Shown: positions 1-64,000 of the stretch, one piece after another
Position numbering within the stretch: the stretch's first letter is position 1
How the letters are laid out: each line of letters begins with the position of its first letter
Origin: an uncultured Methanomassiliicoccales archaeon
Lineage (GTDB): Archaea > Thermoplasmatota > Thermoplasmata > RBG-16-68-12 > EA-27
Assembly (NCBI GenBank): GCA_964396265.1
Contig: CAYNEM010000006.1
Coordinates: 60,789 to 124,788, forward strand
Reading direction: 5' to 3'
Length of the DNA stretch: 64,000 nt
Made by a program: the position numbers and the translations under genes
The notes under the pieces: generated by a model
What the model was told of the DNA's origin: nothing
The model's input: only the letters and a program-made list of their open reading frames with translations
Databases searched by the model: none

Positions 1-290
1 CGATGGCGAAGACGATCGACATCGAGGCGTGGTACCCCCGCCAGGACGCATACCGGGAGGTCGCGTCGTGCTCGAACGCGGAGGACTACCAGGCGCGCCG
101 CCTGAACATCCGTGTCGGGAAAGCGGGAGGCGACAAGCGCCTCGTGCACACGGTGAACAGCACCGCGGTGGCGACATCGCGCACGCTCGTCGCGATCCTC
201 GAGAACTTCCAGAATGCGGACGGCACCGTCACGGTCCCGACGGCCCTCCGCGAGTTCGTCGGAGTGGATGTGATCGATCGAGCCGCGTAG
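1..290 (+). CDS. serS: seryl-tRNA synthetase, C-terminal fragment (5' end lies outside the window)
   Basis: Frame 3..290 translates to a typical SerRS C-terminus (..[25 protein letters not shown]..). There is no start codon in the window and the ORF runs off the 5' edge. Confidence 0.8.
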
Positions 291-337
291 GGATCGGCGA
301 CATCCGGAGCCTCGCAGCCCGAATCGACGCGCGTTGC

Positions 338-772
338 TCAGTAGTCCCATGTCATGCTGACACGGAACTCGTGCTCGCGGCTACAGACGTTCAATCCCCA
401 TTGGACCCAAACGGAATCGAGCTCCACCCATCCGGCCGTGTGGGCCGGGATGTCCCCTAAGGACAGATTCATATAAAGCGTGAAATCCGGAGGTACCGCC
501 GCCACGTAAGTGAGGTTCGCGACCGTGTTGCGAGCCGTCCGGTTCCCGGTGTTCTCGTACCAGAAGTGGGGATAGAACACGGATGCGGTGCCGTTCCAGC
601 TGCACAGATCGTGAGGATCGATCGCCACGACGTCAGCGCCCTCGGCTGGACCCGGGCCTTCCGGCGCGTTGACGACCACCGGCGGTCTCAAGGCCGCAAC
701 GAGCAAGGCTGTGACGCTCACTGCAAGGGCCACCAGAACAATCACTGTATTACCCTCCTTCATGTCTGCCAT
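338..772 (-). CDS. hypothetical small membrane/secreted protein
   Basis: 144-aa ORF with an N-terminal hydrophobic segment (VIVLVALAVSVTALLVAAL). Aromatic-rich, protein-like composition, unlike the R/A/G-rich antisense ORFs. No recognisable family. Confidence 0.45.
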   Translation of the reverse strand: MADMKEGNTVIVLVALAVSVTALLVAALRPPVVVNAPEGPGPAEGADVVAIDPHDLCSWNGTASVFYPHFWYENTGNRTARNTVANLTYVAAVPPDFTLYMNLSLGDIPAHTAGWVELDSVWVQWGLNVCSREHEFRVSMTWDY

Positions 773-846
773 CGCAACTCCCCGTTGGGGAATGAGTCCA
801 TCGGATAAAGACCCGCTCCGTAAAGCCGCGACTCGAAACCTTCATA

Positions 847-2679
847 TTGGAATCAGTTCTCCGGGCGCTCGTGGCCGCCGCCAAGGTCCCGATTTCCCTC
901 CTTGCCGGCCTGACTTTGGTGGTCCTGCTCCTCGTTCCCGCTCCAATCCGCGCCGGGGACGTCACCCCCCAGCCACTTCAGGGCCCGGACGATTGGGCGA
1001 TGTATGGCGCCTCCTCGGACCATGCGTTCTCGAACACGGCAACGCCGCCGGACGCGCTGGGCCTCGTGTGGAGCCTCCCCGCGAACCGTGCCCTCGGCGG
1101 CGCCTCGGCAGTTGAGGCGGACGGCTTCGTGTACTTCGCGGACTTCGACACGACGGCTTCCCCGCAGCTCCGGGTATACAAGGTCGTCGAAGAGAACGGG
1201 AGTTTCTTCTCGGGATGGTCGACGCTCATCAACGTCGCGCTGGAATCCGGAATCCCGCAGAGCAATGCGAGCAGCGGGGTACCGCGCAGTCTGGCCGTCT
1301 CCGGGAGCCTGTTGTACGCCCTCTTCACCGCCGGGAACGCGACCGCGAACCGCGAAGTCCTCGTCGCCTTGGACGTCTCCACCGGGGTTCGCCAGTGGAC
1401 GTTCGCGGGGTCGCCGCTGTGGACGGCCGCGACGCCGGAAGGCACGCGCTCTGCGCCCGTGGTCGGGAGCGGCATCCTCGCTTTCGGTTCCCAAGACCCC
1501 AACGGCACCGTATACGCGCTGAACCCGACGACCGGCGCGGTCTCCTGGTGGTCGCCCACCGGCGAACCCGTGCGGACCGTTCCCGCCATCGTCGGGGACA
1601 TCGTCTATGTCACCGCGGGAAGCATCCTCTGGTACTACGACGTCCAGGGCCAATCGGACGGGGACCAGGGGATCCTCGACGCGAACGGCACCGGCGACCT
1701 CCTGTTCACGGTCGACCTCGGAGCGCCCGTCGCCTCGTCCCCTATCGTCTCCGGATCGTACGTGTACCTGGATGTCGCGGGCGACTTGTGGAAGGTCGAT
1801 CGCCTCCTCGCAGGTGCCCCGACCTGGGTTCAGGACACGCCGCACGAGACGGACGCGACGCCTGCGGTCGCGGGCAACCTGATCGTGACGCGACGTTCCG
1901 ATGGCCGGCTCTATGCGTACGACGCGACGACGGGACAGGTGCAATGGGTGCGTTCCGCGATGCCGAGCCCAACGAACGGCGGCGACCTGGCGGTGGCCGG
2001 CGGCCGCGTGTTCCTGAGCGCTCGGAGCGGGACGACGTACGACCTCGTCGCCCTCGACGCCACGGACGGCACGGTCGTCTTCCGGAACACGACCGCAGGA
2101 CGTGCGTCGATGGGCGCGCCTGTCGTGGCGGGCAGCAAGGTGCTCGTGACGGAGGGGGCCGCCCTTCGCGCATTCCGCGGCCAGCCGGACCTCGCGCCGG
2201 ACAAGGTCGTCCTTAGCCCCGGGAGCATCACGGAGAACTTTGCGCGCGCGAACGTCACCATCACCGTCCGGAACCTCGGCGGCGAGCCCGTGTACGGCGT
2301 CCGCATACAGGTGTACGACGGAGACAAAGTCCTCGCGAACCGCATCGGTGACTTCACGATCGGCACCGCAGGGAATCCCGTCGAGCCGAACGCGATCGCG
2401 ACGTTCTACACGGCAGACCGCGATTGGACCGTGGGGGATCACGAGGTGTGGGTCGTGATCGACCGCGCGCTCACGGAGACGAACGACGCGAACAACGAGA
2501 AGGCGTTCCCGATCTACGTGCAGCCCGGGCCGTCCCCGGACCCCGTCGTGCTTGGCGCGGGGCCGTACGCGCTCGCGCTCCTCGGCGGCTTCGGGGTCGG
2601 CATCCTTGTGCTCTGGTTCCCCATCCGACGTCTCCGCGAGTCGAAGCGCAAGGAGCCGGAGAAGGGGACGGAGAAGTAA
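847..2679 (+). CDS. secreted PQQ-like beta-propeller repeat protein with CARDB-like domain and C-terminal TM anchor
   Basis: N-terminal signal/TM segment. Repeated G..VY..xxDG.v.A.DatTG...W motifs typical of PQQ/BamB-like propellers. CARDB-like segment (VTITVRNLGGEPVYGVRIQVYDGD). C-terminal hydrophobic stretch plus basic tail (LLGGFGVGILVLWFPIRRLRESKRK). Confidence 0.7.
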   Translation: MESVLRALVAAAKVPISLLAGLTLVVLLLVPAPIRAGDVTPQPLQGPDDWAMYGASSDHAFSNTATPPDALGLVWSLPANRALGGASAVEADGFVYFADFDTTASPQLRVYKVVEENGSFFSGWSTLINVALESGIPQSNASSGVPRSLAVSGSLLYALFTAGNATANREVLVALDVSTGVRQWTFAGSPLWTAATPEGTRSAPVVGSGILAFGSQDPNGTVYALNPTTGAVSWWSPTGEPVRTVPAIVGDIVYVTAGSILWYYDVQGQSDGDQGILDANGTGDLLFTVDLGAPVASSPIVSGSYVYLDVAGDLWKVDRLLAGAPTWVQDTPHETDATPAVAGNLIVTRRSDGRLYAYDATTGQVQWVRSAMPSPTNGGDLAVAGGRVFLSARSGTTYDLVALDATDGTVVFRNTTAGRASMGAPVVAGSKVLVTEGAALRAFRGQPDLAPDKVVLSPGSITENFARANVTITVRNLGGEPVYGVRIQVYDGDKVLANRIGDFTIGTAGNPVEPNAIATFYTADRDWTVGDHEVWVVIDRALTETNDANNEKAFPIYVQPGPSPDPVVLGAGPYALALLGGFGVGILVLWFPIRRLRESKRKEPEKGTEK

Positions 2680-2725
2680 CGGCTGCGAGGCGAGAATTTA
2701 AGGGAGGCGCGGCCTTCCGTCGCCC

Positions 2726-4060
2726 GTGGTCGTCTGCCCGCTCGACTTCCGGTACGGCCGGCCCTCGATGAAGAGCCTGTTCTCCGAGGAGACGAAGCTC
2801 CAGCGGCTCCTTGACGTCGAGGCCGCCCTGGCGCGCGCGCACGCGCAGGTCGGGAACATCCCGCGGGATTCCGCGGAGGCGATCCGCAAGGCGGCGACGA
2901 CGAAGGGCGTCTCCCCGGACCGCGTCGCGCAGATCGAGAAGGAGATCGGTCACGACGTCATGGCGGTCGTGCTCGCGCTGTCCGAGAAGGCCGGGGACGC
3001 GGGGAAGTACGTGCACGTGGGGGCGACGAGCAACGACATCACGGACACGGCGACCGCGCTCCAGCTGCGGGACGCGCTCGACCTCATCGAGAAGGACCTC
3101 GTCCAGCTGAAGGGGGCTCTCCTGGGCCTCGCGCGGAAGCACAAGAAGACGATCATGCTCGGGCGCACGCACGGGCAGGCCGCTGTGCCGATTACGTTCG
3201 GCCTCAAGATGGCGGTGTTCGCGCTCGAGGTCGCGCGGCACGCGGACCGGCTTCGGGAGGCCCGGCCGCGGATCTGCGTGGGCAAGATGAGCGGCGCCGT
3301 CGGGACGGGCGCCGGGTATGGCCCGAAGGCCCTGGAGATCCAGGACCTCGTGATGAAGGACCTCGGCATCGGCTACGAGGAGGCGTCCGGGCAGATCGTC
3401 GGTCGGGACCGCCACGCCGAGCTGATGTCCGTGCTTGCGAACATCGCCGCGAGCGCCGAGAAATTCGCGACGGAGGTCCGGAACCTCCAGCGTACGGAGA
3501 TCGGGGAGGCGGCGGAAGCCTTCGGGGAGCGCCAGGTCGGCTCGTCCACGATGGCGAACAAGGAGAACCCCGTGACGAGCGAGAACGTGTGCGGCCTCGC
3601 GCGGATCGTGCGCGCCTTCGTCATCCCCGCGTACGAGAACGTCCCTCTGTGGCACGAACGCGACCTCACGAACAGCGCGGCAGAGAGGATCATGATCCCT
3701 CACGCCCTCATCCTGACGGACGACGTGCTCGCGAAGCTCTCGGACGTGTTCCGGAACCTCCGCGTATATCCCGAGCGCATGCGGGAGAACCTCGATCGCA
3801 CGAAGGGTCAGGCGATGGCGGAGTCCGTCATGCTGACGCTCGTGGGCAAGGGGATCGGCAGGCAGGAGGCGCACAAGCTCGTGCAGGACGCCGCCAAGAA
3901 GGCGAGGGAGAAGGACGCCGATCTCCGGGACGCGTTGGCGTCGGATCCGAGGATTGCCAAGGCGCTCTCGAAGAAGGAGATCGACGCGGCGCTCGACCCG
4001 AACGGATACCTCGGCTCCTCCGTGGAAATCGTGGACCGCATCGCGAAGAAGTACGGGTGA
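2726..4060 (+). CDS. purB: adenylosuccinate lyase
   Basis: N-terminus MVVCPLDFRYGRP.. and the fumarate-lyase signature (GSSTMANKENP), 444 aa. Classic PurB. Confidence 0.93.
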   Translation: MVVCPLDFRYGRPSMKSLFSEETKLQRLLDVEAALARAHAQVGNIPRDSAEAIRKAATTKGVSPDRVAQIEKEIGHDVMAVVLALSEKAGDAGKYVHVGATSNDITDTATALQLRDALDLIEKDLVQLKGALLGLARKHKKTIMLGRTHGQAAVPITFGLKMAVFALEVARHADRLREARPRICVGKMSGAVGTGAGYGPKALEIQDLVMKDLGIGYEEASGQIVGRDRHAELMSVLANIAASAEKFATEVRNLQRTEIGEAAEAFGERQVGSSTMANKENPVTSENVCGLARIVRAFVIPAYENVPLWHERDLTNSAAERIMIPHALILTDDVLAKLSDVFRNLRVYPERMRENLDRTKGQAMAESVMLTLVGKGIGRQEAHKLVQDAAKKAREKDADLRDALASDPRIAKALSKKEIDAALDPNGYLGSSVEIVDRIAKKYG

Positions 4061-4113
4061 TTCGCGCTCCTCCGGCGCATCCTTATATCGACCGCATACG
4101 GTTCCGAGCCGTC

Positions 4114-5868
4114 ATGGAGTATGCGAGCCTCGTCGGCTTCTACGAGAGACTCGACGCCACGACGAAGCGCCTCGAGATGACGGCCATCCTGGTCGAACTG
4201 TTCCGTCAGACGCTGCCCGAGGAAATCAAGGAGGTCGTCTACCTCACGGAGGGCCGCATCGCTCCCGACTACGCGGGCATCGAGCTCGGGCTCGCCGACA
4301 AGCTTGCCGTCCGCGTCCTCGCCCAGGTCACGGGACTCGACGACCAGATGGTCACGGCGATGATGAAGGAGAAGGGCGACCTGGGCATCGTCGCGGAGAC
4401 GGCGATTTCCGAAAGAAGACAGGCCGCGCTCTCCGGACGGGAACCGCTGACTGTGCGCAAGGTCTTCGAGAATCTGGCGGCAATCGCGAAAGCCGCGGGC
4501 GAGGGATCGCAACAGGCAAAGATCGACCGGCTCGCGGAACTCCTACGAGATGCCACAGCGACGGAGGCGAAGTACATCGTCCGCACGGTCATCGGGAAGA
4601 TGCGACTCGGGGTCGCGGACATGACGATCGTCGACGCGTTGGCGGCGGCGTTCGCGACGAAGGACCAGAAGGCGGCGGTCGAGCGCGCGTACAACGTGTC
4701 CTCGGACCTCGGCGACGTGGCGGCGGTCCTGGCGGCGAAGGGGATCGACGGCCTCGCGGAGGTCCATCTCAAGGTGGGCCGCCCGATCCTCTCCATGCTC
4801 TGCGAGCGCGTCCCCACGCTGAAGGAGGCGTTCGAGCGGCTCGGGCGGTGTGCATTCGAGTACAAGTACGACGGCCTCCGGATGCAGGTGCACGTGGCGC
4901 GGGAGGGCGTCCAGATCTTCTCCCGCCGCCTCGAGAACATCACGTCCCAGTTCCCCGAGATCGTGGCGGCCGTGCGCGGCGCGTTCACCGCCAACGACGG
5001 CATCATCGAGGGCGAGGGCGTCCCCGTCGACCCGAACACGGGCGACATCCTCCCGTTCCAGATCGTGAGCCACCGCCGCGGTAGGAAGTTCGACGTCGAC
5101 GCCGTGGCGGCGGAGTTCCCGGTGACGCTGTTCCTGTTCGACTGCCTCCTCAAGGACGGAGAGGACCTCACGACGCAGACGTACGAGCAACGCCGCCAAA
5201 CGCTGAAGGATGTCGTCCGCCAGGGCGACCGAGTGAAGTTCGCGCACGCGATCGATACGCACGATGAAGCCGAGGCAGAGAGGTTCTTCGAGGAGGCGAT
5301 CCAGCTCGGCTGCGAAGGGCTCGTCGCGAAGGCGCTCGACTCCGTGTACGAGGCAGGCGCCCGCGGGTACAAGTGGGTCAAGCTGAAGCGGGACTACCAG
5401 GCGGAGATGACGGACACGGTCGACCTCGTCGTCGTCGGCGGCCTCGCGGGGCGCGGAAAGCGCGCGGGCACGTGGGGCGCGCTCCTCATGGCCGCGTACG
5501 ACAAGCCCACGGACACGTTCAAGACCGTGTGCAAGCTCGGCACGGGGTTCACGGACGAGTTGCTCGCCTCGTTCCCGGGCAAGTTCGGGCCCCATCTCCT
5601 CGAGCACCGCCATGCGCGCGTGGACAGCACGATGAAGGCGGACGCGTGGTTCGAACCCACGTACGTGATGGAGGTGCTCGGCCCGGAAATCACGCTGAGC
5701 CCCGTGCACACCGCCGCCAAAGGAGCCGTTCGCGAGGGATCAGGCCTTGCGATCCGTTTCCCACGGTTCACGGGGAAGTGGCGCGAGGACAAGAGGCCCG
5801 AGGACGCGACGACGGTGCAGGAAGTGCTCGACGTGTACCGCCGCCAGCTCAAGACGGTGAAGGGATGA
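4114..5868 (+). CDS. lig: ATP-dependent DNA ligase
   Basis: KYDGLRMQVH (KxDG adenylation motif). Conserved ligase and OB domains through ..FPRFTGKWREDK. The ORF track extends 5' into purB, but the sensible start is ATG 4114 (MEYASLVGFYERLD..). Confidence 0.9.
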   Translation: MEYASLVGFYERLDATTKRLEMTAILVELFRQTLPEEIKEVVYLTEGRIAPDYAGIELGLADKLAVRVLAQVTGLDDQMVTAMMKEKGDLGIVAETAISERRQAALSGREPLTVRKVFENLAAIAKAAGEGSQQAKIDRLAELLRDATATEAKYIVRTVIGKMRLGVADMTIVDALAAAFATKDQKAAVERAYNVSSDLGDVAAVLAAKGIDGLAEVHLKVGRPILSMLCERVPTLKEAFERLGRCAFEYKYDGLRMQVHVAREGVQIFSRRLENITSQFPEIVAAVRGAFTANDGIIEGEGVPVDPNTGDILPFQIVSHRRGRKFDVDAVAAEFPVTLFLFDCLLKDGEDLTTQTYEQRRQTLKDVVRQGDRVKFAHAIDTHDEAEAERFFEEAIQLGCEGLVAKALDSVYEAGARGYKWVKLKRDYQAEMTDTVDLVVVGGLAGRGKRAGTWGALLMAAYDKPTDTFKTVCKLGTGFTDELLASFPGKFGPHLLEHRHARVDSTMKADAWFEPTYVMEVLGPEITLSPVHTAAKGAVREGSGLAIRFPRFTGKWREDKRPEDATTVQEVLDVYRRQLKTVKG

Positions 5869-6608
5869 ACGTCGCCGCGGAGCGGCGCAAGATTCTCGCG
5901 CAGATTCGAAAGCACGGCAAGAAAGGCGGCGACGCGTGGTTGCAGAAGTACGTCGGCTCACCCCATCCTGTGCTCGGGGTCTCCGTCCCGCAGATGCGCG
6001 CGATCTTGGCGGCGTTTCGAAAGGAGCATCGGGACGTGACCGCCAAGGAATCGAATACATTGGCGGTGGCGGTCTGGCGAGGAAAGACCTTCGAGGAGAA
6101 GGCGTTCGCCATCATGATGATGGACGGTTACGCAACGGTTCTCGACGAGCCTTCCTGGCGTCTTCTGGACTCGTGGGTCGACGCGTGCGTCGGCTGGGGG
6201 ATGTGCGACAGCATCGGCGCGGGACCGATCGCGAAAATGGTCTACGCGAAGCCCGCGCGTTTCCGCGACCTCCAGCGATGGGCGAAGTCGAGGAACCTTT
6301 GGCGGCGCCGCATTGCCCTGTACGCGCTCCACGACTTCGTGCTCGCGAAGGAACTGGACAAGCCTCTCCAGTTGATCGGGAGACTGCTGTACGACGAGGA
6401 GTTCTGGGTCCGGCGCGCCGTGGGCACCTGGCTGCGTGAGTGCTGGAAGCGGGACCGGGCGCGGACCGAAGCCTTCCTCGTGTCCCATGCTGGTGGCCTG
6501 CCCGCGATCGTGGTGACCGTCGCGACCGAGCGAGCGCCAGTCTACTTCCGGCGGAAACTGCGGACGCTCTCCAAGAATCCAGCGACGAGAGTCCGTGCGC
6601 GACGCTGA
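5865..6608 (+). CDS. DNA alkylation repair protein (AlkD/AlkC-like HEAT-repeat glycosylase family)
   Basis: 247-aa ORF starting at ATG 5865, which overlaps the ligase stop as ATGA. Sequence resembles AlkD-family proteins (..GKTFEEKAFAIMMMD..WDSWVDACVGWGMCDS..FWVRRAVGTWLRE..). Confidence 0.7.
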   Translation: MNVAAERRKILAQIRKHGKKGGDAWLQKYVGSPHPVLGVSVPQMRAILAAFRKEHRDVTAKESNTLAVAVWRGKTFEEKAFAIMMMDGYATVLDEPSWRLLDSWVDACVGWGMCDSIGAGPIAKMVYAKPARFRDLQRWAKSRNLWRRRIALYALHDFVLAKELDKPLQLIGRLLYDEEFWVRRAVGTWLRECWKRDRARTEAFLVSHAGGLPAIVVTVATERAPVYFRRKLRTLSKNPATRVRARR

Positions 6609-6687
6609 TTGCGACGGTCGCGGGACCCTCTTGGTTTGGGGGACGCAAACGAACCGCGAACGACGGTAGGATTACCGCGTCTCTGCC

Positions 6688-7959
6688 CTAGCCGCCCCCC
6701 GCCGAACCCAGACCGAACACATGAGGGGAGCCGGAGGATTGGGACGACGGACCTCCCGTGAGGTGCGCGACCTTGAGAGTATTGTTTGTTTCGTCGACGT
6801 AGGCGATCAGGCCAAACCCGTCCGAACCGATTGTGATCGAGGGGTACGTCCCGACGTTGGCCGCATCGTCGACGGTCACGATGACCGCCTCGGCACAGGC
6901 GGGGTTCGAGCAGTACGCGACCTTGAGGGCCGTGATTGCGCTGTCGCGGAGCGCGATCAGGCCGAGACCGTCAGGACCCACCGTCATGGAGGAATACTCC
7001 CCGAGGCTTCCGTCGAGGGTCGTCAGCTCTGCCTCGGTACAAGCGACATCCAAGCAATGGGCGACCCTGATGCCGGCGTCCGGCATGTCCATGTAGCTAA
7101 TCAGGCCGAACCCGTCCTTGCCAACCGCGATCGAGGTCCAGTGTCCCGTGTAACCCCCGCCATCGACGATGGTCACAGTAGCTCCGGAGCAAGCGGTATC
7201 CCGACAATGAGCCACCTTGAGATGACCGTCGGAGTCACCGAAGTAGCTGATGAGGCCGAGCCCGTCCGAACCGATAGCGATCGAAATGTATCCGCCAACG
7301 TAGCCCGCATTCTCAATCGTCGTCACGCTCGCTCGAGCGCAGGCGACGTCCAGGCAGTGGGCGACCAAGAGTTTCATGTTGTTGGCGTCCATGTAGCTGA
7401 TCAAGCCGAGGCCATCCGAGCCGATCGCGATGGAGCTGTAGGACCCGCCCATGACGTCGATCCTCGCGATGGTGGCCCGGCTGCACCGCGCATCCAGACA
7501 GTGGGCGACCTTGAGGGCGTCGTTCGTCGCGTCCAGATAGCTGATCAATCCTAGGCCGTCCGTCCCGATCGCGAGGGACGTATACCACCCTACAGCGTCA
7601 TCGCCATCGAGCGTCGCCAGCTCGGCCTCAGTGCACGCAATGTCCAGACAATGCGCAACCTTCAGGTCCGCGTTCGTTTCGTCGAAGTAGCTGATGAGGC
7701 CAAGCCCGTCCGACCCGATCTCAATTGAGGGAAATCGCCCGAGAGCGCCCTCGATGTGAACCGCGGTGATCCCGGAATTCGGGATGGCGATTCCGCCCTG
7801 CGAATCGTGCGAATCTTCCCTCGGAGCTGGCGCTGCGAGCACCGCGAGAGAAGCGAGGAGCACACCCAGCGCGAAAAAGCTGGCTCCCATGGTCATCGCT
7901 CGGCCAACCGAGGTCCGGAAGAGCGAGGCGGGAAGCACCGCCTTCCCGTGAGAGGCCAT
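6688..7959 (-). CDS. secreted repeat protein with seven tandem ~49-aa beta-propeller-like repeats (conserved IAIGSDGLGLISY..LKVAHCLDxAC)
   Basis: Signal-peptide-like N-terminus (MASHGKAVLPASLFRTSVGRAMTMGASFFALGVLLASLAVLAAPA; alternative starts at 7896/7890). Then 6.5 to 7 highly similar repeats, each with His-Cys-x-Asp-x-x-Cys. No named family recognised. Confidence 0.75.
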   Translation of the reverse strand: MASHGKAVLPASLFRTSVGRAMTMGASFFALGVLLASLAVLAAPAPREDSHDSQGGIAIPNSGITAVHIEGALGRFPSIEIGSDGLGLISYFDETNADLKVAHCLDIACTEAELATLDGDDAVGWYTSLAIGTDGLGLISYLDATNDALKVAHCLDARCSRATIARIDVMGGSYSSIAIGSDGLGLISYMDANNMKLLVAHCLDVACARASVTTIENAGYVGGYISIAIGSDGLGLISYFGDSDGHLKVAHCRDTACSGATVTIVDGGGYTGHWTSIAVGKDGFGLISYMDMPDAGIRVAHCLDVACTEAELTTLDGSLGEYSSMTVGPDGLGLIALRDSAITALKVAYCSNPACAEAVIVTVDDAANVGTYPSITIGSDGFGLIAYVDETNNTLKVAHLTGGPSSQSSGSPHVFGLGSAGGG

Positions 7960-8165
7960 GACGCGCGCAGGGGATTGTCTCCATAAAAGGGTTCCTGGCC
8001 CTCTCCGAATCTCCCGGGTTGTCTGTAGGACCTCCTCTCGTCGAGCCCCACCATCCCTGCCGTCGGTGAGTGAGAACTGGAACTGAGGAAAGCGCATTCC
8101 TCCCACAACGCACGCGGCGCGCGGCGCCGAAGGTTTAAGGCCCATTTCCCTCTCCCATTGACGAG

Positions 8166-9542
8166 ATGCCCGGAACCGCGGTCGTCGGCCTCCAATTCGG
8201 CGACGAGGGCAAGGGGAAGATCGTCGACGTCCTCGCTGGGGAGTCCGACCTCGTGGTGCGCTTCAACGGAGGAGCGAACGCCGGGCACACGGTCCAGGTC
8301 GGGAACGAGCAGTTCGCGTTCCGTCTCCTCCCGAGCGGCATCATCCGGCCGAAGGTCCTGAACGTGATCGGCAACGGCGTCGCCGTGGATCCCGGCCAGC
8401 TCCTCGAGGAGATCGACGGCCTGCGCAAGCGCGGGTACGCCGTCGACAACCTCCGGGTGAGCGACCGAGCGCACCTCGTGCTGCCGTGGCACAAGACGCT
8501 CGACGAGCTCGAGGAGAAGGCGAAGGGCAGCATGGCGGCGGGCACGACACGACGTGGCATCGGCCCCGTGTTCGAGGACAAGGTCGGGCGGTGGGGCATC
8601 CGCGTCACGGACGCGCTCGACGAGATCGTCCTCCGGAAGAAGCTCGACTCTATCTATCCCGTGAAACTCAAGATGTCCAACGCGCTCGGCGGCACGGACA
8701 CGTTCTCCCTCGACGCCGTGTTCAGCCGGTACCGCGGGTACGGGGCAAGGCTGCGCGAGTTCGTCACCGACACGAGCGTCGTTGTCCACGAGGCGATCCG
8801 GAGCGGCAAGTCCGTCCTGTTCGAGGGCGCGCAGGGCACGCTCCTCTGCGTTGATCACGGGATCTATCCCTACGGGACCGCGAGCGCCTGCGTCGCAGGC
8901 GCGGCGACGGTCGGCGCGGGTGTGGGGCCGACGGCGATCTCCGCCGTGCTCGGGGTCGTGAAAGCGTTCACGAGCCGCGTCGGAGAGGGCCCGTTCCCCA
9001 CAGAGGTCCAGGACCCCGTCGCGTCACACCTCCGGGAGCGCGGCGGCGGGGAATACGGGACGGTCACGCGGCGACCACGCCGGGTCGGGTGGATCGACCT
9101 CGTCATGCTTCGGATGAGCGCGCGGGTGAACGGGCTCACGGGCTTCGCGGTGACGAAGATGGATGTCCTGGCGGGGCTGGACGCCGTGCGGGCGGCGATC
9201 GCCTATGGCCACGACGACAAGGAGCTGCGGGACTTCCCCGCCAACCTGCGCATCCTCGGAGAGTGCAAACCGGTGTACAAGGACCTCGAGGGTTGGGGGG
9301 ACCTTCCTCCGGAGGAGTGGCGACGGATCGCTGCCAAGGGATTCGACGCGCTCCCGAAGGCCGCACGGGCGTATCTCCGATGGCTCGAGACGGAGCTGGG
9401 CGCCCCTCTCGCGTTCGTGTCCGTCGGCCGGGGACGGGAGGACACGATCGACTTGCGGAAGGCCGCCAAACCAACCGCCCCCCAGCGACCGAGGACGACG
9501 ACGCTCCCTCGGAAGACGAAACGTCGGAAGCCACGCCGCTAG
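8166..9542 (+). CDS. purA: adenylosuccinate synthetase
   Basis: MPGTAVVGLQFGDEGKGKIVD..NAGHTV.. P-loop and overall AdSS layout. Has a basic K/R/P-rich C-terminal tail. Confidence 0.92.
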   Translation: MPGTAVVGLQFGDEGKGKIVDVLAGESDLVVRFNGGANAGHTVQVGNEQFAFRLLPSGIIRPKVLNVIGNGVAVDPGQLLEEIDGLRKRGYAVDNLRVSDRAHLVLPWHKTLDELEEKAKGSMAAGTTRRGIGPVFEDKVGRWGIRVTDALDEIVLRKKLDSIYPVKLKMSNALGGTDTFSLDAVFSRYRGYGARLREFVTDTSVVVHEAIRSGKSVLFEGAQGTLLCVDHGIYPYGTASACVAGAATVGAGVGPTAISAVLGVVKAFTSRVGEGPFPTEVQDPVASHLRERGGGEYGTVTRRPRRVGWIDLVMLRMSARVNGLTGFAVTKMDVLAGLDAVRAAIAYGHDDKELRDFPANLRILGECKPVYKDLEGWGDLPPEEWRRIAAKGFDALPKAARAYLRWLETELGAPLAFVSVGRGREDTIDLRKAAKPTAPQRPRTTTLPRKTKRRKPRR

Positions 9543-9593
9543 CGGTGGAGAAGACGAGGGAAGCCTCAGACGTTCGAGTTTTCGGGTACATCC

Positions 9594-10529
9594 TCAAGCG
9601 TCGGCGAGCTGCTCCAGATGGAGCCGCAGCTCGCAGGCTTTGCAGATCTCGTTGGCCGCGGGCTCCCCGCAGCGCGAGCACGGGTTCGGCGTCCCGGACG
9701 CGAACCTCTCCTGGAGGAGCGGGCGGAGCTGGTCGTACGTGCTCACGATCGCGTGGCGGGTGCCCGGCGCGGCCGCCTCCATCTGCGCGAGGATGGAACC
9801 GAACCGTCCCCGTTGTGCGCGCTCCGCGTACGGACAGGTCGCCTCGTGGAACGGGATACCGCGGAGCATCGCATAGAGGTACACCTCTTTCTCGGGGATC
9901 ATGCGCAACGGGCTCAGGCGGGGGACCAGGCCCGGCTGCGGGGTCTCATGAGGCCCCAGCCGCGCGAGACGGTCCATGTCCGCGCGCGCCACATTCATGA
10001 GGATCGACTGGGCCGTGTCGTCGAGGTTGAGTCCGGTAGCGACGTAGTCCGCGTCGACATCGCGGGCAGCGCGATTCAACGCTTGGCGGCGGAAGACGCC
10101 GCAGTATCCGCACGGGATCGCGTCCGCGTCGAGCTTCACGACGCGGTCCATCTCGAATCCCACGGTCTGGCGGTAGGAGATGACGCGGTGCTCGATGCCG
10201 AGGGACGCGCAGAGGCGCTTCGCGATCTCGATGCCCTGCGGGCGGTACGTGGCGATGCCCTCGTCCACCGTGATCCCGACGAGCTCGACCTCGCGCCGCG
10301 TGGAGGCGATGTCGTGCAGGAGGGTAGTCGCCGTGCAGCTGTCCTTCCCCCCGCTGATGCCGATGGCGATGCGCAAGCCGGGCAGGAGGTCGACCTCGCG
10401 GCGGAGCTCCTCCCTCGCGCGATTCTCGACGAAGGCGAGGAAGTGCTCCTGGCACAGGTGGGCGCCGCTGTACCGGATCCAAGCGACCGCCGCGCTCCCG
10501 CACTTGTCGCACGCCACGGACACCGCCAA
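9594..10529 (-). CDS. ncsA: tRNA 2-thiolation PP-loop ATPase (TtuA/NcsA family)
   Basis: SGGKDS PP-loop motif. N- and C-terminal CxxC zinc-finger pairs (CDKCGS..C; CSRCGEP..CKAC) are typical of the NcsA/TtuA/Ncs6 family. Confidence 0.85.
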   Translation of the reverse strand: MAVSVACDKCGSAAVAWIRYSGAHLCQEHFLAFVENRAREELRREVDLLPGLRIAIGISGGKDSCTATTLLHDIASTRREVELVGITVDEGIATYRPQGIEIAKRLCASLGIEHRVISYRQTVGFEMDRVVKLDADAIPCGYCGVFRRQALNRAARDVDADYVATGLNLDDTAQSILMNVARADMDRLARLGPHETPQPGLVPRLSPLRMIPEKEVYLYAMLRGIPFHEATCPYAERAQRGRFGSILAQMEAAAPGTRHAIVSTYDQLRPLLQERFASGTPNPCSRCGEPAANEICKACELRLHLEQLADA

Positions 10530-10563
10530 TCCGTCGGACCGTATTTAGGCCCGAGCCTCGGAA

Positions 10564-11190
10564 TCACCGGAGGCCGGCGACCTGGAGGATGCCGTCGAGG
10601 ACGAACTGGACGCCGACCGCCGCCAACACGATGCCCATGATCCGCCCGAACGCGATCGTCCCCGTGCGGCCCACGCGCCGGAAGACCCGGTCCGCATAAT
10701 TGAGCAACGCGAAGGTGATCAGCACCGCCGCCAAGATGCCCGCGAACACGAACAGCTTGTCGACCGGGTCTCCCGTGTCCGTCGTCATGTACACGAGCAC
10801 GGTCGTGATGGCGCCCGGCCCCGCAAGGAGGGGGATTCCGAGGGGCACCACGCCCAACGCCTCGACCTCCTCCTCGCGCCCGCGCTCCGTGATGCGGACC
10901 CGCGACGTCCGCTGCCCCTGCGTCATCTGGAACGCGGTGGCGAACAGGAGGATGCCGCCGGCGATCTTGAACGCAGGGATCGTGAAGTTGAACACGGCGA
11001 AGATCCACACGCCGAAGATCGCGAAGACCCCGAGGGTCACGGCCGCGACGAGGCAGCTCTTCGTGATCACCTGCCGCTTCTCCTCTGCCGTGAAGCCCTC
11101 CGTCAACACGAGGAACGGCGCGATGACGCCCGGGGGATCGATGATCGCGACCAAGCTGAGGATGACCGCCAAACCGAACGCGATATCGAC
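10564..11190 (-). CDS. MarC-family (UPF0056) integral membrane protein
   Basis: Multi-TM protein whose N-terminus matches MarC (..LVDIAFGLAVILSLVAIIDPPGVIAPFLVLTEGFTAEEKRQ..). The maximal ORF reaches 11265 with a TTG start and a non-MarC leader; the likelier start is the in-frame TTG at about 11190. Start is uncertain. Confidence 0.7.
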   Translation of the reverse strand, partial: VDIAFGLAVILSLVAIIDPPGVIAPFLVLTEGFTAEEKRQVITKSCLVAAVTLGVFAIFGVWIFAVFNFTIPAFKIAGGILLFATAFQMTQGQRTSRVRITERGREEEVEALGVVPLGIPLLAGPGAITTVLVYMTTDTGDPVDKLFVFAGILAAVLITFALLNYADRVFRRVGRTGTIAFGRIMGIVLAAVGVQFVLDGILQVAGLR

Positions 11191-11326
11191 CAACGCCCAT
11201 CCCTTGCCGTCTGGCGGGGCGTCGCACGGACCGGCCCGTATAAGTGGCTTTCGAAGCGATTCCAAGGATAGGATGCGGGCATCGCGACGTGCGGGGAGAA
11301 ACTAGATATACGCCGCCAAGACTAAG

Positions 11327-12364
11327 ATGGGCAAGAGAGAAACGATGCCCGTCGACCTGAAGCTCGAGACGATGCGCCGCGGCACGGACCTGCTCAAGCG
11401 CGGGTTCGCGAAGATGCAGAAGGGCGGCGTGATCATGGACGTCACGAACGCGGAGCAGGCCTCGATCTCCGAGGAGGCGGGCGCGGTGGCGGTGATGGCC
11501 CTCGAGCGCGTCCCCGCGGACATCCGCGCGGAGGGCGGCGTCGCGCGCATGGCGAACCCTCAGAAGATCGTCGAGATCATGGAGACGGTCACGATCCCCG
11601 TGATGGCGAAGTGCCGCATCGGGCATTTCGCGGAGGCGCAGGCGCTCGAGTCCCTGGGTGTGGACATGGTCGACGAGTCCGAGGTGCTCACGCCGGCCGA
11701 CCCGTACTTCCACGTTGACAAGAGGAAGTTCACCGTGCCGTTCGTGTGCGGCTGTCGCAATCTCGGGGAGGCCGTGCGTCGGATCTACGAGGGCGCCGCA
11801 TTGATCCGCACGAAGGGCGAGGCGGGCACGGGCAATGTCGTCGAGGCGGTGCGGCACATGCGCCTCCAGACGGCGGCGGTCGCGGACCTCCGGAACAAAG
11901 ACGACGACGGGCTCCACCGCGTGGCGGTGCACTGTGCGAAATCGTACACCAAGCTCCTCGAGGAGGCGCGCGCGTCGATGGGCCTGCCGGCCAAGGTCGA
12001 CATCCACGAGCCCCTCTTCGGCGAGGACACCTTGGATACGATCGAGTCGGGTCTCCACGCGCTCCTGATCGAGGTGCGCGACGTGCGGCGCCTCCCCGTC
12101 GTGAACTTCGCCGCCGGCGGCATCGCGACGCCCGCGGACGCGGCGATCATGATGCAGCTCGGATGCGACGGCGTCTTCGTCGGCTCGGGGATCTTCAAAT
12201 CCGAGGACCCCGCGGTGCGCGCGAGGGCGATTGTGGAAGCGGTCCTGCACTTCGACGATCCTGCCATCGTCGCGGAGGTCTCGAAGGGACTCGGCCCGCC
12301 GATGAAGGGGATTGAGATCAGCCAGCTTCCTGCGGAGGAGCGTCTGCAAGAGCGCGGCTGGTGA
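11327..12364 (+). CDS. pdxS: pyridoxal 5'-phosphate synthase subunit PdxS
   Basis: Near-full-length identity pattern to PdxS/Pdx1/SNZ (..[35 protein letters not shown]..). Confidence 0.95.
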
Positions 12365-13304
12365 TCACCGCCAACGCGGCGTCTACGACCCTTGCACATC
12401 CGTCCCCGGTGAGCGCGGTGACCTTGAGGCGGTCTGATTTCGTGCGAACGAGGTCCTCCTTGTTCTCGACCTCGAGGATGACGATCTGCGGGAACGCCTC
12501 GCGGACCTCCGCGAGGAGGCGCTCCTGCAACGCCATCGGGAAGCCGCAGGATTCCGACGGATCGAAGATGAACACGATGACGTCGGCGAGATGGCGCAAG
12601 GCGACAATCGCCTGTCGCTCGACGGGGTTCCGCTCCTCCATCGATCGGTCGAGCAGCCCGGGCGTGTCGACGACGAGATACTTCCGAAATCTCCGCTCGA
12701 AGTGTCCCACGTTGATCCCCTGCGTCGTGAACGGGTACGCGGCCACCTTCGGCTTCCCGGTCGAGACCGCGCGCACGAACTGCGACTTCCCCACGTTCGG
12801 GGACCCGGCGATGACGATCGTCGGCATCGCGGGGTCGATGTCCGGGACGCGGATCAGCTTGTAGCGCATCGCCGCCAGCGACTCCAGGTTGGGTGCGATC
12901 CGGTTCACGATCGACGAGACGCGTCCATACGCGGCCTTCCGGATCCGAACAGCGTCCGTCGTCCCGGGGGCGCGCCCGCCCTCCCGCGCGGCGCGGCGGC
13001 ACACGCGCATGACCTGATCCCGGCACCAGTCGATCGCGCCCAGCTCGTGCTTCAGGTTCCCCACGCCGACGAGGACCTCCACGAGCTCCCGCTGGAAGTC
13101 GGGCAGACGCTCGAGGCTCGGGACCGCGTCCACGTACTTCTTGAGCGTGGCATCGATCGTGTCCCCGACCGTGTGGACCTTCGAGACGGCGGCCCGGCGA
13201 GCCCGTTCGACCTTCGTCAGTCCCTTCCCCGAGGTCTTGGCGGCGCGGCGGAGGGCCTTGTCGAGAAGTTCCTGTGCGGATAGCACCGTCGGGATCGGGA
13301 ACAC
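12318..13304 (-). CDS. NOG1-family GTPase (archaeal Nog1/Obg-like)
   Basis: G1 motif GSPNVGKS, G3 motif DTPG, and a Nog1-type N-terminal helical domain. 328 aa. Confidence 0.85.
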
Positions 13305-13339
13305 GCAACCCCCATGGCGGCTCGCGGATTAAGGCGTCG

Positions 13340-13868
13340 TCAGCATGGAACCCCGCCTATGAGCCCCGGGAAAATCGTCAGCGCGAGGACGAAGAACAAG
13401 GCGACCCGGCTGATCCCCGCGAGGAAGTTGCTCACGATGAACTGACGGCGGTCCAGCGCCTTCCCCTCCTCGTTGAAGAGGGCGTACAGGTACAGGACGG
13501 CGGTGTCCGACATGAAGGGGACGCTGAGCAGGATGAAGAGGCCGAGGACCCCCGTGACCCGGACGAACCGCTCGAGCGCCTTCAGGAGCCGGTCGAAGAT
13601 CCTCGACCGCTTCGCCCACTTGTGCATGGCGCCCTCGACTTTCAGACCCAGCGCGAACACGAGCCACGCCCCCACCGCCTTTCCCAACGCGACCGCGACG
13701 AGGGCGGCCGTGAACAGAGCGAGGCTTCCGGCGGTGAGCGCGAAGACGAGGGCGACCTCGATCGGAATCGGGAGGATGATCGCGACAGCAATCGAGAACG
13801 CGAAGACGATCAGGAAATAGACGAAGGGGTTCGTCAGAAACTGGCACAGGATCTGTTCGAAGGTGGCC
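13340..13868 (-). CDS. hypothetical integral membrane protein
   Basis: About 176 aa with several TM helices. The likely start is GTG 13868, which sits about 30 nt downstream of a TATA-like box (13898-13907, minus sense) and so looks leaderless. The longer ORF to 14095 would overlap taw1 with a low-complexity S/R/A-rich leader. Confidence 0.6.
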
Positions 13869-13897
13869 ACGGGATTGCGCCGCCACGGGACGGCCCC

Positions 13898-13927
13898 TAT
13901 AAAAAAGGTATCCGGGAATTCCCGGGG
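13898..13927 (-). promoter_or_regulatory. TATA-like box plus perfect palindrome CCGGGAATTCCCGG between taw1 and the downstream membrane-protein gene
   Basis: CTTTTTTATA (minus sense) about 30 nt upstream of GTG 13868. The adjacent 14-bp perfect palindrome lies at 13914-13927. Confidence 0.4.
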
Positions 13928-13934
13928 GCAAGAC

Positions 13935-14909
13935 TCACACGTTCGCCACGAACTTCGCGCCGAGCTCCGCGCGGTCGATGTGGTGGATCTGGCCGTCGCG
14001 CGTGAGGAGGCAGACGCGAGAGTCCTCGCGCTCCGACGCGATGTGGTACCCGGTCTTCGCCGCCAAGGTCGAGGAGAACTCGCGGATCGCGGCATGGCTC
14101 GGCATGTTGTCGGCCTTGAGGCGGAGCCGCGACTCGCCGACGAACATGTACGCCTTGCACTCGATGAACATCGGTTTGGCGGTGGAGTCCATGGCTGCGT
14201 ACTCGTCCTCCCATCCGAGGTTCCATCCCTCGACGAGCGTGTGTCGGATGACCGTCCTCGTCTTCAGGGAGGGAAGGAGCTCGAGCGTCTCTCCCATCTT
14301 CTTCCACTCGTGGTCCGACTTCGGCGCCATGAGCTTCTCGTACACATCCTGGTTCGGCGCCGCCACAGTCACGTACAGCTGCGTCGGGAGGTTCCCCTCC
14401 GCCGCCAGCTTCCGCAGCACGGACGGCGTCGTGCCGTTCGTCACGAGGAATGTCGTCATCCCCCGTTCGTGGTACGACGCGATCATCTCTCCGAGGCGGC
14501 GGTACAGCGTGGGCTCGCCGGTGAGGGAGATTGCGACCTGGTTCGGATGCATGGACTCGACGAACCGCTCCCGCGGGACGCGGGGATCGCCGCCAAATCC
14601 GGAGAGGAGCTTGTCCTGGGCGTCGAGCGATCCGTCGATGATGAAGTCCGGGTCCTCCGCGACCTGCAGGGAGTCCGCGCCCCACTCCTGCGCGCGCCAG
14701 CAGAATAAGCATCCGAGGTTGCATGCGTCCACGGTCGGGGTCATCTGGAGGCAGCGGTGGGAGTCGATTCCGTAAAACGTTTCCTTGTAGCAGCCGACGC
14801 CCGTCGTGAGCTTGCTCTTCGCCCAATGGCACACCTTGACGCCGCTGTGCTCGCCGACGATCTTGTAGCCCTGGCGCTCAAGGATCTCGCGCTTGACCGC
14901 GTCGACCAT
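13935..14909 (-). CDS. taw1: tRNA 4-demethylwyosine synthase Taw1 (radical SAM, TYW1 homolog)
   Basis: N-terminus ..YKIVGEHSGVKVCHWAKSKLTTGVGCYKETFYGIDSHRCLQMTP.. and radical-SAM CNLGCLFCWR motif are characteristic of archaeal Taw1. Confidence 0.9.
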   Translation of the reverse strand: MVDAVKREILERQGYKIVGEHSGVKVCHWAKSKLTTGVGCYKETFYGIDSHRCLQMTPTVDACNLGCLFCWRAQEWGADSLQVAEDPDFIIDGSLDAQDKLLSGFGGDPRVPRERFVESMHPNQVAISLTGEPTLYRRLGEMIASYHERGMTTFLVTNGTTPSVLRKLAAEGNLPTQLYVTVAAPNQDVYEKLMAPKSDHEWKKMGETLELLPSLKTRTVIRHTLVEGWNLGWEDEYAAMDSTAKPMFIECKAYMFVGESRLRLKADNMPSHAAIREFSSTLAAKTGYHIASEREDSRVCLLTRDGQIHHIDRAELGAKFVANV

Positions 14910-15658
14910 AATCGCAGGGGCGAAGAGCTGCGCGATTCATCCCCTTTTCGGCGAGTCGATCGCACGACTCCTCCAAGTCGGTGACAAGACCCCGGCGGGA
15001 CGTAAGGTTCTCGGAACCTACAAATGGGCGCACCAATATCCATTTCGCCCATAGAGCGCATGGCGACCAACGTGAAGGGGTTGGCGGGGTTTGTCGCGTG
15101 CATCATCACCGTGCTGGTGCTACCTACGGCCGCGCCGATGTCGTCGGGCGGGGTCCTTTTCGAGACCCGCGAAACCGAGCCGATTCTCCGAGTGGGCACG
15201 ATTGACGAGATGAAAACGAGAAACCCGATTAACGCGAGTGCCCGGGACATGTGGACCTCAGACGCGACGTCGACGATCGTCCGAGGCACGTCGAGGCGGT
15301 GTGCCCGCCCCGCGACGTTCGTCGGCACGACGGCGCGCACGAGGCCTGGGGGGAACCCCGCGCCCTTGAATGCCCACCACGGGTCGAAGTGGAGGAGTCC
15401 CTCGAATCGCTTCAGATCCATGGGAGGCGCCGCGATCATCTCGCCGGCGGTGCAGTTGATACGAATCTCGCGGCCTGCGTACGTCACGTCCCGGTCCCAG
15501 ATCGTCGGGGGCCTCCCGAGGACGTCGAGCGCGATGAAAGGGACGCGCCAGTGGACGTTGAAGAACGGGAGCACGTACTTCGCGTACCATCGCGTGTCTT
15601 TCAGCGCGACGTGCACGCCGGCGAGCTGGCGCTGCGTGACGACCTCGTCCGGTCTCAC
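14741..15658 (-). CDS. hypothetical protein (translationally coupled to rfcL; 3' part overlaps taw1)
   Basis: Its GTG start overlaps the rfcL stop as GTGA. The first ~215 aa look protein-like (W/F/Y-rich with one hydrophobic helix). The last ~90 aa are S/R/A low complexity and overlap taw1 by 168 nt, so a frameshift or a shorter real product is possible. Confidence 0.45.
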   Translation of the reverse strand: MRPDEVVTQRQLAGVHVALKDTRWYAKYVLPFFNVHWRVPFIALDVLGRPPTIWDRDVTYAGREIRINCTAGEMIAAPPMDLKRFEGLLHFDPWWAFKGAGFPPGLVRAVVPTNVAGRAHRLDVPRTIVDVASEVHMSRALALIGFLVFISSIVPTRRIGSVSRVSKRTPPDDIGAAVGSTSTVMMHATNPANPFTLVAMRSMGEMDIGAPICRFREPYVPPGSCHRLGGVVRSTRRKGDESRSSSPLRLWSTRSSARSLSARATRSSASTAASRCAIGRRASSRRASAATRKRFTESTPTAASR

Positions 15659-16998
15659 GTCCCCTCGCCTTCGAAGGTGCTCAGGCCGCCGCGCGCCTTC
15701 GGCGCCTCCCCGCGCATCGCCGCCAGCTCGCGCACCTCCTTCGAATCCTCGTCTGCGTCGAGCAAGAACGCGAGCTCCTTTTCATCGAGGAAGAGCGCCG
15801 CCGCCATCGCGCGCCGGAACTCCGCGTCCGCCCGGAACACCTCTTTGAAGGACGGGAGGACGTCGAGGGCCGTGCGCCGCCAGGACGCGTGGGTGCTCCC
15901 GCCGATCTTCCGACACACGGACTGCGTGGTCTGGCGGCGCGATCGGGTACGCGCCATCTTCGACAGCCACAGCGGGAACCGGTACGGCCCGCCGCCAGCA
16001 CGGCCGTGCCGCGCCACCGCCACCCCCGCGGTCATCATGTCGGACGCGTACGCCCAGAAGCGGTACGCCTGCACACGCCGCACCCGCCCCAGCCACACGT
16101 CCGCGCGAGAGAGCGCCTCGTACCCTCGCGCGAGGTCGTCGGGGTCGCGATACTCGTAGGGGAGGTTCTCGTCGATCCACAGGATGAGGTCCTCCGGGTC
16201 CTTGTCCAGGTTGTCCGTCGCGCGACGCGCGCGTCTCGCGTCCCCGGATTGGAAGATCTCGCGGAGTGCGTCGAACACGTTGCCCTCGACGTCGCGGTCA
16301 CCCAGCTTCACGACGTCTGCGGCGGGGACCACCTTCTTGCCCTCCGCGAGCGCCTGCAGGTCGTTCATCGCGCTCCGGAGGTCCCCGGCCGCATGGGCAG
16401 CAATCGCGTCGAGCGCCTCCTCGGAGAGGGACACCTCCTCCGTGTCTGCGGCGCGCTTCAGCGCCTGCTTCACGGCCTGCAGCGTGAGCCGGTTGAACTT
16501 GATCTGCCTTGTGAGGGACTTGATCGATCCGGACCGGCGGGACAGCTCGTAGTAGTCATTGCAGATGAGGACAATCGGCTGGCGGGTCTGGCGGATCGCG
16601 TCGACGATCGCGCCGATGCCGCCGAAGTCCTCGCGGCCGAACAGGTTGTCCGCCTCGTCGAGGATGATGACCGTGCGCTTCCCCTCGGAGGTCCGCAGGA
16701 ACTCCCCGGTCGCCGAGAACGTCTGCGTGATCGCCCCCTGGAGCGCGATCTTGCGTACGGCCTCCGCGTTCCGCTTGTCCGAGGCGTTCATCTCGACGAC
16801 GCCCCACCCCATGTCCGCCGCCAAGGCAAGCGCAGAGGACGTCTTCCCGACCCCCGGGGGCCCACTGAGGACGACCGCCCGCTTCTCCGGCGGCTTCTTG
16901 CGCCACGACTCCGCCCATCGCTTCAGATCCTGGATGGCGGTCGGGTTGCCGCATACGTCCTTCAGGGTCTTCGGGCGGTGCTTCTCGGCCCAGTCCAT
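15655..16998 (-). CDS. rfcL: replication factor C large subunit
   Basis: N-terminus MDWAEKHRPKTLKDVCGNP.. Walker A LSGPPGVGKTS, DEAD-like ILDEAD, and the RfcL C-terminal domain. Confidence 0.92.
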   Translation of the reverse strand: MDWAEKHRPKTLKDVCGNPTAIQDLKRWAESWRKKPPEKRAVVLSGPPGVGKTSSALALAADMGWGVVEMNASDKRNAEAVRKIALQGAITQTFSATGEFLRTSEGKRTVIILDEADNLFGREDFGGIGAIVDAIRQTRQPIVLICNDYYELSRRSGSIKSLTRQIKFNRLTLQAVKQALKRAADTEEVSLSEEALDAIAAHAAGDLRSAMNDLQALAEGKKVVPAADVVKLGDRDVEGNVFDALREIFQSGDARRARRATDNLDKDPEDLILWIDENLPYEYRDPDDLARGYEALSRADVWLGRVRRVQAYRFWAYASDMMTAGVAVARHGRAGGGPYRFPLWLSKMARTRSRRQTTQSVCRKIGGSTHASWRRTALDVLPSFKEVFRADAEFRRAMAAALFLDEKELAFLLDADEDSKEVRELAAMRGEAPKARGGLSTFEGEGT

Positions 16999-17121
16999 GA
17001 GGGTGGGAGCGCGTGAGCGGGTTTAAGGGCTCGGCTCGCACCGCCGAAACTACTCCGAACATACCGGACGGAAGTAAACATTAAGCCTCAGTCGGAGTTC
17101 CCCGCCTCGGGAGGAAGCCCC

Positions 17122-17463
17122 ATGATGTGGATGAACAGCGGCAACATCAAGGAAGGCCGGATGAAGGAATTCCAGGAGTGGACGAAGAAGAACGAGAAGC
17201 TCCTGCAGAAGAACGCCCCGTCGGGATGGACGTATCGCGGCACGTACGCGTACGTCCTCGGCTTCGGCCGGTTCGGCGTGGCGGGAATGTGGGAATGCGA
17301 GAAGTACGGCGACTTCGACAACCTGCGCAACCACGACGACAAGAACTGGATGCGCCTGAACGAGGAGATGTCCGACTTCTTCGATCAGTCCGCGAGCGAA
17401 GGCGTGCTCCTGCGAGAGATCGGTGACACGAAGATCTTGGAACCGAAGAAACCACGACCGTAG
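17122..17463 (+). CDS. hypothetical protein (lower-GC, island-associated)
   Basis: 113-aa ORF, K/E/W-rich, with a GGGAGG Shine-Dalgarno-like motif about 8 nt upstream. Lies in a locally lower-GC stretch next to the recombinase genes. Confidence 0.5.
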   Translation: MMWMNSGNIKEGRMKEFQEWTKKNEKLLQKNAPSGWTYRGTYAYVLGFGRFGVAGMWECEKYGDFDNLRNHDDKNWMRLNEEMSDFFDQSASEGVLLREIGDTKILEPKKPRP

Positions 17464-17787
17464 CCCGGCTCGTTCGTGACAGGACGTGACACATTGAGGC
17501 CAGTTTAGCTCCAGCCTAGACTATTCATCGCTGTCACGTATCCGCTTGACTAGTCAAGCTTCCACCTAGAACGCCGTCGAAACCCGCTTTTCGGGCGGTT
17601 CGACCGGGTGTTCTCGCAACGATCGCGCGATCCCCGCTCCGGACCGCTCTCATGCTCCCGCGGGCACCTCGTCGCCGGAACGCGAGCTCCGCGCACACGA
17701 GTGGCGACCATGAGCATCCGCAGCATGGAAACCCTCACTTCGGTTTGTCAAGACGGGGGAGGTCGAAACGGTCTACCGTTTCGAACG

Positions 17788-18474
17788 CTACTTTCCCCTC
17801 GACGGGGGCTTGAACAGGGCGGCGTCACGCTTCTGGTCTGGCCTCCGGATGCGCTTCTCCATCTCGACCTGCACCTGGGAGAACTTGTCCTGGTCCACGA
17901 TCGGGCGGTGCTTCCCGTTGCGGAGTCCCCCGTCCTGGCGGATGTACCCGCAGTACAGCGGGTTCCTCAGGATGTTCGCGATCGTCTGGCTTTGCCATCG
18001 CTTCCCGGTCTTTGTGCGGATCTCCGCGCGGTTGAGCTCCTCGCAGACTTTTGCGATGCCACGGCCCTCGAGATACATCTCAAAGATCAGGCCGACCGTG
18101 CGCGCCTCGTTCGGGTTCACCTTGAGCGCACCGTCGCGCGTCTCGTACCCGTAAGGCCGCGTGAACTCCTCGAACCCCAGGCCCGAGCCGCCCGAACCGT
18201 GTGACAAGATACCACGTATCATGGTCTTGTAGTCGAGCTTGCGCTCGACGCACAGCTTGCGCACCGCCTCGTCCTCGTCTTTCGCACTGAAGTGCGAGAG
18301 CATCTCCTTCGTCGACCCGAATCGCAGGAAGATCTCCCGGAAGACGACGGGGTCCTTCGGAGCTGCCTCGCGACACGCGCGGCACAGGACGGGGGCCCGC
18401 ATGTCCTCAATCGGGTGTTCCTGAAGGCCGCTCCGGCTCCAGCATCGCTCGCACCGGTCGTTCCCCACGGTCAC
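17788..18474 (-). CDS. serine-recombinase-family protein lacking the catalytic resolvase domain (zinc ribbon + recombinase domain)
   Basis: N-terminal CxxC..CxxC (CERCWS..CRACRE), then the 'recombinase' domain motif RPYGYETRDGALKVNPNEARTVGLIFEMYLEG..IAKVCEELN..GIRTKTGKRWQSQTIANILRNPLYCGYI. No YxRVSTxxQ catalytic motif. Confidence 0.75.
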   Translation of the reverse strand: MTVGNDRCERCWSRSGLQEHPIEDMRAPVLCRACREAAPKDPVVFREIFLRFGSTKEMLSHFSAKDEDEAVRKLCVERKLDYKTMIRGILSHGSGGSGLGFEEFTRPYGYETRDGALKVNPNEARTVGLIFEMYLEGRGIAKVCEELNRAEIRTKTGKRWQSQTIANILRNPLYCGYIRQDGGLRNGKHRPIVDQDKFSQVQVEMEKRIRRPDQKRDAALFKPPSRGK

Positions 18475-19286
18475 GCCTCCGCCGCCAAACGATCAGCCTC
18501 GATCGCGAGCACGACCTTTCTCCCTTGAACAGCGTCCCACAATCGGTGATCGACGATCGGCTGATGGGAATCGTCGCGGACGCTCTCGTCCCATCGGATC
18601 TTCCCGACGTAGACCGGATTGTGCAGCATGTAGCGGATCCCGGACTTGCTCCAGCGGCGGCCCCGCTGCGAAGGGATCCCATCGTCGTTGAGTTTGGCGG
18701 CGATCGCATGGAAGGCGCGCCCCTGGGCGTATTCCTCGAAAATGCCTCGGACGATGCGCGCCTCCGCCTCGTCCACGATGAGCGCACCGTCCACGTATCG
18801 ATACCCGAAGGGGCGGCGGAACCCGTTGAGCCCTTCCCCGGCCTTGTGCTTCTGCGCCATCCCCATGTACACGCGCTCCCCGATCTGCTCGGACTCGAGC
18901 TGCGCGATGCGCTGGATGATGTCCATGACGAAGCGCCCCATGGCGGTGGAGGTGTCGAGGGACTCCGTCGCGCTCACGAAGTCCTTGCCCCACTTCCCCA
19001 GGTCGTCCATCATCCCCATGAAGTTCCGCGAGTTGCGGTGGATCCGGTCCATCTTGATCACGAGCATCTTGTCCCAGGCATCTCGGTCCGCAAGCATCCG
19101 CTGGTACGCGGGACGGTTCACGTTCCTCCCGGTGTGGCCGTCGTCCACGTACTCCTGCGCGACGGTCCAGCCCTGGGCGCGGCAGAATGCATGGAGACGC
19201 TCGCTCTGCGCGTCGAGGGAGAAGCCCTCCTTCGCCTGATCCTCCGTGGATACGCGGGTGTAGAGTGCGACGCGTTGAGCTGCCAT
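18471..19286 (-). CDS. serine recombinase (resolvase/invertase catalytic domain + recombinase domain)
   Basis: Catalytic-Ser motif VALYTRVSTEDQ, then the recombinase-domain motif (RPFGYRYVDGALIVDEAEARIVRGIFEEY..GIPSQRGRRWSKSGIRYMLHNPVYVG). Its stop overlaps the downstream gene start by 4 nt. Confidence 0.88.
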   Translation of the reverse strand: MAAQRVALYTRVSTEDQAKEGFSLDAQSERLHAFCRAQGWTVAQEYVDDGHTGRNVNRPAYQRMLADRDAWDKMLVIKMDRIHRNSRNFMGMMDDLGKWGKDFVSATESLDTSTAMGRFVMDIIQRIAQLESEQIGERVYMGMAQKHKAGEGLNGFRRPFGYRYVDGALIVDEAEARIVRGIFEEYAQGRAFHAIAAKLNDDGIPSQRGRRWSKSGIRYMLHNPVYVGKIRWDESVRDDSHQPIVDHRLWDAVQGRKVVLAIEADRLAAEA

Positions 19287-19352
19287 CTAGGAATCCTTCT
19301 CCTGCGGGAGCGTCGATACGCGCGCGTAGAGTGCGACTCGCTGAGTGCCCAT
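19287..19352 (-). pseudogene. duplicated 5' fragment of the serine recombinase gene (21 codons then a stop)
   Basis: Translates MGTQRVALYARVSTLPQEKDS* against MAAQRVALYTRVSTEDQ.. of the full gene immediately downstream. A ~30-bp direct repeat (GTAGAGTGCGAC.CG.TGAG.TGCCCAT) spans both start codons. Confidence 0.6.
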
Positions 19353-19626
19353 CCCGGGCCCGCATTTGCGCGTCGGCACTTAAAAGTGAGTCCGCAAGAG
19401 CACGCGATGCCCCAGAGTGAGTTCGAACCATGCCCCACATCGTGCTACATCGTGGCGAGTGACGGACCGTGTTTAGATTCAAGCTTGAATCGCCTCGTTC
19501 CAAACGCGAACTGCGAGACTAGTCTTGGATGCACCTAAACCGACCGCATCCGCGGTACAACGTCCCACCCTGGGCAACGATCGGGCCTGCCCGTTCCGCG
19601 GCCCTCGTTCGCTAGGCCCCCGGCTG

Positions 19627-19761
19627 ATGAACGAAAAAGAAAAGCAAGGCCCCGCGCTCGGCGCGTTCTGCAAGCTGGATTGGCGGCTCTTCGACCCGGC
19701 GAACCTCGAGGGGCGGTTCGATGGAGAGCGGTACTTGGAAGCTGTCCCGGGAATGAAGTGA
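19627..19761 (+). CDS. small conserved ORF A (~44 aa), paralog of ORF B
   Basis: MNEKEKQGPALGAFCKLDWRLFDPANLEGRFDGERYLEAVPGMK. It shares LDWRLFDxAxLxxRFxGxRYxE with ORF B at 20632. The two copies differ mostly at synonymous sites. Confidence 0.5.
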   Translation: MNEKEKQGPALGAFCKLDWRLFDPANLEGRFDGERYLEAVPGMK

Positions 19762-19802
19762 CGGACGGTCGCTGAGGTCCGGCTGATTACATTTAATTAC
19801 AT

Positions 19803-19810
19803 TTATATAC
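19803..19810 (+). promoter_or_regulatory. TATA box (TTTATATA) for the UPF0175/PIN operon, preceded by tandem ATTACATTTA repeats
   Basis: AT-rich motif 30 nt upstream of ATG 19833 in an otherwise GC-rich genome. Implies a leaderless transcript. Confidence 0.6.
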
Positions 19811-19832
19811 AAGTGTAACGCTGGCAACCTCC

Positions 19833-20132
19833 ATGAAGGTCATCACCGTCCGGATCCCCGACGAGGATGCCGAGTCCCTGGAGTCCATCGAGCGCGCCGA
19901 GAAGGTGGACCGCGCGGCCGCGGTCCGGAAGCTCCTCTCCGAGGGCATCAACCGGTGGAAGGTGCAGAGGGCCCTGGATCTCCTCCGCCAGCATCGGGTG
20001 ACCCTGCGCACAGCGGCGCGCATGGCGGGCCTCTCCTACGGGGAGATGTTCGATCTGGCGGGCCGGGCGGACATCACGACAGGCTATTCCCTTCAGGACC
20101 TCCGACAGGACCTGGGGGAGCCGGACCGGTGA
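19833..20132 (+). CDS. UPF0175-family antitoxin-like protein
   Basis: 99 aa. C-terminal HTH (VTLRTAARMAGLSYGEMFDLAGRADI) typical of UPF0175. Strong TATA box TTTATATA at 19803-19810, 30 nt upstream of the ATG. Its stop overlaps the start of the PIN gene. Confidence 0.75.
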   Translation: MKVITVRIPDEDAESLESIERAEKVDRAAAVRKLLSEGINRWKVQRALDLLRQHRVTLRTAARMAGLSYGEMFDLAGRADITTGYSLQDLRQDLGEPDR

Positions 20133-20632
20133 TCGTCGATTCCTCCGCCCTCATCCCGCTCAGCCGCATCGGCCGCCTCGACCTGCTTCGCCGGTTGTAC
20201 CGCCCTGTGAGGACGACGCGGGACGTCTACCGCGAGTGCGTCGAGGAGGGGGCAGCCCGGCCCGGAGCCGACGCCCTTCGCGAGGCCTGCGAGCGGTGGC
20301 TTGAGGTCGTGGAGCCCCCCCGCGGCGCCGCGCGACTGGCCGCCGCCGAGGGGATCGAGCTAGCCGACGCCTCGCTCCTGCTCCTGTGCGAGGAGGCGAA
20401 GGACGCCCTGCTCACGAACGACGACCACCTGATGCGCGTGGCCCGGGCGCGCGGGATCCGGGGGCGCTGGCTCACGGGCGCCGTCCTCGCCGCCACACGG
20501 AGGGGACTGTTGACCCCCGCGGAGGCGAAGGAGCTCGTGACCCGGCTCGTCGGCGAGGGACTGTGGCTCTCCCCCCAGGTCTTCGTGGCAGTGCTGGACG
20601 CAATTGAGGCGATGACCGCTTCCCCGCGGTGA
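20129..20632 (+). CDS. PIN-domain toxin (DUF3368-like), partner of the UPF0175 gene
   Basis: GTG start overlapping the antitoxin stop as GTGA. VIVDSSALIPL.. and ..LLTNDDHLMRVA.. acidic residues fit a PIN nuclease of the type usually paired with UPF0175. Confidence 0.7.
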   Translation: MIVDSSALIPLSRIGRLDLLRRLYRPVRTTRDVYRECVEEGAARPGADALREACERWLEVVEPPRGAARLAAAEGIELADASLLLLCEEAKDALLTNDDHLMRVARARGIRGRWLTGAVLAATRRGLLTPAEAKELVTRLVGEGLWLSPQVFVAVLDAIEAMTASPR

Positions 20633-20772
20633 TGGCAGGTGAACGCAGAGAGCTATTGGACTGGCGACTGTTTGATTCCGCGACACTGTCCCGGCGGTTC
20701 AACGGGGACAGGTACGTCGAGCGCCTGAAGGGCCTGAGGCCGTCCCCGGACGAGGTTCGGCGAAAGGCTTAG
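20632..20772 (+). CDS. small conserved ORF B (~46 aa), paralog of ORF A
   Basis: MAGERRELLDWRLFDSATLSRRFNGDRYVERLKGLRPSPDEVRRKA. Its ATG overlaps the PIN gene stop as TGATG. Confidence 0.5.
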   Translation: MAGERRELLDWRLFDSATLSRRFNGDRYVERLKGLRPSPDEVRRKA

Positions 20773-20784
20773 GGCCCAGATGGG

Positions 20785-21138
20785 TCAGCCTTTGAGCCAC
20801 TTGGAGGCCCTCTTTGCGTCCCGCTCGAGTTCCTCGGGCGAATACCGGAAGTAGGGGATGCCCCGCTTGGCGGCCTCGTCGACCATTTCGTAGATACTCA
20901 CGCCAGCGTAGGCGGCAGCCCCGCCAAGGCTGAACTTGCCATGGAGGTACTTCTCCAGCGCGCGTTCCATTCGCAGCCGCCGGAGGCCCTCGTCCACCGC
21001 CCGCCGCGCCACGTCGGATCGGAGGAGGCGGAGGTCCGCGGCCAGCTCATCGATCTCCTCTAGGACATGCTCGTCCTTGCGGATCTGGAGGTTCTTCACA
21101 GGGCGATGTAATGACTTGTCATGTGATAAACTTTCCAT
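20785..21138 (-). CDS. UPF0175-like HTH protein (orphan antitoxin-like)
   Basis: 117 aa from ATG 21138. C-terminal ..KFSLGGAAAYAGVSIYEMVDEAAKRGIPY.. resembles the UPF0175 HTH. The longer 266-aa ORF upstream of it is low-complexity and unlikely to be translated. Confidence 0.5.
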   Translation of the reverse strand: MESLSHDKSLHRPVKNLQIRKDEHVLEEIDELAADLRLLRSDVARRAVDEGLRRLRMERALEKYLHGKFSLGGAAAYAGVSIYEMVDEAAKRGIPYFRYSPEELERDAKRASKWLKG

Positions 21139-21287
21139 CAGACGAGCCTCAGTGGAGGTTCCACCCTCCGCCGCGGGAAAGGAAGGAAGGGGAACAGGAC
21201 CCCCGGCGGAGGAACGTGCGCCAGGTCCAAGGCATGGGATTCTGCCATCGATGTATTTAAATGGCATTATGGCATAGTCTACCGCCG

Positions 21288-21554
21288 ATGGCGGAGCTCG
21301 TTTCGGTGGACCGCGCAGGGCGCGTCGTGCTGCCCAAGAAGATCCGAGACGCCTTGGGTATCGACGAGCGGACGAAGCTCCTCGTCGCGGTCGGTGAGCA
21401 CGGTCGACTGGTGCTCCAGAAAGTGGATGTGGAGGCCATCGCGGGTCGGCTGGAGAAGGAACTCGCCGGGAAGGACGTGGATGCGATTGTCCGGAAAGTC
21501 CGGAGGGAGATGAAGGCCCTTGCCCGCCGCCGGTATCCGGACCTTCTTGCTTGA
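21288..21554 (+). CDS. vapB: AbrB/SpoVT-type antitoxin (VapB-like)
   Basis: MAELVSVDRAGRVVLPKKIRDALGI.. swapped-hairpin AbrB motif. TATA-like TATTTAAAT at 21254-21262. Confidence 0.8.
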   Translation: MAELVSVDRAGRVVLPKKIRDALGIDERTKLLVAVGEHGRLVLQKVDVEAIAGRLEKELAGKDVDAIVRKVRREMKALARRRYPDLLA

Positions 21555-21951
21555 CACGAACGTCTTCGTGGCAGCGGTGAAGCACCCGGCGAGGGAGACC
21601 GCCACGCTCCGTCTCCTCCTCGAGGTCCTTCGGCGCGACGACGTCGCTCTCGTCGGGAACGACCTGTGGCTCGAAGAGATGCTCCGGTATGCCGAGGCCT
21701 TCCGTTCCGAGACCGCCTCCCAGCTCGTCGCCGCCTTAGTCGAGAAGACGCGGTTCGTTCGCGTCGACGCAAGCTTTCGGGCCGTCTGCCGACGGTTCAT
21801 GACCACTCCCGACCCCGCGGATGTCCTCCACGCCGCGACCTGCCTGCAGGAACGGGCGGTCCTCGTCACGAACGATCGGCACTTCGACCGGATCCGGAAG
21901 GAGGGCATCGTCGAGGTCTGGGACATCGCGAAAGCCATTCACTCCCTCTGA
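21520..21951 (+). CDS. vapC: PIN-domain toxin VapC
   Basis: FLLDTNVFVAA.. and ..VTNDRHF.. match conserved PIN acidic residues. Overlaps the 3' end of vapB, so its exact start is uncertain. Confidence 0.8.
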   Translation: MPAAGIRTFLLDTNVFVAAVKHPARETATLRLLLEVLRRDDVALVGNDLWLEEMLRYAEAFRSETASQLVAALVEKTRFVRVDASFRAVCRRFMTTPDPADVLHAATCLQERAVLVTNDRHFDRIRKEGIVEVWDIAKAIHSL

Positions 21952-22178
21952 GTCCCGCCGTTAGGTCGATGGACGAGTGCGAGCCGTAGCTGGACTAGCC
22001 GACGTTCTGCAAGGTGGAGTGGCAGCTCTTGACCCCGTCGACCTGACGCCCGTCCCGAAAGCTGGCATCGGATCCCCGATGGGGCGAGGCGACTTCTCCG
22101 CGACATGTCGCGCGCATCCCTTTCGACAGAGAAACCCAACCAGGCTCGGCGGCGACGAGCCGCCAGAAGGACCCAACC

Positions 22179-22637
22179 ATGCGAACGAACGAAGAAGGTG
22201 TGTCTCCGGTGATTGCGACCATCCTGATGGTGGCGATCACCGTGGTGTTGGCGGCGGTGCTGTACGTGATGGTGACGAACCTGATCGACGACCCCGGCGG
22301 ACGGCGACCCATCGTCACCCTGGACTCGATGGGATGCGATGCGGTTGAGTGCCGGGGGCGCGTGACGGCTGCCTCGTCGCCCTCGGTCGATCTGGGCCGG
22401 TTCCGCGTGACCGTCCTCGCCGACGGGAACGCCCTGATCCTCCCGACGGAACTTGTGGCCGGCGTGGACATCAGCGGAGGGGGCCTCACGCTCCGATACA
22501 CGGATCTTGGTGCCGAGGGGAAGGTGACGGGCGGCGACACGTTCCGCATCACGGGGATCTCGGCGGGGGTGGAGTACGAGGTCGTTCTCTTGTGGAACGA
22601 CGGAACGGGAATCCAGTCCGTGACGTTCAGCACCTAG
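22179..22637 (+). CDS. archaeal type IV pilin-like protein (class III signal peptide, DUF1628-type N-terminus)
   Basis: MRTNEEGVSPVIATILMVAITVVLAAVLYVMV is a typical prepilin-peptidase (PibD/FlaK) substrate N-terminus (..G/VSPVIA..). Confidence 0.8.
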   Translation: MRTNEEGVSPVIATILMVAITVVLAAVLYVMVTNLIDDPGGRRPIVTLDSMGCDAVECRGRVTAASSPSVDLGRFRVTVLADGNALILPTELVAGVDISGGGLTLRYTDLGAEGKVTGGDTFRITGISAGVEYEVVLLWNDGTGIQSVTFST

Positions 22638-22664
22638 GCGGGAGCCCCCCGCCTCCTCTTTTTT

Positions 22665-24953
22665 TCAATTCCCCCGATCCACCAACAGCCGCTGGACCTC
22701 GTCGCGGTCCCTGCGCGCCCCGAGCCCTTCGAAGATCGCGAGCGCTCGCCGCAGGTGCTCGAGGCCACGGGCATCCGTGCGGAGGCGCCCGAGGTTGCGG
22801 TGCACCTCCCCCATCTGCCAGAGGAAGCCGAGCTTCTCGGACAGCACGAGGCTCCGCTCGTAGAACCTGGCGGCGTTCGCCGCATCCCCCTTCCGCCGGT
22901 ACGCCTCCCCGATGTTGTTGTACAGGATCGCGACCGTGCGGTGGTCGCCCAGCTCCTCGCTCAGCCGGAGCGCGTCCGCGTAGTCCGCGAGCGCGCCGTC
23001 GACGTCGTCCCGCTGCCACCGCAGGATTCCGAGGTTGTTGAGCGCGCCCGCGACCCCGGCCGCATCGCCGACGGCCTCGTACGCCTCCCGGCTGCGGCGG
23101 TACAGGTCCGCGGCGGCGTCGAGGTTCCCCGCCTGCCATTCGAGGATGCCCAATGCGTTGAGGATGCGCGCCACGATCGACTGGTCGGCGTCGCCGACGA
23201 TCCCCAGTGCGCGCTCGAACGAGGCGCGCGCGACATCGAAGTCCCCTTGGCGGTATTCGATCACGCCGAGCTCGAGGACGCCGCGCGCCTCGCCTCGCCG
23301 GTCGCCAAGATCCTCCGCGAGGGAGCGCGCCTCGTCGAAGCTCTCCCGGGCGCCGGGCCATTCGCCGCGGACGGACTGGAGCTCGCCTCGCAGGAGGAGC
23401 AGGGGGACGCGGCCCGCGGGCTCCAGCGCCCGCAGGTCGAACGAGGCGAGGAGCTTCATCACGTCGTTCTGGAGGCCTTTGGCGGCGAGGGAGCGGCCGA
23501 TTCCGCCGAGGAGCGCGGCCGCGTCCTTCGTGCGTCCCGCCTGGATGAGGTGGTACAGCATCTCGACGCGCGCCTCGGGGTCCGCGAGGGCCTCGTAGTG
23601 CGACGCCGCGAGCGCGTGCAACCGGAGGCGCTGGGGCGTGGTCAGGCGTGAATAGAAGAACTCCCGGAGGAGGTCGTGCATGTCCGCAGTGCCGCCGCCA
23701 ATCCGGACGAGGGACCGCTCCGCAAGCGCCTCGAGGCGACCGACGTCGCTGACCTCTGGCGCGACGGCCTCGAGGGCGACGGGATGGCGGTGCACCGCCA
23801 GCGAGGCGACGATATCCTGTTCTCGTGCATCAAGCTTCGAGGCGACCTCCTCGCGCAGGTACGCGCGCACGTCCGTCATTCCCTGACCGCCCGAGGCCGC
23901 GACGAGCTCGAGGAACAGGGGATGGCCCTTCGTCGCCACCACGAGTTCCGCGCGCCGGTCTGCGGGTACGCCCCGATCTTGCAGGAGCCGGAGGGCGCTC
24001 GCCTCATCGAGGCCGCCAAACTCGAGCTCGACCACGAGGCCCTCGAGGCTGACCTCCCGCCGCGAGTAGAACACGGGGATCCGACGCCCGGCGATCACGA
24101 GCTTCGCGCGCGTCCCCCCGAGCACGCGAACGAGCTGGGTCAGCAGGCCGGCCAACCCCTCCGGAGCCTTGTGGACATCGTCCAGGAAGGCAATCATGGG
24201 GAGGTCGCGGACCTCCGCGGCGATCCGGGTCAGCATCTCCTCGACGGGGACCGTCCGCTGCACGTCGATTGTGCGCCCGACCTCCCGCAGTTTGGCGGCG
24301 ATCCCCGCGAGGACCTGCTCCGTGGTCGTCCACTCCGTCACGCGGAACCATACGGTGACGGCGGAATCGGCGCCCTCCGCGAGCCGCGCGAGGAAGGCGG
24401 TCTTGCCGACGCCTGGCAGTCCCCGGACCGTTAAGCACACGGCCGGTGACTTGAGGAACTCGCGCGCTGCCGCCAATTCCCGGGACCGCCCGTAGAAGCG
24501 CCTGGGGGTCGCGGTCGTCGGGGGCGCACGCGCGCGGGAGGCGTCAAGATCGAGTACACCGTCCGTCGCCGCCAATGCGAGGTCGAGGAGCGTCGTTCCC
24601 ATGGGGGCGAGCGGCAGAGATTGCGAGAGTTCGGCGATCTGTTCCGTGCCGCCGGAACGCACGCGCACACGCGTGGCGGCGATCCGCGTCCGCAAGGCCT
24701 CCGCCGCCTGGGCCCCCGCGGGGGTCAGCACGTACACCTTGCGCCGCCGGCCGCCCGCCTCCACGTGGGCCATCCGTTTCGTGACGTGCCCGCGCGTCTC
24801 CATCTCGCCGAGGACGGCGGAGACGTGGCTGCGGCGCACGCTGACCGCGAGGGCGATCCCCTGCTGCGTCATCTCGAACGGGACCTCGAAGCGCTCCCCG
24901 CGGCGCACGTACGCGAGGAGGTGGAGCAGGATGCGCTCCTCCGCGGTCAGCAT
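22665..24953 (-). CDS. STAND-class NTPase with N-terminal winged-helix, central NB-ARC-like AAA ATPase and C-terminal TPR repeats
   Basis: N-terminal MarR/ArsR-like wHTH (LLHLLAYVRRGERFEVP..). Walker A GLPGVGKTAFLARL and Walker B MIAFLDDVH. C-terminal TPR units (ALNNLGILRWQRDDVDGALADYADALRLSEELGD..). Confidence 0.85.
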   Translation of the reverse strand: MLTAEERILLHLLAYVRRGERFEVPFEMTQQGIALAVSVRRSHVSAVLGEMETRGHVTKRMAHVEAGGRRRKVYVLTPAGAQAAEALRTRIAATRVRVRSGGTEQIAELSQSLPLAPMGTTLLDLALAATDGVLDLDASRARAPPTTATPRRFYGRSRELAAAREFLKSPAVCLTVRGLPGVGKTAFLARLAEGADSAVTVWFRVTEWTTTEQVLAGIAAKLREVGRTIDVQRTVPVEEMLTRIAAEVRDLPMIAFLDDVHKAPEGLAGLLTQLVRVLGGTRAKLVIAGRRIPVFYSRREVSLEGLVVELEFGGLDEASALRLLQDRGVPADRRAELVVATKGHPLFLELVAASGGQGMTDVRAYLREEVASKLDAREQDIVASLAVHRHPVALEAVAPEVSDVGRLEALAERSLVRIGGGTADMHDLLREFFYSRLTTPQRLRLHALAASHYEALADPEARVEMLYHLIQAGRTKDAAALLGGIGRSLAAKGLQNDVMKLLASFDLRALEPAGRVPLLLLRGELQSVRGEWPGARESFDEARSLAEDLGDRRGEARGVLELGVIEYRQGDFDVARASFERALGIVGDADQSIVARILNALGILEWQAGNLDAAADLYRRSREAYEAVGDAAGVAGALNNLGILRWQRDDVDGALADYADALRLSEELGDHRTVAILYNNIGEAYRRKGDAANAARFYERSLVLSEKLGFLWQMGEVHRNLGRLRTDARGLEHLRRALAIFEGLGARRDRDEVQRLLVDRGN

Positions 24954-25010
24954 GTCGGACGCCGAGCGGGGTCCGGGGGTATGAAGATGAGGGCGACGTG
25001 TCGGTCCGCT

Positions 25011-25514
25011 TCACTTGGGGGCCTCGGAGGACTCAGGCCCCGGGCCAACTTCAGCTTCCTTGGTCTTTGGCAGATACTTCACCGCACGACCCCATCTGTA
25101 GATGACCCACAGCTCCGTCTTCTCGGGCGAGACAATGAACATCATGGGGTTGGCGATCGAGCCGATCAGGTTACCAAGCGGTCGCTGCCGTCCGCTGGCG
25201 AGACGAGCCGAAGCGGCAAACAGCCGCTCGTCCTGGGGCTTCTTGAGTTCGTTCGCCTGAAGGGACAGGGAGAGATGCTCAATGGTGTCCCATCGCATGC
25301 GTTCCGTCCGGGGGACCCATGTCAAGACCACCGCGTCCCTTGAGAACCCGACGCGGATGGGCTGGGACACGAGGAGCACCCCCGCGGATAATCCCACCAA
25401 GAGAAGTATGGCTCCGAGGAGGCCGATTCGATGGGGTGTCGAGGTGAAGATGATGCCCACCACGATGAACATGGGGAGAACGACAAGCCACAGTTCAGCC
25501 ATGAAGCGTGCCAT
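25011..25514 (-). CDS. small membrane protein with PH-like (YdbS/bPH_2-like) domain
   Basis: 167 aa from ATG 25514, two N-terminal TM helices then a soluble domain. The ORF-track extension to 26636 is antisense junk. Confidence 0.6.
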   Translation of the reverse strand: MARFMAELWLVVLPMFIVVGIIFTSTPHRIGLLGAILLLVGLSAGVLLVSQPIRVGFSRDAVVLTWVPRTERMRWDTIEHLSLSLQANELKKPQDERLFAASARLASGRQRPLGNLIGSIANPMMFIVSPEKTELWVIYRWGRAVKYLPKTKEAEVGPGPESSEAPK

Positions 25515-25640
25515 CCAACGGACCGCCCCACGGTTGGTTTCCCAGTGGATGTCGCTCTCCAACCTTACACCTTGGATTGCGACCCCATGGCATGAGGCGG
25601 CTTGAATTCGTCCGAAAAGGGTTAGAACCCGTGCGGCCGT

Positions 25641-26567
25641 GTGGCGCCGATGGTCTTCGCGAACCGACTGCGCGACTTCCCTCTGGTCCTTGAGGTCGTG
25701 CCCCCCCACGGCCGCGCGAGCGACAAGGCCGTCCGGAGCCTCGTGAAGAAGGTCCACGAGGCCGTCGGCACGATCCCCCGACTCGACGCCGTGAACATCC
25801 CGGAGATCCTGGACGAGAACCACGCGGGGATGCCGTTCTATCGGAACATGGACCCGCGGCGGTTCGCGGGCCTGCTGAACCTCGAGGGTCCCCTCGAGCC
25901 GATCGTGAACAAGGTCGTCGTCCACATGGAGGGCGTGGGGGCGTTCGACACGTGGGTCAAGGAGTCCCTCGACGCGTACGGCCTGCGGAACTTCGTCCTC
26001 GTCGGCGGGGGGAGCAGCCGCGTCACCTACCCGGGGCCGACGGTGGCGGGGGCGAACGAGAGGCTCGCGCACCTCACCGAGGCGTACAAGGGAGTCGTGG
26101 GGGGAAACATCGCGATCCCGGAGCGGAGGGACGAGGTGTCCCGCCTCGTCGGGAAGACGCGCACGGGCAGCCGGTTCTTCACGACGCAGGTGCTGTTCGA
26201 GGCGGAGCCGATCGCGACGACGCTGCGGCACTACGGCGAGGCGTGCCACTACGAGGGCGTGCACCCCGCGACGGTGCTCCTCAGCTTCGCGCCCGTGTCG
26301 GACTACCAGGACGTAGAGTTCCTCGCATGGCTCGGGGCGACCGTGACGCCGGAGACGGAGGAGCGCCTGCTCCAGCGCGGGGTTCGCCCGGGCGTCGCGT
26401 CGCTCCAGGTGGCCCTCAAGATCCTCACGAAGATCCGCGACGCGGTCGAGGGCTCGCCACACCCGGTGCCGCTCGGCGCGAACGTCGAGCAGATCGCGAC
26501 GCACAACTTCGAGCTGGCGGTGAAAATGGCGCAGGAGTTCCTCGCGTGGAAGGACGCGAAGGTCTAA
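25641..26567 (+). CDS. methylenetetrahydrofolate reductase (MetF)-like protein
   Basis: 308 aa, TIM-barrel-like. ..LVLEVVPPHGRASDKAVRSLVKKVHEAVGTIPRLDAVNIPE.. resembles the MTHFR family start. Moderate confidence without a search. Confidence 0.5.
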   Translation: MAPMVFANRLRDFPLVLEVVPPHGRASDKAVRSLVKKVHEAVGTIPRLDAVNIPEILDENHAGMPFYRNMDPRRFAGLLNLEGPLEPIVNKVVVHMEGVGAFDTWVKESLDAYGLRNFVLVGGGSSRVTYPGPTVAGANERLAHLTEAYKGVVGGNIAIPERRDEVSRLVGKTRTGSRFFTTQVLFEAEPIATTLRHYGEACHYEGVHPATVLLSFAPVSDYQDVEFLAWLGATVTPETEERLLQRGVRPGVASLQVALKILTKIRDAVEGSPHPVPLGANVEQIATHNFELAVKMAQEFLAWKDAKV

Positions 26568-27002
26568 GGTCCTCCCAGGTTGATCCCTCCCATTGAGTTT
26601 TCGTCCGCGATCAGAACTCACGACGGTGGAGGACAAGGTCCCTCACTCGAGGGGAACGGTCCCTCGAACGCAGGGAACATCCCTCGATTGGGGGGCCAAG
26701 AAGGACCGCACCGTGCACACTCGGCACCGCTTGAGGCCGAGCCGCCCTTGGTTGAGGGGACCTCTGCCCCCATCGAAGGGAACGTCCCATCAGTCCGGGG
26801 GATGCACGCCGGACTCCCGAGCGCGTCGCCCCCCATTGAGGGAAATCTCGCAGCGTGGAGAGAAGGTCTACCCGGATGGGGCGGCCCCCTTCCTCAATCG
26901 AGACGGAGACGCCCTCCATCGATGGAGAGTTCCTAACGACCGAGGGGAGAGGAGCCTGCACATCGACGACCGCCGACGCCAAAGAAGACGGTCCACCGCC
27001 CT

Positions 27003-29774
27003 TCACGATCGCTTCGCATCCGGAGATGTCGACACGCTCCGGCTGCGGCCCCTGAGGACCGCGACGGTCACACCCGCCGCCAGGATCCCTCCGTCGACCA
27101 CGGCGCCGACGCCAAGCAAGGGCGGGATTGACAGCAACCCGGTGAAGTGCGACAGGATCCCGGTCGCAGCTTCCGCGAGGACGAAGGGGAGACTCGTGGT
27201 GGCAAATGCGACGATAGCGGAACTGCGCCCTCCCTCGTGCCCTTGCGCGCTCCGCCTCGACGACGATGCGCCCAAGGCGATGAGCACGGCGGCGAACACC
27301 GCGGCGACGAGGGGCTTCCAGTTGACATTCGCGGGCGCGAGCGGAATGACGACCTCTACCGCTACGCTCGCCGAGCTCACATTCCCGTCGTCGTCCGCCA
27401 CGACTAACCAGACGATGTAGAACCCGGGCCTGGAGAAAGCGTGCGCCTGCGCGGAGCTCGGCCCGCTCACCGGCGGCGTCCCGTCGCCGAAGTCGAACGC
27501 GTAGTCCACGATCGTCCCGTCGAGATCGCTCGAGCCGCTTCCATCGAAGGTGATCGAGACCTCGACTTCCACGGTGGTCACGCTCGCCGTAATCACCGCC
27601 GTCGGAGCCAGGCCCCACACCGTGACCGTGACCTGATCCGAATCGGTCAGTCCCTCCGTGTCCGCGGCGGTGAACTGCAGGACGTAGGTTCCCAGGACGG
27701 GCGCAAAGAAGTCCGCCGCGTTCGTCGTCCCGCCATTCAGGGTCACGCTCGCGGGCCCGGAGACTTGCGACCATGCGACGACGAGGGCGTCTCCGTCCGG
27801 GTCGGAAACGATGCCGTACACAAAGACCTGGGTGCCCTTGCGGGCCATGAAGCTCGACCCAGCATCGACCGATGGCCCCGCGTTGGAGACGGACACCGTC
27901 ACTTGGACGGAATCCGTGCCCTCGAAGTCCCCGTCATCAACGGTCAGCTCGAACACGTACGTCCCCGAGACCGATGGCGTGAAGTCGGCCGTCGCTGTGC
28001 CTGCGCCGTTCATGACCACGGGAGGCCCGGATATCTGAGACCAAACGTAGGCGAGTCCGTCTCCGTCCGGATCGGAGGAGGCCAAGCCGTCAAGGGGCAC
28101 CGCGGAGTACTTCGGAGCCGTGATGGGCGCTGTGGCAACCGCGACCGGCCGCGCGTTGAGGACCGTCACCACGATCGTGTCTGAGTCGGCGCCGCCAAAG
28201 CCGTCGTCCGCCCGAAGGAGGAACATGCACGTGCCGCTCCGTATCGCGGTGAAGGCCGGCATCGCGTCATTTGGGTCGGACAATGTGATTCCAGTAGGTG
28301 CCGTCCACGCGTACGTCAGAGCGTCGCCGTCAGGGTCAACCGACCCGGTGGCGTCGAGTGCGAGGAGGACGTTCTTCGCGGCGGTGGTCTGATCCGGACC
28401 CGCGTTCGCAACCGGGTTCCGGTTGAGCGGGGTTACTGCGACGGAGGTCTCCCCGATTCCTCCGAAGCCGTCGTCCACGGTGAGGTTGAACACATACGTT
28501 CCAAGCTCGGTCGGGATGAAGGATGCCGTGGCGGTATTGGCGCCCGTCAGGGTCACCTCGGGACCGCTGACCTTGCTCCAGGAAAACGTCAACGAGTCTC
28601 CGTCGGGGTCACCGCTGCCCGTGCCGTCCAATACGACGATCTGTCCGCGGAAGATCGGGGGGGCCGTGGCGGTGGCGCTCGCCGTCGGCGGGCGGTTCTC
28701 AATCTGGATCGTGAGCCCGTCCGTATCATTCTGGTCGGCGCTGTCCCAAACGGTCAGGCTTACGATAAAGGCGCCACGAACGGCGTAGGCGTGCGTCGCG
28801 AGGGGGTTCGTGTTCATCTCTCCGTCGCCGAAATCCCAGAGGTGTGCAGTGAGGCCGACGTCGTCGGTCGATCCCGTGGCGTCGAAGAGGATCTGGGTTC
28901 CGATGTAGCCGCTCATCGGGGTGGCCGCGGCCAAGGCCGTGGGGGGGTTGTCGATCAGGTTCAGCGAACCGCCAAAGACCACCCCGGCCGGATTGCAGTT
29001 GTACGGTCCGTCGCCGCAGCCGAAGAAGCCATTCGCGGCACGGATGGTGATGACGTTTGTGCCCGGGAGAAGGTACGGCAGAATGTCGAAGGTGGCCAGC
29101 GAATCGTGCGCTGGACCGGCAAGGGACTCATCCGTCACGCTGCCAGTTGTTCCCACGAACATGCCGTTGACGCGCACCTCAGCGAAGTCATCCACGGCTA
29201 CCGATGTTGTTCCTCCCGTAAACACCCCGGGGAAGTCGAACACTTTCGAGAAGAAGAATTCCGCGGGGAACGCTGGGGACGTTGTACCATCGATCGCAGG
29301 AGCCCAAATCCACGTCGCGCCTGGAATACTCGACAAGTCGGCCGTCCATCCGTCATAAGGGTAATCATACAACGTGGCCCCCGGAGGGCAATTCGACGGC
29401 GCGAAGTCGTTTAGGCAAATATTCTGCGCGAGGCCCAGGAAGGTCCCCGCGGAATCGGAGACTGACCAGGTGGTGTCCGAGACGAACGGAATCGTTCCCG
29501 TTGGGGCGTCCTCTTCGTCGTCGTTCAGAACGCCGGTGTTCGCGGCCACGAACAGGTCCGGGCCTGTATCGGGGATTGGCAGCGCGCTCAGGGGGTGGGG
29601 TTGGAGGAGACCTGCGGAGGGCGCCTCGTCCAGACGAGGGCTTGCGATCGACGAGCCCCCATCGTCCGCCGAACTCGCGAGGAGTTGGGACGACGGGGGG
29701 AGGACCAACACCGCCAACACCGCCAAGGCGACGACCGCTGCGGCTCGCAACCCCTCGCCCTCCCTCCGGTACAT
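27003..29774 (-). CDS. cell-surface protein with multiple PKD domains and C-terminal TM anchor
   Basis: Signal peptide. At least five PKD-like units (e.g. GTQILFDATGSTDDVGLTAHLWDFGDGE..; FDGSGSSDLDGTIVDYAFDFGDGT..). C-terminal hydrophobic helix plus basic tail. Confidence 0.8.
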   Translation of the reverse strand: MYRREGEGLRAAAVVALAVLAVLVLPPSSQLLASSADDGGSSIASPRLDEAPSAGLLQPHPLSALPIPDTGPDLFVAANTGVLNDDEEDAPTGTIPFVSDTTWSVSDSAGTFLGLAQNICLNDFAPSNCPPGATLYDYPYDGWTADLSSIPGATWIWAPAIDGTTSPAFPAEFFFSKVFDFPGVFTGGTTSVAVDDFAEVRVNGMFVGTTGSVTDESLAGPAHDSLATFDILPYLLPGTNVITIRAANGFFGCGDGPYNCNPAGVVFGGSLNLIDNPPTALAAATPMSGYIGTQILFDATGSTDDVGLTAHLWDFGDGEMNTNPLATHAYAVRGAFIVSLTVWDSADQNDTDGLTIQIENRPPTASATATAPPIFRGQIVVLDGTGSGDPDGDSLTFSWSKVSGPEVTLTGANTATASFIPTELGTYVFNLTVDDGFGGIGETSVAVTPLNRNPVANAGPDQTTAAKNVLLALDATGSVDPDGDALTYAWTAPTGITLSDPNDAMPAFTAIRSGTCMFLLRADDGFGGADSDTIVVTVLNARPVAVATAPITAPKYSAVPLDGLASSDPDGDGLAYVWSQISGPPVVMNGAGTATADFTPSVSGTYVFELTVDDGDFEGTDSVQVTVSVSNAGPSVDAGSSFMARKGTQVFVYGIVSDPDGDALVVAWSQVSGPASVTLNGGTTNAADFFAPVLGTYVLQFTAADTEGLTDSDQVTVTVWGLAPTAVITASVTTVEVEVSITFDGSGSSDLDGTIVDYAFDFGDGTPPVSGPSSAQAHAFSRPGFYIVWLVVADDDGNVSSASVAVEVVIPLAPANVNWKPLVAAVFAAVLIALGASSSRRSAQGHEGGRSSAIVAFATTSLPFVLAEAATGILSHFTGLLSIPPLLGVGAVVDGGILAAGVTVAVLRGRSRSVSTSPDAKRS

Positions 29775-29807
29775 GTGCGTTCGCCCCCAGCTAAGGAACG
29801 CCGCCGC

Positions 29808-32210
29808 TCACGGGATGAAGTTCTGCGTCTCCGGCAGCGGCAGCACGATCGGGACCTCGAAGAGGTTCGTCGGCGTCGGGTGGATCACGACGAGGCCGTC
29901 GCTCGCGAGGAACTGCGCGGCCTGTTCCTGCGCGCCCCGTGAGATGGCGGCGAAGTACGCGTCGGTGATGACCCCCTGGATAGGGAACGGGTGGGGGTTC
30001 TTCCGCGCGGCCGTCGTGCAGGGGTTGGCGGCGCACGCGAGGTCGTGGCGGTAGTACGTCGTGTACGCCTCGAGGCCTCCGGCCCGGATCACGGCGCTGG
30101 CGCTGGGATTCGGCTGGGTCTGGTCTCCCTTTGCCATCTGGATGAGAACGCCTCGAACGCGCACGTCGTCCTCGTCGCATTCGTCATCATCGTCGTCGTC
30201 ATCATCGTCGTCGTCATCCTCGCAGCTCTGGAGGACCGTCCGAAGGTGTTTCGCGTAAGCGATCGGTTCCCCGGATTGCATCGCCCACTCGCTCCACTCC
30301 ATGTACTCTTGGATCGCGATCGCTCCGGCCACGGTGTTGACGAGCGGCGGCTGGTCTCGGAGCGGGATGTTCTCGTTGAAGACGATGCCACCCACGTTGA
30401 TCAGGGAGGGAATCCGGCTCGCGAGCGTCCTCCCGACGATGTCCCGCTGGTTCCCTAGGCGCTGGAGATGAATCTGCGGGCCGCCCATCGCATTCAGGAC
30501 GCTGGCCCGGATGGCGGGCTCGATCGCAACGAGTGGGCCGCCGAAATTGGTGCCTAACGACCACCCGAGGAAGTACATCCGGTCGGCATCCAGGTCCGGG
30601 GCGCCGTCGCCGTCCACGTCGATGCCCAGCTGGACGGCGCGGACGAGGACCAAGTGGTCAATGGCCGTCTGCTTCATGGCGTGCGCACGGCTGAGCAGTT
30701 CGTACGGTTTGAGCGCGAGCCCGCCCTCCTGTGATCCGATGACCTGGTTGCCGTCGACGTCCCTGCTGCGTCCGCCCGCGAGGAAAGTCGTCGAGGAGCC
30801 GTCGACCAGCGTCACCCGATTCGTGCTGTTCGGACCGAGTCCTCGCCCCACCGGATTTATCACCATGGAGGCGATGCCATACTTGGCAAGGGTGGGCGCG
30901 AGCAGCGTCGGGAACACTTCCTTTTCCCGGTCGCCGCCGACCCCGAGCATCGCCACGGGCCAGCCGTCCTCCGGCTCCGGCCCCGAGGGCAGCAGGAGGT
31001 TGAAGTAGAGGTCCTGCATGCCGGTGACTGGCGGCACTCCGTCCTCCGTTCCGACGACATTGAAAGTCACGTCGGGCCTCAGGAAGTTCGGCGCTGAGAG
31101 GCGCCCGTAGGCGATCGATCCGACGGCCCCCGGGACGAAGGCGAATGCGTTGAAGTTGACGTTGACCGTCGTGAACGAGTCCGGGGAGACTCCGGTGTGC
31201 CGGATGGCGGCGATCGATCCGATTTCCGAGAAGGAGTACACGGTTCGCGCTCCCCCGGGTCCAAGCCCGAAGTCCGCGACGGGCGCCGGGAGCGAGCGCA
31301 CATAGTCGCGAATCCGCGACATAGCACCGGTAGTGGACTGCGTCGTGAACACGGTGGCCACCGCGACCTCTTTCTTCGAGACTCCAGCGTCACGCGCCGC
31401 ATCCAGGGCGTCTTGGATCGCCTCCCTGTAGTGACGGGTTCTGCGGTCCCCCGAATGGCGCTCGTCGTCATCGTCATCGTGGTCGGCCTTGCCTCTAAGG
31501 AATGCGGCGAATTCCGGACTCTTCCCCACAGGGTTGCCCGCGGGGTCGCGCACGCCGGTCGTAACAATCAGGGCGTAACGCGTCGCCTCCTCGAGCAGTG
31601 GATCCGCCTCGACGAACAGCGTGGAGGTCGCCGGGTCCCAGACGACTTGGTTAATTCCAATCCTCATCGCCCTTTCATTGTCGTCGTGACGTCCGCCCCG
31701 GTCCTGATCTCGCCCTCGATCGTCATCGTCGTCATTCAGTACGAGAAGAAATACGGTGTCCGAGCTCACGGAGGTCGGGTCGATGGCCCCGTTGAACGGG
31801 ATGGCGAGCCGCGGCAGCAGGTTGAACCCATCGAGCGTGTTCAGGATGTCGATGTCCTGGCAGTCGGAGGGACGCACCGCACAGTCAGGCTTTGGCAGAG
31901 AGATGCGCAGACCGGTGATTTGGTCGTGATCCCGGATAGTCCACAAGTCGCTGGGGAACGGCGACGTCTGCGTCGTCCCCAGGTCGAACCGCGGATATGT
32001 GCCCGCAGGCGGACTTCCGGGCGCGGCCACGACGCCCGCGAGCGCCGGTATCACCAATGCCGCCAAGATCCACCCGCCCCACCAAGCGCGACCGAGTGGA
32101 AATCCGTTCGAACCCCTTCCCGCATTCCTCCCTGCACTCCTCCACACCGAAGCCGTTTCGATCGAGTCCGACATATAATCGCCGAACTGCGAAGGATGGG
32201 GGCGATACAA
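29808..32210 (-). CDS. secreted alpha/beta-hydrolase-like protein with poly-Asp insertions
   Basis: Signal peptide (an alternative start at MSDS 32174 is possible). GWSLG nucleophile-elbow-like motif. Acidic tracts DDDDDD, ADHDDDDDERH and CEDDDDDDDDDDDDECDEDD, the last encoded by a (GAC/GAT)n microsatellite at about 30171-30230. Confidence 0.6.
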   Translation of the reverse strand: MYRPHPSQFGDYMSDSIETASVWRSAGRNAGRGSNGFPLGRAWWGGWILAALVIPALAGVVAAPGSPPAGTYPRFDLGTTQTSPFPSDLWTIRDHDQITGLRISLPKPDCAVRPSDCQDIDILNTLDGFNLLPRLAIPFNGAIDPTSVSSDTVFLLVLNDDDDDRGRDQDRGGRHDDNERAMRIGINQVVWDPATSTLFVEADPLLEEATRYALIVTTGVRDPAGNPVGKSPEFAAFLRGKADHDDDDDERHSGDRRTRHYREAIQDALDAARDAGVSKKEVAVATVFTTQSTTGAMSRIRDYVRSLPAPVADFGLGPGGARTVYSFSEIGSIAAIRHTGVSPDSFTTVNVNFNAFAFVPGAVGSIAYGRLSAPNFLRPDVTFNVVGTEDGVPPVTGMQDLYFNLLLPSGPEPEDGWPVAMLGVGGDREKEVFPTLLAPTLAKYGIASMVINPVGRGLGPNSTNRVTLVDGSSTTFLAGGRSRDVDGNQVIGSQEGGLALKPYELLSRAHAMKQTAIDHLVLVRAVQLGIDVDGDGAPDLDADRMYFLGWSLGTNFGGPLVAIEPAIRASVLNAMGGPQIHLQRLGNQRDIVGRTLASRIPSLINVGGIVFNENIPLRDQPPLVNTVAGAIAIQEYMEWSEWAMQSGEPIAYAKHLRTVLQSCEDDDDDDDDDDDDECDEDDVRVRGVLIQMAKGDQTQPNPSASAVIRAGGLEAYTTYYRHDLACAANPCTTAARKNPHPFPIQGVITDAYFAAISRGAQEQAAQFLASDGLVVIHPTPTNLFEVPIVLPLPETQNFIP

Positions 32211-32341
32211 GGGAAGATTGGAACGTGACCTGATAGATTATCAAGTCTCTTTGGTGCGTCAGCTTATACGTCTTGGGGGGGAGGCGCCTTCGGAGGCTAT
32301 GCCTCCCACATGGGTTGGCGATTCGATTGCGGCTCCAGGGG

Positions 32342-35300
32342 CTATCGCGGCGCCCCCCAATCGTCGGTTTCGTCGACGGGCTCGGGGTCGGTGGCACTGC
32401 CTCGATCGGCCTGGGATCCCGCATCGCCCGGGACGTCGCCGAGATTTGCGGTGTACCTTTTCGCGCGCCCTTTCCTCTCCACGCGTAGGACCCCCAGCGC
32501 TGCCATCCGACTGATGTGGTAGCTGACGGCGGGCTGGCTCACGCCCACATCCTTCGCGAGTTCCTTTTGTGTGAGTCCCGATGTCCCGCGGATCCTCTGG
32601 AGCAGGAGGAGTTCGATGTCCGTGAGCCTGGGCTGCATCTCCGCCACGCGATGCCCGTACGGAGCGTACCGCCGGAACCGGCCGTCTCTCCAAGACTTGA
32701 TTTCTCCTTCCTTTTCAAGGACCCAGAGGTGGTAGGTCAGCGTGCCCATCGCCATCTTGAGGTCCGCGCGGATTGCGGCGAAGTTCGCGGCAGGGTTTGC
32801 CGCCAGGTAGCCCACGACCATGCCGCGCTTCTCGTGGTCCAGGATGTCGCCGTGGGTGAGCCGCGCCCACAACACAGCGAACGGTACCCAGAACGACCGC
32901 CGCAGGTACTCGTACAGCCATGAGATGGAGACCGCGATACTTACGGTCACCGCGAGGACGATCCAGATGAGCGGGAAGGGAGCGGCGGGCGTCGCCACGA
33001 TGGTCACGAGGAACGCGCGTTCCACCGCCTGGTTGTTCAGTCGATCCCAAGCGCGGTGGACCACCACATGATCGCCCGCCGGGAGCGAAAAGCTGACTTC
33101 ATACGGAATCCAGGACCCGTTGTCCACTTGGTACTCGATGCGGTCGACTCCGCTCCCTGCATCGGAGGCGGACAAGGTGAACCGAGTGGCCGTCGTGAAG
33201 GGGCCTTGGTCGGGCGTGTATGTCGTGGCCGGCGGCGTATTGTCAAGCACGACGCGGAGCACGCCCGCCACGTTATTGCCTAGGAGGTCCGTCGCTCGGT
33301 ACTCCAGCGTCCTCGGTCCGTCAGCGCCGACGAGAGTCAACGGCGCCGCGTACGGAGTCCACGCGCCGTCCCCGTCGAGGCGGTATTCCGTCAGGGCGAC
33401 ACCAACAGGAGTTGCCCCGCCATCCGCCGCCGCGAGCGCAAGCGCAGTGGAGGAGTTCACGAACGTGTCCGCAGCGACGAACTTGGGCTCTCCAATCGCG
33501 AGGGTCGTCGACGGCGGTGTGTCGTCCACGCGGAGCCGTGCGGAACGCGCCACTTCCCGCGTCCCCGTGTTGTCCTCGCTGTACCACCCGAGAAGGTGCT
33601 CGCCCTCGCTAAGCAGCGAGAACGGGCCCACGTAGTCAATCCACAGCGGGGCGTTGTCGATCCTGTAGCGCGTGAACCTGATGCCTGTGCCGTTCCTGTC
33701 GAGGACCGAGAGGGAAAGGGGAGTGACCGATGTAACGTACGTCTCCGGAGCTGTGTGGTTGGGTTGCCCGATGAGGAGGGCGGTGATAGGTCCGAAGATC
33801 ACTTGGATCGTCGCGCACGCTTCGTTGTTCGACTCGTTGAGCTCGTCGATCCCGTCTCCCGAGTCCACGACCACGCAGATGTCATGTGCACCGGACGGCC
33901 ACGCTGTCCATGTCACCGAGGCGCGGCCGGTCCCGCCGAAAGGGCCTATCTGCGGGATTAGCTGGTCCGTCCCAATCGGGAACCCGCCGGTTGGGGGACC
34001 GTCGAAGAAGCGGACGCGGACCGCGGATGCGACGCCAACGCCTTCATTGTGCACGGTCGCTTCGATGATCAGGTCCTCTCCGGGGTTCACCGCGAGCGGT
34101 GGGACGAAGGCGATGTCCGCGGGGACGACGCTTAGGTCGGAAGGCCACACGAACTTCGCTACGAAGGCATCCTTCCAGTTGTTGACGTCTGCACTTGAGT
34201 CATCCAAATCCGTATCCCATGCGCCGAAGGTGGACGGGAAGTTCGACGACTGCGTTTCTCCGGTCACGTACGCATTGCCCGCGGAATCGAGGGCGATCGA
34301 CCTCGCGAAGTCGAGGTCACGCCCGCCCAGGTACGTGGAGTAGTCGAGAACGACGCCCCCTGGACCCAGCCTCGTCACGAAGCCGTCGCGTGCCCCCCGG
34401 TTCTGCGTGGAGTTTGCGTCGGGGGTGGGGGGGAAATCGGCTGAGTTCGTGTCCCCCGCCACGTAGGCGTTCCCCGCGCGGTCCACCGCAATCCCGTATC
34501 CGTAGTCACGCTTAGCGCCCCCGAGAAATGTGGCGTAGAGGAGGGCGGTCCCCGTGGGATCGACCTTCGCCACGAAGGCGTCGGTTACGCCGTTATGGGT
34601 GGTGTCGTTGGCCCCATTCGTAGTGGTGAAATTCGTGACGTCTTCCACCGTGGACCCCGTCACGTAGGCGTTTCCGGCGCCGTCCACGGCAATCCCCGAT
34701 CCTTCGTCGAGCCCACTGCCTCCGAGGAACGTGGCGTACACGAGGGAGGTGCCCGCGGGATTCACCATCGCCACGAACGCGTCCCCCGGTCCGCCACCGT
34801 AGGTCTCTTGGACTACACCGGCAGTGACAGGGAAGAATGATGCCGAATCCACCTGTCCCGTTACGTATGCGTTGCCGCCCGAGTCGACCGCGATCGAGAG
34901 GCCCGAGTCGTTCCCAGACCCGCCTAGATACGTTGCATAGTCCAGTGAGCCGCCAGTGACGTTGAGCTTCGCCACGAAGGCGTCCGACGCTCCGCCAAGG
35001 GTCGTGTCGTTCGCGCCAATTCTCCAGGGGAAGTCATCGGAAGATGTGTCTCCTGTAAGGAACACGCTCCCTCCGGGGGCCACCGCAACGGAGTTCCCTC
35101 CGTCTGCCCCTCTGCCCCCGAGATAGCTTGCATAGAGGAGGGCTGCGCCCGTTGCGTTCAGACTCGCCACGAACGCGTCCGACGGTCCGCCAAGGGCCGT
35201 GTCGTTCGCGTTAGGGGTGAAAGGGAAGTTGTCGGAAGATGTGTTTCCCGTGACATAGACAGCACCTAGGGTGTCAACGGCGATCGACCGCCCGCGGTCT

Positions 35301-36388
35301 TCGCCGCCGCCGCCGAGATAGGTCATGTAGATGAGGGAACTGAGCGTGCGATCCAGCTTCGCCACGAAGGCGTCGACTGTTCCATTGAGCGTTTCGTCGA
35401 AAGACCCGAGTGTCGCTGTGAAGTTCGCGGACTCGGTCTCCCCCGTCACGTAGGCATTGCCGTCCGCGTCCACAGCGATGGCGGTTCCCCCGTCGGCGCC
35501 GGGCCCGCCAAGAAACGTAGCGGTGAGGAGAGGGTCGATCACCAAGGGTTTAGAGCCTTCCACCCCTTGGCATCGCAGGCCGTAGGAACGAGGACCGCGA
35601 GGGACGAACGCGCACGGAACGCGATCTGCTCCTTGATATGCGATCGGCGCGGAGTCGGTGAGACTCCCCACGGATGTTTGGATCCACGCGTTGCCGGCTC
35701 CATCAATCTCAATCCCGTCCGCACCATCGTACACCAACGTGATGTCCTCGGGGCTTACGCCCGCAAGGAGGTGGAACTCGTATTTCACGCCAGTAGGAGT
35801 TGCGCGGTAAATGAGATCCACGCCTCGATATAGATCCTCATACACGACCTCGCCGTAACTCCGGACGCCCGTCCGCCAGAGAGCGGGATCGCTTCCCAGG
35901 AAGAAGTGGCTCAGATGGGGGCTGGGTTCCCTCGCCCGCGGGAGTACATCGTTCGCACCTTCGAACAGGAGCTGCAGCATCACTCCCCTCGAGTGGGCAG
36001 ATCCGTGCAGCTGTGCCGTGGGCATCATCGGATGACGTTCGTCTCCCATCGACGATTGCGAAGTCTCGACGACTTTGAGGAGAACGGAGCTCTCCGCAAA
36101 TCCCGCTTGGAGATCCCGCGATACGATGTAGAACCGCACATCTCGGTTGTGGATCTGACCTCGGTTTTCTATGAAAGATGAAGACACCGGTTCATCGAGA
36201 ACCCGGTTCGCAACCATCTCCATAGGAACGGACTGCGCTCTGTCCTCAGCGTTCATGTGATCACTGTCTGGCGAGGGGGCGATTCCGGCGAGGCCCGAAG
36301 AGACCGCGAGAAGAAGCGGCCAGAGCCACCACGATTTGTTCCGCGCGTCGAAACCTCGCGTTGGCATCTCTGACCTAAGCGAAATCAA
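32342..36388 (-). CDS. membrane-anchored beta-propeller (SBBP-type repeats) / CARDB protein with cytoplasmic tandem winged-helix DNA-binding domains
   Basis: Signal peptide. About 8 repeats of DAFVAKLNxTG..LxYATYLGGxGxDxGxxIAVDxxGNAYVTGxTxSxxFP (SBBP-like). CARDB segment. One TM helix (PFPLIWIVLAVTVSIAVSISWLY). C-terminal MarR/TrmB-like wHTH twice (..GMVVGYLAANPAANFAAIRADL..; ..LLLQRIRGTSGLTQKELAKDVGVSQPAVSYHISRM..). Confidence 0.8.
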   Translation of the reverse strand: MISLRSEMPTRGFDARNKSWWLWPLLLAVSSGLAGIAPSPDSDHMNAEDRAQSVPMEMVANRVLDEPVSSSFIENRGQIHNRDVRFYIVSRDLQAGFAESSVLLKVVETSQSSMGDERHPMMPTAQLHGSAHSRGVMLQLLFEGANDVLPRAREPSPHLSHFFLGSDPALWRTGVRSYGEVVYEDLYRGVDLIYRATPTGVKYEFHLLAGVSPEDITLVYDGADGIEIDGAGNAWIQTSVGSLTDSAPIAYQGADRVPCAFVPRGPRSYGLRCQGVEGSKPLVIDPLLTATFLGGPGADGGTAIAVDADGNAYVTGETESANFTATLGSFDETLNGTVDAFVAKLDRTLSSLIYMTYLGGGGEDRGRSIAVDTLGAVYVTGNTSSDNFPFTPNANDTALGGPSDAFVASLNATGAALLYASYLGGRGADGGNSVAVAPGGSVFLTGDTSSDDFPWRIGANDTTLGGASDAFVAKLNVTGGSLDYATYLGGSGNDSGLSIAVDSGGNAYVTGQVDSASFFPVTAGVVQETYGGGPGDAFVAMVNPAGTSLVYATFLGGSGLDEGSGIAVDGAGNAYVTGSTVEDVTNFTTTNGANDTTHNGVTDAFVAKVDPTGTALLYATFLGGAKRDYGYGIAVDRAGNAYVAGDTNSADFPPTPDANSTQNRGARDGFVTRLGPGGVVLDYSTYLGGRDLDFARSIALDSAGNAYVTGETQSSNFPSTFGAWDTDLDDSSADVNNWKDAFVAKFVWPSDLSVVPADIAFVPPLAVNPGEDLIIEATVHNEGVGVASAVRVRFFDGPPTGGFPIGTDQLIPQIGPFGGTGRASVTWTAWPSGAHDICVVVDSGDGIDELNESNNEACATIQVIFGPITALLIGQPNHTAPETYVTSVTPLSLSVLDRNGTGIRFTRYRIDNAPLWIDYVGPFSLLSEGEHLLGWYSEDNTGTREVARSARLRVDDTPPSTTLAIGEPKFVAADTFVNSSTALALAAADGGATPVGVALTEYRLDGDGAWTPYAAPLTLVGADGPRTLEYRATDLLGNNVAGVLRVVLDNTPPATTYTPDQGPFTTATRFTLSASDAGSGVDRIEYQVDNGSWIPYEVSFSLPAGDHVVVHRAWDRLNNQAVERAFLVTIVATPAAPFPLIWIVLAVTVSIAVSISWLYEYLRRSFWVPFAVLWARLTHGDILDHEKRGMVVGYLAANPAANFAAIRADLKMAMGTLTYHLWVLEKEGEIKSWRDGRFRRYAPYGHRVAEMQPRLTDIELLLLQRIRGTSGLTQKELAKDVGVSQPAVSYHISRMAALGVLRVERKGRAKRYTANLGDVPGDAGSQADRGSATDPEPVDETDDWGAPR

Positions 36389-36486
36389 TCGGCGTCCCCT
36401 TGATGTAGTAATTGGAAGGCCATCTTATAGGTCTGCCGAGGGCAAGTCGAAGCCTTGATATGGGGACACTATGATACGTTCTGTCA

Positions 36487-39156
36487 GTGGGTGTTGCCAT
36501 GAAATTCGCGCTGCTATTCGGCGTTGTAGCGATCCTCCTCCTGAGCGTGAACTCCGGCGCTGCGCCCCCGTCCTCTGTGCTCTCCGGTTGGTCGGTCCCC
36601 GTGAATCTCGGCCCTATGATCAACTCAGACAGGGTAGACGGGGGGCCCACACTCTCCGAAGACGGCCTCACTCTCTTCTTCGGATCACAACGTGCAGGCG
36701 GGGCTGGCCTAAACGACATATGGGTCTCTCAACGGGCTCGCCCGGCAGATTCGTGGGGGCCCCCCGCGAATGTCGGCGCCCCCGTCAACACGGCTTGGTT
36801 CGATCAGGCGCCTTCGCTGTCACGCGACGGACACTGGTTGTTCCTCAACAGCAATCGGACGGGGACTTTCGGGCGCAATGACTTGTGGGTCTCCCATCGC
36901 GATAACGTCACCGACAATTTCGGCTGGCAGACCCCGGTCAATCTCGGCCCTGGAGTCAACACGGCATTCATCGACCAAGGCGCGAGCTACTTCGAGAACC
37001 ACTCCGGCGTCCCGTTGCTCTACTTCGGCAGCAACCGGCCAGGAATGGGTGCCTCCGACATCTACGTGAGCGCCCAACTGCCCGACGGCTCGTTCGGCCC
37101 CGCGGAGCTCGTCGAAGAGCTGAGTTCCCCGTATCAGGACCAGCGGCCGGTCGTTCGCTTCGACGGACTCGAGATGTTCCTCTTTTCCGACCGACCCGGA
37201 ACGCTCGGGGATTACGACCTGTGGAGCTCCAGCCGCAGGTCGGTATCCGACCCTTGGACCACCCCGGTGAACCTCGGCGCACAAGTGAACAGCGATTCAC
37301 CCGATCAGCAGGGGTGGCTAGCCTCCGACCGCCGGACCCTCTACTTCTCGTCCTCCCGCCCCGGTGGGATCGGAGGGCTCGACCTCTACGTGACCACTCG
37401 GGCCAACCGGCAGCCCAACGCCGGAGGACTTGGTGTGGGGCTTGAAGGCAGCCCCACGACGTTCGATGCTTCCGACTCACGCGATTCCGATGGAGACCCG
37501 CTCCAGTTCCGTTGGGACTTCACCGCCGACGGGAGGTGGGACACGGGCTGGAACTCAAGCTCAACCGCCATGTACACGTTCGGCGACGACTGGACGGGGA
37601 CGGCCCAGGTCCAGGTAACCGACGGTGATCTCACGGACGTCGCGACGGTGGCGGTCGCCGTTCGCAACACTGTGCCGTCACCCTTCGTCAATGCGGCGAC
37701 CCAAGAGCACGATCACAACTTGCCGCGAGGTCACTTCTACCCCCTCGACCCGATCACGTTCGATAGCGCCGCGTTAGACCCGGGGAGCGACGACCTCTCG
37801 TTCGCATGGGAATTCGGGGACGGCACGAGCCTCGCAGGCGGCACGTACTTCAACGACGGCCTTGGGCCGGACCCCCCGAACTCCCCGGGCGGCACAACCC
37901 CGTTCGCCGCGGAAGATCCCGTGCAGCACGCGTACGACCTGCCGGGGGACTACGTCGTCCGCTTGACCGTCCGGGACGACGACGACGGGGAGGCGACCGC
38001 AGAGTTCCCGATTCACATCACCTCAGCAATGGACCTCAAGCAGGAGGCAATCCAGCGAATCAAGGCGCTCAAGGAGCAGGCGCTCGACCACGGGGATTCG
38101 CGGTTCGTCCGCCACCTCGACGACGCGGAGCGGTCCGTGTGGATGAGCCTCGGCCATGTGGAACCGTTCCGGCCGGGGGGGATCAACGCGGCGACGGCCG
38201 CAGACGTTTCCGTGACGCGGAGCCGCGGCAACCGCGTCGACCTCGTCCTCGGCGCCTCGTGGACGCCGCGACTGAGAGGCTACGGTTCTCTCCTGGTGGC
38301 CTGGGACAACGGCGACGTCACCACCGTGGACTTGCCCGACCGTTGGCCCTGGAGGTCACTTCGCTACCACGGGGACGTGTGGATCGATGCGTGGAACCAG
38401 GACGTTTCGATCCTCTCAAGCCAGAATCGGTGGACGGGACAAGTGACCCTGCGGGTTGCTGTGCGCGACGTCAGCCACGGGTTCACCCTCTCCCTCGACG
38501 CGGACCCGGTCGCGAGCCTCACGTTCGCGTACAACGTGCGCCCATGGTGGACCGACGGAGTCCATCTCGACCCGACACACGGGCACCGGGTGTTCGACTT
38601 CGAGCGGAAGGCGGTGGAGTGCCTCGTCACCTTCACGCAGGATAACGACGACGATGAAGACGAGGACGGGGAGCGTGGCGGCATTGGCGTCCTCGATGGG
38701 GACCACGACCGCGAGGAACGCGGCGGTTGCCGCGACCGGGACCACGACGATGACGACGAGGATGAGGGGGACGACGATCGTGGGGACGAGGACGAAGACG
38801 GGCACGACGAGGACGACGGGTCGGACGAAGGCGTCCGCACCGTCCACTGCCGCCTCACGTCGCGCCTCTGGACGGACGCGCAGCGCGCTATCCTGGACGC
38901 GGAGTGCGACGCGATCGCGAATCTGCTTGTAAAGGCAGACGAGATCCTTGCCCGCATCGCGCTGGAGGAGGCGAAGGAGACGCCCGTCCGAGAGCCGCGG
39001 AACCAGGGCAGGGTGGACCGCGACATCGGGAGGGCCGAGCGGGCCCTCGTCAGGGGGCGCGCCGCGTGGGACGACTCCGAGTACGGGGACGCGATCCGGC
39101 AGTTCAGGAAGGGGTGGGAGCATGCGCAGCGGGCGATGCGGCTCGCGATGCGTTAG
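36487..39156 (+). CDS. secreted TolB-like (PD40 beta-propeller) / PKD-domain protein with His/Asp-rich acidic region
   Basis: Signal peptide. PD40-like repeats (PVNLGPxxNSxxxDxxPsLSxDGxxLyFxSxR.G..G..DlWvS) five times. PKD-like units. A D/E/H-rich tract (..DNDDDEDEDGERGG..DHDREERGGCRDRDHDDDDEDEGDDDRGDEDEDGHDEDDGSDEG..). Confidence 0.75.
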   Translation: MGVAMKFALLFGVVAILLLSVNSGAAPPSSVLSGWSVPVNLGPMINSDRVDGGPTLSEDGLTLFFGSQRAGGAGLNDIWVSQRARPADSWGPPANVGAPVNTAWFDQAPSLSRDGHWLFLNSNRTGTFGRNDLWVSHRDNVTDNFGWQTPVNLGPGVNTAFIDQGASYFENHSGVPLLYFGSNRPGMGASDIYVSAQLPDGSFGPAELVEELSSPYQDQRPVVRFDGLEMFLFSDRPGTLGDYDLWSSSRRSVSDPWTTPVNLGAQVNSDSPDQQGWLASDRRTLYFSSSRPGGIGGLDLYVTTRANRQPNAGGLGVGLEGSPTTFDASDSRDSDGDPLQFRWDFTADGRWDTGWNSSSTAMYTFGDDWTGTAQVQVTDGDLTDVATVAVAVRNTVPSPFVNAATQEHDHNLPRGHFYPLDPITFDSAALDPGSDDLSFAWEFGDGTSLAGGTYFNDGLGPDPPNSPGGTTPFAAEDPVQHAYDLPGDYVVRLTVRDDDDGEATAEFPIHITSAMDLKQEAIQRIKALKEQALDHGDSRFVRHLDDAERSVWMSLGHVEPFRPGGINAATAADVSVTRSRGNRVDLVLGASWTPRLRGYGSLLVAWDNGDVTTVDLPDRWPWRSLRYHGDVWIDAWNQDVSILSSQNRWTGQVTLRVAVRDVSHGFTLSLDADPVASLTFAYNVRPWWTDGVHLDPTHGHRVFDFERKAVECLVTFTQDNDDDEDEDGERGGIGVLDGDHDREERGGCRDRDHDDDDEDEGDDDRGDEDEDGHDEDDGSDEGVRTVHCRLTSRLWTDAQRAILDAECDAIANLLVKADEILARIALEEAKETPVREPRNQGRVDRDIGRAERALVRGRAAWDDSEYGDAIRQFRKGWEHAQRAMRLAMR

Positions 39157-39429
39157 CTGCACACCTGCGCACCCGACCTCATTCCTCCAATTCAGCGGGC
39201 GACCGGGTCTCGCCTCGGCACTCGTCCTCACGCCCCGGTAGGACGGAGTCGTTGATTTGTACGGGATCGCTCGTGTGCGGAAGTAGTCCGTCACGCAGAC
39301 GCTCGGGCCAAGCAGGATTCTTTCGGGCGGCGATGCTGCTGCCGTTGTCGCACGGGGGCGCGGGGCTGGCGGCGATGATCTGATTCGGACTGTAGGTCCG
39401 TTCTCGCCCGTGATGACGGGCCAATCTTC

Positions 39430-39993
39430 TTGGGAACGAACGACAATTCCGGATCCATGTCCGGCGAAGGCCCCTTCCTCTGGCTCTCGAAGAGCGGACC
39501 GCCCGCGGGCTTCTGGCAGCTCCCGCCCGGCGGCATGTGCGTATGCGCGTTCCTTTTCGTGAAGAAGGATGGGAAGATCCTCCTCGGAAAGTACGCCGAT
39601 GACCCAATGCTGGAGGAGCTCACGGGACTCGATGCGAGGCGCCGCCAAGTGCACGGGAAGGGCCTCACGATTCCCGCCACGCACCTGAAGTTCGGGGAGG
39701 ATCCGCGGGACGCCGCCAAGCGCGTGGGAGACGACGTCCTCCTTCTCCCCGGCATGCGATACTCGGAGCCGCGCGTGGAAGTCGACACGTACCCGTCGCG
39801 CGACTTTCCGGGAAACATGCATTCGGACCTGTGGTTCCTCGTGGACGCGATGCCGCCAGAAGGGCTCCATCTCCGGGAGCCGCCCTGGTACGCCGAACTC
39901 GGATGGCACGATCCGACGACGGTTCCGCCGGAGGCGTACGCTCGGAGCCACGAGGATGTGGTCGCGCGATGGCAGCAGCCGCGGCGTGCCTGA
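39430..39993 (+). CDS. hypothetical protein, possibly degenerate NUDIX-fold
   Basis: 187 aa. ..GKILLGK.. followed by FGEDPRDAAKRVGDDVLLL, which resembles a decayed Nudix box. Weak call. Confidence 0.35.
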   Translation: MGTNDNSGSMSGEGPFLWLSKSGPPAGFWQLPPGGMCVCAFLFVKKDGKILLGKYADDPMLEELTGLDARRRQVHGKGLTIPATHLKFGEDPRDAAKRVGDDVLLLPGMRYSEPRVEVDTYPSRDFPGNMHSDLWFLVDAMPPEGLHLREPPWYAELGWHDPTTVPPEAYARSHEDVVARWQQPRRA

Positions 39994-40161
39994 GCGAGAG
40001 CGGACCTGTGCTTAGTTAGGGAGAATATTGGCGGCCACCCTCGGAGGGATCGCTATTCCCGGGTGGGACCTTCCAGACTCGATCCATGCGTCGCGACCGA
40101 GGCGAACGGTTAAACGCGCTCCATCAATGCCCCCGACTGTCCCAGGTGGGGAGGTGTCCAA

Positions 40162-41535
40162 ATGGGCGAACCAGTGATTGCGGAACTGAAAACCCAGGTC
40201 CGAGGCGAGGTGATCCTCCCCGGAGAGGAACGCTACGACGAAGCGCGAAAGGTCTACAACGCGCTGATCGACAAGCGGCCTTCCGTCATCGTCCGGTGCA
40301 CGGGCGTCGCGGACGTCATCGCGGCCGTGAAGGCGGCCCGCGCGTTGGGAGTCAGCGTCGCCGTCCGCGGAGGCGGCCACAGCGTCCCGGGCTTCGGGAC
40401 CGCGGACGACGCCCTCGTCGTGGACCTGGGTCGAATGAGGGGCATCCGCGTGAACCCCGCTACGAAGACGGTGTCGGCTGAGGGCGGATGCACGTGGGGC
40501 GACTTCAACCACGCGACAGCCGCCTTCGGGTTGGCGACCACGGGCGGCATCATCTCGACGACGGGGATCGCGGGACTCACGCTCGGCGGCGGGATCGGCT
40601 ATCTGACCCGCGGGCTCGGACTGTCGCTCGACAACCTCGTGTCCGCGGACGTCGTGCTCGCGGACGGATCGTTCGTGAACGCGAGCGAGAAGAAGCACGC
40701 GGATCTGTTCTGGGCGCTTCGCGGCGGCGGAGGGAACTTCGGCGTGGTCACGAACTTCGAGTTCCGCCTGCACCCCGTCTCCAAGGTCGTCTGGGGGCCG
40801 ATGTTCTTCGAGGTCGAGGACGCACCCGAGGTCATGAGCGCTTATGACACGTACATCACGAAGGCGCCCCGGCAGCTTGGAGCGTTCTTCGCGTGGCAGA
40901 TCGCCCCGCCCCTGCCGTTCATCCCCAAGGACCGCCACGGCGACACGTTCTGCGCCCTCGTCGCGTGCTGGACCGGCGCGCCGGAGAAAGCGAAGAAGGC
41001 GATCGCGCCGCTGCGCGACGCGGCGCCCGTCGTCGCGGAGTCCGTCGGACCGATGCCGTACCCCGCGATCAACAGTGCATTCGACGGGCTCGTCCCGCCC
41101 GGGATGCAGCACTACTGGAAGGCCGTCTTCGCGAAGGGGCTCCCGGACAAGGCGATCGCGGTCCACGCGAAGCACGGGCCGAAGATCCCCGTCGTGAACT
41201 CCACCATGCACATCTATCCGATCAACGGGGCCGTCCACGATGTCGCGCCGGGCGCGACCGCGTTCGGGCACCGCGACGCGAAGTACGCGACGGTGATCGC
41301 CGGCATGTGGCCCGACCCGGCACAGAACGAGGCGAACACGCGGTGGGTGAAGGAGTACTACCGCGACCTCGCGCCGCACGCGGAGGAGGGCGGGTACATC
41401 AACTTCGCCGCCGCCGACGACGCGAACCGCGTCCAGGCGAACTTCGGGCGAGGCTACGCGCGGCTGCGAAAGGTGAAGTCGAAGTACGACGCGAAGAACG
41501 CGTTCCGCCACAACCAGAACATCATGCCCGCCTGA
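40162..41535 (+). CDS. FAD-linked oxidoreductase (PCMH-type FAD-binding, BBE/VAO family)
   Basis: FAD-binding domain (..VAVRGGGHSVPGFG..), GGGxGxxxN (ALRGGGGNFGVVTNFEF), and a BBE-like C-terminus (..YINFAAADDANRVQANFGRGYARLRKVKSKYDAKNAFRHNQNI). Confidence 0.85.
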   Translation: MGEPVIAELKTQVRGEVILPGEERYDEARKVYNALIDKRPSVIVRCTGVADVIAAVKAARALGVSVAVRGGGHSVPGFGTADDALVVDLGRMRGIRVNPATKTVSAEGGCTWGDFNHATAAFGLATTGGIISTTGIAGLTLGGGIGYLTRGLGLSLDNLVSADVVLADGSFVNASEKKHADLFWALRGGGGNFGVVTNFEFRLHPVSKVVWGPMFFEVEDAPEVMSAYDTYITKAPRQLGAFFAWQIAPPLPFIPKDRHGDTFCALVACWTGAPEKAKKAIAPLRDAAPVVAESVGPMPYPAINSAFDGLVPPGMQHYWKAVFAKGLPDKAIAVHAKHGPKIPVVNSTMHIYPINGAVHDVAPGATAFGHRDAKYATVIAGMWPDPAQNEANTRWVKEYYRDLAPHAEEGGYINFAAADDANRVQANFGRGYARLRKVKSKYDAKNAFRHNQNIMPA

Positions 41536-41633
41536 TGCTTGTTGCGCGTCTCGAATGACACGGCATTCTGCCGGTCGCCGACCTGAAGGTGGTTTGGCGG
41601 TGAGCAGTAGCTCCCCCAAGGATATGAGAACGG

Positions 41634-42014
41634 TCACCAGCCTTTCGGGGGGCGACCGATCTTCTCCCGAACTCGAACCGCCTCTTGAACGAGCGCGCGC
41701 AACGCGGGACTCCTCGCTTCGTGCATGCGACGGACCTTCACGTGCTTCAGCCGCTTGCCCGTGCCCTCCAGAAGTTTCTTCGGGTCGTCGAGATCGACAC
41801 CGTCGTAGAACCCGAGGTTCACGTGGTCCGCCGCGGGCATGATGTAGACCACCGTGTGATTCTCCTTCGTGTAGGACGGCATCCCGTACTTCATCTGCTC
41901 CGCGAGGTTTGGCGCGATCTTTCTAACCAGCTTGCGAAGCTCCCTGACGAGGGGCTTGAAATCATCTGGCGTGTTCGCGAAAAACGCGTCGAAGTCGTTC
42001 GGCCGCTTCGGCAC
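41634..42014 (-). CDS. DUF1801 (YdhG-like) domain protein
   Basis: 126 aa. ..FKPLVRELRKLVRKIAPNLAEQMKYGMPSY..HVNLGFY.. matches DUF1801. Its start is 1 nt after the hmgA stop. Confidence 0.6.
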   Translation of the reverse strand: MPKRPNDFDAFFANTPDDFKPLVRELRKLVRKIAPNLAEQMKYGMPSYTKENHTVVYIMPAADHVNLGFYDGVDLDDPKKLLEGTGKRLKHVKVRRMHEARSPALRALVQEAVRVREKIGRPPKGW

Positions 42015-42015
42015 G

Positions 42016-43287
42016 TCACTTCCTCCGCAGTTCGTCGAGGACTTCCTTTGCGCGGTCCATGCGGACCTTCCGCTCTTTCACGAGGACCTCGGCGACCCGG
42101 TCGATCTCGTCGCCCGTTGCTCCGACCGTGGCGGCGATGTTCCGCGCGTGAAGTCCCATGTGCCCACGCTGGATGCCTTCCGTCGCAAGAGCGCGCAGAG
42201 CGGCGAAGTTCTGTGCGAGGCCGACGGAGGCGATGATCTCCGCGAGCTCCTGCGCGGACTTCACCCCGAGCAGTTTCACGTTCGCCTTGGCGGTGGGATG
42301 CACGGCCGTCGCGCCGCCAACGAGGCCCACCGCCATCGGGAGCTCAATCGTCCCGACGAGATCCCCATCCGCGTTCTTCTCCCACTTCGTGAGCGAGTGG
42401 TACCCGGGTCCGTGCGCCCACGCCGCGTACGAGTGCGCGCCCGCCTCGATCGCGCGGAAGTCGTTGCCGGTGGCGATCACGACCGCGTCGATGCCATTCA
42501 TGATCCCCTTGTTGTGGGTCGCGCATCGGAAAGGGTCGGCCTCGGCGAACGCATAGGCCTCGAGGATTCCCTCGATGACCTCACCACCTCCGATCGCCTC
42601 CTGCGAGAATACCGCCCGGGCCCGCGCGAGCCGCTTCACCGCCAGATTGGAGATGATCCGCAGGTACACGCGGCCGCCGGTGATCTCCTCGAGGTACGGG
42701 GCGACGGCCTCCGCCATCGTGTTCACCGCGTTCGCGCCCATCGCGTCCCGGCAGTCCACGAGGAGGTGGACGATGAGCATGGGGCCGCGGATCGTGGAGA
42801 GGACGCGGGCCTCGACGTCCTTCGCGCCGCCGCCGAACTTCACGAGGACGGGGTCCTTCTCGTTGCACATCTCCAGGATGCGGTCGCGGTGATGGAGGAC
42901 GGTCATCTTCGCCCCGTGCGGGTCCGGCACGTCGACGATCTGGACCTGGCCGATCATCACGGGTCCCGTCGTGCTGGCGGTGAACCCGCCCTTCGCGCGC
43001 GCCATCTTGGCCGCGTTGCTCGCGGCCGCGACGACGGAGGGCTCCTCGATCGCCATCGGCACGAGGTAGTCCCTCCCGTTGATCTGGAAGTTCACCGCGA
43101 TGCCCAGGGGCATGGAGAAGGTGCCGACGACGTTCTCGATCATCCGGTTCGCGAGGTCGAGCGGGAGCGCGCCGCCCTGGGAGATGGCGCTCGCCTCTGC
43201 GTCCGAGAACCCGCCAACGTCGCGAACGATCCTCAGACGCTCCTCAAGGCTGAGCTTGTAGAAGCCCGAGACTTCCGAGCTCTTCAT
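42016..43287 (-). CDS. hmgA: HMG-CoA reductase, class II-type
   Basis: 423 aa from ATG 43287. ..VDCRDAMGANAVNTMAE.., ENVVGTFSMPLG and GTVGG-like motifs match class II (P. mevalonii/Thermoplasma-type) HMGR. The ORF-track N-extension is R-rich junk. Confidence 0.88.
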   Translation of the reverse strand: MKSSEVSGFYKLSLEERLRIVRDVGGFSDAEASAISQGGALPLDLANRMIENVVGTFSMPLGIAVNFQINGRDYLVPMAIEEPSVVAAASNAAKMARAKGGFTASTTGPVMIGQVQIVDVPDPHGAKMTVLHHRDRILEMCNEKDPVLVKFGGGAKDVEARVLSTIRGPMLIVHLLVDCRDAMGANAVNTMAEAVAPYLEEITGGRVYLRIISNLAVKRLARARAVFSQEAIGGGEVIEGILEAYAFAEADPFRCATHNKGIMNGIDAVVIATGNDFRAIEAGAHSYAAWAHGPGYHSLTKWEKNADGDLVGTIELPMAVGLVGGATAVHPTAKANVKLLGVKSAQELAEIIASVGLAQNFAALRALATEGIQRGHMGLHARNIAATVGATGDEIDRVAEVLVKERKVRMDRAKEVLDELRRK

Positions 43288-43318
43288 GGGCCGACCCGCC
43301 GCGCGATGGCCGTGCGGG

Positions 43319-46300
43319 TTAAAGGCTTTCCTCGTTCGTGTCCTCGGCTTTCTCGGCGTCGCGCATCTTGCGGAGGTTCTGCTCGTATGCTTCCTTGGAG
43401 ATGCGTCCCTCCTTGTAGGCCGTGCGCAACCGCGTGACGCGGTCGACATCGCGCATCGCTTCCGGTGGTGCCTCGGCCGCCCCGGTCGGTTCCGCGTTCT
43501 CCCCTTCGGGAGTTCCCACGTCCTCGATCGGTTCTTTCTGCTTGCGCGTCGGCAGGCCCGGGACGCGGATCCCGTACCGCGGGAGGACGAACCCGAGCAG
43601 CACCCCGAGGAAGATGCCGACCACCGCCAAGCCCGCAGGCAGCAGGAGCGCGGACGTGCCCGCCGGCGCGACCACGACGATCGTGAACCGCTGCTCGTCG
43701 ACGTTGCCGACCGCGTCCCGTGCGACGACGACCACGGTGTTCGTGCCGTAGCCCAGGGTCACGTTCGTCTCGAACGCGCCGCCCGGCGCGGCCACGTTGA
43801 TCCCGTTCACGGTCACGAAGGCCCCGGGCTCCGTCGTCCCCGCGATGCGCACGATGCGCGACTCCGTCCGCGCGGGCGGCAACGGGGCGAACGTCATCGT
43901 GGGGTCGGAGGTATCCCGCACGGCGGACGTCGTGGCGGTCACCTGGTTGCCCGCGGGATCGCGGACGATCGCGGTGATCGTGTTCGTGCCCTCGACGCCA
44001 AGCGTGACGACCTCTCGGAACGAGCCATCTGCGCCGACGGTGGCGGCGTTGCCGTTGATCTCCACGACGAGCGTCCTCGGATCTGCGGGCTCCACGCCGG
44101 AGAGCGCGTCCCGGACGAGGCCCGTCACGAAGACTTGCGTCTCCCCCGTCGCGAAGACCTCGGTGGTGAACCGCGGGATCTCCGGCGCCACGAGGTCGCG
44201 GACGATCGAGATCACGTGGCTCGTCGGGTTGCCGGGGATCCGGTTGCCGGCGCCGTCCTGGTCGAACCAGTCCGTGGAGCTCACTATCACGGAGTTCGTC
44301 CCGTTCTCGAGCGCGACCGTCTCGGAGAACGCCCCCGTGGCGTCCGTTTGCGTCCAGTTCCCGCGGACGCGGTACGACGCAAACGGCTCCGTCGCGCCGA
44401 CGACCGCGTGCGTGTCGAGCGTCGTGTACACGAGGTCGGGGGTCGAGAAGGTGAGGATTGGTACGGTATCGTCGACCACGAAGGTGAACGTCGCGTTCGC
44501 GAGGTTCCCGGCACGGTCTCCGACCCAGGCGTCGACGGTGTGCGTGCCCTCCGACAGGACCGCCGAGGGCGAGTACGTGGCCGTCCCCTCCCAGAGGGCG
44601 AACCGGTTCGCACGCGTCGTGTACAGGATGCTGACAATCGTCCGCGAGGACACGTCGACGCCGTCCAGGAGGAACTGCACGGAGTCGCGATCCAGCTGCC
44701 CGAGGTCCGGGTCCTCGAGGCTCACGATGAGGTACGGCGCCCGGTCGTCTGTCGTCCGGTTGTCCGCGCGGTTGAGGTTGCCGCCGAGCGCGGCGACCTG
44801 GAAGCTCACGATGCTGGGAGCGGCGCGGTCCAGGGTGACGGACACGGGGATCACGACGACGCCCGGCGCGGTCGGCAGGCCGAGGAGCACCGCCCCGCCA
44901 TATGGTGCGTCGACCGTGTCGTTCGGGAAGTCCCAGGTCACGCTGAGCGTCACGGACGCGTACGCCGCCAGCCCGGACTCCGTGCCGTTCACGATCTCTG
45001 CGGGCCTCGGCGCCTCCGGGACCTGGTACCCCGTCCCGGTGTCGAGCGTGACCGCGACGTCCATGTCGAAGTGCCCGATGCCGCCGGGGACCGTGAACCC
45101 GAGGACCTTGACGATGTACTGCCCGTCCGCAGGGGCCACCCATGTCACGCGCTCTTCCGCGTCGCCGTCCGCATTATAGTTCCACAGGCTGCCGCCCTGG
45201 CACAGGCCGGGCGCGACGGGCTGGCAGTCGATCACGAGGTACTCCTCCGGGTCGATGATGCCGTTCGCGTTCCCGTCGCGGAACACCGCCATGTCCAGGT
45301 CCTCGACATCGGACTGGCCGGCGATGTGGACCTCGAGGATGAGCGCCTTCTCCACCGTGAAGATGTAGGAGAAGGAAGCCCGGAACATCCACTCGCCCCA
45401 ACCGGGGAAGTTCCACCAGGTCTGCACGTCCTGCGGGATCTCCAGGTCCGCGAAGGCGGTCGTCGTCGCGGGGCCGACGGCGGACGCGCGGAGCGCGGGG
45501 AAGTTCATGTTCGAGAGGAAGGGGAAGGTCTCGCGGCCGACGAGGGCCCGCGTCACGACGTCGAGGCTCGTGGGCGCGGACACCCAGCCCGCTTGGCCGA
45601 CCGTGAGGGTCGCGTTCGCCTCGAGCCCGCGGAGGGCGAACGCGCGGACCGCGATCACGTTGAGGCCGGGGCTCAGGTCGTACGCGACGACCTCCTCGCC
45701 GCCGCCCGTCAGGGTGCGGAACTCCGGCTTGTCGAGCTCCTCGCTCTTCGCGACCTGGCGCAGGGGGAATGGGCCGTACGTCGTGGCGCTGCCCTGCGTG
45801 GCGGCGTCGCCGCTCGCGCGGTTGAACGCGAAGGTGTCGACGTCGCTCGGGGCGTCCTGCCACGCGGTGCGCACGATGACGCGGAGTCCCGCGGGCGCCG
45901 CGAAGAGGCCCTGGTCCGGGATCTCGAAGAAGAAGAACCGCCAGTCGCCCATGTGCGGATTGCGAAGCCGCGTCCCGCTCGCGAGCGTCTTGTCGTAGCC
46001 GCCGAAGACGCGGTGGTTGTCGTACAGCGCGGTGCTGGCCAGGTCGCCGCCGAACGTGAGGGACGGCGCGCGGGACCCGACGTTCGCGAGCACGGGGATG
46101 GTCGTCGTCACGCCGTTCGTAGTGTCGCGCACGAGGATGGCGCCCTCGTACGAGCCGAGCGCCGCGGTCGGGGGCACGGTCATCGTGGCGGTGATCACCT
46201 GGGAGCTATTGCCGAGGACGTTGGCGGTGCCCTGAGAGAGGGAGACCCACGCCCACGGCGCGCGGTCGAAGAACTCGATCACGAACGTCCAGGCAAGGCC

Positions 46301-49300
46301 GTCGATGTAGACGGGGGTGCCCGTGTCCTCGAGGCTCAGGACGAGACCCTCATGGAGGGACGTCGCGGGGAACGCCGCGCGGACCTCGAGGACGTTCGAC
46401 GTGTGGAACGTCTCGCCGACCGTGTTCAGCTCGTCGCGGAAGAACGCGGGAGCGGGGAACGGGTCGACCCCGACCCAGCGCGACCACTCGATCGTCCAGT
46501 CGTACGCACGCAGCGCGTACGAGTAGTTCGTCTTGAACTGCGTCCCTTGGTGTTCGACGAGCCGTCCCAGGTCTGCGTACGCGGTCACCTTCACGAGCTC
46601 CGCGTTCGCCCAAAGGCCCGCGATGGGTGGAGAGACCCGGATGCCGGTAAACGTCGTGCCGTCGACCTTCCATACTCCCGTCCCGTTCACCCAGAGGGCG
46701 ATGTCGCCGTTGGGCTGGTACGCGTCCCTGCGCGTCGCGTTGGCATGCACGTACTGGCCGATCTTCCGATAGGCGACCGCGTCGAGGTTCGTGGAGATCG
46801 CGGCCGTGCCGTGGTTCCTCAGAGTGAGCGCGAGCGGCGAGACACCCCCCGCATACAGGAGTCGCGTGAAGGCGGCGTGCGTGTTCCCTCGGTACGCGCC
46901 GGGATGCCACATCGGCGGCGTCACCTCGAGGCCTGCATCCGCGGTCCCCGCCGCGAGCCGCACGGAGCGCGAGACGTTGAGATATCCCGACCCTTGAGTG
47001 AGGACGTCGTGGCCTGCGTCGTCCGCGCCCGACAGGAGGAGCGACCGTACCTCCGAGACCGTCGGCGTGCGATTATTCGCCGCCGTGAACGCCTCGTACA
47101 CGAGGGCCGCGGCCCCCGCAACGACCGCAGCAGAGACGTCGGAGCCGATCATCGCTGCGGAGGTTACCGCCGAGCTCCCGTCCCCGGCGGCGTGGAGGGG
47201 GATCGCGAGGGTCGCGGTGTCCGCCGCCAGGAGCTCCGGCTTCACGAACCCTTGCGCGCTCGGGCCCCGCGACCCGGGGATTGCCGGGGCCCTCGCATGG
47301 GGGTTCGGCCCCTCGGGCCCGCCGGTCAGCAACGACTGCATCGTGAAGTCGCCCGCACGGCCGGCGGCGAGCACGTTCGGTCCGGAGGCGGGCGAGGCGA
47401 CCGTCCCGTACCCGAAGCCGTAGTCCCCCGCGCTCGCCACGAAGACCGCCCGTCCCCCGGAGTAGGTCGTGGACAGATAGTCGGCGGTGCGGGACGAGAC
47501 GTCCCAGCCGTCGTTGTGGACCGTCGGGAAGTTGAAGGCGCTCACGACCACGTGCGCGTCGTCGGTCGTCCCGACGGTGGCATCGTACCCCTCGACCGCG
47601 AACGTCCACGACTCCACCACGTCGCTCAGACCGTTCATGATCGTGATGAGCCGGCTCGCGTCGGCCAAGCCCGTGAGCGGCGTCGGAAGCCTTCCCTGCG
47701 CGACGATCGCGCTCGCGATCCGCGTCCCGTGCTCCGACTTCGCGCCGGTGATCGCGTCCACGCCGAAGTCCCCGGCGAGCGCGACGAGGTCGCCCGCCCC
47801 GGGGATGCGCATCAGGAGCCCCTCCGCAGCTTTCCGAGACAAGAGCCGTGCGGAGTACGGGACGGGGTTCACACCGTCTGCGATGAAATACACCATGCCC
47901 GCGGACACGTCCGGATACCCGTCCTGCCCCGGCAGCCCAGTGGTCGCGTTGTACGAGTCGAGCGCCGCGATCGGGCTCGCACGCGATGCGAAGACGTCCG
48001 TCGGGTCGAACACCTTGTCGTCGTTCATGTCGAAATAGACGCGGTCGTACTCGCTCGCGTTCGCCGTGTCCACGACGAGGAGGCCGAGGGCCCCGAACTC
48101 CCTCTGCACGGTCGGCGCGGGGTGGAAACCGAAATGGAATACTCCGGAGGCGCTCGTGAGCCCGGCGATCGAGTACTGCTCGATCTCCCGCCAGACCCAG
48201 GCGCTCAGGCTCACCCAGCCCGGGGTGAAGTCGAGGTTCTGGAAATCGACGTTCTGGTCCGAGGGCACGGTGTCCTGCGCACGGGACCCGGTCTCGTGCA
48301 TGGAGAAGAGGGTCGCGGACACCCCGGACGGATCGCCGAGCAGGGCCCGCGGGATCGAGAACTCGTTGAACAGCTGCTCGCCGAACTGGAACGCCGCTTG
48401 GGTGCCGCCCACGCCGAGCAGCGGGGAGGGCTCCCAAGCCCCCGAGGTCGCGTTCCACGCGTACCAGGTGCCAAACTCCATCCCGTGCACGTACTTGTTC
48501 TCCCGGTCCTCGTAGCGGCTGAACCCGTGCGCGAGGAGGGCGTAGTCCGGTCGGTGCGCGACGAACGTGCGGATGTACGCCCCGCCGGATGTCCACGACT
48601 TGGCGGTGAGGTCCCCGCCGCCCGTCGCGACCTCCCCGAGGACGGACCAGTGCACCGCGTACAGAGCGCCCGGCTGCGGGGTCTGGCGCACGAATGCGCC
48701 GCTGGCGTCGTACACGAGGAACGAGGGGGAGATGGAGGGCGAGAGGCCCTGCGTGGCCACGACGAACTGCGCGCCGCTCGGCGACCAGTCCGCCGCCAGG
48801 ACCCAGCTCTGGGCCTCGGGAAGCGTCGCAAGCAGGAGGGGGGCCGGGGGCGTCATGTCCCACAGTTTGGCGGTGTCGTCCCGCGCGCCGGTCACGAGCC
48901 GCGCCCCCGAAGGAGACCACGAGACCTCGACCACGGGCTGCGAGTGAGAGGAGGCGGTCTTGAGCGGGGTCGCGCGGACGACGGGCGTCGTGGGCTGCAC
49001 GTTCGTCCCGTTCAGCGAATAGACGACCGCGTTGTTCGTCCCGAGCGCGACCGCGATCTGGTCCGGCGCGCCCGGGCGGAACGCCACCGCATTGACCTCC
49101 GTGTTCTCGGCCCAAAGCGTGCCGAACTTCGTGCCCGTCGCGACGTCGAAGAAGTGCACGAACTTGAACGTGCTCGCGGCGATCCACGTGCCGTTCGGGC
49201 TGAAGGCGAGGATGCCGTTCTCGCTGATCGCCACGTCCCCGAAGGGCACGTACTGGATCTGGCGGACCAGACCACCCGTGGCCGCATCCCAGAGGCGCAG

Positions 49301-50314
49301 GAAGTCTTTGTCCGCGCTCGCGACCTTCGTGCCATCGGGGGACCATGCGACGCTGAGGGGCTCGCTCGCGTGGCCTGACATCGTATGGAGCACGGCGCCA
49401 GTCCGGTCCCAGAGGCGGACGAGGCGGTCTCCCGCCACGGTCGCGAGCTTCGACCCGTCGGGGGACCATGCGACGTCGTTCACGCGGTCCGCGTGCGACG
49501 CGTTCGTGTCGACGGTCGCGCCGCCCGGGGCCACGTACGCCCCGCTCGTCTCGTTGTCCACGTCGAACAGCACGACGAACGAGGCGTTCTGATCGCGCAG
49601 ATAGGCGGGATATCCCACGTACCAGTTGTCGTCGTCGCGCGTGATGGACAGCGTCGTGAGGTCCCAGTCCGCCTTGTCGCCGCCGGGCGCGCCGGCGCTG
49701 TTGTCCCGCGGGTCCGTGGCCCACCGCTCGCGGTCCCCGAAGTCGTTCGTACCGTCAACACGGATCGTGTGCGTGACGTCGAAGGGACCCGCGCCCGTCC
49801 TCGTCGTGTTTGCGAAGTACGTCGTGTCCGCGAAGCCCGTGCGGAGGTACGTCGTGAGGGACCGTGGATCGTAGACGATCGGCCAGCCGAAGTACGTCGA
49901 GTTCGGGTCCGTCACCACCGCCTGCGTGCCCTGGAGGTCGAGGTGCCCGAAGTCCAGACCCTCGTCGACGACCGCGACGCGCACGCCGGAACCCCGGTAT
50001 CCTAGGGACCACGCATCGTCGAATCCGTGGTTCGTGACGACGTTCGAGAGCAACGGCTGAGGCCCGACGGGCCCTTCCAAGGGCTGCGGGTAGCGAGAGG
50101 AAGGGTATTCCGCCAGGGGATCCGCCTCCGCGACGGGCTTGGCGGCGGAATCGGGGGCGATCGGGACGTCGCCTCCGGACTGGGGGACATCGGTCGCCGG
50201 CGGCATCTCCGCTGCAGCGCGGGGGGCGATGGGATAGCCCGCGAGGATCGAAAGGGCCAGAACCGCCACGAGGGCGACGGCTGAGACCCTCTGGCGGGGG
50301 TACCTCCTCCCCAT
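43319..50314 (-). CDS. giant (2331 aa) cell-surface protein: S8 subtilase-like domain interrupted by WD40 propeller, many beta-rich domains, C-terminal TM anchor and SHOCT-like tail
   Basis: Signal peptide. Subtilase Asp box AWSLGYRGSGVRVAVVDEGLDFGHLDL. About 700 aa with WD40 repeats (WSPDGSKLATVAGDRLVRLWD..). His box SEHGTRIASAIVAQG. An atypical Ser region (IGSDVSAAVVAGAAALV). TM (LAVVGIFLGVLLGFVL). C-terminal LRTAYKEGRISKEAYEQNLRKM (SHOCT-like). Confidence 0.8.
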   Translation of the reverse strand: MGRRYPRQRVSAVALVAVLALSILAGYPIAPRAAAEMPPATDVPQSGGDVPIAPDSAAKPVAEADPLAEYPSSRYPQPLEGPVGPQPLLSNVVTNHGFDDAWSLGYRGSGVRVAVVDEGLDFGHLDLQGTQAVVTDPNSTYFGWPIVYDPRSLTTYLRTGFADTTYFANTTRTGAGPFDVTHTIRVDGTNDFGDRERWATDPRDNSAGAPGGDKADWDLTTLSITRDDDNWYVGYPAYLRDQNASFVVLFDVDNETSGAYVAPGGATVDTNASHADRVNDVAWSPDGSKLATVAGDRLVRLWDRTGAVLHTMSGHASEPLSVAWSPDGTKVASADKDFLRLWDAATGGLVRQIQYVPFGDVAISENGILAFSPNGTWIAASTFKFVHFFDVATGTKFGTLWAENTEVNAVAFRPGAPDQIAVALGTNNAVVYSLNGTNVQPTTPVVRATPLKTASSHSQPVVEVSWSPSGARLVTGARDDTAKLWDMTPPAPLLLATLPEAQSWVLAADWSPSGAQFVVATQGLSPSISPSFLVYDASGAFVRQTPQPGALYAVHWSVLGEVATGGGDLTAKSWTSGGAYIRTFVAHRPDYALLAHGFSRYEDRENKYVHGMEFGTWYAWNATSGAWEPSPLLGVGGTQAAFQFGEQLFNEFSIPRALLGDPSGVSATLFSMHETGSRAQDTVPSDQNVDFQNLDFTPGWVSLSAWVWREIEQYSIAGLTSASGVFHFGFHPAPTVQREFGALGLLVVDTANASEYDRVYFDMNDDKVFDPTDVFASRASPIAALDSYNATTGLPGQDGYPDVSAGMVYFIADGVNPVPYSARLLSRKAAEGLLMRIPGAGDLVALAGDFGVDAITGAKSEHGTRIASAIVAQGRLPTPLTGLADASRLITIMNGLSDVVESWTFAVEGYDATVGTTDDAHVVVSAFNFPTVHNDGWDVSSRTADYLSTTYSGGRAVFVASAGDYGFGYGTVASPASGPNVLAAGRAGDFTMQSLLTGGPEGPNPHARAPAIPGSRGPSAQGFVKPELLAADTATLAIPLHAAGDGSSAVTSAAMIGSDVSAAVVAGAAALVYEAFTAANNRTPTVSEVRSLLLSGADDAGHDVLTQGSGYLNVSRSVRLAAGTADAGLEVTPPMWHPGAYRGNTHAAFTRLLYAGGVSPLALTLRNHGTAAISTNLDAVAYRKIGQYVHANATRRDAYQPNGDIALWVNGTGVWKVDGTTFTGIRVSPPIAGLWANAELVKVTAYADLGRLVEHQGTQFKTNYSYALRAYDWTIEWSRWVGVDPFPAPAFFRDELNTVGETFHTSNVLEVRAAFPATSLHEGLVLSLEDTGTPVYIDGLAWTFVIEFFDRAPWAWVSLSQGTANVLGNSSQVITATMTVPPTAALGSYEGAILVRDTTNGVTTTIPVLANVGSRAPSLTFGGDLASTALYDNHRVFGGYDKTLASGTRLRNPHMGDWRFFFFEIPDQGLFAAPAGLRVIVRTAWQDAPSDVDTFAFNRASGDAATQGSATTYGPFPLRQVAKSEELDKPEFRTLTGGGEEVVAYDLSPGLNVIAVRAFALRGLEANATLTVGQAGWVSAPTSLDVVTRALVGRETFPFLSNMNFPALRASAVGPATTTAFADLEIPQDVQTWWNFPGWGEWMFRASFSYIFTVEKALILEVHIAGQSDVEDLDMAVFRDGNANGIIDPEEYLVIDCQPVAPGLCQGGSLWNYNADGDAEERVTWVAPADGQYIVKVLGFTVPGGIGHFDMDVAVTLDTGTGYQVPEAPRPAEIVNGTESGLAAYASVTLSVTWDFPNDTVDAPYGGAVLLGLPTAPGVVVIPVSVTLDRAAPSIVSFQVAALGGNLNRADNRTTDDRAPYLIVSLEDPDLGQLDRDSVQFLLDGVDVSSRTIVSILYTTRANRFALWEGTATYSPSAVLSEGTHTVDAWVGDRAGNLANATFTFVVDDTVPILTFSTPDLVYTTLDTHAVVGATEPFASYRVRGNWTQTDATGAFSETVALENGTNSVIVSSTDWFDQDGAGNRIPGNPTSHVISIVRDLVAPEIPRFTTEVFATGETQVFVTGLVRDALSGVEPADPRTLVVEINGNAATVGADGSFREVVTLGVEGTNTITAIVRDPAGNQVTATTSAVRDTSDPTMTFAPLPPARTESRIVRIAGTTEPGAFVTVNGINVAAPGGAFETNVTLGYGTNTVVVVARDAVGNVDEQRFTIVVVAPAGTSALLLPAGLAVVGIFLGVLLGFVLPRYGIRVPGLPTRKQKEPIEDVGTPEGENAEPTGAAEAPPEAMRDVDRVTRLRTAYKEGRISKEAYEQNLRKMRDAEKAEDTNEESL

Positions 50315-50337
50315 GACATCGCGCGATGCTGCCGCCG

Positions 50338-50432
50338 TTATTTATATTGATGCCCGGAGCGTCGGGATCGTGCCCTTATCACCGAGCGCTCTGATTATTA
50401 TCCAGTACAATGAATTAATATAGACGCCACCT
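50338..50432. promoter_or_regulatory. AT-rich divergent promoter region between the two giant peptidase genes (TATA-like AATATAAATA for the minus gene; TTAATATAG for the plus gene)
   Basis: A 222-bp intergenic region, markedly AT-rich. TATA-like boxes lie about 30 nt from the minus-gene ATG and about 115 nt upstream of the plus-gene ATG. The plus gene has the SD-like GGAGTGGGG. Confidence 0.5.
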
Positions 50433-50536
50433 TCGAAAGGGAGGGACAAGGTGCGGGTCTGGGGAACTTTGAAATACCCCGGCCCTCTTAGCCGAGATTC
50501 GGGACAGGGTTTCGGGCTAGCCAGGGGAGTGGGGTC

Positions 50537-53500
50537 ATGCGTTTCGTCCGCTTTGCCGGTGTCGTCGCAATTGCAATCGCTTTCGTCGTGATCACGTCGC
50601 CGATCCGGGCAGGACCGGTCGCGGACGCGATGGGCTCGGGGGGCCCGGTCGTGGTCGTCGATTCGTACCGGATGGACCCGGGAGCACTGGTCGCTTCCGG
50701 GGCGAAGATCCTCGTCGACTACGATAACGGGTACCTCCTCATGCGCCTCCCACGGGCGAGCGCGAGCTTCTTGAGCGCCCTTCCGGGGGTCGACCCGCTC
50801 GAGGGGCGGACGCAGATCGACCTCTTCTTCTCCGGAATCGACTTCGACACCGCCGTCGCCGAGCCCGCGTTCACAGGGGGCATGGACGCCCCGACGGACG
50901 GGGCGTACCTCCTGCAGTTCCTCGGTCCCATCCGGAGCGAGTGGCTCGCGGACCTCGAACGGCAGGGCTTGGTGTTCGACCAGTACCTCGCGAACTATGC
51001 CTTCGTCGTCCGGGGCACGCCCGCGGCAATCGGGGCCGCGAAAGCCTCGCCCTTCGTCTCGTGGGTCGGCCCGTACCGTGCCGGGTACAAGATGTCGGCG
51101 GACCTCCTCGAGCACGAGGGCCTCGTCGACCTGTTCGTCGTCGGCTTTGGCGGCGTCGATGCGATGGTCCTCGCCCAGCACGTCGGGGCGACGGGCGCGG
51201 GCGTCGAGTCCATGTGGCCGTCCCCGGCCACCGTCCTCGCCCGGGCCCCCGCGTCCCTCCTGCTCGACCTCGCGAAGCTCCCGGACGTCCTCTACATCGA
51301 GGAGCGTTTCCCGTTCGTCACGATGGACCGGATCGCGGGTCAGATCCACAAGTACCACCCCGCGTGGGACACGAGCCGCAGCGGTCTCACGTCGAAACTC
51401 ACGGGCCGCTCCCCGGGCCCGGACAATACCATGTACAATTCGGACGATTACTTCGAGGGCGCGGGCATCCTCGACACCGGCTTCGACGAGGGGGACCCGA
51501 ACGACGGCACCCCCGACTTCTTTGACAGCCCGAACGGGGACCGCGTCACCCGCCTCTTCCGACACACGGGGCCCACTTTGGACGGCAGGTGCGGGTCCGC
51601 GCACGGGACCCACGTGGCGGGGATCATCGCCGCGGACGGGTACTCATGGGAGCGAGATCTGATCGAGGACTCCGGAGACACTTCGGTCTCCGTGACGGAC
51701 CAGGAGTGGCACAAGTCCGAAGCCGGCGTCGCGCCGGAGGCGAAGATCTCCCTGGACGGCACGCAGAACGGGAACGACGTCTTCTGCAGCGCGGGGCTCG
51801 CCGCGAGCCCCGCGTACTGGGACTGCCAGTACCTCAACGGCTACATCACGGTCACGCTCACCGCTGGCGTCAGCTCCGCGATCTGCGGGGCGCCATGGAT
51901 CGACGGCGTGAACGTCGTTACGCATAATTCCGCGATCGGTACGGGCGCGCGGGCTTGGTTCGCGCTCCACAGCAACAGCTGGGGCAGCGGCTCGCGGACG
52001 TACGGCGCCACCGCGGGCGGCGCAGATGGCCGGACCAACTCGGCCCCGGAGAGGCTCATCGTATTCGCCGCCGGGAACGACGGGCCCGACGCGAACTCGG
52101 TCAGCGGCGAGGCGCTCCTCAAGAACGGCCTCTCCGTCGCCGCCGGGCAGAACTTCCGCCCGGAGCAGTTCGAGTCGGACAACCCGAACCTCTTGGCGAG
52201 CTTCAGCAGCCGGGGCGGCCCCGGGGAGAGCAGCGGCCGGATCAAGCCGGATATCGTCGGCATCGGCACGTCCGTTGTCGCGCTCTTCGCGAGGGGCGAG
52301 ACCCTCTCCACGGGCTTCACGGCGGGTGCGGATCTCATCAACGAGGTCGACAAATATTGCAGCATCCCGAAGACCTACTGCTCGGGGGGCGACGCAATCG
52401 CGGACTACCGGTACCTCCAGGGCACGAGCATGGCGGCGCCCCACGTGACGGGCGGCGCCCTCCTCGTCCGCGAGTACCTCCGGGAGGTCGTGGCAGGTAA
52501 CAACCCCGCCTCCCCGTACTTCAACCCACCCTCGCAGCTCGTGAAGGCGATGCTGATCAACGGCGCGGTCCGCATGGACCAGAACCTGTACGCGTATCCC
52601 GGATACGACCAGGGGTGGGGGCGCATGGACCTCGAGCAGTCCCTGTTCCCGCCGGTCCCGCGGACGAACCAGATCGACATCGGGGAGTTCACGAGCACGG
52701 GCTCGTGGTCGCCCTCGAGCATGAACCTCAACGTCGTCGGGAACGACGTGCCCGTGAAGGTCACGCTCGTGTGGATTGACGCGACCGGGGACGCGCTGTC
52801 GCGGAACCTGAACCTCGTGGTGCGTTCCCCGAGCGGCGCCGAGTACCATGGGAACCGTTATCTGAACGGGTGGTCGAACCCCAGCGACGCCGCGTACGAT
52901 GGGATCAACAACGTGGAGCAGGTCGAGGTTCAGACCCCGGAAATCGGCACATGGACCGTCGAGGTCCGCGGGGTGACGATCCCGACCGCCGCCAAATTCG
53001 CGCTCGTGTTCTCCGCGAACATCGGCCCGCAGTCGACGTACAAGGTGGACCTGAGCACGACATATTCCACGACCGTGAGCCTCGCGCCTCTGGGGTCCGC
53101 CGAGATCCCGCTGACGACCCTGAACTACGGCACGGGCCCGGACCAGGTGCAGCTGTCGTCCGGGGCCCCGGCCGGCCTGACGGTCACCTTCTGGCCGAGC
53201 AACGCGATCAACCTCGGGAGCGCGCAGTCCGCGAACGTCCTCGCGAACTTCACCGCCAGCGTCGCAATCACCCCCGGGATCTACGAATTCGACCTCCGCG
53301 CGCGGAGCGCGAACGATCCGAGCCCGACGCCCGCATCGGACTTCATCGCGGTGCGCGTCGAGGTGCTCAGCACCCCGCTGCCGTTCCCCCTCCAAGTCAC
53401 GAACGGGCCTGTCGACGAACTCGACCCGTCCGTCCTCGTCTTCGAGGACCCGCCGGGCAGCCGCCACATCTTCATCGCATACCGCAAGACCGCGCAGGTC

Positions 53501-62383: not shown

Positions 62384-63622
62384 TCAGGCGAAGATCTCCT
62401 TCACCTTCAGAAGCGCCGCCACGAGCCGGTCCACGTCGTCGGCCTCGTTGTACACGTAGAACGACGCGCGTGACGTCGCCGGGACGCCGAGCCTCTCCAT
62501 CAGGGGCTGGGCGCAGTGGTGGCCCGATCGAATCGCGACCCCCTCCACGTCGAGGATCGACGCAACGTCGTGGGCGTGCGCGCCCTCGAGCAGGAAGCTG
62601 ATCACGCCGCCCCGGATCTTCACGTCCTCGGGACCGAACCCGCGGAATCCCGGGACGCGGCGGAGCTCGTCGAGCGCGTACTCCGTGAGCTCCATCTCGT
62701 GGCGCCGCACGTTCTCCATCCCGAGGTCCATCAGGTACTCCGCGGCGGTGCCCAGGCCGACGGAACCCTCGATGTTCATCGTGCCCGCCTCGAATTTGTA
62801 CGGCACGTCGTTCCACTTCGCCCATCCCTTGTGGACCTCGCGGATCATCTCGCCGCCGCCAAGGAACGGCTCCATCCGTTCGAGCACCTCGCGCTTCCCA
62901 TAGAGGAGGCCGCTCCCCGTCGGCCCCAGCATCTTGTGGCCGGAGACCGTGTAGAAGTCGCAGTCCATCGCCTGCACATCGACGGGCATGTGCGGGGCGC
63001 CCTGCGCGCCGTCCACGACGCAGATCGCACCGACCTCGTGCGCGCGCTTCGCGATCTCCCTTATCGGGTTGATCGTGCCGAGCACGTTCGAGACGTGCGT
63101 CACGGTCACAATCTTCGTGTTCTCCGTCACGAGGTCGTCGTACTGCTCCATGCGGAGGGTGCCGTCGTCGTGGATGTCCACCCACTTGAGCGTCACGCCC
63201 TTGTGATCCTGCACGAAGTACCACGGGATCGTGTTCGAGTGGTGCTCCATGATCGTTGTCACGATCTCGTCGCCCTTCTTCAGCGGCCCCCGGATACCCC
63301 ACGAGTACGCGACCGCGTTGATCGACTCCGTCGTGCCGCGCGTGAACACGATCTCGCTCGCGTCCTTCGCGTGGAGGAACTTCGCGAGCGTCTCCCGCGC
63401 GCCCTCGTACGCCCTCGTGGCCTCCTCGCTGAGTTCGTACACGCCGCGATGCACGTTCGCGTTGATTCGCGTATAGTAGTCCTCGATCGCCTTGATGACC
63501 TGCATCGGCTTCTGGCTGGTGGCCCCGCTGTCCAGGTACACGAGGGACTTGCCGTGCGGCATCCTCTTCAAGATCGGGAAGTCATCCTTGACCTTGAGGG
63601 CGTGAACCGACTTCGTCGCCAT
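62384..63622 (-). CDS. sufS: cysteine desulfurase (class V aminotransferase, SufS/CsdA-type)
   Basis: 412 aa from ATG 63622. PLP-lysine motif SGHKMLGPTGSG and catalytic Cys loop RSGHHCAQP. Confidence 0.9.
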   Translation of the reverse strand: MATKSVHALKVKDDFPILKRMPHGKSLVYLDSGATSQKPMQVIKAIEDYYTRINANVHRGVYELSEEATRAYEGARETLAKFLHAKDASEIVFTRGTTESINAVAYSWGIRGPLKKGDEIVTTIMEHHSNTIPWYFVQDHKGVTLKWVDIHDDGTLRMEQYDDLVTENTKIVTVTHVSNVLGTINPIREIAKRAHEVGAICVVDGAQGAPHMPVDVQAMDCDFYTVSGHKMLGPTGSGLLYGKREVLERMEPFLGGGEMIREVHKGWAKWNDVPYKFEAGTMNIEGSVGLGTAAEYLMDLGMENVRRHEMELTEYALDELRRVPGFRGFGPEDVKIRGGVISFLLEGAHAHDVASILDVEGVAIRSGHHCAQPLMERLGVPATSRASFYVYNEADDVDRLVAALLKVKEIFA

Positions 63623-63651
63623 GGGAATCGCAGGGAAAAGGCGGTGCGTAC

Positions 63652-63999
63652 TTAAGTGATTGGCGGCACCGCGCTCCCCCGACGCGGCCCATCCGGCACG
63701 TCCACGTACACGATCCCGTCCTCGACAGACACGGGATACTTCGGCAGGGGGTCCGTTGCAGGCGGAGAAATGGCTTCCCCTGTCCGCACCTCGAATTGCG
63801 ACAGGTGAAGTGCGCACGTAACGAACTCCCCGCGGAAGAACCCTTTATCCAGCTCGGAGTACGCGTGCGAACAGATACCGGAGAGCGCGTGGAACTCGCC
63901 GTCGAGATTCACGACGATGATCCTCCGTCCCAACACGTCGAATCCTTTCATCGTGCCCGGCGGCACGTCCGCCTCTTGCGCGATCGCGACGCGCGTCAT
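63652..63999 (-). CDS. Rieske [2Fe-2S] domain protein
   Basis: CSHAYSELDKG and CALH Rieske ligand boxes. 115 aa; the start sits at the window edge. Confidence 0.75.
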   Translation of the reverse strand: MTRVAIAQEADVPPGTMKGFDVLGRRIIVVNLDGEFHALSGICSHAYSELDKGFFRGEFVTCALHLSQFEVRTGEAISPPATDPLPKYPVSVEDGIVYVDVPDGPRRGSAVPPIT

Positions 64000-64000
64000 C

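Follow-up and report, generated by a model that had tools for sequence, protein, structure and literature searches.

The gene examined here, on the minus strand of a 64,000-nucleotide stretch of archaeal DNA (the window), encodes a 423-residue protein whose seven tandem repeats are strongly predicted to fold as a seven-bladed β-propeller; it is an ordinary member of a large, uncurated and mainly bacterial family of repeats clipped by a nearly invariant cysteine pair. On balance, we lean towards the reading that the protein is an exported or anchored, disulfide-stapled propeller originating from this bacterial family and acting outside the cell as a multivalent head for binding or adhesion, with a glycan as ligand. 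The features of the gene are collected in Table 1.

Table 1. Features of the propeller gene, in window coordinates.
Feature	Position	Strand	Basis
Complete propeller gene, 423 aa + stop	6688..7959	(-)	ORF and translation; homologue identity 48–67%; GC3 0.78
Promoter-like block GGAACCCTTTTATGGAGAC	7977..7995	(-)	Sequence read; conservation in orthologue L001
N-terminal hydrophobic segment MGASFFALGVLLASLAVLAA, aa 24–43	7831..7890	(-)	Kyte-Doolittle peak at aa 24 (2.18, averaged on 19 residues)
N-terminal strand of fourth-strand type, aa 61–68	7756..7779	(-)	First of 28 model strands
Seven tandem repeats, whole array	6763..7740	(-)	Repeat HMM matches
Repeats 1–3	7591–7740, 7453–7590, 7297–7446	(-)	Repeat HMM
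Repeats 4–6	7150–7296, 7009–7146, 6853–7002	(-)	Repeat HMM
Repeat 7, truncated after strand 3	6763–6852	(-)	Repeat HMM
Six A[HY]C-x4-C motifs (putative disulfide clips of C–D hairpins)	6895..7656	(-)	
AHCxDxxC motifs, five	7633–7656, 7483–7506, 7339–7362, 7189–7212, 7039–7062	(-)	
AYCSNPAC motif, blade 6	6895–6918	(-)	
Gly/Ser-rich C-terminal tail LTGGPSSQSSGSPHVFGLGSAGGG	6691..6762	(-)	Sequence; disordered in AF2 model, pLDDT below 50

Gene layout, tandem repeats and propeller fold

The gene is 1,272 nt long, with 6688 as the stop end of its minus-strand ORF, and a longer ORF extends to 8145. A start at 7959 (MASHGK...) seems plausible; in its favour, a TATA-like TTTTAT at 7983–7988, part of the 19-nt block GGAACCCTTTTATGGAGAC, has its centre some 26 nt upstream of this ATG. 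The spacing between TATA element and start in archaeal promoters follows an established rule. In the Thermoplasmata orthologue (L001), the block recurs with two mismatches at an equal distance from its own ATG, and the arrangement suggests a leaderless archaeal transcript beginning at the start codon, with the block as its putative promoter. Scans for sigma-70 promoters and terminators returned no match, such models being inappropriate for an archaeon.

From its N-terminus, the product comprises a basic stretch, a hydrophobic segment, a short linker, the seven repeats and a 24-residue Gly/Ser-rich tail. The 20-residue hydrophobic segment MGASFFALGVLLASLAVLAA, disordered in the structural model, is predicted to be either the core of a Sec signal peptide or an N-terminal membrane anchor, and signal-like N-terminal segments also open the homologues. 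The initial annotation, made from the sequence, had called the protein secreted; this segment is the sole basis for that claim, which is better worded as exported or N-terminally membrane-anchored.

All seven repeats were matched at 49–80 bits (i-E 1e-15 to 1e-25) by a repeat HMM trained on the repeats of other proteins only, against a best score of 5.7 bits among 200 shuffles, so that they are far above chance and the array of seven repeats of about 49 residues noticed earlier is borne out. The repeat period is 48–50 residues, with the motif G.DG.GLI at residues 82, 132, 180, 230, 280, 328 and 378, and pairwise identity among the six full repeats is 40–64% (mean 51%). On the DNA, TRF detected no tandem repeat at the nucleotide level; the repeats are therefore old and diverged, and reflect neither recent duplication nor an artefact of assembly.

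An AlphaFold2 model computed with 34 homologues (pLDDT 87.6, pTM 0.84, pLDDT above 90 for 320 residues) contains 28 strands, and its seven four-stranded antiparallel blades strongly support the seven-bladed β-propeller that had been suggested from the spacing of the repeats. Consistent with this predicted fold, the number of repeats per protein, counted in 271 family proteins, comes in multiples of seven (7 in 189 proteins, 14 in 32, and also 21 or 28). A Foldseek search with the model, which the initial annotation had recommended, returned propellers, headed among the solved structures by the Photorhabdus PLL/PHL fucose-binding lectins (E ~1e-13, TM 0.63–0.80, 11–14% identity) and followed by GH145 enzymes (BT3686, E ~1e-12) and sialidases. 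The structure-comparison values of the model are 35.6 for CylK, 32.9 for virginiamycin B lyase (Vgb), 32.2 for the BP39L lectin, 30.9 for the PLL lectin, 28.9 for YncE, about 28 for integrin alpha, and 25–28 for GH145, PL42 and PL25. Identity to any solved structure is just 9–15%. Searches of all PDB sequences (PLL, PHL and BP39L included) with phmmer and with the family profile gave only a chance match to LolA, and none that would place the protein in the PLL/PHL family by sequence.

Each repeat of about 49 residues would contribute four strands, A (YtSIaIG), B (GLISY.D), C (dLKVAHC) and D (a.v.T.D). Mutual information over 1,306 consecutive repeat units, computed without gaps, couples the fourth strand to the third within one repeat (z 5.1, with 4.9 for the B–C hairpin as positive control) as against 1.6 for the fourth strand with the first strand of the next repeat, a modest signal that is mixed with subfamily signal and dominated by same-column couplings between adjacent repeats. 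The fourth strand being thus coupled to the third strand of its own repeat, strands A–D of one repeat would make up one blade. The N-terminal strand that precedes the array probably supplies the outer strand of blade 7 and so would complete that blade in a 'velcro' closure.

A large, mainly bacterial family and its distant kinship with known propellers

A search for homologues carrying the motif, also recommended at the outset, uncovered a very large, mostly bacterial family: when 1.84 billion representatives were searched with the profile, 15,106 clusters (50% identity) matched with E<=1e-3 and 4,827 with E<=1e-30, and a word-indexed search gave at least 1,390 matches. The profile matches include proteins of 3,000–7,000 residues with several propellers, up to four per chain. 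Nearly all members come from bacteria or metagenomes and carry the label hypothetical; some bear mis-transferred names such as Sec61beta and MreC, and the cluster names hold nothing beyond 'hypothetical' or collagen labels. A literature search yielded no description of this cysteine-type repeat. Two points go beyond the initial annotation, namely the large and mostly bacterial family and a distant kinship to a repeat without cysteines, itself matched by Pfam BNR_4.

In named genomes, the relatives of the archaeal protein are a Thermoplasmata MAG (67% identity), Roseiflexaceae (37%), Dehalococcoidia (35%) and Poseidoniales (25%), with one more member from Nitrospirales. Among the matches listed, there is just one close archaeal relative, as against many bacterial and metagenomic ones. 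It appears that the gene was acquired by the Thermoplasmata archaeon from the mainly bacterial family: both the scarcity of archaeal relatives and the GC3 of the gene, 0.78 compared with 0.89–0.94 in the neighbouring genes, fit such an acquisition. A phage or plasmid origin was rejected, since plasmids gave no match, viral contigs a single one at a contig edge, and BFVD only generic propellers.

Most bacterial members have seven cysteine pairs and a conserved abrupt end, ...LKVAHCxNxxC-x-P-[YF]-[FV]-RRR. The archaeal protein and its Thermoplasmata orthologue represent a minority 'AHL(S/T)' variant lacking the seventh pair and the RRR tail, and both have no stalk domain, but only the N-terminal hydrophobic segment. 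The Gly/Ser-rich tail LTGGPSSQSSGSPHVFGLGSAGGG stands in place of the seventh pair and of the C-x-P-[YF]-[FV]-RRR end, and is not conserved in orthologue L001.

The earlier statement that the repeat is unclassified, and in particular not assignable to YVTN, NHL, PQQ or SBBP, holds against the curated databases. Pfam and NCBIfam gave no family match for the 423-residue protein, with no propeller family appearing even at E<=10, and a search of 35 family members against Pfam returned no propeller model (YVTN, NHL, PQQ, SBBP, WD40, Kelch, FG-GAP or BNR class) at E<=1, an FG-GAP match in homologue P0035 being to a separate, extra domain. Matches to Peptidase_M76, aRib and FliC_D2 were rejected as summed matches to low-complexity repeats.

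The link to a known family is a transitive one. The Poseidoniales match is a giant protein built of a widespread cysteine-free Trp-type repeat, SIALDxxGxPHISYYDxxNxDLKYA..G..W, which occurs in giant surface proteins of archaea and bacteria. By hhalign, an alignment of the cysteine-type profile (699 units) with the Trp-type profile reaches 96.8% probability (E 2.5e-10, 45 columns), with reversed and column-shuffled controls at 0.1–0.3%, and the Trp-type region of the Poseidoniales protein in turn matches Pfam BNR_4 at 55.9 bits (cut-off 27.3). A direct match to BNR_4 (PF15892) was found neither for the archaeal protein nor for the 35 family members, and the Trp-type segment searched against the PDB gave designed TIM barrels only. 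We therefore favour a view of the cysteine-type repeat as one version of a BNR_4-like framework, as far as profile comparison through the Trp-type repeat can indicate. It shares with BNR_4 and the Trp-type repeat the A strand, the GxDG-like loop, ISY.D and LK.A, but has a C–D hairpin longer by three residues, with H-C-x4-C where the Trp-type repeat has 'G..W'. The propeller fold and this distant BNR_4-like kinship are already known; the family of cysteine-clipped repeats is large and uncurated.

The cysteine pair and the adjacent histidine

All 12 cysteines of the archaeal protein fall into six C-x4-C pairs (104/109, 154/159, 202/207, 252/257, 302/307 and 350/355). The motif had been described as an invariant AHC-x-D-x-x-C with a Cys-x3-Cys pair; the sequence AHCxDxxC is indeed found in five repeats, whereas repeat 6 reads AYCSNPAC and repeat 7 reads AHLTGG, without cysteine, and the actual spacing is C-x4-C (CxDxxC). 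The companion claim of a His and a cysteine pair in each blade fares unequally across the family. Of 2,072 unique family repeats, 2,064 (99.6%) keep both cysteines, with a column entropy of 0.0 bits each. The histidine is only 70% conserved: in repeats that retain the pair, its place is taken by K in 210, by R in 121, by Q in 115 and by V in 55, as well as by I or L. One such case is the Roseiflexaceae homologue, whose LKLAVCxDAxC comes with the additional loss of the Asp in the GxDG loop.

The model has the third strand ending on the first cysteine, with the second in the 7-residue loop that leads to the fourth strand. Covariation pairs the third with the fourth, outer, strand, so that the C-x4-C probably lies in the outer C–D hairpin on the rim of the propeller, and not in the central channel, into which the initial annotation had asked whether the cysteine pairs point; this placement relative to the channel was deduced from secondary structure and covariation. 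The two cysteines are moreover lost jointly, as expected of a disulfide: in a first set of 865 repeats, both were present in 852, neither in 11, and only one in 2, both of them truncated, and the proteins carry N-terminal segments predicted to export them from the cytoplasm. It is most likely that the pair forms an intra-blade disulfide staple rather than part of a His/Cys metal site, because the pair is 99.6% and the histidine only 70% conserved and because the pair is placed on the rim. In six blades of the archaeal protein, the staple would close the outer C–D hairpin, and together the staples would encircle the propeller at its rim, on the face from which both chain termini emerge.

The initial annotation had left it open whether each blade contributes to a ring of metal or of disulfide sites. 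In a metal-site ring, each blade would bind Zn, Cu or Fe through His30, Cys31, Cys36 and perhaps Asp11, and the protein would be an extracellular metal-binding, metal-sensing or redox propeller. Such an arrangement is in keeping with the occurrence of H-C-x4-C once per blade, with the covariation of Asp11 and His30, and with the sole recurrent Pfam similarity of the repeats, a short summed HCxxxxC match to DUF1936 (PF09151), which we take to be a zinc-ribbon-like domain. That match was rejected, however, as its scores of 13.7–14.2 bits for the archaeal protein compare with a cut-off of 25, and the whole-protein scores in homologues are sums of 11–15-residue matches to the HCxxxxC segment, no individual stretch of which is significant. 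Joint conservation of His, Cys and Cys, as a metal site would demand, was not found: His30 is replaced in 30% of the repeats while the cysteine pair stays at 99.6%, and blade 6 of the archaeal protein itself has Tyr. Adjacent residues of a β-strand point to opposite faces of the sheet, so that the side chains of His30 and Cys31 are expected on opposite faces, and in exported proteins such as these, paired cysteines are usually oxidised. We thus regard the His/Cys metal ring as very unlikely, and the rim disulfide ring as the part of the earlier proposal that is more likely to hold.

Asp11 and His30 co-occur (odds ratio ~3.9) and co-vary, and are best read, by analogy, as a hydrogen-bond pair that may stabilise the blade, and not as metal ligands. 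WD40 propellers contain a structural tetrad of Asp, His, Ser/Thr and Trp, and likewise have a conserved His and Asp recurring in each blade, but the likeness is one of analogy only, with no sequence similarity and with His and Asp sitting in different strands and loops. The evidence speaks only against an obligatory histidine ligand and is compatible with a two-cysteine site; that the C-x4-C loops constitute, instead of passive staples, a ring of redox-active or thiophilic-metal sites on the extracellular rim nevertheless seems highly improbable to us. Were it true, the family would amount to a very large class of prokaryotic surface proteins, so far overlooked, that capture or sense metals or take part in thiol–disulfide exchange.

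Proposed role and alternatives

The proposal that the disulfide-stapled propeller serves as a binding head derives from its fusion partners, a tandem array of paralogues and its lectin-like fold neighbours. In homologues, the propeller is fused to collagen triple helix, CBM5/12 and FG-GAP, to PKD and Laminin_G_3, and to thrombospondin-3 and RTX repeats, with an SLH anchor at sub-threshold score, so that every partner is a module for stalks, anchoring or binding outside the cell. One metagenomic contig holds at least 10 tandem paralogues, each with a signal peptide, an SLH-like segment and seven repeats, adjoining glycosyl- and sulfotransferases. The kinship through the Trp-type repeat to BNR_4, a carbohydrate-related family, is in line with such a role, and a domain cluster overlapping BNR_4 was reported at the tips of predicted fibrillar adhesins, where it is described as of 'ambiguous function' (PMC9210967). 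Within the repeat, the most variable element is the B–C loop (2.99 bits), which by topology would lie across from both chain termini and from the Cys and GxDG loops and so point away from any stalk or membrane; the face opposite to the staples, bearing this loop, is the probable ligand-binding face, and the whole may serve as an extracellular head for multivalent binding or adhesion, with a glycan as the likely ligand. Within family proteins, the repeats share 62% identity on average (range 45–81%). Multivalent lectin propellers, PLL/PHL among them, typically show such high internal symmetry.

PLL/PHL and the BP39L/CV39L lectins of Burkholderia and Chromobacterium resemble the present protein in their seven blades, four-stranded repeats of about 47–50 residues and high internal symmetry. 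PLL/PHL are secreted multivalent lectins with sugar sites between the blades, and their single reported disulfide is inter-subunit (PMC5584973). Lectins of this type, however, lack the per-blade cysteine pair and share 11–14% identity with the archaeal protein, a likeness of fold only; their sugar pockets are lined with Trp, and no such pockets were identified in the cysteine-type family, where sugar binding is putative. Neither a ligand nor a binding pocket emerged from our analysis, and no gene neighbourhood was conserved. The gene lies among housekeeping genes that mark the window as archaeal, namely purB, purA, TtuA, a gene for DNA alkylation repair and one for an archaeal-type ATP-dependent DNA ligase; the neighbourhoods at four loci (L001, L005, L009 and L011) share nothing with the 64-kb window. 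Functional inference from an operon was rejected, as the neighbourhood is not conserved; the adjacency of purA/purB and guaA/guaB is regarded as a coincidence.

Two other roles have to be weighed against the binding head. The propeller could be an enzyme with a single active site on one face, that is, a hydrolase or lyase comparable to GH145, PL25 and PL42, which are related to BNR_4, or to Vgb lyase and CylK, as might be thought from the Foldseek match to GH145 BT3686 (E ~1e-12) and from the transitive homology to Pfam BNR_4 through the Trp-type repeat. BNR_4 propellers do include the carbohydrate-active enzymes GH145, PL25 (ulvan lyases) and PL42, but these are not internally symmetric, whereas here the conserved residues are identical in every blade, with 45–81% repeat identity within a protein and no asymmetric constellation such as a single active site requires. 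CylK (in its C-terminal propeller) and Vgb differ further, being intracellular or biosynthetic enzymes of 9–12% identity with a single asymmetric active site, and having neither cysteine pairs nor repeats of the cysteine-type sequence. No direct Pfam match to BNR_4 or to any enzyme family was found, and the occurrence of the domain 2–4 times per chain in giant proteins, at the ends of collagen, PKD and SLH-like stalks, is the habit of a binding module; a catalytic role is therefore, in our estimation, rather unlikely.

We also consider it unlikely that the propeller is a rigid, disulfide-hardened block of the cell envelope or of an S-layer-like coat, devoid of a specific ligand. The SLH-like N-termini and the tandem paralogue arrays on the bacterial contig, the extreme conservation of the framework with its invariant cysteines, and the make-up of the archaeal protein, an N-terminal anchor and a propeller only, would all suit such a block. 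On the other hand, variable B–C loops and rapid diversification of the paralogues are suited to recognition over packing, the fusions to CBM5/12, Laminin_G_3 and FG-GAP indicate binding, and nothing indicates the formation of a lattice.

The interest of the family lies mainly in an annotation gap and is moderate, with no surprising mechanism implied. A profile for the 'Cys-clipped' repeat would annotate thousands of proteins now called 'hypothetical' or mis-named as Sec61beta or MreC, and a pair able to form a disulfide, kept almost without exception in each blade, would make the family a clean model for the stabilisation of extracellular propeller blades. Should the propeller prove to be a binding head of lectin type, the known repertoire of recognition modules on microbial surface proteins would gain a major member.

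Sequence and gene context of the propeller gene

Upstream of the propeller gene lies a conserved 19-nt block, GGAACCCTTTT(AT/GA)GGAGAC, shared by the window and the Thermoplasmata orthologue (L001), with the ATG ~26 nt downstream of it in both and with different genes flanking it in the two loci. The block is likely a TATA/BRE promoter with a leaderless start. In base composition, the propeller gene (GC at third codon positions, GC3, 0.78; overall GC 0.63) lies below the flanking housekeeping genes (GC3 0.89–0.94), and the adjoining DNA alkylation repair gene is likewise lower (GC3 0.81); the lower GC of the propeller gene could be a sign that it was acquired horizontally.

The genes on either side of the propeller gene in the window, purB and purA, and those directly downstream of the collagen-type homologue P0059, guaB-guaA, are all purine-nucleotide genes. 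We regard the adjacency as coincidence, because it comprises only two cases and these have no orthologues in common. Elsewhere in the window, two giant ORFs in divergent orientation each combine an N-terminal hydrophobic segment with a Peptidase_S8 (subtilase) domain, the 2,340-aa ORF additionally containing a WD40-type propeller (aa ~275–531), glucodextranase-B-like domains and Big_13 domains; both are probably large secreted proteases of the source archaeon.

Coordinates of the features discussed in this part
Feature	Locus	Positions	Strand	Remarks
Propeller gene	window	6688-7959	-	
Conserved 19-nt block	window; L001	7977-7995; 5902-5920		window versus Thermoplasmata orthologue
purB, purA	window	2726-4060, 8166-9542		either side of propeller gene
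Giant ORF, 2,340 aa	window	43319-50341	-	subtilase domain
Giant ORF, 1,808 aa	window	50492-55918	+	subtilase domain
P0059 (collagen-type homologue) and guaB-guaA	L009	8606-11340		guaB-guaA directly downstream
Tandem array, at least 10 family paralogues	L006; L007	4829-21518 (L006)		L006: JGI 3300050230 contig Ga0506511_0000006
ORF longer than 4,358 aa	L004	1-13074		Candidatus Poseidoniales AG-343-E09; open at both locus ends

Variation among the homologues

Most bacterial members (e.g., P0012, P0014, and P0048) finish immediately after the seventh cysteine pair, precisely in a highly conserved terminus, C-x-P-[YF]-[FVL]-R-R-R-COOH, which the window protein lacks. Candidate roles of the RRR terminus are a channel plug, a sorting signal, or a stalk contact. 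Each paralogue of the tandem array, upstream of which lie a sulfotransferase and a large glycosyltransferase gene, has, besides its seven repeats, a signal peptide and a segment resembling SLH (FGDVP..HDAINRVYAAGIMRAC; 17–18 bits with Pfam SLH, under the cut-off), and its C-terminus reads CTPFYRSSR.

Several family propeller proteins (P0005, P0022, P0030, and others) bear JGI names like 'preprotein translocase subunit Sec61beta' or 'cell shape-determining protein MreC', which seem to derive from short spurious profile matches; the NCBIfam Sec61beta match in P0056 is 15 residues long.

The giant ORF of Poseidoniales contains RCC1-like 'CWG.N..GQLG' repeats together with many propeller repeats of the cysteine-free Trp type. 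One of its repeats, YCTTTCSSASSW, combines the Trp with paired cysteines (C-x3-C) and may represent an intermediate between the cysteine-type and Trp-type repeats.

Follow-up and report, generated by a model that had tools for sequence, protein, structure and literature searches.

The interval from 17.1 to 22 kb of the window, i.e. of the whole 64-kb stretch of DNA analysed, contains the genes listed in the original prediction: a recombinase pair, an RHH/UPF0175–PIN (DUF3368) pair, a lone UPF0175 gene and an AbrB–PIN pair. The recombinase genes lie on the reverse strand. recA (18471..19286) encodes a catalytic serine recombinase of 271 aa, which combines a Resolvase (catalytic) domain (Pfam PF00239, E 3e-35) with an LSR-type Recombinase domain (PF07508, E 4e-23) and has neither a zinc-ribbon nor a coiled-coil domain; R11, S13, D80, R81 and R84 are invariant in the homologue alignment. 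It best matches the N-terminal half of CcrB in NCBIfam and the N-terminal domain of TP901-1 integrase in PDB, and outside archaea its closest relatives are Firmicutes phage integrases (≤40% identity). A solo recA paralogue (L248) is found in a mobile-element-like context, and some genomes carry a second recombinase copy elsewhere. On the same strand, a uORF (MGTQRVALYARVSTLPQEKDS followed by a stop, 19287..19352), recognized as direct repeat D1 and by comparison with relatives, is the product of a 66-nt tandem duplication that copied the 5′ end of recA; its TAG stop lies in frame directly before the recA ATG. The second gene, recB (17788..18474; 228 aa), has no catalytic domain, and Pfam assigns only the Recombinase domain (PF07508, residues 121–208). 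An N-terminal CxxC...CxxC zinc ribbon is followed by a helical region and then by the LSR recombinase (DNA-binding) domain, and the four cysteines and a RIRRPDQ motif are invariant or nearly so among homologues. The AlphaFold model (pLDDT 80) finds solved LSR structures as its top Foldseek matches (best 4kis_B, an LSR–DNA complex, E 3e-6), so the C-terminal half of recB is predicted to have the LSR recombinase-domain fold. The GTG start of recB overlaps the recA stop (GTGA), and recB appears to be translationally coupled to recA. Comparison with L169, a close strain, gave dN/dS values of 0.16 for recA and 0.12 for recB, which indicates purifying selection on both genes.

Site 1, a perfect 10+2+10 palindrome (TCGAAACGGT-CT-ACCGTTTCGA, 17763..17784) with a non-palindromic 2-bp centre, begins 4 nt past the recB stop codon. 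It is followed by the remnant of an RHH-like DUF7557 gene (17590..17726, reverse strand), whose alignment to L013 reveals deletions of 4 and 27 nt that break the frame. Intact orthologues of 47–56 aa, assigned to DUF7557 by Pfam, occur in more than 30 loci, and almost every other locus keeps the gene whole; the module in this strain, which has lost it, may be degenerate in part. A conserved box, GTCTTGACAAACC (17742..17754, reverse strand), separates Site 1 from the DUF7557 start; it is kept in L007, L011, L013, L016 and close relatives and is probably the promoter/operator region of that gene. Farther left lies the perfect 16-bp palindrome GCTTGACTAGTCAAGC (17544..17559). Its GACTAGTC core is kept in the close relatives L160, L161, L169, L174, L193 and L200, and is absent from L013, which reads GCGTGAATCCTCTCGC at this position; from this distribution it appears to be a lineage-restricted motif outside the recombination system. 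To the right of the recombinase genes, the palindrome AGACTAGTCT (19516..19525) ends 9 nt ahead of a CCTAAAC box. L169 reads AGAATATTCT here, a compensated palindrome; L007 and L011 have no palindrome at this position, and the right GACTAGTC is missing from L007, L011 and L013. This palindrome is probably a promoter-proximal operator.

The toxin–antitoxin (TA) modules belong to a block (19546..22148, forward strand) that is bounded by a conserved CCTAAACCGACC box on one side and the 5′ region of the pilin gene on the other, and that lies a short way past the pilin promoter box. The comparison with related genomes that had been proposed reveals an empty site in three relatives (L007, L011 and L013) and, in L169, a different insert of 4.65 kb at the same two junctions, which argues that the TA block is a genuine indel at a hot spot of strain-specific insertion. 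The junctions (19545/19546 and 22148/22149) leave the recombinase genes outside and lack all of the predicted motifs. With a GC content of 0.657 (31st percentile) the block is not odd in composition. On its forward strand it encodes an RHH/UPF0175 antitoxin (TA1, 19833..20132; Pfam) with a PIN-like DUF3368 toxin (20129..20632; Pfam, and a gene call in L001), and an AbrB/MazE-type antitoxin (TA2, 21288..21554; PF04014 and a gene call) with a VapC-type PIN toxin (21520..21951; PF01850, E 6.6e-12); a lone UPF0175 antitoxin-like gene (20785..21138; PF03683, E 2.5e-12) lies on the reverse strand. The modules are separated by duplicated 3′ ends of one gene family of ~406 aa, found in three forward-strand copies: sORF44 (19627..19761; profile search, retrieved homologues, and tblastn to residues 380–411 of P0166), sORF46 (20632..20772), whose start overlaps the TA1 toxin stop and whose DNA shares 84% identity with the 3′ terminus of the full-length L169 gene, and a decayed 39-nt remnant (22003..22041), aligned as direct repeat D7 and 82% identical to 19664–19702. 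No link between the TA block and recA/recB was found.

All motifs named in the original prediction are present, several at shifted coordinates: the hairpin occupies 17763–17784 (not 17762–17783), GCTTGACTAGTCAAGC 17544–17559 (not 17546–17559), GAGACTAGTCTTG 19515–19527 (not 19511–19523), GATTCAAGCTTGAATC 19476–19491 (not 19470–19485) and GTTCGAAC 19421–19428 (not 19405–19412). The proposed family of sites with shared GACTAGTC and TTCGAAC cores did not hold, as both occur at background frequency: GACTAGTC is found twice in 64 kb (0.5 expected; two or more copies turn up in 12 of 100 shuffles) and TTCGAAC 11 times in the window (9.8 expected). CTAG, described as conspicuous, is indeed locally enriched (9 of the 24 window copies fall within 17000–22200). 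ACTAGT occurs 2 times in the window (2.3 expected). GTTCGAAC occurs three times in the window (1.6 expected), and perfect 16-bp palindromes also number three (2.8 expected), two of them in this region. The 10+2+10 palindrome, unique in the window where 0.13 are expected, is the sole motif of the region that stands out statistically. The flanks are AT-richer, as predicted, with GC contents of 0.602 (17100–17800) and 0.593 (19290–19830) versus 0.665 for the window, both in the lowest 1–2% of windows of the same size; these stretches are largely intergenic.

Comparison of loci that were gathered via recA itself, with ±8–10 kb of DNA each, yields the gene order hmgA–recA–recB–site–DUF7557–rfcL–tyw1 in dozens of Thermoplasmata species. 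rfcL and tyw1 adjoin the recombinase pair in ~45 of 80 species-level loci, and in ~30 of these ~45 the HMG-CoA reductase gene lies 270–430 nt upstream of recA. Pairwise identities of recA and RFC are strongly correlated (Mantel r = 0.92; none of 2000 permutations as high), with recA the more conserved in 94% of pairs. The conserved order from hmgA to rfcL/tyw1 and the co-divergence with RFC argue that recA and recB are not part of an island and not accessory DNA; of the predicted accessory island, only the TA block stands. The recombinase genes and one nearby palindrome instead form an ancient, vertically inherited Thermoplasmata module between two housekeeping genes.

Homologous sites, one per locus, are found 3′ of the recombinase genes in ~45 other loci and share the core GGT(AG/CT)ACC. 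Their arms covary: symmetric pairing amounts to 84.6% (64.8% in shuffles), a percentage inflated by the fact that part of the site set was chosen for palindromy (≥9/13 matches), and 75 cells are changed on both sides (30 in shuffles); none of 500 shuffles reaches the observed pairing or the number of both-side changes, and slid controls stay at ≤43%. The centre (AG, CT, TC, AA, CA, TT or TG) is never palindromic among the 31 distinct sites of the palindromic type that were scored, and alternates between AG and CT among strains with 87–91% identical recA while the arms remain unchanged, although such flips can also come from hairpin-mediated template switching without a recombinase. In 14 loci with two tandem catalytic genes the conserved site lacks symmetry, and its orientation is the same throughout. 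Mean outer-arm symmetry is 6.2/9 with one catalytic gene and 1.7/9 with two (p = 2e-8, a value that ignores phylogeny, the two-gene class comprising about two clades). In Methanomassiliicoccales-type loci the distance from the recombinase genes to the site and DUF7557 varies from ~0.4 to 3.9 kb; at up to ~3.6 kb from recA, the site adjoins the DUF7557 gene. No second copy of the site occurs within the 64-kb window or within any locus (±8–10 kb each), nor did a metagenome scan detect one, where 13 of 13 matches carrying recA/recB sit beside recB. A scan of viral sequences gave chance matches only. Of the palindromes proposed as recombination sites, the hairpin at 17763–17784 is very probably one, the putative binding and crossover site of the recombinase, whereas the GACTAGTC/TTCGAAC palindromes are not.

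The original prediction had regarded the whole interval as one integrated, excisable or invertible element, with the GACTAGTC/TTCGAAC palindromes as its ends or switch sites. The sole two GACTAGTC copies of the window do flank the recombinase genes, two of its three perfect 16-bp palindromes lie here together with the CTAG enrichment, and the TA block is indeed an indel. However, the motif counts are at background, the left and right GACTAGTC are missing or altered in relatives as described above, the indel junctions leave out both the recombinase genes and these motifs, neither the recombinase genes nor the TA block lie between related sites, which leaves no sign of an excisable or invertible segment, and the recombinase genes are syntenic and co-divergent with RFC across the class. 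This view is largely refuted, and we give it hardly any chance. Only slightly better, and still very improbable, is a small integrative element that inserted repeatedly and independently at one target upstream of rfcL, its common position reflecting target specificity and not vertical descent. SCC elements, which insert at rlmH, provide the model: CcrB and CcrA are a tandem recombinase pair whose element always integrates at one housekeeping gene, and CcrB/CcrA is the best family match here; the second copies elsewhere in some genomes would also fit. Against repeated insertion stand the correlation with RFC, the conservation of both the hmgA and rfcL flanks at near-constant spacing, the lack of flanking att-like repeats and of cargo in the module, and the absence of an empty hmgA–rfcL junction among the loci, a weak check given that they were collected via recA.

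A similarly low probability applies to Site 1 being, instead of a recombination site, a transcript hairpin (terminator or stability element of the recA–recB operon) or an operator, with the proteins as domesticated DNA-binding regulators of the downstream DUF7557/rfcL genes. Its position at the operon 3′ end, upstream of the DUF7557 promoter, and a second palindrome at a fixed spacing of 62 nt in many loci are in line with such a role, and covariation alone fits an RNA stem equally well. Yet the symmetry reaches the T..A pair beside the 2-nt centre, too tight a turn for an RNA loop to form, and mismatches of the G.T and A.C types are equally common (18 versus 15), i.e. G.U-compatible mismatches are not over-represented on the sense strand, which favours a DNA site over an RNA hairpin; the occurrence of the centre in both orientations, the distance of up to ~3.6 kb from recA, the invariant catalytic residues and the way site symmetry follows catalytic gene number also speak against it. 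A more serious contender, although we still consider it unlikely, is a chromosomal attachment site (landing pad) for viruses or plasmids with a matching site, at which the resident recA/recB or related recombinases of mobile elements would integrate and excise episomes. The descent of recA from LSR-type integrases, its Firmicutes phage relatives, the solo paralogue, the variable stretch that separates the recombinase genes from the site/DUF7557, and unequal, hybrid-like arms in L024, L033 and L042 all point this way, and a freely flipping centre would be neutral for an attB site, too. But no locus has two hybrid sites around inserted DNA, most sites of single-gene loci are near-perfect palindromes rather than hybrids, the site and a recA relative never occur together on a viral contig in the scan, and the insert in L069 contains genes for membrane proteins and enzymes that look unremarkable. 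Moreover, recombinase genes are not known to lie beside an unoccupied attB.

Taken together, we favour, tentatively and at somewhat less than an even chance, an interval composed of two unrelated things: the strain-specific TA insertion and a conserved chromosomal recombination module (~17590–19352) of recA, recB, one palindromic site and the decayed DUF7557 gene, with a putative role in dimer resolution. From the anatomy of the locus we infer that a recA dimer would bind the two 10–13-bp arms and cut at the 2-bp non-palindromic centre; recB would also have a role. One site per locus and a polarity that, relative to the flanks, flips freely between near-identical strains make an identical copy on the sister or dimeric replicon the most likely partner, which suggests multimer resolution similar to that at dif/res sites. 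Where a lineage has two catalytic paralogues, the asymmetric site suggests that two different arms may be bound by a heterodimer, comparable to XerC/XerD. For dimer resolution, most archaea already possess XerA/dif, Thermoplasma acidophilum among them (PMC8371274), so a second such system would be redundant, and the solo family members in mobile-element-like contexts (L248) leave room for an integrase-like role. In the reading we prefer, the module would act in replicon dimer or multimer resolution and not as an excision or inversion switch, whereas if Site 1 were a landing pad, the module would instead serve or police the traffic of mobile elements.

The interval at 15.6-25 kb belongs to a window with a GC content of 66%, from an archaeon of the class Thermoplasmata, and gene and domain calls of this interval agree with the gene list of the original prediction. 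It begins with rfcL, the large subunit of replication factor C (15655-16998, minus strand), a 113-aa ORF without family match (orf113, 17122-17463, plus strand) and two minus-strand recombinase genes: recB (17788-18474; 228 aa, Pfam Recombinase domain only) and recA (18471-19286; 271 aa, Resolvase and Recombinase domains), whose stop codon is overlapped by the recB start (GTGA). Then come, on the plus strand unless noted, a 44-codon ORF (19627-19761), the first toxin-antitoxin module TA1 with an RHH/UPF0175 antitoxin (19833-20132) and a PIN-like (DUF3368) toxin (20129-20632), a 46-codon ORF (20632-20772), a lone UPF0175 gene (20785-21138, minus strand), the second module TA2 with an AbrB antitoxin (21288-21554) and a PIN toxin (21520-21951), an archaeal pilin gene (22179-22637) and an AAA/TPR regulator (22665-24953, minus strand). 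The AT-richer flanks noted previously are real (GC 0.602 and 0.593 vs 0.665 for the window, within the lowest 1-2% of same-size windows) and consist mostly of intergenic DNA with TATA-like boxes; the composition of the TA block is ordinary (GC 0.657). Lying between a decayed DUF7557 gene and rfcL, orf113 has no match in Pfam, NCBIfam or PHROG; an orthologue with 84% identity is found in L013, one of the loci from other contigs or genomes compared with the window (L numbers), and it is absent from L007 and L011.

The recA product matches PF00239 (E 3e-35), the resolvase-type catalytic domain with a serine nucleophile, and an alignment of 14 sequences, the window recA among them, shows the catalytic residues R11, S13, D80, R81 and R84 to be invariant. 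PF07508 spans residues 174-256 of recA and 121-208 of recB, being the only Pfam match of the latter, which has no catalytic domain. The recA chain matches the N-terminal part, about 255 residues, of a large serine recombinase (LSR); it ends at residue 271, right after the recombinase domain, so that the zinc-ribbon/coiled-coil domain is absent (no PF13408 match), and its C-terminal domain is PF07508, with no match to HTH_7. The best NCBIfam matches are CcrB for recA (E 5e-52) and CcrA for recB (E 4e-13), at scores of 177 and 49 bits that lie far under the cut-offs of 900 and 700; a match to NF033518 (IS607-type) is confined to the catalytic core of recA (37.6 bits vs a cut-off of 110). Among solved structures, recA is closest to the catalytic domain of the TP901-1 integrase; for Gin-, gamma-delta- and Tn3-type chains the alignment is limited to the catalytic domain, and the nearest plasmid or phage relatives are integrases of Firmicutes with at most 40% identity. 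For recB, an AlphaFold model (pLDDT 80) predicts an N-terminal zinc ribbon and helical region followed by an LSR-like domain. The best structural matches of this recombinase domain are solved LSRs, led by the LSR-DNA complex 4kis (E 3e-6), and the CxxC...CxxC motif lies N-terminal, ahead of the recombinase domain, in a part that gave no structural match. Relative to L169, a close strain, recA has a dN/dS of 0.16 and recB one of 0.12. A 66-nt tandem duplicate of the recA 5' end (19287-19352, minus strand) forms a 21-codon uORF, MGTQRVALYARVSTLPQEKDS, whose TAG stop directly abuts the recA ATG in frame. The L011 lineage has a similar uORF that is independent of it; none is present in L160, L007, L013 and L014, where the same promoter box lies directly ahead of recA.

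The original prediction counted the recombinase pair among the genes of an accessory island. Comparison with relatives argues against this, as the pair is syntenic and co-diverges with RFC, and recA and recB are not accessory genes. Using one genome per species, we found 308 loci with a recA relative, nearly all of them in Thermoplasmata or Methanomassiliicoccales MAGs, and fetched 80. In about 45 of these 80, rfcL and tyw1 lie immediately downstream, and in about 30 the HMG-CoA reductase gene (hmgA) is located 270-430 nt upstream of recA. The loci L007-L011 and L013, with a recA 73-78% identical to that of the window, carry recA-recB between the pilin gene and rfcL, without the TA genes. This synteny points to an ancestral order hmgA - recA - recB - rfcL - tyw1, and in the clade of the window a block of about 5 kb, including the regulator and the pilin gene, is inserted between hmgA and recA. 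Across 43 genomes, pairwise identities of recA and RFC are strongly correlated (Mantel r = 0.92; none of 2000 permutations as high) and recA is the more conserved of the two in 94% of pairs; its conservation is about that of tyw1 and exceeds that of rfcL. Together with the dN/dS values and the invariant catalytic residues, this pattern is the signature of vertical inheritance with strong purifying selection, not that of an island. Along 7 kb, contigs of the same strain from other samples (L001-L006) are identical to the window or differ from it by at most 2 mismatches, and no other arrangement is seen among them; inversion or alternative junctions were rejected on this basis. The pilin gene was likewise rejected as the target of an invertase, since its adjacency is confined to the clade of the window and L007 with the insertion of about 5 kb between hmgA and recA.

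The gene content of the locus varies between lineages: most Thermoplasmata loci carry recA and recB, Methanomassiliicoccales-type loci carry a tandem of two full catalytic genes, a second catalytic gene accompanies recA and recB in three loci, and in some loci recA stands alone. Two further arrangements were seen. At L248 (= L021; 4866-12100) a solo recA paralogue, P0059, is found in a genome that also has an rfcL-linked copy; its neighbours are a SocA-ParE pair, an N6/N4 DNA methyltransferase, many hypothetical genes and a Ku gene, surroundings that look like an integrated mobile element. L045 and L055, both on the 'complete' MAG chromosome CP070767.1, are distant positions with hmgA and recA at identical offsets, and at L055 a run of N directly follows recA; the pair represents either a real duplication or an assembly artefact.

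The accessory nature of the TA block (19546-22148) was borne out: the site is empty in L007, L011 and L013 and holds a different insert in L169. The junctions (19545|19546 and 22148|22149) are bounded by a conserved CCTAAACCGACC box on one side and the 5' region of the pilin gene on the other. The L169 insert of 4.65 kb (2408-7058) has the same junctions, with about 86% DNA identity in the flanks, encodes two secreted proteins and contains the 406-aa gene in intact form, followed by an RHH-PIN pair and a 52-codon copy of the gene's 3' end (members of the 406-aa family at 3422-4642 and 2464-2622). The pilin promoter region just downstream of the CCTAAACCGACC box is thus an insertion hot spot. 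Within the window block, the 44-codon and 46-codon ORFs and a 39-nt remnant (22003-22041) are 3' ends of the P0166 family (about 406-414 aa; no Pfam or PHROG match) and are therefore discounted as independent small genes; the recurrence of 3' ends between the TA modules suggests that the end of that gene received one insertion after another. TA2, with a PIN (PF01850, E 7e-12) and an AbrB/MazE domain (PF04014) and a gene overlap at 21520-21554, is a putative VapBC-type module, in which the gene for a small DNA-binding antitoxin overlaps a PIN-domain gene downstream of it; TA1, with its RHH/UPF0175 and PIN-like DUF3368 genes, shows this arrangement too. The domain pairs and gene overlaps of both modules are typical of VapBC-type and UPF0175/DUF3368 systems, as is a strain-variable block; unlike in usual TA regions, the modules are parted by 3'-end copies of the gene of about 406 aa, which is not a described cassette boundary. 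An integron, with its tyrosine integrase IntI, an attI site and cassettes delimited by attC, was considered for the TA array and rejected, since the enzyme is a serine recombinase and not IntI and the repeats are coding 3'-end fragments and not attC-like palindromes; no integron-type tyrosine integrase or attC site is present. As mobilisers of the block, recA and recB were rejected too, since its junctions carry nothing resembling site 1, the palindrome just past recB. A tandem direct repeat, ATTACATTTA ATTACATTTA (about 19783-19803), situated in AT-rich DNA just upstream of the TA1 antitoxin start, resembles an antitoxin operator.

All palindromes described for the region are present, three of them 4-16 nt away from where they had been placed. 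The proposal that GACTAGTC and TTCGAAC are recombination cores common to both sides of the recombinase genes failed when set against chance. In the window, GACTAGTC has 2 copies (0.5 expected; 12 of 100 shuffles reach two), ACTAGT 2 (2.3 expected), TTCGAAC 11 (9.8 expected) and GTTCGAAC 3 (1.6 expected), and GACTAGTC and TTCGAAC were rejected as shared cores on frequency and lack of conservation. The impression that CTAG is conspicuous was correct: by our own arithmetic base composition predicts about 200 copies in the window, only 24 exist, and 9 of these 24 lie inside 17000-22200. The core of the left GACTAGTC palindrome (17544-17559) is kept in close relatives, with unrelated sequence at the position in L013. 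The right one (19516-19525) is 10 bp long and ends 9 nt ahead of a CCTAAAC box; its position is occupied in L169 by AGAATATTCT, a compensated palindrome, and by none in L007 and L011. The GACTAGTC palindromes look like lineage-specific protein-binding motifs, probably operators, and are not a recombination-site pair. The sole individually significant palindrome is TCGAAACGGT-CT-ACCGTTTCGA (17763-17784), that is site 1, which is unique in the window (0.13 expected).

Several other motifs were observed in the intergenic DNA. A CTAG-containing direct repeat (17516-17528 and 17566-17578; TCTAGGTGGAAGC and TCTAGGCTGGAGC on the minus strand), its copies about 50 nt apart, flanks the left GACTAGTC palindrome, and both copies and the following CTAAAC box are kept in L013 and close relatives. 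Upstream of recA, the 16-bp palindrome GATTCAAGCTTGAATC (19476-19491) abuts a conserved TAAAC box, and at the equivalent position L007 has another palindrome, CCCAATTGGG (about 7880-7890); different palindromes at the same position suggest an operator whose sequence is lineage-specific. The 14-bp palindrome CGCGACATGTCGCG (22099-22112) is located upstream of the pilin gene. Its ACATGTC core is found at the same place in L007, L011, L013 and L169, with the fuller CGACATGTCG in L011 and L013, and given this conservation may be a pilin operator or 5'-UTR element.

About 45 loci each have a single palindrome related to site 1, located shortly after the recombinase genes, with inverted arms of 10-13 nt ending in CGGT around a 2-nt centre. 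The arms vary by lineage yet remain complementary (AAACGG/CCGTTT, ACACGG/CCGTGT, GCTTCGG/CCGAAGC, GTTACCTTCGG/CCGAAGGTAAC). Among 30 sequences, 84.6% of arm cells are paired, compared with 64.8% in shuffles, and 75 cells have changed on both sides (30 in shuffles); part of the set had been picked for palindromy, which inflates the percentage paired but not the covariation. Neither value was reached in any of 500 shuffles, and slid controls gave at most 43%. The centre is AG (15), CT (9) or one of TC, AA, CA, TT and TG, and is non-palindromic in 31 of 31 cases. The symmetry takes in the T..A pair flanking the 2-nt centre, which is impossible within an RNA loop; mismatches compatible with G.U pairing (18) are not in excess over their antisense equivalents (15), and Rfam gave no match in 16500-22500. 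RNA explanations were discarded on this Rfam result and the lack of a strand-specific G.U signal. The original prediction of this hairpin as a candidate recombination site holds to the extent that it is a conserved DNA site, which by its hix- and att-like architecture we infer to be a double-stranded site built like a serine-recombinase crossover site.

The site takes a different form according to how many catalytic genes are present. In 14 loci where two such genes stand in tandem (L054, L056, L057, L068-L070, L075-L077, L083, L084 and L090-L092) it is asymmetric, CAAGTTGAYRTTMGGG-AG-WCCGTCGYWTRAC (e.g. L069, about 10770-10820), constant in orientation and about 170-190 nt upstream of the DUF7557 gene; ordinary-looking genes, up to about 3.6 kb, can part it from the recombinase genes. 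Of the loci in which a second catalytic gene accompanies recA and recB, the two that were scored (L059 and L064) likewise have unequal arms. The mean outer-arm symmetry is 6.2 of 9 positions where one catalytic gene is present (n=42) and 1.7 of 9 where there are two (n=15; Mann-Whitney p = 2e-8, not corrected for phylogeny). This tracking of site symmetry with gene number is the strongest indirect evidence that the site is the substrate of the enzymes: a homodimer would act on the palindrome and a heterodimer on the asymmetric site, as with XerA vs XerC/XerD.

Another component is a very strongly conserved gene for a 47-56-aa, RHH-like protein. In nearly all loci it comes after the recombinase site and before rfcL, and it has the conserved motif TTIQLTxxTRDRLYRLKFRKTYDEFLxELCDLYE (Pfam DUF7557). 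Intact copies are found e.g. in L007 (9580-9723), L013 (9596-9739) and L028 (10008-10160). In the window (about 17590-17726, minus strand) and close relatives the gene is decayed by 4-nt and 27-nt deletions, while recA, recB and the site are intact in these strains. Its promoter region contains either a TTGACAAnCCATAG box or a second palindrome of 28 bp, ATAGnnCTATrTG-NN-CAyATAGnnCTAT, at 62 nt from site 1, centre to centre (L020 2247, L024 9673, L028 9975, L059 3784 and about 15 other loci). Lying about 33 nt ahead of the DUF7557 start codon, the second palindrome is probably the TATA/operator region of this gene.

A second copy of site 1 was searched for. The window gave background near-matches only, and none was present in the loci examined (+/-8-10 kb each). 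A scan of viral contigs returned 43 matches, all in unrelated low-GC phage DNA or coding sequence and none with a recA relative. Among the 80 metagenome matches listed, all 13 that carry recA/recB sit beside recB, and the other 67 are unrelated, mostly with CG/AT centres or within coding sequence. Each locus thus has one site of 22-28 bp, with no second site type among the window, the loci and the metagenome matches listed. The polarity of this site changes between close relatives (recA 87-91% identical): with identical arms, the centre is AG in the window and L161 and CT in L160, L169, L174, L193 and L200, and L059 and L064 differ by this flip too, as do L023 on one side and L042 and L044 on the other. 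The flips may arise by hairpin-mediated template switching. A fixed pair of sites for inversion or excision would be sensitive to how the centre is oriented with respect to the flanks; with an identical partner on a sister or dimeric replicon this orientation is irrelevant, and the tolerance of flips hence favours a dif/res-like resolution reaction.

In LSRs the recombinase domain follows the long helix E, a C-terminal zinc ribbon with an inserted coiled coil controls directionality, and attP and attB, about 40-50 bp each, differ from one another and have only the central dinucleotide in common, which is non-palindromic and determines polarity. The likeness to LSRs (TP901-1, A118, phiC31, Bxb1) comprises the N-terminal catalytic serine domain and following PF07508 of recA, the recombinase-domain fold of recB (4kis best) and the non-palindromic central dinucleotide of site 1. 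Unlike in LSRs, however, recA has only 271 aa without zinc-ribbon or coiled-coil domain, the site is 22-28 bp long, usually a near-perfect palindrome and single, without an attP/attB pair, a separate downstream partner has no catalytic domain, and the genes are chromosomal, syntenic and vertically inherited, not on a mobile element. CcrA/CcrB of SCCmec are likewise tandem genes of the serine-recombinase family, always beside one housekeeping gene, but both Ccr proteins have 440-540 aa and are catalytic LSRs of full length, in contrast to recB with no catalytic domain, and SCC is a mobile cassette flanked by att repeats, none of which were seen here; with scores under the cut-offs, a non-catalytic recB and a syntenic module co-diverging with its host, the pair does not belong to CcrAB. 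Multimer-resolution systems of the resolvase/res type (Tn3/gamma-delta, Sin, beta, ParA of RK2) share a serine recombinase beside its own single site, recombination would join identical, directly repeated copies as it does in them, and the second conserved palindrome at a fixed 62 nt in many loci is res-like. Their enzymes, however, have a C-terminal helix-turn-helix domain instead of the recombinase domain, their accessory sites are bound by the same protein while the second palindrome here is more likely the DUF7557 promoter, and they reside on mobile replicons. In the absence of HTH_7, recA is not a small serine recombinase (catalytic domain plus C-terminal HTH, about 180-200 aa), and an IS607-type transposase (catalytic domain C-terminal to a MerR-like HTH, TnpB frequently alongside) is excluded by the opposite domain order and the lack of TnpB. 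A parallel in proposed function is Xer/dif, whose site is present once, close to the terminus of replication on a circular chromosome. Shared with it are one palindromic site per replicon, chromosomal and vertically inherited recombinases, and a symmetric site for a single recombinase but an asymmetric one for two paralogues. Yet Xer proteins are tyrosine recombinases and the dif spacer has 6 nt (PMC8371274), while here the enzyme is a serine recombinase, the centre has 2 bp and the function is a proposed one; as both proteins belong to the serine family, the resemblance is functional only.

What emerges is not an island but a serine-recombinase module that is class-wide, vertically inherited and associated with one cognate site. 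With moderate confidence, slightly below even, we read it as a dif/res-like resolution system; our confidence is no higher in part because most archaea already have XerA (PMC8371274). The main rival is that site 1 is a landing pad (attB), in line with the mobile-element-like context of the solo paralogue and the variable stretch of DNA that separates genes and site in some lineages. Returning to the resolution reading in its full form, we tentatively suggest, as a possibility we would put somewhat below even, that Thermoplasmata and a few neighbouring lineages have a housekeeping serine-recombinase site-specific system between hmgA and rfcL, the serine counterpart of Xer/dif, which resolves replicon dimers or carries out another essential single-site reaction. 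Its parts would be a truncated LSR-like enzyme, sometimes as two paralogues and sometimes with a partner without catalytic domain, a single crossover site on the chromosome whose 2-bp centre is asymmetric, and the small DUF7557 protein.

According to a 2021 review, archaeal serine recombinases have been met only in transposons and never properly studied (PMC8371274), and we found no description of the module or of DUF7557 in the literature searched. A recA gene between two essential genes, with a single cognate site, would be an unexpected chromosomal recombination system in archaea. The link between site symmetry and gene number leads to a direct prediction of homodimer vs heterodimer recognition, and a minimal LSR-type enzyme of 271 aa acting on a site of 22-28 bp could interest recombinase engineers. 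For genome annotation, it means that such genes should not automatically be taken as markers of mobile elements or genomic islands.

Follow-up and report, generated by a model that had tools for sequence, protein, structure and literature searches.

Our analysis of a 64,000-nucleotide stretch of archaeal DNA (the window) points to two adjacent serine-recombinase-family genes, ORF1 and ORF2, which, in a reading that we hold to be somewhat more probable than its negation, form one conserved operon for a two-subunit serine recombination system that has become a fixed part of the chromosome in a Thermoplasmata clade. Catalysis would fall to ORF1, and ORF2 would bind DNA as an accessory subunit at res-like candidate sites (Table 1). 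A sequence-only reading had noted two consecutive recombinase-family ORFs on the minus strand, overlapping by 4 nt, and had proposed a frameshift-split large serine recombinase, a degenerate tandem duplication or a non-catalytic partner such as a directionality or accessory factor. Both ORFs are found where it had placed them and the overlap is confirmed, as the GTG start of ORF2 (18474) and the TGA stop of ORF1 (18471-18473) share GTGA. Close ORF2 orthologues start two codons further in (MGNDRCERCW), so that the true ORF2 start could be the GTG at 18468, two bases past the ORF1 stop; to judge by this spacing, the two genes are tightly coupled whichever start is used. The order ORF1-ORF2 is held at every locus examined, with intergenic gaps of -4 to +71 nt. 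An exact-sequence look-up of ORF2 gave no match, and the source annotation probably uses another ORF2 start codon.

Table 1. Features of the two-gene unit and its flanks (window positions; RD, Recombinase domain).
Feature	Position	Strand	Description	Remarks
Site D	17474..17575	.	second copy, same orientation as site U	downstream of ORF2
ORF2	17788-18474	minus	228 aa, non-catalytic partner	Recombinase PF07508 match
ORF2 RD	~17848-18162	minus		
ORF2 disordered linker	residues 93-104			
ORF2 N-domain	~18199-18465	minus	four zinc cysteines and five helices	
ORF2 degenerate HNH finger	18373-18453	minus	four zinc cysteines	
ORF1	18471-19286	minus	271 aa, short serine recombinase	Pfam Resolvase and Recombinase matches
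ORF1 RD	~18513-18821	minus		
ORF1 catalytic domain	~18834-19271	minus	Ser13 codon 19248-19250	
Remnant ORF	19287..19352	minus	21 codons, MGTQRVALYARVSTLPQEKDS*	diverged duplicate of ORF1 5' end
TATA-like box TTTTAAG	19379..19385	minus	~30 nt upstream of ancestral ATG at 19352	kept in relatives
Site U	19440..19545	.	~105 bp, conserved, quasi-palindromic	upstream of putative ORF1 promoter

The catalytic YTRVSTEDQ domain and the RD that had been ascribed to the upstream gene are borne out by Pfam. Residues 6-151 of ORF1 match Resolvase (E 3e-35, 121.7 bits) and residues 174-256 match Recombinase PF07508 (E 4e-23), the RD following helix alphaE. S13, which lies within YTRVSTEDQ, is kept in the orthologues together with R11, D80, R81, R84 and the alphaE helix, and the nearest solved catalytic domain is that of TP901-1 integrase (E 1.5e-29). 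Only positions 87-352 of the 651 in the phrog_95 integrase profile are aligned with ORF1. The protein stops 13 aa past the RD; no zinc-ribbon match was found in it, and it has neither a zinc-ribbon nor a coiled-coil domain.

For the downstream gene, the earlier description of a CxxC..CxxC motif, a second RD and no catalytic domain stands: residues 121-208 of ORF2 match PF07508 (E 2e-23), Pfam gives no Resolvase match, and the zinc motif reads C8xxC11 ... C31xxC34. The interpretation of this motif as a zinc ribbon does not stand. It is located on the N-terminal side of the RD, whereas the zinc ribbon of large serine recombinases follows the RD, and the sequence of the motif marks it as a degenerate HNH nuclease finger and not a recombinase zinc-ribbon domain. 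In distant Thermoplasmatales orthologues of ORF2, a sequence-specific DNA-binding domain is joined to an HNH finger that is still intact, and a beta-beta-alpha-metal finger with His...Asn...His is present in orthologues P0058-P0084, P0251 and P0258. In the ORF2 of the window the catalytic His/Asn/His is lost and the four zinc cysteines are retained; in the alignment HH is replaced by EH/PF and similar residues, the Asn is gone and CxxCH has become CRxCR. Pfam HNH does not match this protein even at E<=10, nor does any HNH PHROG, compared with 17 that are matched by orthologue P0070 of CP070798.1, in which the finger is intact. The RD of ORF2 is a genuine DNA-binding domain of the type found in large serine recombinases. 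Its 43% identity to the RD of ORF1 over 99 aa (E 6e-25) identifies the two as paralogues and, since its nearest matches beyond its own family are ORF1-type proteins, it arose by duplication of the partner's RD.

The region upstream of ORF1 contains a remnant ORF, which begins at an ancestral leaderless ATG (19352) and whose stop abuts the ATG of ORF1 (TAGATG). The remnant and the start of ORF1 form a 60-nt direct repeat with 75% identity and 66-nt spacing. Three related loci (L039, L041, L042) have one copy only, beginning at the ancestral ATG, and similar remnants that end past the RVST codons occur in others (L035, L036-38, L046, L122). The TTTTAAG box, read from the sequence and from a comparison of upstream regions, is a putative promoter element. 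Because ORF1 in the window now stands behind the 21-codon remnant ORF, its expression may be low.

The gene pair is bracketed by two copies of a conserved site. On the gene strand, site U consists of the blocks GTTTAGGTG-N7-GACTAGTC, GCGATTC..CTAAAC and GCCACG..GTAGCACG, with the core GACTAGTCN7CACCTA at 19517-19537; the core of site D lies at 17548-17568, and a perfect 16-bp palindrome, GCTTGACTAGTCAAGC, is found within site D. The two sites are 61% identical in a pairwise alignment and have three conserved blocks in common over ~105 nt. Their core has just two matches in the 64 kb, with 0 expected, and both copies are direct. An nhmmer site profile recovered site U in the window and in L035-L039 and L122, and site D in all loci of the window clade and of an intermediate clade, the independent loci L121 and L122 among them; the relatives in which it recovers both copies include loci that were not part of the profile build. 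In the window, site D is located between the convergent 3' ends of ORF2 and a 113-aa ORF, and in relatives directly upstream of the gene for the RFC large subunit (RFC-L). In the soil clade, the largest, only the downstream site region is detectable; a downstream-site HMM built for this clade found no upstream copy there, so paired sites are demonstrated in the window and intermediate clades only. A further clade, with intact HNH fingers, has flanking palindromes that are analogous but not alignable to the window sites; at locus L115 they lie at 7053-7112 and 8998-9023.

Other identities for these elements were considered and rejected. They do not qualify as RNA genes, as Rfam has no match in 16900-22700 and RNAalifold returned no consensus structure, and hence no conserved RNA fold, for the sites. 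A replication origin with ORB-like repeats beside a replication gene was discarded upon inspection: there is no Orc1/Cdc6 and no AT-rich unwinding stretch, the interval between the repeats is taken up by the two coding sequences, and no skew change is visible. At the distal end of the 22.7-kb variable region, close to HMG-CoA reductase, no third site copy was found, and an integron-like cassette array bounded by repeats is therefore not supported.

Pairwise distances of both proteins follow those of the neighbouring RFC-L (r 0.97 for ORF1 and 0.90 for ORF2). The pair adjoins RFC-L in all five relatives that had been chosen blind to its presence, and none of these five RFC-L neighbourhoods contains an empty site; the pair is thus fixed in a Thermoplasmata clade, in which it is inherited vertically as a unit. 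In the clade with intact HNH fingers, the two-gene unit occupies another fixed address, between rpS8e-SRP19 and TrkA. A viral or plasmid source of the pair was considered and rejected: its GC content resembles that of its surroundings, no tRNA gene is nearby (the sole one is at 58232), a search of viral contigs gave no relatives, and no defence system was matched among the window ORFs. ORF1 is split across reading frames in a few relatives (L054, L056, L059, L008), which could be due to assembly errors or decay. TA modules and gene remnants adjoin the pair; a pilin lies on the same side as the TA modules, and the 113-aa ORF and RFC-L lie on the other. Small 'LDWRLFD' ORFs that flank the TA modules were considered as DUF7557 relatives, an assignment which was rejected as these ORFs are what remains of the 3' end of a 406-aa gene.

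A single large serine recombinase split into ORF1 and ORF2 by a frameshift, whether through a sequencing error or as a recent pseudogene, is suggested by the adjacency of the two genes, their 4-nt overlap and the match of both to large-serine-recombinase profiles, but is practically ruled out by stand-alone homologues, an absent fusion and the wrong domain order. The homologues of ORF2, 39 clusters at first and later more than 90, range from 32 to 93% identity and without exception stand alone, with lengths of ~220-269 aa; the gap to ORF1 varies among loci. A single-ORF version was sought in relatives with ORF2, with the family profile and with the N-terminal domain, and no fused ORF1-ORF2 form was detected in ~15 billion proteins. 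When the N-terminal 100 aa of ORF2 were run exhaustively with phmmer against 1.84 billion representatives, 27 proteins were retrieved; the domain was N-terminal in all of them and fused to a catalytic domain in none (0/27). In a joined product the order would be catalytic-RD-Zn-helical-RD, an arrangement foreign to large serine recombinases. In the homologues, both proteins are independent, full-length, widely conserved and separate. The suggested degenerate tandem duplication holds in part: the RD of ORF2 is a duplicate of that of its partner, but the gene is not degenerate (dN/dS 0.13, and 0.11 for its RD). The same values bear on the idea that the pair is the decaying remnant of an integrated mobile element, a truncated and partly duplicated recombinase with no present function, which we regard as very improbable. 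The absence from ORF1 of the C-terminal domains that large serine recombinases have, the dead HNH finger of ORF2, the remnant duplicate of the ORF1 5' end, the adjoining TA modules and gene remnants and the frame-broken ORF1 of some relatives all fit such a history. However, the dN/dS range of 0.11-0.19, with 0.19 for ORF1, does not exceed that of the essential neighbour RFC-L (0.25) and indicates purifying selection on both genes, which also argues against two halves of a broken one. Moreover, the length and architecture of both proteins are unchanged down to 32-47% identity, the catalytic residues are invariant and the pair is found in every relative sampled.

Two further explanations accept a conserved pair. 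In one of them, which we consider unlikely but not negligible, ORF2 stands outside the recombination machinery as a sequence-specific DNA-binding regulator that reuses the RD, and ORF1 acts alone or barely. Such a protein could repress the recombinase operon or its neighbours: site U lies just upstream of the putative ORF1 promoter, site D just upstream of RFC-L in relatives, and Tn3-type res sites are known to serve also as operators. The stronger constraint on the RD of ORF2 than on that of ORF1 (dN/dS 0.11 vs 0.33) would fit as well. In the window, however, there is no promoter at site D; strict co-occurrence and translational coupling with ORF1 at all loci also count against this explanation, and the ancestral form had a nuclease, which is not a typical regulator module. 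The other explanation, distinctly unlikely in our judgement, sees, in place of a host function, a persistent selfish mini-element of ~2 kb (site, ORF1, ORF2, site), which would have kept its address through site-specific re-integration and, ancestrally, through homing, with the HNH nuclease cleaving empty sites. The repeats of a recombination-type site, direct and enclosing just two genes, are consistent with such an element, as is the unit with its own flanking palindromes at a different fixed address in the HNH-intact clade. The RD-RD identity within a locus is also highest where the HNH finger is intact (52%, vs 43% in the window and 31% in the soil clade, one locus per clade). Against it, neither an empty site nor a second copy was seen, viral contigs gave no match, the divergence follows that of a neighbouring housekeeping gene, and in the window clade the nuclease is dead and the pair still strongly conserved.

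We therefore favour the two-subunit recombination system. Of the partner roles suggested earlier for ORF2, the accessory one agrees with the conservation, the operon structure, the shared DNA-binding domain and the flanking sites. In our model, ORF1 dimers would bind and cut a palindromic core such as GACTAGTC inside the ~105-bp multi-block site, and ORF2 would bind neighbouring blocks of the same site via its own RD. There it could serve as an architectural or regulatory subunit, like the extra resolvase dimers at the accessory sub-sites of res, and the two direct sites that bracket the gene pair would be the substrates. We infer protein binding to the sites, cooperation of ORF1 and ORF2 and a reaction that might be excision and re-integration of the 2-kb module, resolution or autoregulation. 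Several observations count against this model. Recombination between two such directly repeated sites would remove the very genes of the recombinase, yet these are fixed in the clade, and no empty site, circle junction or inverted module was seen in the loci examined. Furthermore, the soil clade has a detectable site region on one side only, an unguided ungapped 22-mer comparison of the flanks of ~55 loci did no better than shuffles, and ORF1 is preceded by the remnant ORF in the window and frame-broken in a few relatives.

A more far-reaching version, which we put forward tentatively and think rather doubtful, is that the Thermoplasmata clade keeps, as a core chromosomal feature, an undescribed two-subunit recombination machine in which a paralogue without catalytic domain, once a protein-guided nuclease, has taken on the role of binding accessory sites, and which carries out a host-relevant reaction at the ~105-bp sites. 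The ancestral HNH finger would then have been aimed by the RD at the same sites as the partner recombinase, a protein-only analogue of the TnpA/TnpB arrangement. Candidate host reactions would be excision of the module next to RFC-L and its re-insertion there in a regulated manner, resolution of chromosome multimers, or the capture of variable DNA that accumulates beside site U.

Serine recombinases have been studied almost wholly in bacteria and phages, as single-protein enzymes whose synapsis and direction are controlled in resolvases by accessory copies of the enzyme itself and in integrases by a coiled-coil together with a recombination directionality factor (RDF). The system described here is set apart as archaeal, chromosomally fixed and vertically inherited, with an enzyme that has no coiled-coil and invariably comes with a DNA-binding paralogue on a second polypeptide, from which catalytic domain and nuclease activity have been lost, and with candidate sites of defined sequence on either side of the genes. 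Compact and directly testable, it could be informative on the division of site-specific recombinases into catalytic and architectural subunits, on the fixation of a selfish nuclease-recombinase pair in a lineage, and on the role of a 'housekeeping' serine recombinase in archaea. Moreover, the combination of a short enzyme, a targeting subunit and ~105-bp sites might be of interest to genome engineers.

Among known systems, the large serine recombinases (compared were A118/LI Int, TP901-1, Bxb1, phiC31 and SPbeta SprA) share the catalytic domain and the RD with ORF1. However, they have their own zinc-ribbon with a coiled-coil for synapsis and direction control, which is missing from both ORF1 and ORF2, and here the second RD resides on a separate polypeptide without a catalytic domain. 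Their attP and attB sites are non-identical, 40-50 bp long and used in a direction set by the RDF, whereas the candidate sites in the window are multi-block direct repeats; no attB-like empty site was found. RDFs of serine integrases are small proteins without a common sequence signature that switch direction by binding the coiled-coil of the integrase, for which ORF1 has no counterpart, and no RDF is known to contain an RD. The CcrA/CcrB recombinases of SCC elements are likewise encoded by two adjacent serine-recombinase-family genes that act as a unit, and CcrB is the best model for ORF1 (177, cut-off 900) and CcrA for the RD of ORF2 (49, cut-off 700). As these scores are far below the NCBIfam equivalog cut-offs, this identity was rejected; in addition, both Ccr proteins are full-length and catalytic, unlike ORF2.

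HNH endonucleases, among them homing enzymes that pair an HNH with a separate DNA-binding module, resemble the distant ORF2 orthologues with an intact finger, whereas ORF2 of the window differs in that its HNH catalytic residues are gone. In a limited literature search, we found no description of a serine-recombinase RD as a targeting module or of the ORF1-ORF2 architecture. IS607-type elements offer a functional analogy only, as they are compact and site-flanked and also combine a serine recombinase gene (tnpA) with a following nuclease gene (tnpB), which in our case would apply to the ancestral state. The TnpA of IS607 carries a MerR-type HTH at its N-terminus and lacks an RD, and ORF1 was rejected as a member since it scored 37.6 against a cut-off of 110 and matched the catalytic motif only. 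Furthermore, the partner in IS607 is the RNA-guided TnpB, in contrast to the protein-guided HNH-RD, and our unit is single-copy at a fixed locus.

In the small serine resolvases (gamma-delta/Tn3, Sin, beta), a site of similar length with several imperfect palindromic blocks also lies by the gene; the res site of gamma-delta comprises ~114 bp, and in the window a three-block candidate site is found upstream of ORF1, with its second copy downstream of ORF2. These resolvases are HTH_7 proteins of ~180-200 aa, whereas ORF1 has 271 aa and an RD, and its matches to gamma-delta, Gin and Tn3 are confined to the catalytic domain. Their site is present once per transposon or plasmid copy, whereas here the sites bracket genes on the chromosome. 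The idea that non-cutting DNA-bound extra subunits organise the synapse may nevertheless be common to both: in the resolvases one protein occupies all sub-sites, and in the system proposed here a dedicated paralogue without catalytic domain would take over the accessory ones.

ORF1, a short serine recombinase gene, and ORF2, its downstream partner without a catalytic domain, are joined at GTGA, where the GTG start of ORF2 overlaps the TGA stop of ORF1. The sequence-only reading had described both genes accurately (coordinates, domain content, 4-nt overlap and CxxC..CxxC motif); of its account of ORF2, the zinc motif and the 'Recombinase' domain (RD) are both present, and the order is corrected here, since the motif lies before the RD and not after it. 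Close ORF2 orthologues begin two codons further in, and the true start of ORF2 may be the GTG at 18468; its coupling to ORF1 would remain either way. An ORF1-type gene (250-295 aa, Resolvase + Recombinase) lies immediately upstream of ORF2 in every examined locus, with a gap of -4 to +71 nt. The two RDs of the window are 43% identical (99 aa compared).

For the earlier proposal of a large serine recombinase split by a frameshift, a single-ORF version was sought in homologues and none was found. The 39 clusters of ORF2 homologues (46-93% identity) are each 173-246 aa long, and the ORF2 family profile retrieves 182 proteins at E<=0.001, among which the ORF2-family members all stand alone and the remainder are of the ORF1 type. 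Moreover, when the first 100 aa of ORF2 were searched exhaustively with phmmer against 1.84 billion cluster representatives, the hits were 27 proteins (82-269 aa), each carrying the domain at its N-terminus, and one unrelated repeat protein; in none was the domain fused to the catalytic domain of a serine recombinase. The stand-alone homologues and the absence of a fused form from this search rule out a split of one gene. Decay of the pair is rejected on the dN/dS values (Nei-Gojobori medians) of ORF1, 0.19 (catalytic part 0.12, RD 0.33), and ORF2, 0.13 (N-terminal domain 0.18, RD 0.11), for comparison 0.25 in the adjacent gene for the replication factor C large subunit (RFC-L), and on the retention in ORF1 orthologues of R11, S13, D80, R81 and R84 together with a near-invariant alphaE helix. 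ORF1 homology is broken across frames in four loci (L054, L056, L059 and L008); either errors of assembly or a decay of the catalytic gene confined to these lineages, with ORF2 staying intact, could account for this.

The catalytic domain of ORF1 is closest to TP901-1 integrase (E 1.5e-29). Since the protein ends 13 residues past the RD and covers only positions 87-352 of a 651-position phage serine-integrase profile, it is of the large-serine-recombinase type without the zinc-ribbon and coiled-coil module, and it belongs with neither the canonical integrases nor the canonical small resolvases.

Alignment with distant ORF2 orthologues from low-GC Thermoplasmatales MAGs identifies the CxxC..CxxC region of ORF2 as the scaffold that binds zinc in an HNH nuclease finger. 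These orthologues carry C-x2-C...LEFHH...N...C-x2-C-H, exceed the Pfam HNH gathering threshold and match many HNH PHROG families, while ORF2 of the window clade has lost a 9-residue loop and has its catalytic His/Asn/His positions replaced and unconserved, with all four cysteines kept. The HNH region of McrA matches the ORF2 family profile weakly (E 0.08), and an AlphaFold2 model of ORF2 (pLDDT 83.5) has three parts. Outside the ORF2 family the nearest relatives of its RD are ORF1-type proteins, and this domain therefore came from duplication of the partner's RD. Within a locus, the two RDs are 43% identical in the window, compared with 52% in a genome whose HNH is intact and 31% in one of the soil clade; these values fit a divergence of both DNA-binding domains after nuclease death, a trend that is only suggestive at one locus per clade. 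In the HNH-intact clade, stretches of 44-55 nt within the RD-coding DNA of ORF1 and ORF2, always 790 nt apart, match each other at 77-80% of nucleotides, which suggests recent duplication or gene conversion keeping both domains alike.

The window is archaeal; proteins that are identical, or nearly so, carry the source names 'Thermoplasmata archaeon' or 'Euryarchaeota archaeon RBG_16_68_12'. A metagenome scan revealed at least 209 relatives, with 80 loci retrieved; none was found in viral contigs. Nearly all loci have the order HMG-CoA reductase, ORF1, ORF2, a small DUF7557 ORF, RFC-L and Taw1. Across 44 loci compared in pairs, the protein distances of RFC-L correlate with those of ORF1 (r 0.97) and of ORF2 (r 0.90), which are slightly smaller than the RFC-L values (ratios 0.89 and 0.82). 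Furthermore, the pair lies beside RFC-L in all five of five RFC-L homologues selected solely on identity (54-74%) and contig size. These results make the pair a fixed part of its clade, inherited vertically. In the HNH-intact clade the two-gene unit has another conserved address: rpS8e-SRP19, the pair, variable secreted/pilin genes and TrkA. Some soil-clade genomes have a third gene between ORF2 and DUF7557, a second Res+RD recombinase, giving ORF1-ORF2-ORF1'. The DUF7557 protein is highly conserved (47-56 aa, TTIQLTxxTRDRLYRLKFRKTYDEFLxELCDLYE) with a ribbon-helix-helix look; its gene is absent from the window and was lost in the window clade.

The pair is flanked by candidate sites U, upstream of ORF1, and D, downstream of ORF2. 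The motif GACTAGTC-N7-CACCTA has exactly two matches in the 64-kb window (19517-19537 and 17548-17568), on the same strand, with none expected by chance; the first core is upstream of ORF1, at a distance of ~230 nt, and the second is downstream of ORF2, ~220 nt away. The sites are 61% identical, with three conserved blocks in common. An nhmmer profile built from nine sites detects two same-orientation copies in every window-clade contig spanning both flanks and recovers both copies in L122, a locus outside its training set (E 4e-7 and 8e-6). In the intermediate clade the profile detects the downstream copy, placed after DUF7557 and immediately ahead of RFC-L or a 113-aa ORF. Quasi-palindromes occur on both flanks of the pair in the HNH-intact clade; in the soil clade only the downstream site region was recognisable and its upstream counterpart was undetected. 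A naive flank-to-flank scan gave no significant similarity. RNAalifold found no conserved RNA structure in the flanking sites and Rfam gave no match; they are therefore sites in DNA and not RNAs. In the window, site D and RFC-L have the 113-aa ORF (17122-17463, opposite strand, no family) between them; this ORF and the DUF7557 gene occur together in L121. In L119 a segment with RFC-L and a 72-aa gene (6572-8485) has the reverse orientation with respect to the pair and Taw1; the inversion has one end at the expected place of site D, and the 3' ends of RFC-L and the DUF7557 gene overlap.

Upstream of ORF1 in the window, a 21-codon remnant of the ORF1 5' end has come to lie behind the conserved TATA-like box (19379-19385) and begins at the ancestral leaderless ATG (19352), and translation of ORF1 probably depends on re-initiation. 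Similar remnants of the first 14-21 codons, ending just past the catalytic RVST codons with a stop ahead of the true start, lie upstream of ORF1 in L035, L036-38, L046 and L122; their junctions differ between lineages, and L039, L041 and L042 are single copy. That the breakpoint falls in the best-conserved nucleotide stretch is a hint that the 5' end of the gene has repeatedly been recombined or replaced. An insertion hot spot separates site U from the pilin gene; it measures 2.9 kb in the window, 4.9 kb in L038 and 0.3 kb in both L035 and L039, and contains toxin-antitoxin modules, two to three in the window (19833-21951), as well as recurrent 3' fragments of a 406-aa gene. The distance from ORF1 to HMG-CoA reductase is 22.7 kb in the window, ~0.3 kb in the soil clade and 5.3 kb in L041. 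This region of the window codes for an archaeal pilin, an AAA16-TPR regulator, an FAD oxidase and large surface proteins with PKD/SBBP/DUF7948/CARDB, one of them carrying wHTH domains at its C-terminus, and is a variable surface-protein island adjoining the pair. Very long overlapping ORFs occupy both strands at 43286-57103 (2030 + 2331 aa at 43.3-50.3 kb, 1793 + 1819 aa at 50.5-57.1 kb); each pair presumably holds at least one giant surface protein, the other being a high-GC shadow ORF.

Features of the recombinase pair, its candidate sites and its surroundings (window positions unless a locus or residues are named)
Feature	Position	Strand	Description
ORF1	18471-19286	minus	271 aa; Pfam Resolvase residues 6-151, Recombinase PF07508 residues 174-256
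ORF2	17788-18474	minus	228 aa; Pfam Recombinase residues 121-208 alone; C8xxC11...C31xxC34 N-terminal to RD
ORF2 N-domain	residues 4-92		compact; two short strands, five helices (AlphaFold2 model)
ORF2 linker	residues 93-104		disordered, Gly/Ser (AlphaFold2 model)
ORF2 RD	residues 105-209		(AlphaFold2 model)
RD-coding repeat	L008 5742-5796 vs 6532-6586; L115 7803-7846 vs 8593-8636		
Site U	~19440-19545		~105 bp unit (extended comparison)
Site D	~17474-17575		~105 bp unit (extended comparison)
Site block 1			GT.TAGGTG-N7-GACTAGTC; palindromic cores include GCTTGACTAGTCAAGC
Site block 2			GCGA..AGTC..GGA.CTAAAC
Site block 3			GC.ACG...T..CACG
RFC-L	15655-16998		
ORF1' third gene	L004 6769-7533; also L088, L094		60-72% identical to ORF1-type proteins
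DUF7557 gene	L001 6766-6909; equivalents in most relatives		between ORF2 and site D; tandem CATAGTACTATG palindromes ahead of the gene
ORF1 5'-end remnant duplicate	19287-19352	minus	stop abuts true ORF1 ATG (TAGATG)
Three short paralogous coding remnants	19663-19758, 20656-20769, 22002-22037	plus	..LDWRLFDxAxLxxRFxGxRYxE..; flank toxin-antitoxin modules
Intact 406-aa gene	L038:3292-4512	minus	C-terminus matches remnants; winged-helix-like N-terminus; no Pfam family
RHH/UPF0175 + PIN-like gene	19833-20632		
UPF0175-domain ORF	20785-21585	minus	
AbrB/MazE + PIN	21261-21951		
Variable region	19287-42012		
HMG-CoA reductase	42013-43287	minus	

From this analysis we propose that ORF1 dimers would act at the palindromic core of a site, while ORF2 would bind the neighbouring blocks with its own RD, in an architectural or regulatory role, and its former HNH domain would supply protein contacts. 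Direct-repeat sites predict excision and re-integration of a ~2-kb module; given the fixation of the module, such a reaction would have to be rare, reversible or blocked. Alternatively, the main role of the candidate sites may be autoregulation, or recombination with sites elsewhere.

The res sites of the gamma-delta, Sin and beta resolvases are of like size and of multi-block, imperfectly palindromic build, and sites U and D resemble them in these respects. Unlike canonical large serine recombinases, the pair lacks a coiled-coil zinc-ribbon domain and therefore is not one of them; it is not a small resolvase either, since it has an RD in place of HTH_7. Its scores against the CcrA/B and IS607 TnpA models are far under the cut-offs, and literature searches turned up no account of a serine recombinase that has an RD-only, formerly HNH partner. 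The architecture of the pair, its fixation in an archaeal lineage and its defined candidate sites are surprising and testable: it would work like a serine resolvase or integrase, yet it falls within neither group as these are defined.

Follow-up and report, generated by a model that had tools for sequence, protein, structure and literature searches.

Tandem duplication of a serine recombinase gene start, and a putative mini-ORF-coupled start, in a lineage of Thermoplasmata

Fuselloviruses carry attP inside the integrase gene, int, which in SSV encodes a tyrosine recombinase; integration, usually in a tRNA gene, breaks int into two parts, one at either end of the provirus. In large serine recombinases, TP901-1 integrase among them, an N-terminal catalytic domain that contains a YxRVST motif precedes a Recombinase domain. 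Wide use of leaderless mRNAs has been reported for Thermoplasma, and distal archaeal cistrons tend to carry Shine-Dalgarno (SD) motifs (PMC7531240). Archaeal termination-reinitiation needs overlaps or very short distances between stop and start and is nearly abolished by a distance of ~20 nt; in Haloferax and E. coli alike, it occurs only with an overlap or a very short distance (PMC10666635; PMC6728339).

We analyzed the duplicated start of a serine recombinase gene in a 64,000-nt stretch of DNA (hereafter, the window). Its likeness to SSV-type integrase partition, namely that a recombinase gene has part of its coding sequence repeated, is superficial only: the recombinase is a serine recombinase (PF00239), the gene is whole, the copies are adjacent, and the locus lies in the chromosome, with a synteny that extends across genera. 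The recombinase resembles large serine recombinases in domain order and in the YxRVST motif, but has 271 aa, gives no Pfam match to a C-terminal zinc-ribbon or coiled-coil region, and is accompanied by a separate partner protein on which CxxC motifs and a second Recombinase domain sit. The duplication resembles other short in-frame tandem duplications in being head-to-tail, in having no spacer, in having single-copy outgroups, and in keeping the unit end at the junction, but differs from them as follows: in both resolved events the unit opens precisely with the start codon, no junction microhomology is visible, and duplication has affected the same 60 nt more than once within one gene family. 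Single-copy relatives resemble genes with leaderless archaeal mRNAs (PMC7531240) in having a promoter-like box ~30 nt upstream of the start, a spacing that leaves no space for a 5' UTR; in the window lineage, in contrast, the predicted leaderless start opens a mini-ORF, and the recombinase appears to have become an internal cistron. Finally, the locus resembles translationally coupled cistrons (PMC6728339; Huber et al. 2023, PMC10666635) in having an abutting or overlapping stop and start (TAGATG here; ATGA or TTGA in relatives), in having an SD-like motif inside the upstream ORF, and in having stop-start distances within the only range where reinitiation worked. Unlike in those systems, the upstream cistron is a decayed 18-21-codon copy of the downstream start rather than a gene for a partner protein, and the upstream ORF would initiate leaderless.

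A duplicated gene start in the window

The recombinase gene, its partner gene, and the elements at the duplicated start are positioned as follows:

18471..19286, minus strand: serine recombinase gene, 271 aa, with Resolvase (PF00239, 3.3e-35) and Recombinase (PF07508, 3.8e-23) domains (Pfam)
17788..18474, minus strand: second gene of the operon, 226-228 aa, with CxxC...CxxC motifs and a Recombinase domain (PF07508, 1.9e-23), without a catalytic domain
19221..19286, minus strand: copy 2, the present first 22 recombinase codons (MAAQRVALYTRVSTEDQAKEGF), including the catalytic-serine motif YTRVST
19352..19287, minus strand: copy 1, an upstream mini-ORF of 21 codons (MGTQRVALYARVSTLPQEKDS, then a stop), a decayed copy of codons 1-22 with the ancestral start codon
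19289..19287, minus strand: mini-ORF stop codon TAG, directly abutting the recombinase ATG at 19286, in frame
19294..19302, minus strand: SD-like purine-rich stretch GGAGAAGGA, 8-16 nt before the recombinase ATG, of putative function
19379..19385, minus strand: TATA-like box TTTTAAG, 27-33 nt upstream of the copy 1 ATG, the predicted promoter of the whole unit

Measured from ATG to ATG, the copy 1 start lies exactly 66 nt upstream of the recombinase start, and the copies directly follow each other, head-to-tail and without spacer. The two copies are identical at 34/42 nt across the first 14 codons and at 45/63 nt overall, and a local alignment of the copies scores 29, as compared to a maximum of 14 for shuffled upstream sequence. 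The initial annotation of the window had reported a second copy of the first ~20 recombinase codons upstream of the gene, ending in a TAG that abuts the real ATG as TAGATG, and our results confirm both the copy and the abutting codons. It had also described the repeat as a 30-bp direct repeat. The repeat is real, but that length is an understatement: a repeat search returns 60 nt at 75% identity (19228-19287 vs. 19294-19353), within a 66-nt unit, and the earlier description thus covered only the best-conserved core.

We give negligible weight to the notion that the repeat is an assembly artefact, which the initial annotation had raised, or a chance similarity. Four independent Logan assemblies, from four sequencing runs (SRR6155509, SRR12685303, SRR12685288, and SRR6155504), contain exactly this arrangement; diverged homologous versions are present in ENA and JGI assemblies from other projects (loci L007 and L088-L091); and a 20-nt core of the repeat has two matches in the 64-kb window, both at the gene start, vs. 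0.11 expected. A genome-wide tendency towards ~60-nt tandem repeats is also ruled out, by the finding of no other repeat of period 20 or more in the 64-kb window.

Comparison with single-copy relatives defines the duplicated unit. The nearest outgroups, P0003/L005 and P0004/L006 (87-88% identity), have an intact single-copy gene at the same position and in the same gene order, and the gene start in these outgroups, MGTQRVALYARVSTEDQ, is the sequence of copy 1; the window recombinase starts MAAQRVALYT instead. DNA alignment against the single-copy loci shows 66 extra nt in the window and 63 extra nt in L007 (91% identity), and the duplication is also present in L088 (63 nt) and L089-L091 (66 nt). 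The junction in L089-L091 reads ...TAG TTC, then ATG, and, because this TTC is ancestral codon 22, the duplicated unit is nt 1-66, joined head to tail. The duplication-bearing lineages of the window clade are monophyletic with 100% bootstrap support, and L005 and L006 fall just outside, also with 100% support. The duplication, as a mutation an ordinary short tandem duplication, arose in the ancestor of one small clade, which includes the high-GC Thermoplasmata archaeon of the window.

The two copies have diverged from the single-copy orthologues in opposite segments. Copy 1 shows 1-5 differences in the first 42 nt and 12-13 in the last 24 nt, and copy 2 shows 7-11 differences in the first 42 nt and 1-2 in the last 24 nt. 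For the window itself, the first 42 nt of copy 1 differ at one position from L005 and at two positions from L006, and the first 42 nt of copy 2 differ at 7-8 positions from the single-copy orthologues. The difference counts per segment indicate that the outer halves of the tandem arrangement are conserved and the inner halves are fast-changing. The peptide encoded by the mini-ORF varies, with substitutions V6A and A10G in L007.

We conclude that copy 1 and copy 2 very probably represent a tandem duplication of gene nt 1-66, corresponding to codons 1-22. A different origin, in which copy 1 is the remnant of a resident 5' end left after illegitimate recombination of an incoming, diverged, homologous recombinase allele, would fit the near-identity of the copy 1 head to the true start of the orthologues (MGTQRVALYA), in front of a working gene that starts differently, and would fit the divergence of the first 42 nt of the working gene (7-11/42), which exceeds the gene average of ~13%. 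Recombination does occur at the locus, as is evident from the phylogenetic conflict between 5' region and gene body in L099. We nevertheless consider that origin improbable, in view of the start-to-start distance of exactly 66 nt, the retention of codon 22 (TTC) at the L089 junction, and the tail of copy 1, which still has leftover homology to codons 17-20 (CAGGnGAAGGA, 10/11). In addition, from codon 11 on the gene groups normally with its clade, with no foreign segment evident, and, in a second duplicated clade described below (clade B), both copies have the clade-specific 10-codon head.

The recombinase gene pair and its chromosomal setting

The window has 66.5% GC and is archaeal, with genes for an RFC large subunit and an archaeal type IV pilin and with toxin-antitoxin modules, and relatives of the window are labelled as Thermoplasmata, Methanobacteriota, or Methanomassiliicoccales MAGs. 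The best solved-structure match of the recombinase is the TP901-1 integrase catalytic domain (PDB 3BVP; 1.5e-29), and the recombinase YTRVST aligns with the same motif at the N-terminus of that domain. Pfam detects no zinc-ribbon or coiled-coil domain after the Recombinase domain, and the protein stops at residue 271. The second gene shares 43% identity with the Recombinase domain encoded by the first and is next to the recombinase gene in all relatives examined (L001-L007, L168, L170, L171, and L173); across the family its product has ~226-231 aa. The recombinase family comprises 270-290-aa proteins, with 258 loci in species-representative genomes and >566 in metagenomes. Among duplication-bearing lineages, recombinase dN/dS is 0.07-0.19, and the recombinase is still under purifying selection. 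Our literature search for this recombinase family in Thermoplasmata found no paper.

The gene order around the pair is STAND-TPR, pilin (opposite strand), recombinase, second gene, small ORF, RFC large subunit, Taw1, VTT, and NOG1. This order is kept in relatives with 75-77% protein identity, and, because the neighbourhood is conserved at this distance, the recombinase pair comprises resident chromosomal genes rather than the integrase of a recent island. Relatives at 75-92% identity have the pair in the same context, and no empty site lacking the pair was found among them. We conclude that the recombinase pair is widespread in Thermoplasmata and is inherited vertically. A prophage or viral origin is ruled out by the numbers of matches: two short matches to the family in the IMG/VR viral collection vs. 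the 258 genome and >566 metagenome loci. A 21-nt motif (TAGGTG-N7-GACTAGTC) is present on both sides of the two-gene operon, in direct orientation. A role for the recombinase as an invertase of the adjoining pilin gene was considered and rejected: inverted repeats inside pilin genes are inconsistent between loci, and the one conserved pilin-gene palindrome merely encodes the conserved hydrophobic pilin N-terminus.

The initial annotation had read the repeat as a scar of site-specific or illegitimate recombination, possibly reflecting an att site that overlaps the gene start, by analogy to SSV-type int partition. The part of this reading that stands is illegitimate recombination, in the form of a local tandem duplication. 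An att site overlapping the recombinase start, or another site-specific recombination product of this enzyme, is very improbable. Two observations fit such a reading: the recombinase with its 5' direct repeat adjoins a variable region, namely a toxin-antitoxin insertion of ~2.5 kb (~19544-22083) that separates the pilin gene from the recombinase promoter and is confined to the window lineage, and direct copies of the separate 21-nt motif lie on either side of the two-gene operon. However, the gene is unsplit, encoding 271 aa with both domains, and the 21-codon copy is directly adjacent to it; the chromosomal context is conserved at 75-77% identity; the viral collection holds only the two short matches; and the junctions, as judged from their sequences, contain no shared crossover dinucleotide as would be needed by a serine recombinase. 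The same repeat, expected by the initial annotation at the far end of an island, has no third copy within the 64-kb window, allowing up to three mismatches, and the only tRNA gene in the window is at 58232. Single-copy orthologues occupy the same position, and L005 and L006, at 87-88% identity, combine an intact recombinase gene with absence of the duplication, a combination that the initial annotation had itself listed as evidence against its reading. Nor does the toxin-antitoxin cassette account for the scar: the cassette ends ~190 nt upstream of copy 1, has no flanking direct repeats (best match 7 nt), and is missing from L007, which bears the duplication. The results remove a false lead: there is no attachment site and no split integrase at the recombinase start.

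Recurrence of the duplication in related lineages

A DNA-level scan of ~150 other loci of the family detected no such repeat, except in L098/L100, L101 (identical to L170), and L171/L172. In L098 and L100, the upstream ORF is MHSNGVRIMAYARVSTGDQ, followed by a TGA that overlaps the real ATG (ATGA), and the start-to-start distance is 56 nt. In L101, the same decayed upstream copy is present, and indels have moved the start to a TTG located 1 nt after the TGA. These loci (clade B) share a 56-nt, out-of-frame duplication, the unit of which ends at a Gln codon (Gln17 in window numbering), with a junction that reads ...GAC CA followed by ATG. In clade B, both copies have their own 10-codon head before the Tyr codon; in the window clade (clade A), both copies have an 8-codon head. 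The ATGA overlap in clade B was made by a change in the second codon of copy 2, after the duplication.

Because the unit ends differ (Gln17 vs. Phe22) and because the heads are clade-specific (10 vs. 8 codons), the duplications in clade B and in the window clade are independent. Many single-copy lineages lie between clade B and the window clade, and a clade comprising all duplicated loci receives 0% bootstrap support. One ancient duplication followed by many losses is ruled out, for clade A vs. clade B, by the unit ends and the head lengths. We conclude that the same outcome has been reached at least twice in one gene family. L171 and L172 present a third variant, in which the upstream ORF is MGTKEVALYGCVSPPRGSA, with a TTGA stop-start overlap. 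L171 is placed as sister of the window clade with 64.5% support, and the L171/L172 duplication may be a third event or may be shared with the event of the window clade.

One locus, L099, is single-copy, yet is nested in clade B on the gene body (94% bootstrap), and for this locus the phylogenies of the 5' region and the gene body disagree. The head of L099 is intact and of ancestral type, unlike the decayed copy 1 of L098 and L101, which rules out reversion by a simple deletion between repeats and points to recombination at the locus instead.

Promoter-like box, stop-start adjacency, and proposed translational coupling

Relatives with a single copy have a TATA-like box (TTTTTAAG or TTTTAAG) 27-35 nt before the conserved GGGATGGG start. 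The sequence CTTTTAAGTGCCGACGCGCAAATGCGGGCCCGGG-ATG is nearly invariant across the window, L005, L006, L007, L088, and L089. Other first genes in the window likewise have TATA-like boxes ~30 nt before the start codon, and internal cistrons in the window are preceded by SD-like GGAGG motifs. The spacing of the TATA-like box suggests that the ancestral mRNA was leaderless, with a 5' end that coincided with the start codon or lay immediately upstream of it. All duplicated loci have the TTTTAAG box 27-33 nt before the copy 1 ATG, and no TATA-like box is present before copy 2 or between the copies. Because the box stayed with copy 1 and none precedes copy 2, the transcript is predicted to begin at the copy 1 ATG.

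The stop codon of the upstream ORF is close to the recombinase start in all of seven variants. In these, the upstream ORF comprises 18-21 codons, the distances from its stop to the recombinase start are -4, -4, 0, 0, 0, +1, and +3 nt, and an SD-like purine motif is located 7-17 nt upstream of the recombinase start. One event may underlie the stops of the window, L088, and L089 sublineages, and the seven variants therefore amount to ~3-4 independent observations of adjacency. The SD-like motif is weak in some lineages, as in the window (GGAGAAGGA) and in L089 (GGGGGAAG, 10-17 nt upstream). The window GGAGAAGGA derives from the duplicated Lys19-Glu20-Gly21 codons (ancestral AAGGAGGGC). In a pristine 66-nt duplicate (clade A), the Lys-Glu-Gly sequence AAGGAGGGC would be located 5 nt before the second ATG, and in a pristine 56-nt duplicate (clade B), a Thr-Glu-Asp string of ACGGAGGAC type would be located 4 nt before the second ATG (ACGGAAGAC in L097, used as proxy). 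The duplications with these endpoints may have survived because each placed an SD-like string just before the second ATG.

After the duplication, the promoter-like box stayed with copy 1, leaving the real start codon 66 nt inside the predicted RNA, and copy 1 decayed to a 21-codon upstream ORF with a TAG abutting the real ATG. Under the proposed mechanism, ribosomes would start on the leaderless AUG, translate the mini-ORF, and terminate at the TAG, and the terminated ribosomes would reinitiate on the adjacent recombinase ATG, possibly assisted by the SD-like purine run from the duplicated Lys-Glu-Gly codons. We slightly favor the view that the recombinase is translated in this manner, by termination-reinitiation coupled to the mini-ORF, and we regard a tandem duplication and a mini-ORF-coupled recombinase start, taken jointly, as the probable explanation of the locus. 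Since its peptide is not conserved, the mini-ORF would matter, if at all, only by being translated. The leader RNA has no unusual fold, with a minimum free energy no better than those of shuffled sequences (z = +0.55), and no structural element therefore backs a regulatory role; a structured leader or riboswitch is ruled out by this value together with the lack of Rfam matches in 17300-19900. Read-through of the TAG as pyrrolysine, which would yield an N-terminally extended enzyme, is ruled out by the use of TAG as the commonest stop in the window, where it ends 25 of 54 long, high-GC3 ORFs.

Set against coupling is the possibility that the duplication, although real, is a scar without function, that ordinary internal initiation at an SD motif, or a low level of translation, provides the recombinase, and that the closeness of stop and start is incidental. 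The absence of conservation in the mini-ORF peptide and of a special fold in the leader would be expected on this reading, and the absence of the duplication from ~150 loci, most of the family, points the same way, as does the return of L099, nested among duplicated lineages, to a single copy. A single inherited event, moreover, might account for the stops in all three window-clade sublineages. On the other side, the stop-start distance is -4 to +3 nt in all seven variants, which stem from at least two independent events; the adjacency outlived indel restructuring in L101, where it was kept despite the shift of the start to TTG; the ATGA overlap in clade B arose secondarily, through the second codon of copy 2; and conservation in copy 1 is much stronger over the first 42 nt (1/42 differences) than over the tail (12/24 differences), with dS to L005 at 0.46. 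We consider a scar without function plausible but less likely, and a mini-ORF-coupled start the better account of these observations.

The window lineage provides a clean natural example of a short duplication that turns an archaeal gene, leaderless as judged from its box spacing, into an internal cistron behind a mini-ORF. Our literature search for work combining leaderless genes, tandem duplication, and upstream ORFs found no paper. More tentatively, the 5' end of the recombinase gene might be converted repeatedly from a leaderless to a mini-ORF-coupled start by duplications that open precisely with the start codon, the presumed transcript 5' end, and that are selected for re-tuned recombinase dosage, and the direct repeats could allow reversion by deletion, which would constitute a slow expression switch. 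If this reading of repeated conversion is true, the family documents one way in which archaeal upstream ORFs can be born. If coupling is true, the loci with spacers of -4, 0, +1, and +3 nt are natural variants for testing reinitiation after leaderless initiation.

A recombinase–partner pair flanked by a 21-nt motif

In the window and in relatives, the recombinase is invariably paired with a partner protein of 226–231 aa (window 17788–18474, minus strand) that lacks a catalytic domain but has a Recombinase domain of its own, the second of the pair, along with two CxxC motifs. The pair is widespread and syntenic, and resembles a single large serine recombinase divided between two chains. Methanomassiliicoccales loci such as L053, L054, L059, and L067 (homologous recombinase loci) instead contain two full catalytic-domain genes in tandem, ~830 nt apart.

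Two direct copies of a 21-nt minus-strand motif, TAGGTG-N7-GACTAGTC, with a palindromic GACTAGTC part, flank the two-gene recombinase operon, ~230 nt upstream (19517–19537) and ~220 nt downstream (17548–17568). These two copies are the only matches in the window, where 0.17 would be expected. The window clade keeps both positions: the downstream one in the close, single-copy relative L005 and in the duplication-bearing loci L088 and L089–L091, the upstream one in the form of near-matches. The flanking motifs could be recombination sites of the enzyme pair or, alternatively, promoter or terminator elements.

A toxin–antitoxin insertion upstream of the operon

Between the recombinase promoter and a pilin gene, the window lineage, and only this lineage, carries an insertion of ~2.5 kb (~19544–22083), for which no flanking direct repeats of >7 nt were found. 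The toxin–antitoxin genes in the insertion, and the small ORFs beside them, are as follows:

19612–19761, plus strand: small ORF, ~45 aa
19833–20632: RHH/UPF0175 gene and PIN-like gene
20629–20772, plus strand: small ORF, ~45 aa
20785–21138, minus strand: UPF0175 gene
21261–21951: MazE and PIN genes
~21990–22100, plus strand: small ORF, ~45 aa

The small ORFs share the motif LDWRLFDxxxLxxRFxGxRY and have no Pfam match; they could represent repeats associated with the cassette or, alternatively, a small accessory gene. A 39-nt repeat with 82% identity between copies (19664–19702 and 22003–22041) adjoins the toxin–antitoxin modules.

The pilin gene contains a near-perfect 17-nt palindrome (22207–22242) that is kept in relatives. 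We find no evidence for an invertible segment at this position; the palindrome is just coding sequence for a hydrophobic stretch conserved at the pilin N-terminus (VIATILMVAIT).

Variant 5′ ends in related loci

At the homologous locus L173 (GCA_053530475.1, JAIYTA010000060.1, 2985–3020), a 1-nt insertion (ATGGGTCGCACTC) places the ancestral GGGATGGG start out of frame with the recombinase, whose translation is called from a GTG located 15 nt downstream. From the old ATG runs an out-of-frame ORF of 12 codons that overlaps the recombinase gene. The insertion represents either a further way to demote the putative leaderless start or a sequencing indel.

At L099 (1010–1170), comparison with L098 and L101, which bear the separate duplication of clade B, reveals an ancestral-type, single-copy 5′ end, whereas the gene body is sister to that of L098 (94% bootstrap). 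Because the 5′ end and the gene body thus differ in affinity, the sequences indicate recombination between lineages within the L099 locus.

Follow-up and report, generated by a model that had tools for sequence, protein, structure and literature searches.

Short paired ORFs around an archaeal toxin–antitoxin cassette are probably stranded 3' ends of a lost Thermoplasmata gene

Background

Several toxin–antitoxin (TA) systems have three components, among them the toxin–antitoxin–chaperone (TAC), omega-epsilon-zeta and paaR-paaA-parE systems, and in these the third gene is a member of a conserved family and is found together with its TA pair. Homology-facilitated illegitimate recombination has been described for naturally transformable bacteria; we know of no demonstration of it in archaea of the lineage considered here. 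Archaeal vapBC pairs occur in variable regions and have been proposed to protect the local DNA from loss (PMC3119797).

The window analyzed here is a 64-kb stretch of DNA from a Thermoplasmata lineage in which two short ORFs, A and B, bracket a TA pair (TA1). An earlier note on this DNA had read the two ORFs as a real peptide under purifying selection and had suggested a third TA component or a small regulatory or immunity peptide. The features of the region are:

17788-19286, - strand: two overlapping serine-recombinase genes (Pfam Resolvase and Recombinase domains)
19627-19761, + strand: ORF A, translation MNEKEKQGPALGAFCKLDWRLFDPANLEGRFDGERYLEAVPGMK, a predicted 44-aa product
19781-19832, + strand: AT-rich, putatively promoter/operator-like region of TA pair 1, within the block conserved with L067, L065 and L072
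19833-20132, + strand: TA pair 1 antitoxin, RHH + UPF0175 (Pfam PF03683, PF01402)
20129-20632, + strand: TA pair 1 toxin, PIN-like, DUF3368 type (Pfam PF11848, PF20698 and PF01850, all weak matches below gathering thresholds)
20632 (ATG) or 20629 (GTG) to 20772, + strand: ORF B, translation (M)MAGERRELLDWRLFDSATLSRRFNGDRYVERLKGLRPSPDEVRRKA, a predicted 46- or 47-aa product
20785-21102, - strand: solitary RHH + UPF0175 antitoxin-like gene (PF03683, E = 1.7e-12)
21234-21960, + strand: AbrB/MazE-PIN cassette (PF04014, PF01850), with the antitoxin at 21261-21554 and the toxin at 21520-21951

Results

The similarity between the two ORFs (LDWRLFDxAxLxxRFxGxRYxE) that the earlier note had pointed out is borne out. 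Within the core (19675-19740 against 20656-20721), 14 of 22 residues and 43 of 66 bases are identical, and a tblastn search with ORF A against the six frames of the window recovers ORF B at E = 7e-9, the second-best match (22005-22040, E = 0.03) having turned out to be a third, decayed copy. The differences are mainly synonymous, as had also been stated: a synonymous difference is present in 10 of the 14 conserved codons of the core, and over 28 codons pS is 0.79 and pN 0.26 (Nei-Gojobori). The nucleotide similarity begins at 19663/19664 in A and at 20656/20657 in B, stops near the stop codons and was not found beyond the coding frame; in the coding core the two copies are ~65% identical, again mostly with differences at synonymous sites. 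The pS and pN values and the confinement of the identity to the reading frame support the earlier judgment that no recent DNA duplication is involved, and a larger duplicated block with non-coding sequence is contradicted by the halt of the similarity at the edges of the frame. The described placement of the ORFs is also accurate. The sequence GTGATG at 20629-20634 makes the start of ORF B overlap the PIN stop, and ORF A ends 71 nt before the antitoxin ATG, just upstream of the putative promoter region, with an AT-rich stretch between them that holds a direct repeat of TTACATTTA (19787-19795 and 19797-19805) and, 24 nt before the ATG, TTTATATA (19802-19809). A Pfam scan of ORFs A and B returned no family, a comparison of 19300-21200 with a plasmid collection gave no match, and a word-indexed protein search with ORF B retrieved only ORF B itself, its relatives emerging from an exhaustive profile search.

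Those relatives are not short peptides. The motif common to A and B corresponds to the last ~35 residues of a conserved ~400-aa Thermoplasmata protein, here called X, and closes ~400-aa ORFs in L003, L004 and 60 distinct attached cases. The earlier note had named a lack of homologues elsewhere as a point against its reading; relatives do exist, as the C-termini of ~400-aa X proteins. The X family comprises 105 clusters at E <= 1e-58 and has no match in Pfam or NCBIfam. A structure model of X (pLDDT 93.3, pTM 0.91), in which residues 361-390 score 94-97, suggests that the tail is an integral part of the X fold and not a free peptide. The predicted fold consists of two tandem wHTH plus Lrp/AsnC-like units, with NirDL (4ch7; E = 1e-5, TM 0.41/0.52) and the Lrp/AsnC proteins 2dbb and 2pmh as top Foldseek matches, a likeness that, as judged from the model, is one of fold only. 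Trp382 is invariant among 64 aligned X proteins and in 60 of 60 attached tails. The gene for X is usually paired divergently with one for a ~480-aa secreted repeat protein. High-scoring repeat proteins were also inspected as candidate relatives (P0107, P0115) and were rejected as unrelated to X, only a short RF.GER-like repeat having matched. The common X neighborhood (gltX, aminotransferase) shows no synteny with the window, which represents a different type of X locus, as in L011. A count made with a limited query set placed TA genes within 2 kb downstream of eight of 39 intact X genes; adjacency to TA genes is therefore a trait of the clade near the window and not of the X family as a whole.

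Three X tails were identified in the window:

19663-19761, + strand: X-tail relic A, X residues ~365-396 plus stop, forming the 3' two-thirds of ORF A
20656-20772, + strand: X-tail relic B, X residues ~369-406 plus stop, forming the 3' part of ORF B (20629-20772)
21999-22046, + strand: X-tail relic C, decayed, PTFCKVEWQLLTPST and then a stop

A hidden Markov model of the tail matches A, B and C at E = 1e-12, 6e-12 and 0.003, respectively, and neither tblastn nor a model of the X body detected that body in any frame of the 64-kb window. The remainder of each ORF comes from elsewhere. The first 12 codons of ORF A derive from a 118-nt spacer (19546-19662) for which a search for its origin gave no match anywhere, and the first 8-9 codons of ORF B (20629-20655) belong to the conserved 3' flanking sequence of the TA1 cassette, MMAGERRE matching VMAVERRG in L067, where the flank forms a 23-codon ORF without a tail. 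Tail A is 89% identical in nucleotides to the tail of the intact X in L067 (26 of 32 amino acids) and equally to a decayed tail in L096; tail B ends in ...YVERLKGLRPSPDEVRRKA, as compared with ...YVERLKGLRPSSDEARRKA in P0019. Trp382 is replaced by Gly in A, by Arg in B and by Ser in the orphan tail of L011. Tail C, which has two further in-frame stops just upstream, is 82% identical to tail A over 39 nt and aligns with the second tail of L011, both being located at the corresponding point ahead of the pilin gene. The frames of A and B are uninterrupted and have start codons, and the dN/dS of relic against functional orthologue, 0.41-0.49 over 32-38 codons (a small sample of low power), compares with 0.11-0.16 for the neighboring recombinase and PIN genes. 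Values of 0.4-0.5 over so few codons may reflect some residual constraint on A and B.

Three versions of the locus could be compared. L011, a related contig, is the orthologous locus with an intact X and has flanks collinear with the window at 86-87% identity. Window positions 20657-20776 correspond to L011 7013-7132, the 3' end of the intact X, at 84% identity and through the stop codon, whereas L011 3492-7012, comprising two genes and X codons 1 to ~368, is absent from the window, leaving 120 nt of X as tail B. The order in L011 is intact X, TA cassette and a second, orphan X tail. The third version, L098, has the tail only. Tail A and TA1 have their counterpart in another genome: window 19664-20653 matches L067 4927-5906 at 88.7%, the tail there being part of a full X, and no tail lies downstream of the L067 pair. 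Each of A and B is thus nearer to a relative in another genome (A 89%, B 84%) than to its neighbor (65%). X also occurs as tandem paralogues and, downstream of TA1, as a second copy truncated at its 5' end (L028 and L067).

Orthologues of the TA1 antitoxin in L067, L065 and L072 share 81-87% amino acid identity, the toxin has a dN/dS of 0.16 against L067, and PF11848 is recorded for the identical toxin product in L001. The solitary antitoxin-like gene at 20785-21102, convergent on tail B, stands without a toxin partner; in L015-L018 a DUF3368 PIN gene follows its homologues, which are 59% identical to it. The AbrB-PIN cassette has sharply conserved borders, with an identical left border (ATGGGATTCTGCCATC) in L079, L067 and L065; the block is 91% identical in L079 and 78% in L067 and L065, and its context differs in each. 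On the left, the serine-recombinase genes (dN/dS 0.11-0.16) occupy the same relative position in L011 (87% nucleotide identity) and L098 (78% amino acid identity). A 60-nt repeat lies at 19228-19353.

Orphan tails are not confined to the window, and ~20 further clusters were found in public data. Where called as ORFs they are 44 to 133 aa long with unrelated N-termini, and some are frameshifted or lack F384 or the DW pair. The earlier note had asked whether homologues consistently adjoin UPF0175 and PIN genes. They do not: the tail is normally attached to X, and the orphans adjoin three or more unrelated TA families (UPF0175-DUF3368, RHH-PIN, AbrB-PIN) or none. RHH-PIN pairs accompany the orphans of L011 and L087/88, AbrB-PIN pairs those of L079 and L084, and another antitoxin-PIN pair that of L098; in L096 the sequence that follows the tail shows no match to the TA1 cassette of the window. 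TA1-type UPF0175-DUF3368 pairs also occur with no neighboring tail ORF, in L007 and L015-L018. The points in X at which the orphans start are scattered (~136, 328, 338, 347, 354, 359, 365, 369, 380) and thus do not indicate one crossover point. Within a search pattern that could recover only fragments including residues 367-376, the starts cluster in the last ~40-80 codons of X, and A and C begin within a few codons of B; this clustering might point to a zone favored for recombination instead of trimming at random.

Discussion

On the basis of these data, we think it likely that ORFs A and B are chimeric, accidental ORFs whose conserved parts are the stranded 3' ends of a gene X lost from this locus. 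Homology that runs through the stop codon, the missing body, positional orthology and the signs of relaxed constraint all point to A and B being C-terminal relics of X. As judged from the sequence comparisons, tail B is the end of the resident X, the positional orthologue of the 3' end of the intact X in L011; tail A and TA pair 1 form one block, which elsewhere (L067) is joined to a complete X; and tail C is a decayed older copy. The tails seem to have no role in the TA pair. The region from the recombinase genes to the pilin gene is a plastic hot spot with gain, loss and exchange of self-contained TA cassettes, which consist of a promoter and two genes; the serine-recombinase genes form its conserved left border and are, for the relics, context only.

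As to how the relics and duplications arose, we infer that each tail diverged inside a different functional X, either a xenologue or a tandem paralogue, and the excess of synonymous differences between A and B would stem from this divergence; the tails having been inherited from functional X genes, the synonymous signal would be inherited from X as well. Of the purifying selection on a real peptide proposed in the earlier note, selection at the amino acid level therefore stands, in keeping with the pS and pN values, and the peptide falls, as there probably never was a ~45-aa protein. X-plus-TA segments would have inserted or recombined beside the resident X, placing copies side by side, and one-sided-homology (illegitimate) joining is a plausible route for such juxtaposition; the tandem paralogues and the 5'-truncated second X of L028 and L067 are plausible intermediates. 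Later deletions would have trimmed the redundant X copies, a short piece wedged against the TA operons and promoters surviving because a deletion running into an addictive TA module would be counter-selected. No recent duplication event with clean junctions was found, and at the one junction inspected the micro-homology is at most ~3 nt, which is uninformative. A long target-site duplication was considered as an origin and rejected, since A and B differ mainly synonymously and each is closer to the X gene of another genome.

The remaining explanations differ in what they make of the same tails. A chance match, or a recent local duplication of DNA including non-coding sequence, has nothing in its favor except the shortness of the match and is hardly credible given the six-frame E-value, the restriction of identity to the frame with its third-position pattern and the greater proximity of each tail to another genome than to its neighbor. 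That A, B or both encode functional micro-proteins, the C-terminus of X having been exapted as a regulator, an immunity peptide or a third TA component and ORF B being translationally coupled to the PIN toxin, would fit the two open frames with their start codons, the GTG/ATG of ORF B overlapping the PIN stop, the same GTGA overlap where tail ORFs follow PIN genes in L011 and L072, and the listing of such ORFs by gene callers in public data. The overlap, however, belongs to the context of the PIN stop and also exists in L067, where no tail follows, and the equivalents in L072, L011 and L098 all differ in length, N-terminus and starting point in X. The invariant Trp is lost in both A and B, stops break tail C, the tails associate with X loci and not with any one TA family, the TA1-type pairs of L007 and L015-L018 lack an adjoining tail ORF, and a high-confidence prediction for the segment exists only in the context of the whole X protein. 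We therefore regard a micro-protein as very unlikely; the third TA component suggested in the earlier note is in particular at odds with a peptide that is the C-terminus of X, occurs with several TA families, does not follow the pair in L067 and has lost its Trp.

More can be said for the possibility that the tails serve a system for capturing TA cassettes at the 3' end of X, as its recombination sites or as portable homology arms, with the conserved serine recombinases or some unseen integrase acting site-specifically or with homologous crossovers taking place in the tails. Such a system would be reminiscent of gene ends displaced at the att sites of integrative elements, or of integron cassettes with attC borders. 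The ancestry of the blocks switches exactly at tail edges (19664, 20657, 20776), cassettes have been swapped between conserved tails B and C or their L011 counterparts, tail-TA-tail arrays recur in L011, L072 and L084, in three related genomes the locus is flanked by a serine-recombinase gene, and the orphan tails are both unusually common (the ~20 further clusters) and clustered in their starts near the 3' end of X. Against this, the tails share no core, the longest exact runs being 8 nt (A/B), 11 nt (A/C) and 11 nt (the L011 pair); paired tails are 47-57% identical over the compared stretches including flanks, and their starts vary from X residue ~136 to ~380. Tail DNA folds no better than shuffled sequence (z = +0.31, +0.22 and -1.46), with no attC-like or hairpin structure, no integrase lies between the tails, which enclose TA genes only, and the AbrB-PIN cassette keeps the same sharp borders without a flanking tail in L067 and L065. 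Conservation of the tails is at the codon and not the DNA level, most X loci have no recombinase nearby, and the fold predicted for X is that of an Lrp/AsnC-type protein and not of a recombinase. We consider such a role for the tails unlikely, and the specific proposal that the 3' end of X beside the serine-recombinase pair is a dedicated capture site for TA cassettes, with the tails as site-specific or homology-driven handles, rather improbable. Were the capture-site reading true, genomes would assemble and trade tail-TA arrays through a mechanism as yet undescribed for archaeal TA mobility.

On present evidence, ordinary genomic debris shielded by addictive neighbors is the best reading of the relics. 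For annotation, stranded gene ends of this kind mean that a signal of synonymous differences between small ORFs can come from a larger parent gene, and such an inherited signal should not count as evidence for a new micro-protein or TA partner. They also draw attention to X, an uncharacterized, well-conserved Thermoplasmata family with a confidently predicted double wHTH/Lrp-like fold, whose locus is a zone where compact TA cassettes repeatedly land and turn over, leaving 3' relics of X behind, three of them in the window. If the relics mark a specific insertion mechanism, this trail would offer a handle on how archaeal TA cassettes move.

Comparison with known systems

Three-component TA systems resemble this locus in having a small extra ORF in or near the TA operon, with start/stop overlap; here, in contrast, the extra ORF represents part of an unrelated 400-aa protein, is variable in length and start, and accompanies several TA families while failing to follow the L067 pair. 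Integron cassette arrays, which often include TA cassettes, share the compact tandem cassettes, a recurring element and a recombinase gene at the edge. In the present locus, by contrast, the recurring element is a coding fragment in decay that lacks attC-like structure, promoters are part of the cassettes, the border genes are serine recombinases and not IntI, and this border is missing at most X loci.

The variable regions rich in vapBC in Sulfolobales, where gene gain and loss bring together diverse PIN-type TA pairs with antitoxins of the AbrB, RHH/CopG or other types, are close in content, and the pairs there have been proposed to stabilize local DNA (PMC3119797). The present case differs in lineage (Thermoplasmata) and in that the cassettes sit at one conserved gene and are punctuated by its relics, an arrangement of which a limited literature search found no description.

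Displacement of gene ends at the att sites of integrative elements (tRNA or protein genes whose 3' ends become duplicated, attL/attR) is similar in several ways: an orphan 3' fragment in the same orientation lies downstream of the insert, an intact gene is found upstream of it where the locus is unreduced (L011, L067), serial insertions yield several fragments, and TA genes are typical cargo. It differs in that the present locus lacks an identical core repeat (8-11 nt at most), the fragment starts vary, the bracketed DNA contains no integrase, the paired tails are ~65% identical in the coding core with mostly synonymous differences, and the target gene itself is gone from the window. Homology-facilitated illegitimate recombination, finally, would join a donor gene and its cargo by micro-homology inside the recipient's copy and, as seen here, would leave a partial second copy near the end of the homologous anchor.

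Two small ORFs carry the C-terminus of a larger protein

ORFs A and B are the 3'-end relics of an uncharacterised conserved gene, stranded in a hot spot for toxin-antitoxin (TA) cassettes. They lie on either side of TA pair 1, an RHH + UPF0175 antitoxin (19833-20132) followed by a PIN-like DUF3368-type toxin (20129-20632), in the following setting.

Features in and at the border of the variable region (window positions)
17788-19286, minus strand: two overlapping serine-recombinase genes, at the border of the variable region
19627-19761: ORF A, as first described
20629 (GTG) or 20632 (ATG) to 20772: ORF B, as first described
20785-21102, minus strand: RHH + UPF0175 antitoxin-like gene with no toxin partner
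21234 to 21953/60: AbrB-PIN cassette
21999-22046: tail C, a decayed third copy of the shared peptide, PTFCKVEWQLLTPST then a stop, with more in-frame stops just upstream

The similarity between the ORFs, which have LDWRLFDxAxLxxRFxGxRYxE in common, is real and not fortuitous: when ORF A was searched against all six frames of the window, ORF B came up at E = 7e-9 and no other match beat E = 0.03, and the 22-codon core has 14 identical residues and 43 of 66 identical bases. Synonymous changes affect 10 of the 14 conserved codons, and over 28 aligned codons pS is 0.79 and pN 0.26; both a chance match and a recent DNA duplication are excluded. The start of ORF B overlaps the PIN gene stop, and the antitoxin ATG lies 71 nt past the end of ORF A, beyond an AT-rich segment in which TTACATTTA is directly repeated and a TATA-like box occurs. 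Neither ORF has a match in Pfam; in a word-indexed search, ORF B matched nothing but its own sequence, on two short contigs that are identical to the window.

When one genome per species was scanned with the pattern, the motif turned up in two archaeal MAGs, closing a much longer ORF in both; on contig L003 (2940-4169), a 409-aa protein (P0002) ends ...FQPSYCKLDWRLFDPHEVAWRFDGEGYLERLKGL.... The motif is the conserved C-terminus of a family, here called X, which comprises at least 105 clusters and occurs in Thermoplasmata and related MAGs. Its members, all annotated as hypothetical, are about 390-430 aa long and 45-70% identical, and neither Pfam nor NCBIfam, both scanned, has a model for them. 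W372, F375 and W382 do not vary among 64 aligned members, and the confident structure prediction from this alignment (pLDDT 93.3, pTM 0.91) has two units in tandem, both consisting of a winged helix and, after it, a ferredoxin-like α/β domain. In the PDB it most resembles the fused Lrp/AsnC-like siroheme decarboxylase NirDL (4ch7) and Lrp/AsnC regulators; judging from the model, this is a distant resemblance of fold only. Since residues 361-390 are modelled at pLDDT 94-97, the tail, as we call the C-terminal or 3' end of X, appears to be part of the globular protein. X is usually found in a divergent pair with a ~480-aa secreted repeat protein, and some contigs encode two full paralogues, each with its divergent 480-aa gene (L028, 57% amino-acid identity).

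Some X proteins, among them P0070 (434 aa), have a C-terminal extension, DVRPLKVSPG...IREEREHHHE..PRRKRRA (L032 near 7120). Because it corresponds to the last ~35 residues of the RHH antitoxin encoded after X in L011 (7160-7465), the extended forms look like deletion products in which X was fused to the end of an antitoxin gene. In a Euryarchaeota MAG (L004 near 345-347), X has an in-frame stop at about codon 108 with the remaining frame open, which could reflect a pseudogene, a sequencing error or recoding.

Origin of the individual tails

The body of X is absent from the window in all frames. Contig L011 is collinear with the window over three blocks.

Collinear blocks of L011 and the window
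L011 1072-3491, window 17122-19545, 87%: two serine-recombinase genes
L011 7013-7132, window 20657-20776, 84%: last 116 nt of X and its stop, equal to tail B
L011 8143-10762, window 22149-24776, 86%: pilin-like gene and large gene

The first two blocks are separated in L011 by genes of 157 and 480 aa and by X codons 1 to ~368, and in the window by 1.1 kb with ORF A and the UPF0175-PIN pair. The L011 protein (P0019) ends ...VDWRLFDPVSASWRFDGDGYVERLKGLRPSSDEARRKA, that is, as ORF B up to the last residue. Given this collinearity with an intact X ending at tail B, tail B is the remnant of the resident X gene. Past its intact X, L011 has an RHH-PIN cassette and then a 58-aa ORF that is a second X tail, PFVAVQDKRATLNLFRPSYCKLDWRLFDPLELASSFDGDAYIGQAKALPKAS; tail C, before the pilin gene, occupies the corresponding position, and 39 nt of it align with tail A at 82% identity. 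That pilin gene (22179-22637), which adjoins the variable region on the right, codes for a protein with an archaeal class III signal peptide (Pilin_N-type) and is fast-evolving relative to L011 (dN/dS 0.42).

Window 19664-20653, which spans tail A, the TA promoter region and the antitoxin and toxin genes, is 88.7% identical to L067 4927-5906. In L067, as in L065, the tail (PFCRLDWRLFDPVNLEWRFDGARYLEALPGMK) ends a complete X gene. In L067 no tail follows the TA pair, and beyond its 3' flank and unrelated sequence is a second X copy starting at about residue 136. Because this tail-less flank, VMAVERRG..., corresponds to MMAGERRE of ORF B, the latter is a chimera in which the 3' flank of the TA cassette is joined to the resident X tail. 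ORF A is also chimeric: a 118-nt spacer, for which a search for the source gave no match, precedes an X tail that is foreign or paralogous. L072, at about 80% identity, also has the order tail-TA1-tail, but with other X start positions and other N-termini.

The proposal in the earlier note that the ORFs encode a functional micro-protein or a third TA component is very improbable: a conserved ORF architecture is lacking, the association is with X and not with a particular TA family, TA1 exists in L067 without a downstream tail, and invariant residues have been lost. Its argument for homology and for protein-level selection holds; the selection, however, acted on X, whose C-terminus the ORFs carry.

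Orphan tails and TA cassettes at other loci

A metagenome scan with the tail alignment returned 79 loci, in which HMM classification distinguished 60 attached tails (joined to an X body) and 14 orphan tails (lacking one), all distinct. Position 382 is Trp in 60/60 attached tails, Gly in tail A, Arg in tail B and Ser in the L011 orphan; other orphans have lost F384, contain stops or are fused to other ORFs. The orphans begin between X residues ~328 and ~380, except for one that begins at ~136. With A+B as query, an exhaustive profile search of 1.84 billion representatives recovered ORFs A and B, X proteins and about 20 further small-ORF clusters (49-133 aa), with the X tail at the end, unrelated N-termini and, in several, decayed motifs. 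Multi-stretch repeat proteins were also matched; the inspected ones are unrelated. At L091 1559-2057, an unrelated ORF has an X tail fused to it in frame, beside ORFs whose amino-acid composition looks unlike that of the archaeal loci; this may be an assembly chimera or a fragment acquired by transfer.

Orphan tails adjoin RHH-PIN (L011, L087/88), AbrB-PIN (L079, L084), an 81-aa antitoxin with PIN (L098) or a convergent PIN pair (L036). In L096, X appears to have been lost by deletion from between the 480-aa gene and a tail that has decayed. A third version of the window neighbourhood is found in L098 (recombinase 78% identical in amino acids, downstream gene matching window 25638-26558), where X is likewise only a tail, behind a different TA cassette.

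The TA cassettes behave as discrete units. AbrB-PIN has the same sharp borders in the window, L079 (398-1116), L067 (1317-2043) and L065 (608-1334), four genomic contexts of which two have no adjacent tails; it starts with ATGGGATTCTGCCATC (a palindrome-like operator and TTTAA box), ends 2-9 nt past the toxin stop, and resembles a discrete mobile unit in which no mobility gene can be seen. The antitoxin-like gene at 20785-21102 is 59% identical to its homologues in L015-L018, which have a DUF3368 PIN after them; in the window, the expected toxin site is filled by tail B and TA pair 1.

One recombinase at the border has Resolvase and Recombinase domains, the other a Zn-ribbon and Recombinase without a catalytic domain; both are under purifying selection relative to L011 (dN/dS 0.11-0.16), and a homologue occupies the same border in L098. 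The 5' end of the recombinase gene 18471-19286 (minus strand) is duplicated as a 60-nt direct repeat (19228-19353; 66-nt spacing, 75% identity), which creates a mini-ORF (19287-19379, minus strand; MGTQRVALYARVST...) in a region 81% conserved in L011; the repeat could be an old att-type or promoter duplication.

That the tails serve as att/attC-like sites or homology arms is an unlikely reading, even though block boundaries coincide with tail edges, cassettes are swapped between conserved tails, and recombinase genes stand at the border in three related genomes. The tails have no common core (exact runs between them reach only 8-11 nt) and no detected DNA structure, the crossover point is not fixed, arrays are without an internal integrase, and most X loci have no recombinase.

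Formation of the relics

The synonymous excess between A and B is real but, to judge from the comparisons, inherited. Tail A is 89% identical to the L067 tail and tail B 84% to that of L011, whereas A and B are only 65% identical; tail C is ~87% identical to several tails elsewhere, closer than to its neighbour. Each tail being nearer to the functional X of another genome than to the adjacent tail, they diverged within functional genes and were juxtaposed later; a long target-site duplication is ruled out on the same grounds. Constraint was relaxed after stranding, with the invariant Trp lost in A and B and stops in C; dN/dS of the relics versus functional orthologues, over few codons, is 0.41-0.49, compared with 0.11-0.16 for the recombinase and PIN neighbours.

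Segments of X plus TA, from relatives or tandem paralogues, would have been joined next to or into the resident X, and the redundant copy then whittled by deletions; L067, whose second X is 5'-truncated, represents a plausible intermediate. Since archaeal vapBC pairs have been proposed to protect local DNA (PMC3119797), short 3' pieces may persist where adjoining TA operons or promoters could not be deleted without toxin release; tail B is wedged between the PIN stop and the stop of the convergent antitoxin gene, 12 nt away. As genomic debris, the relics are of a familiar kind, here in a new instance; two by-products of modest interest are the X family and the repeatedly found arrays of tails and TA cassettes.
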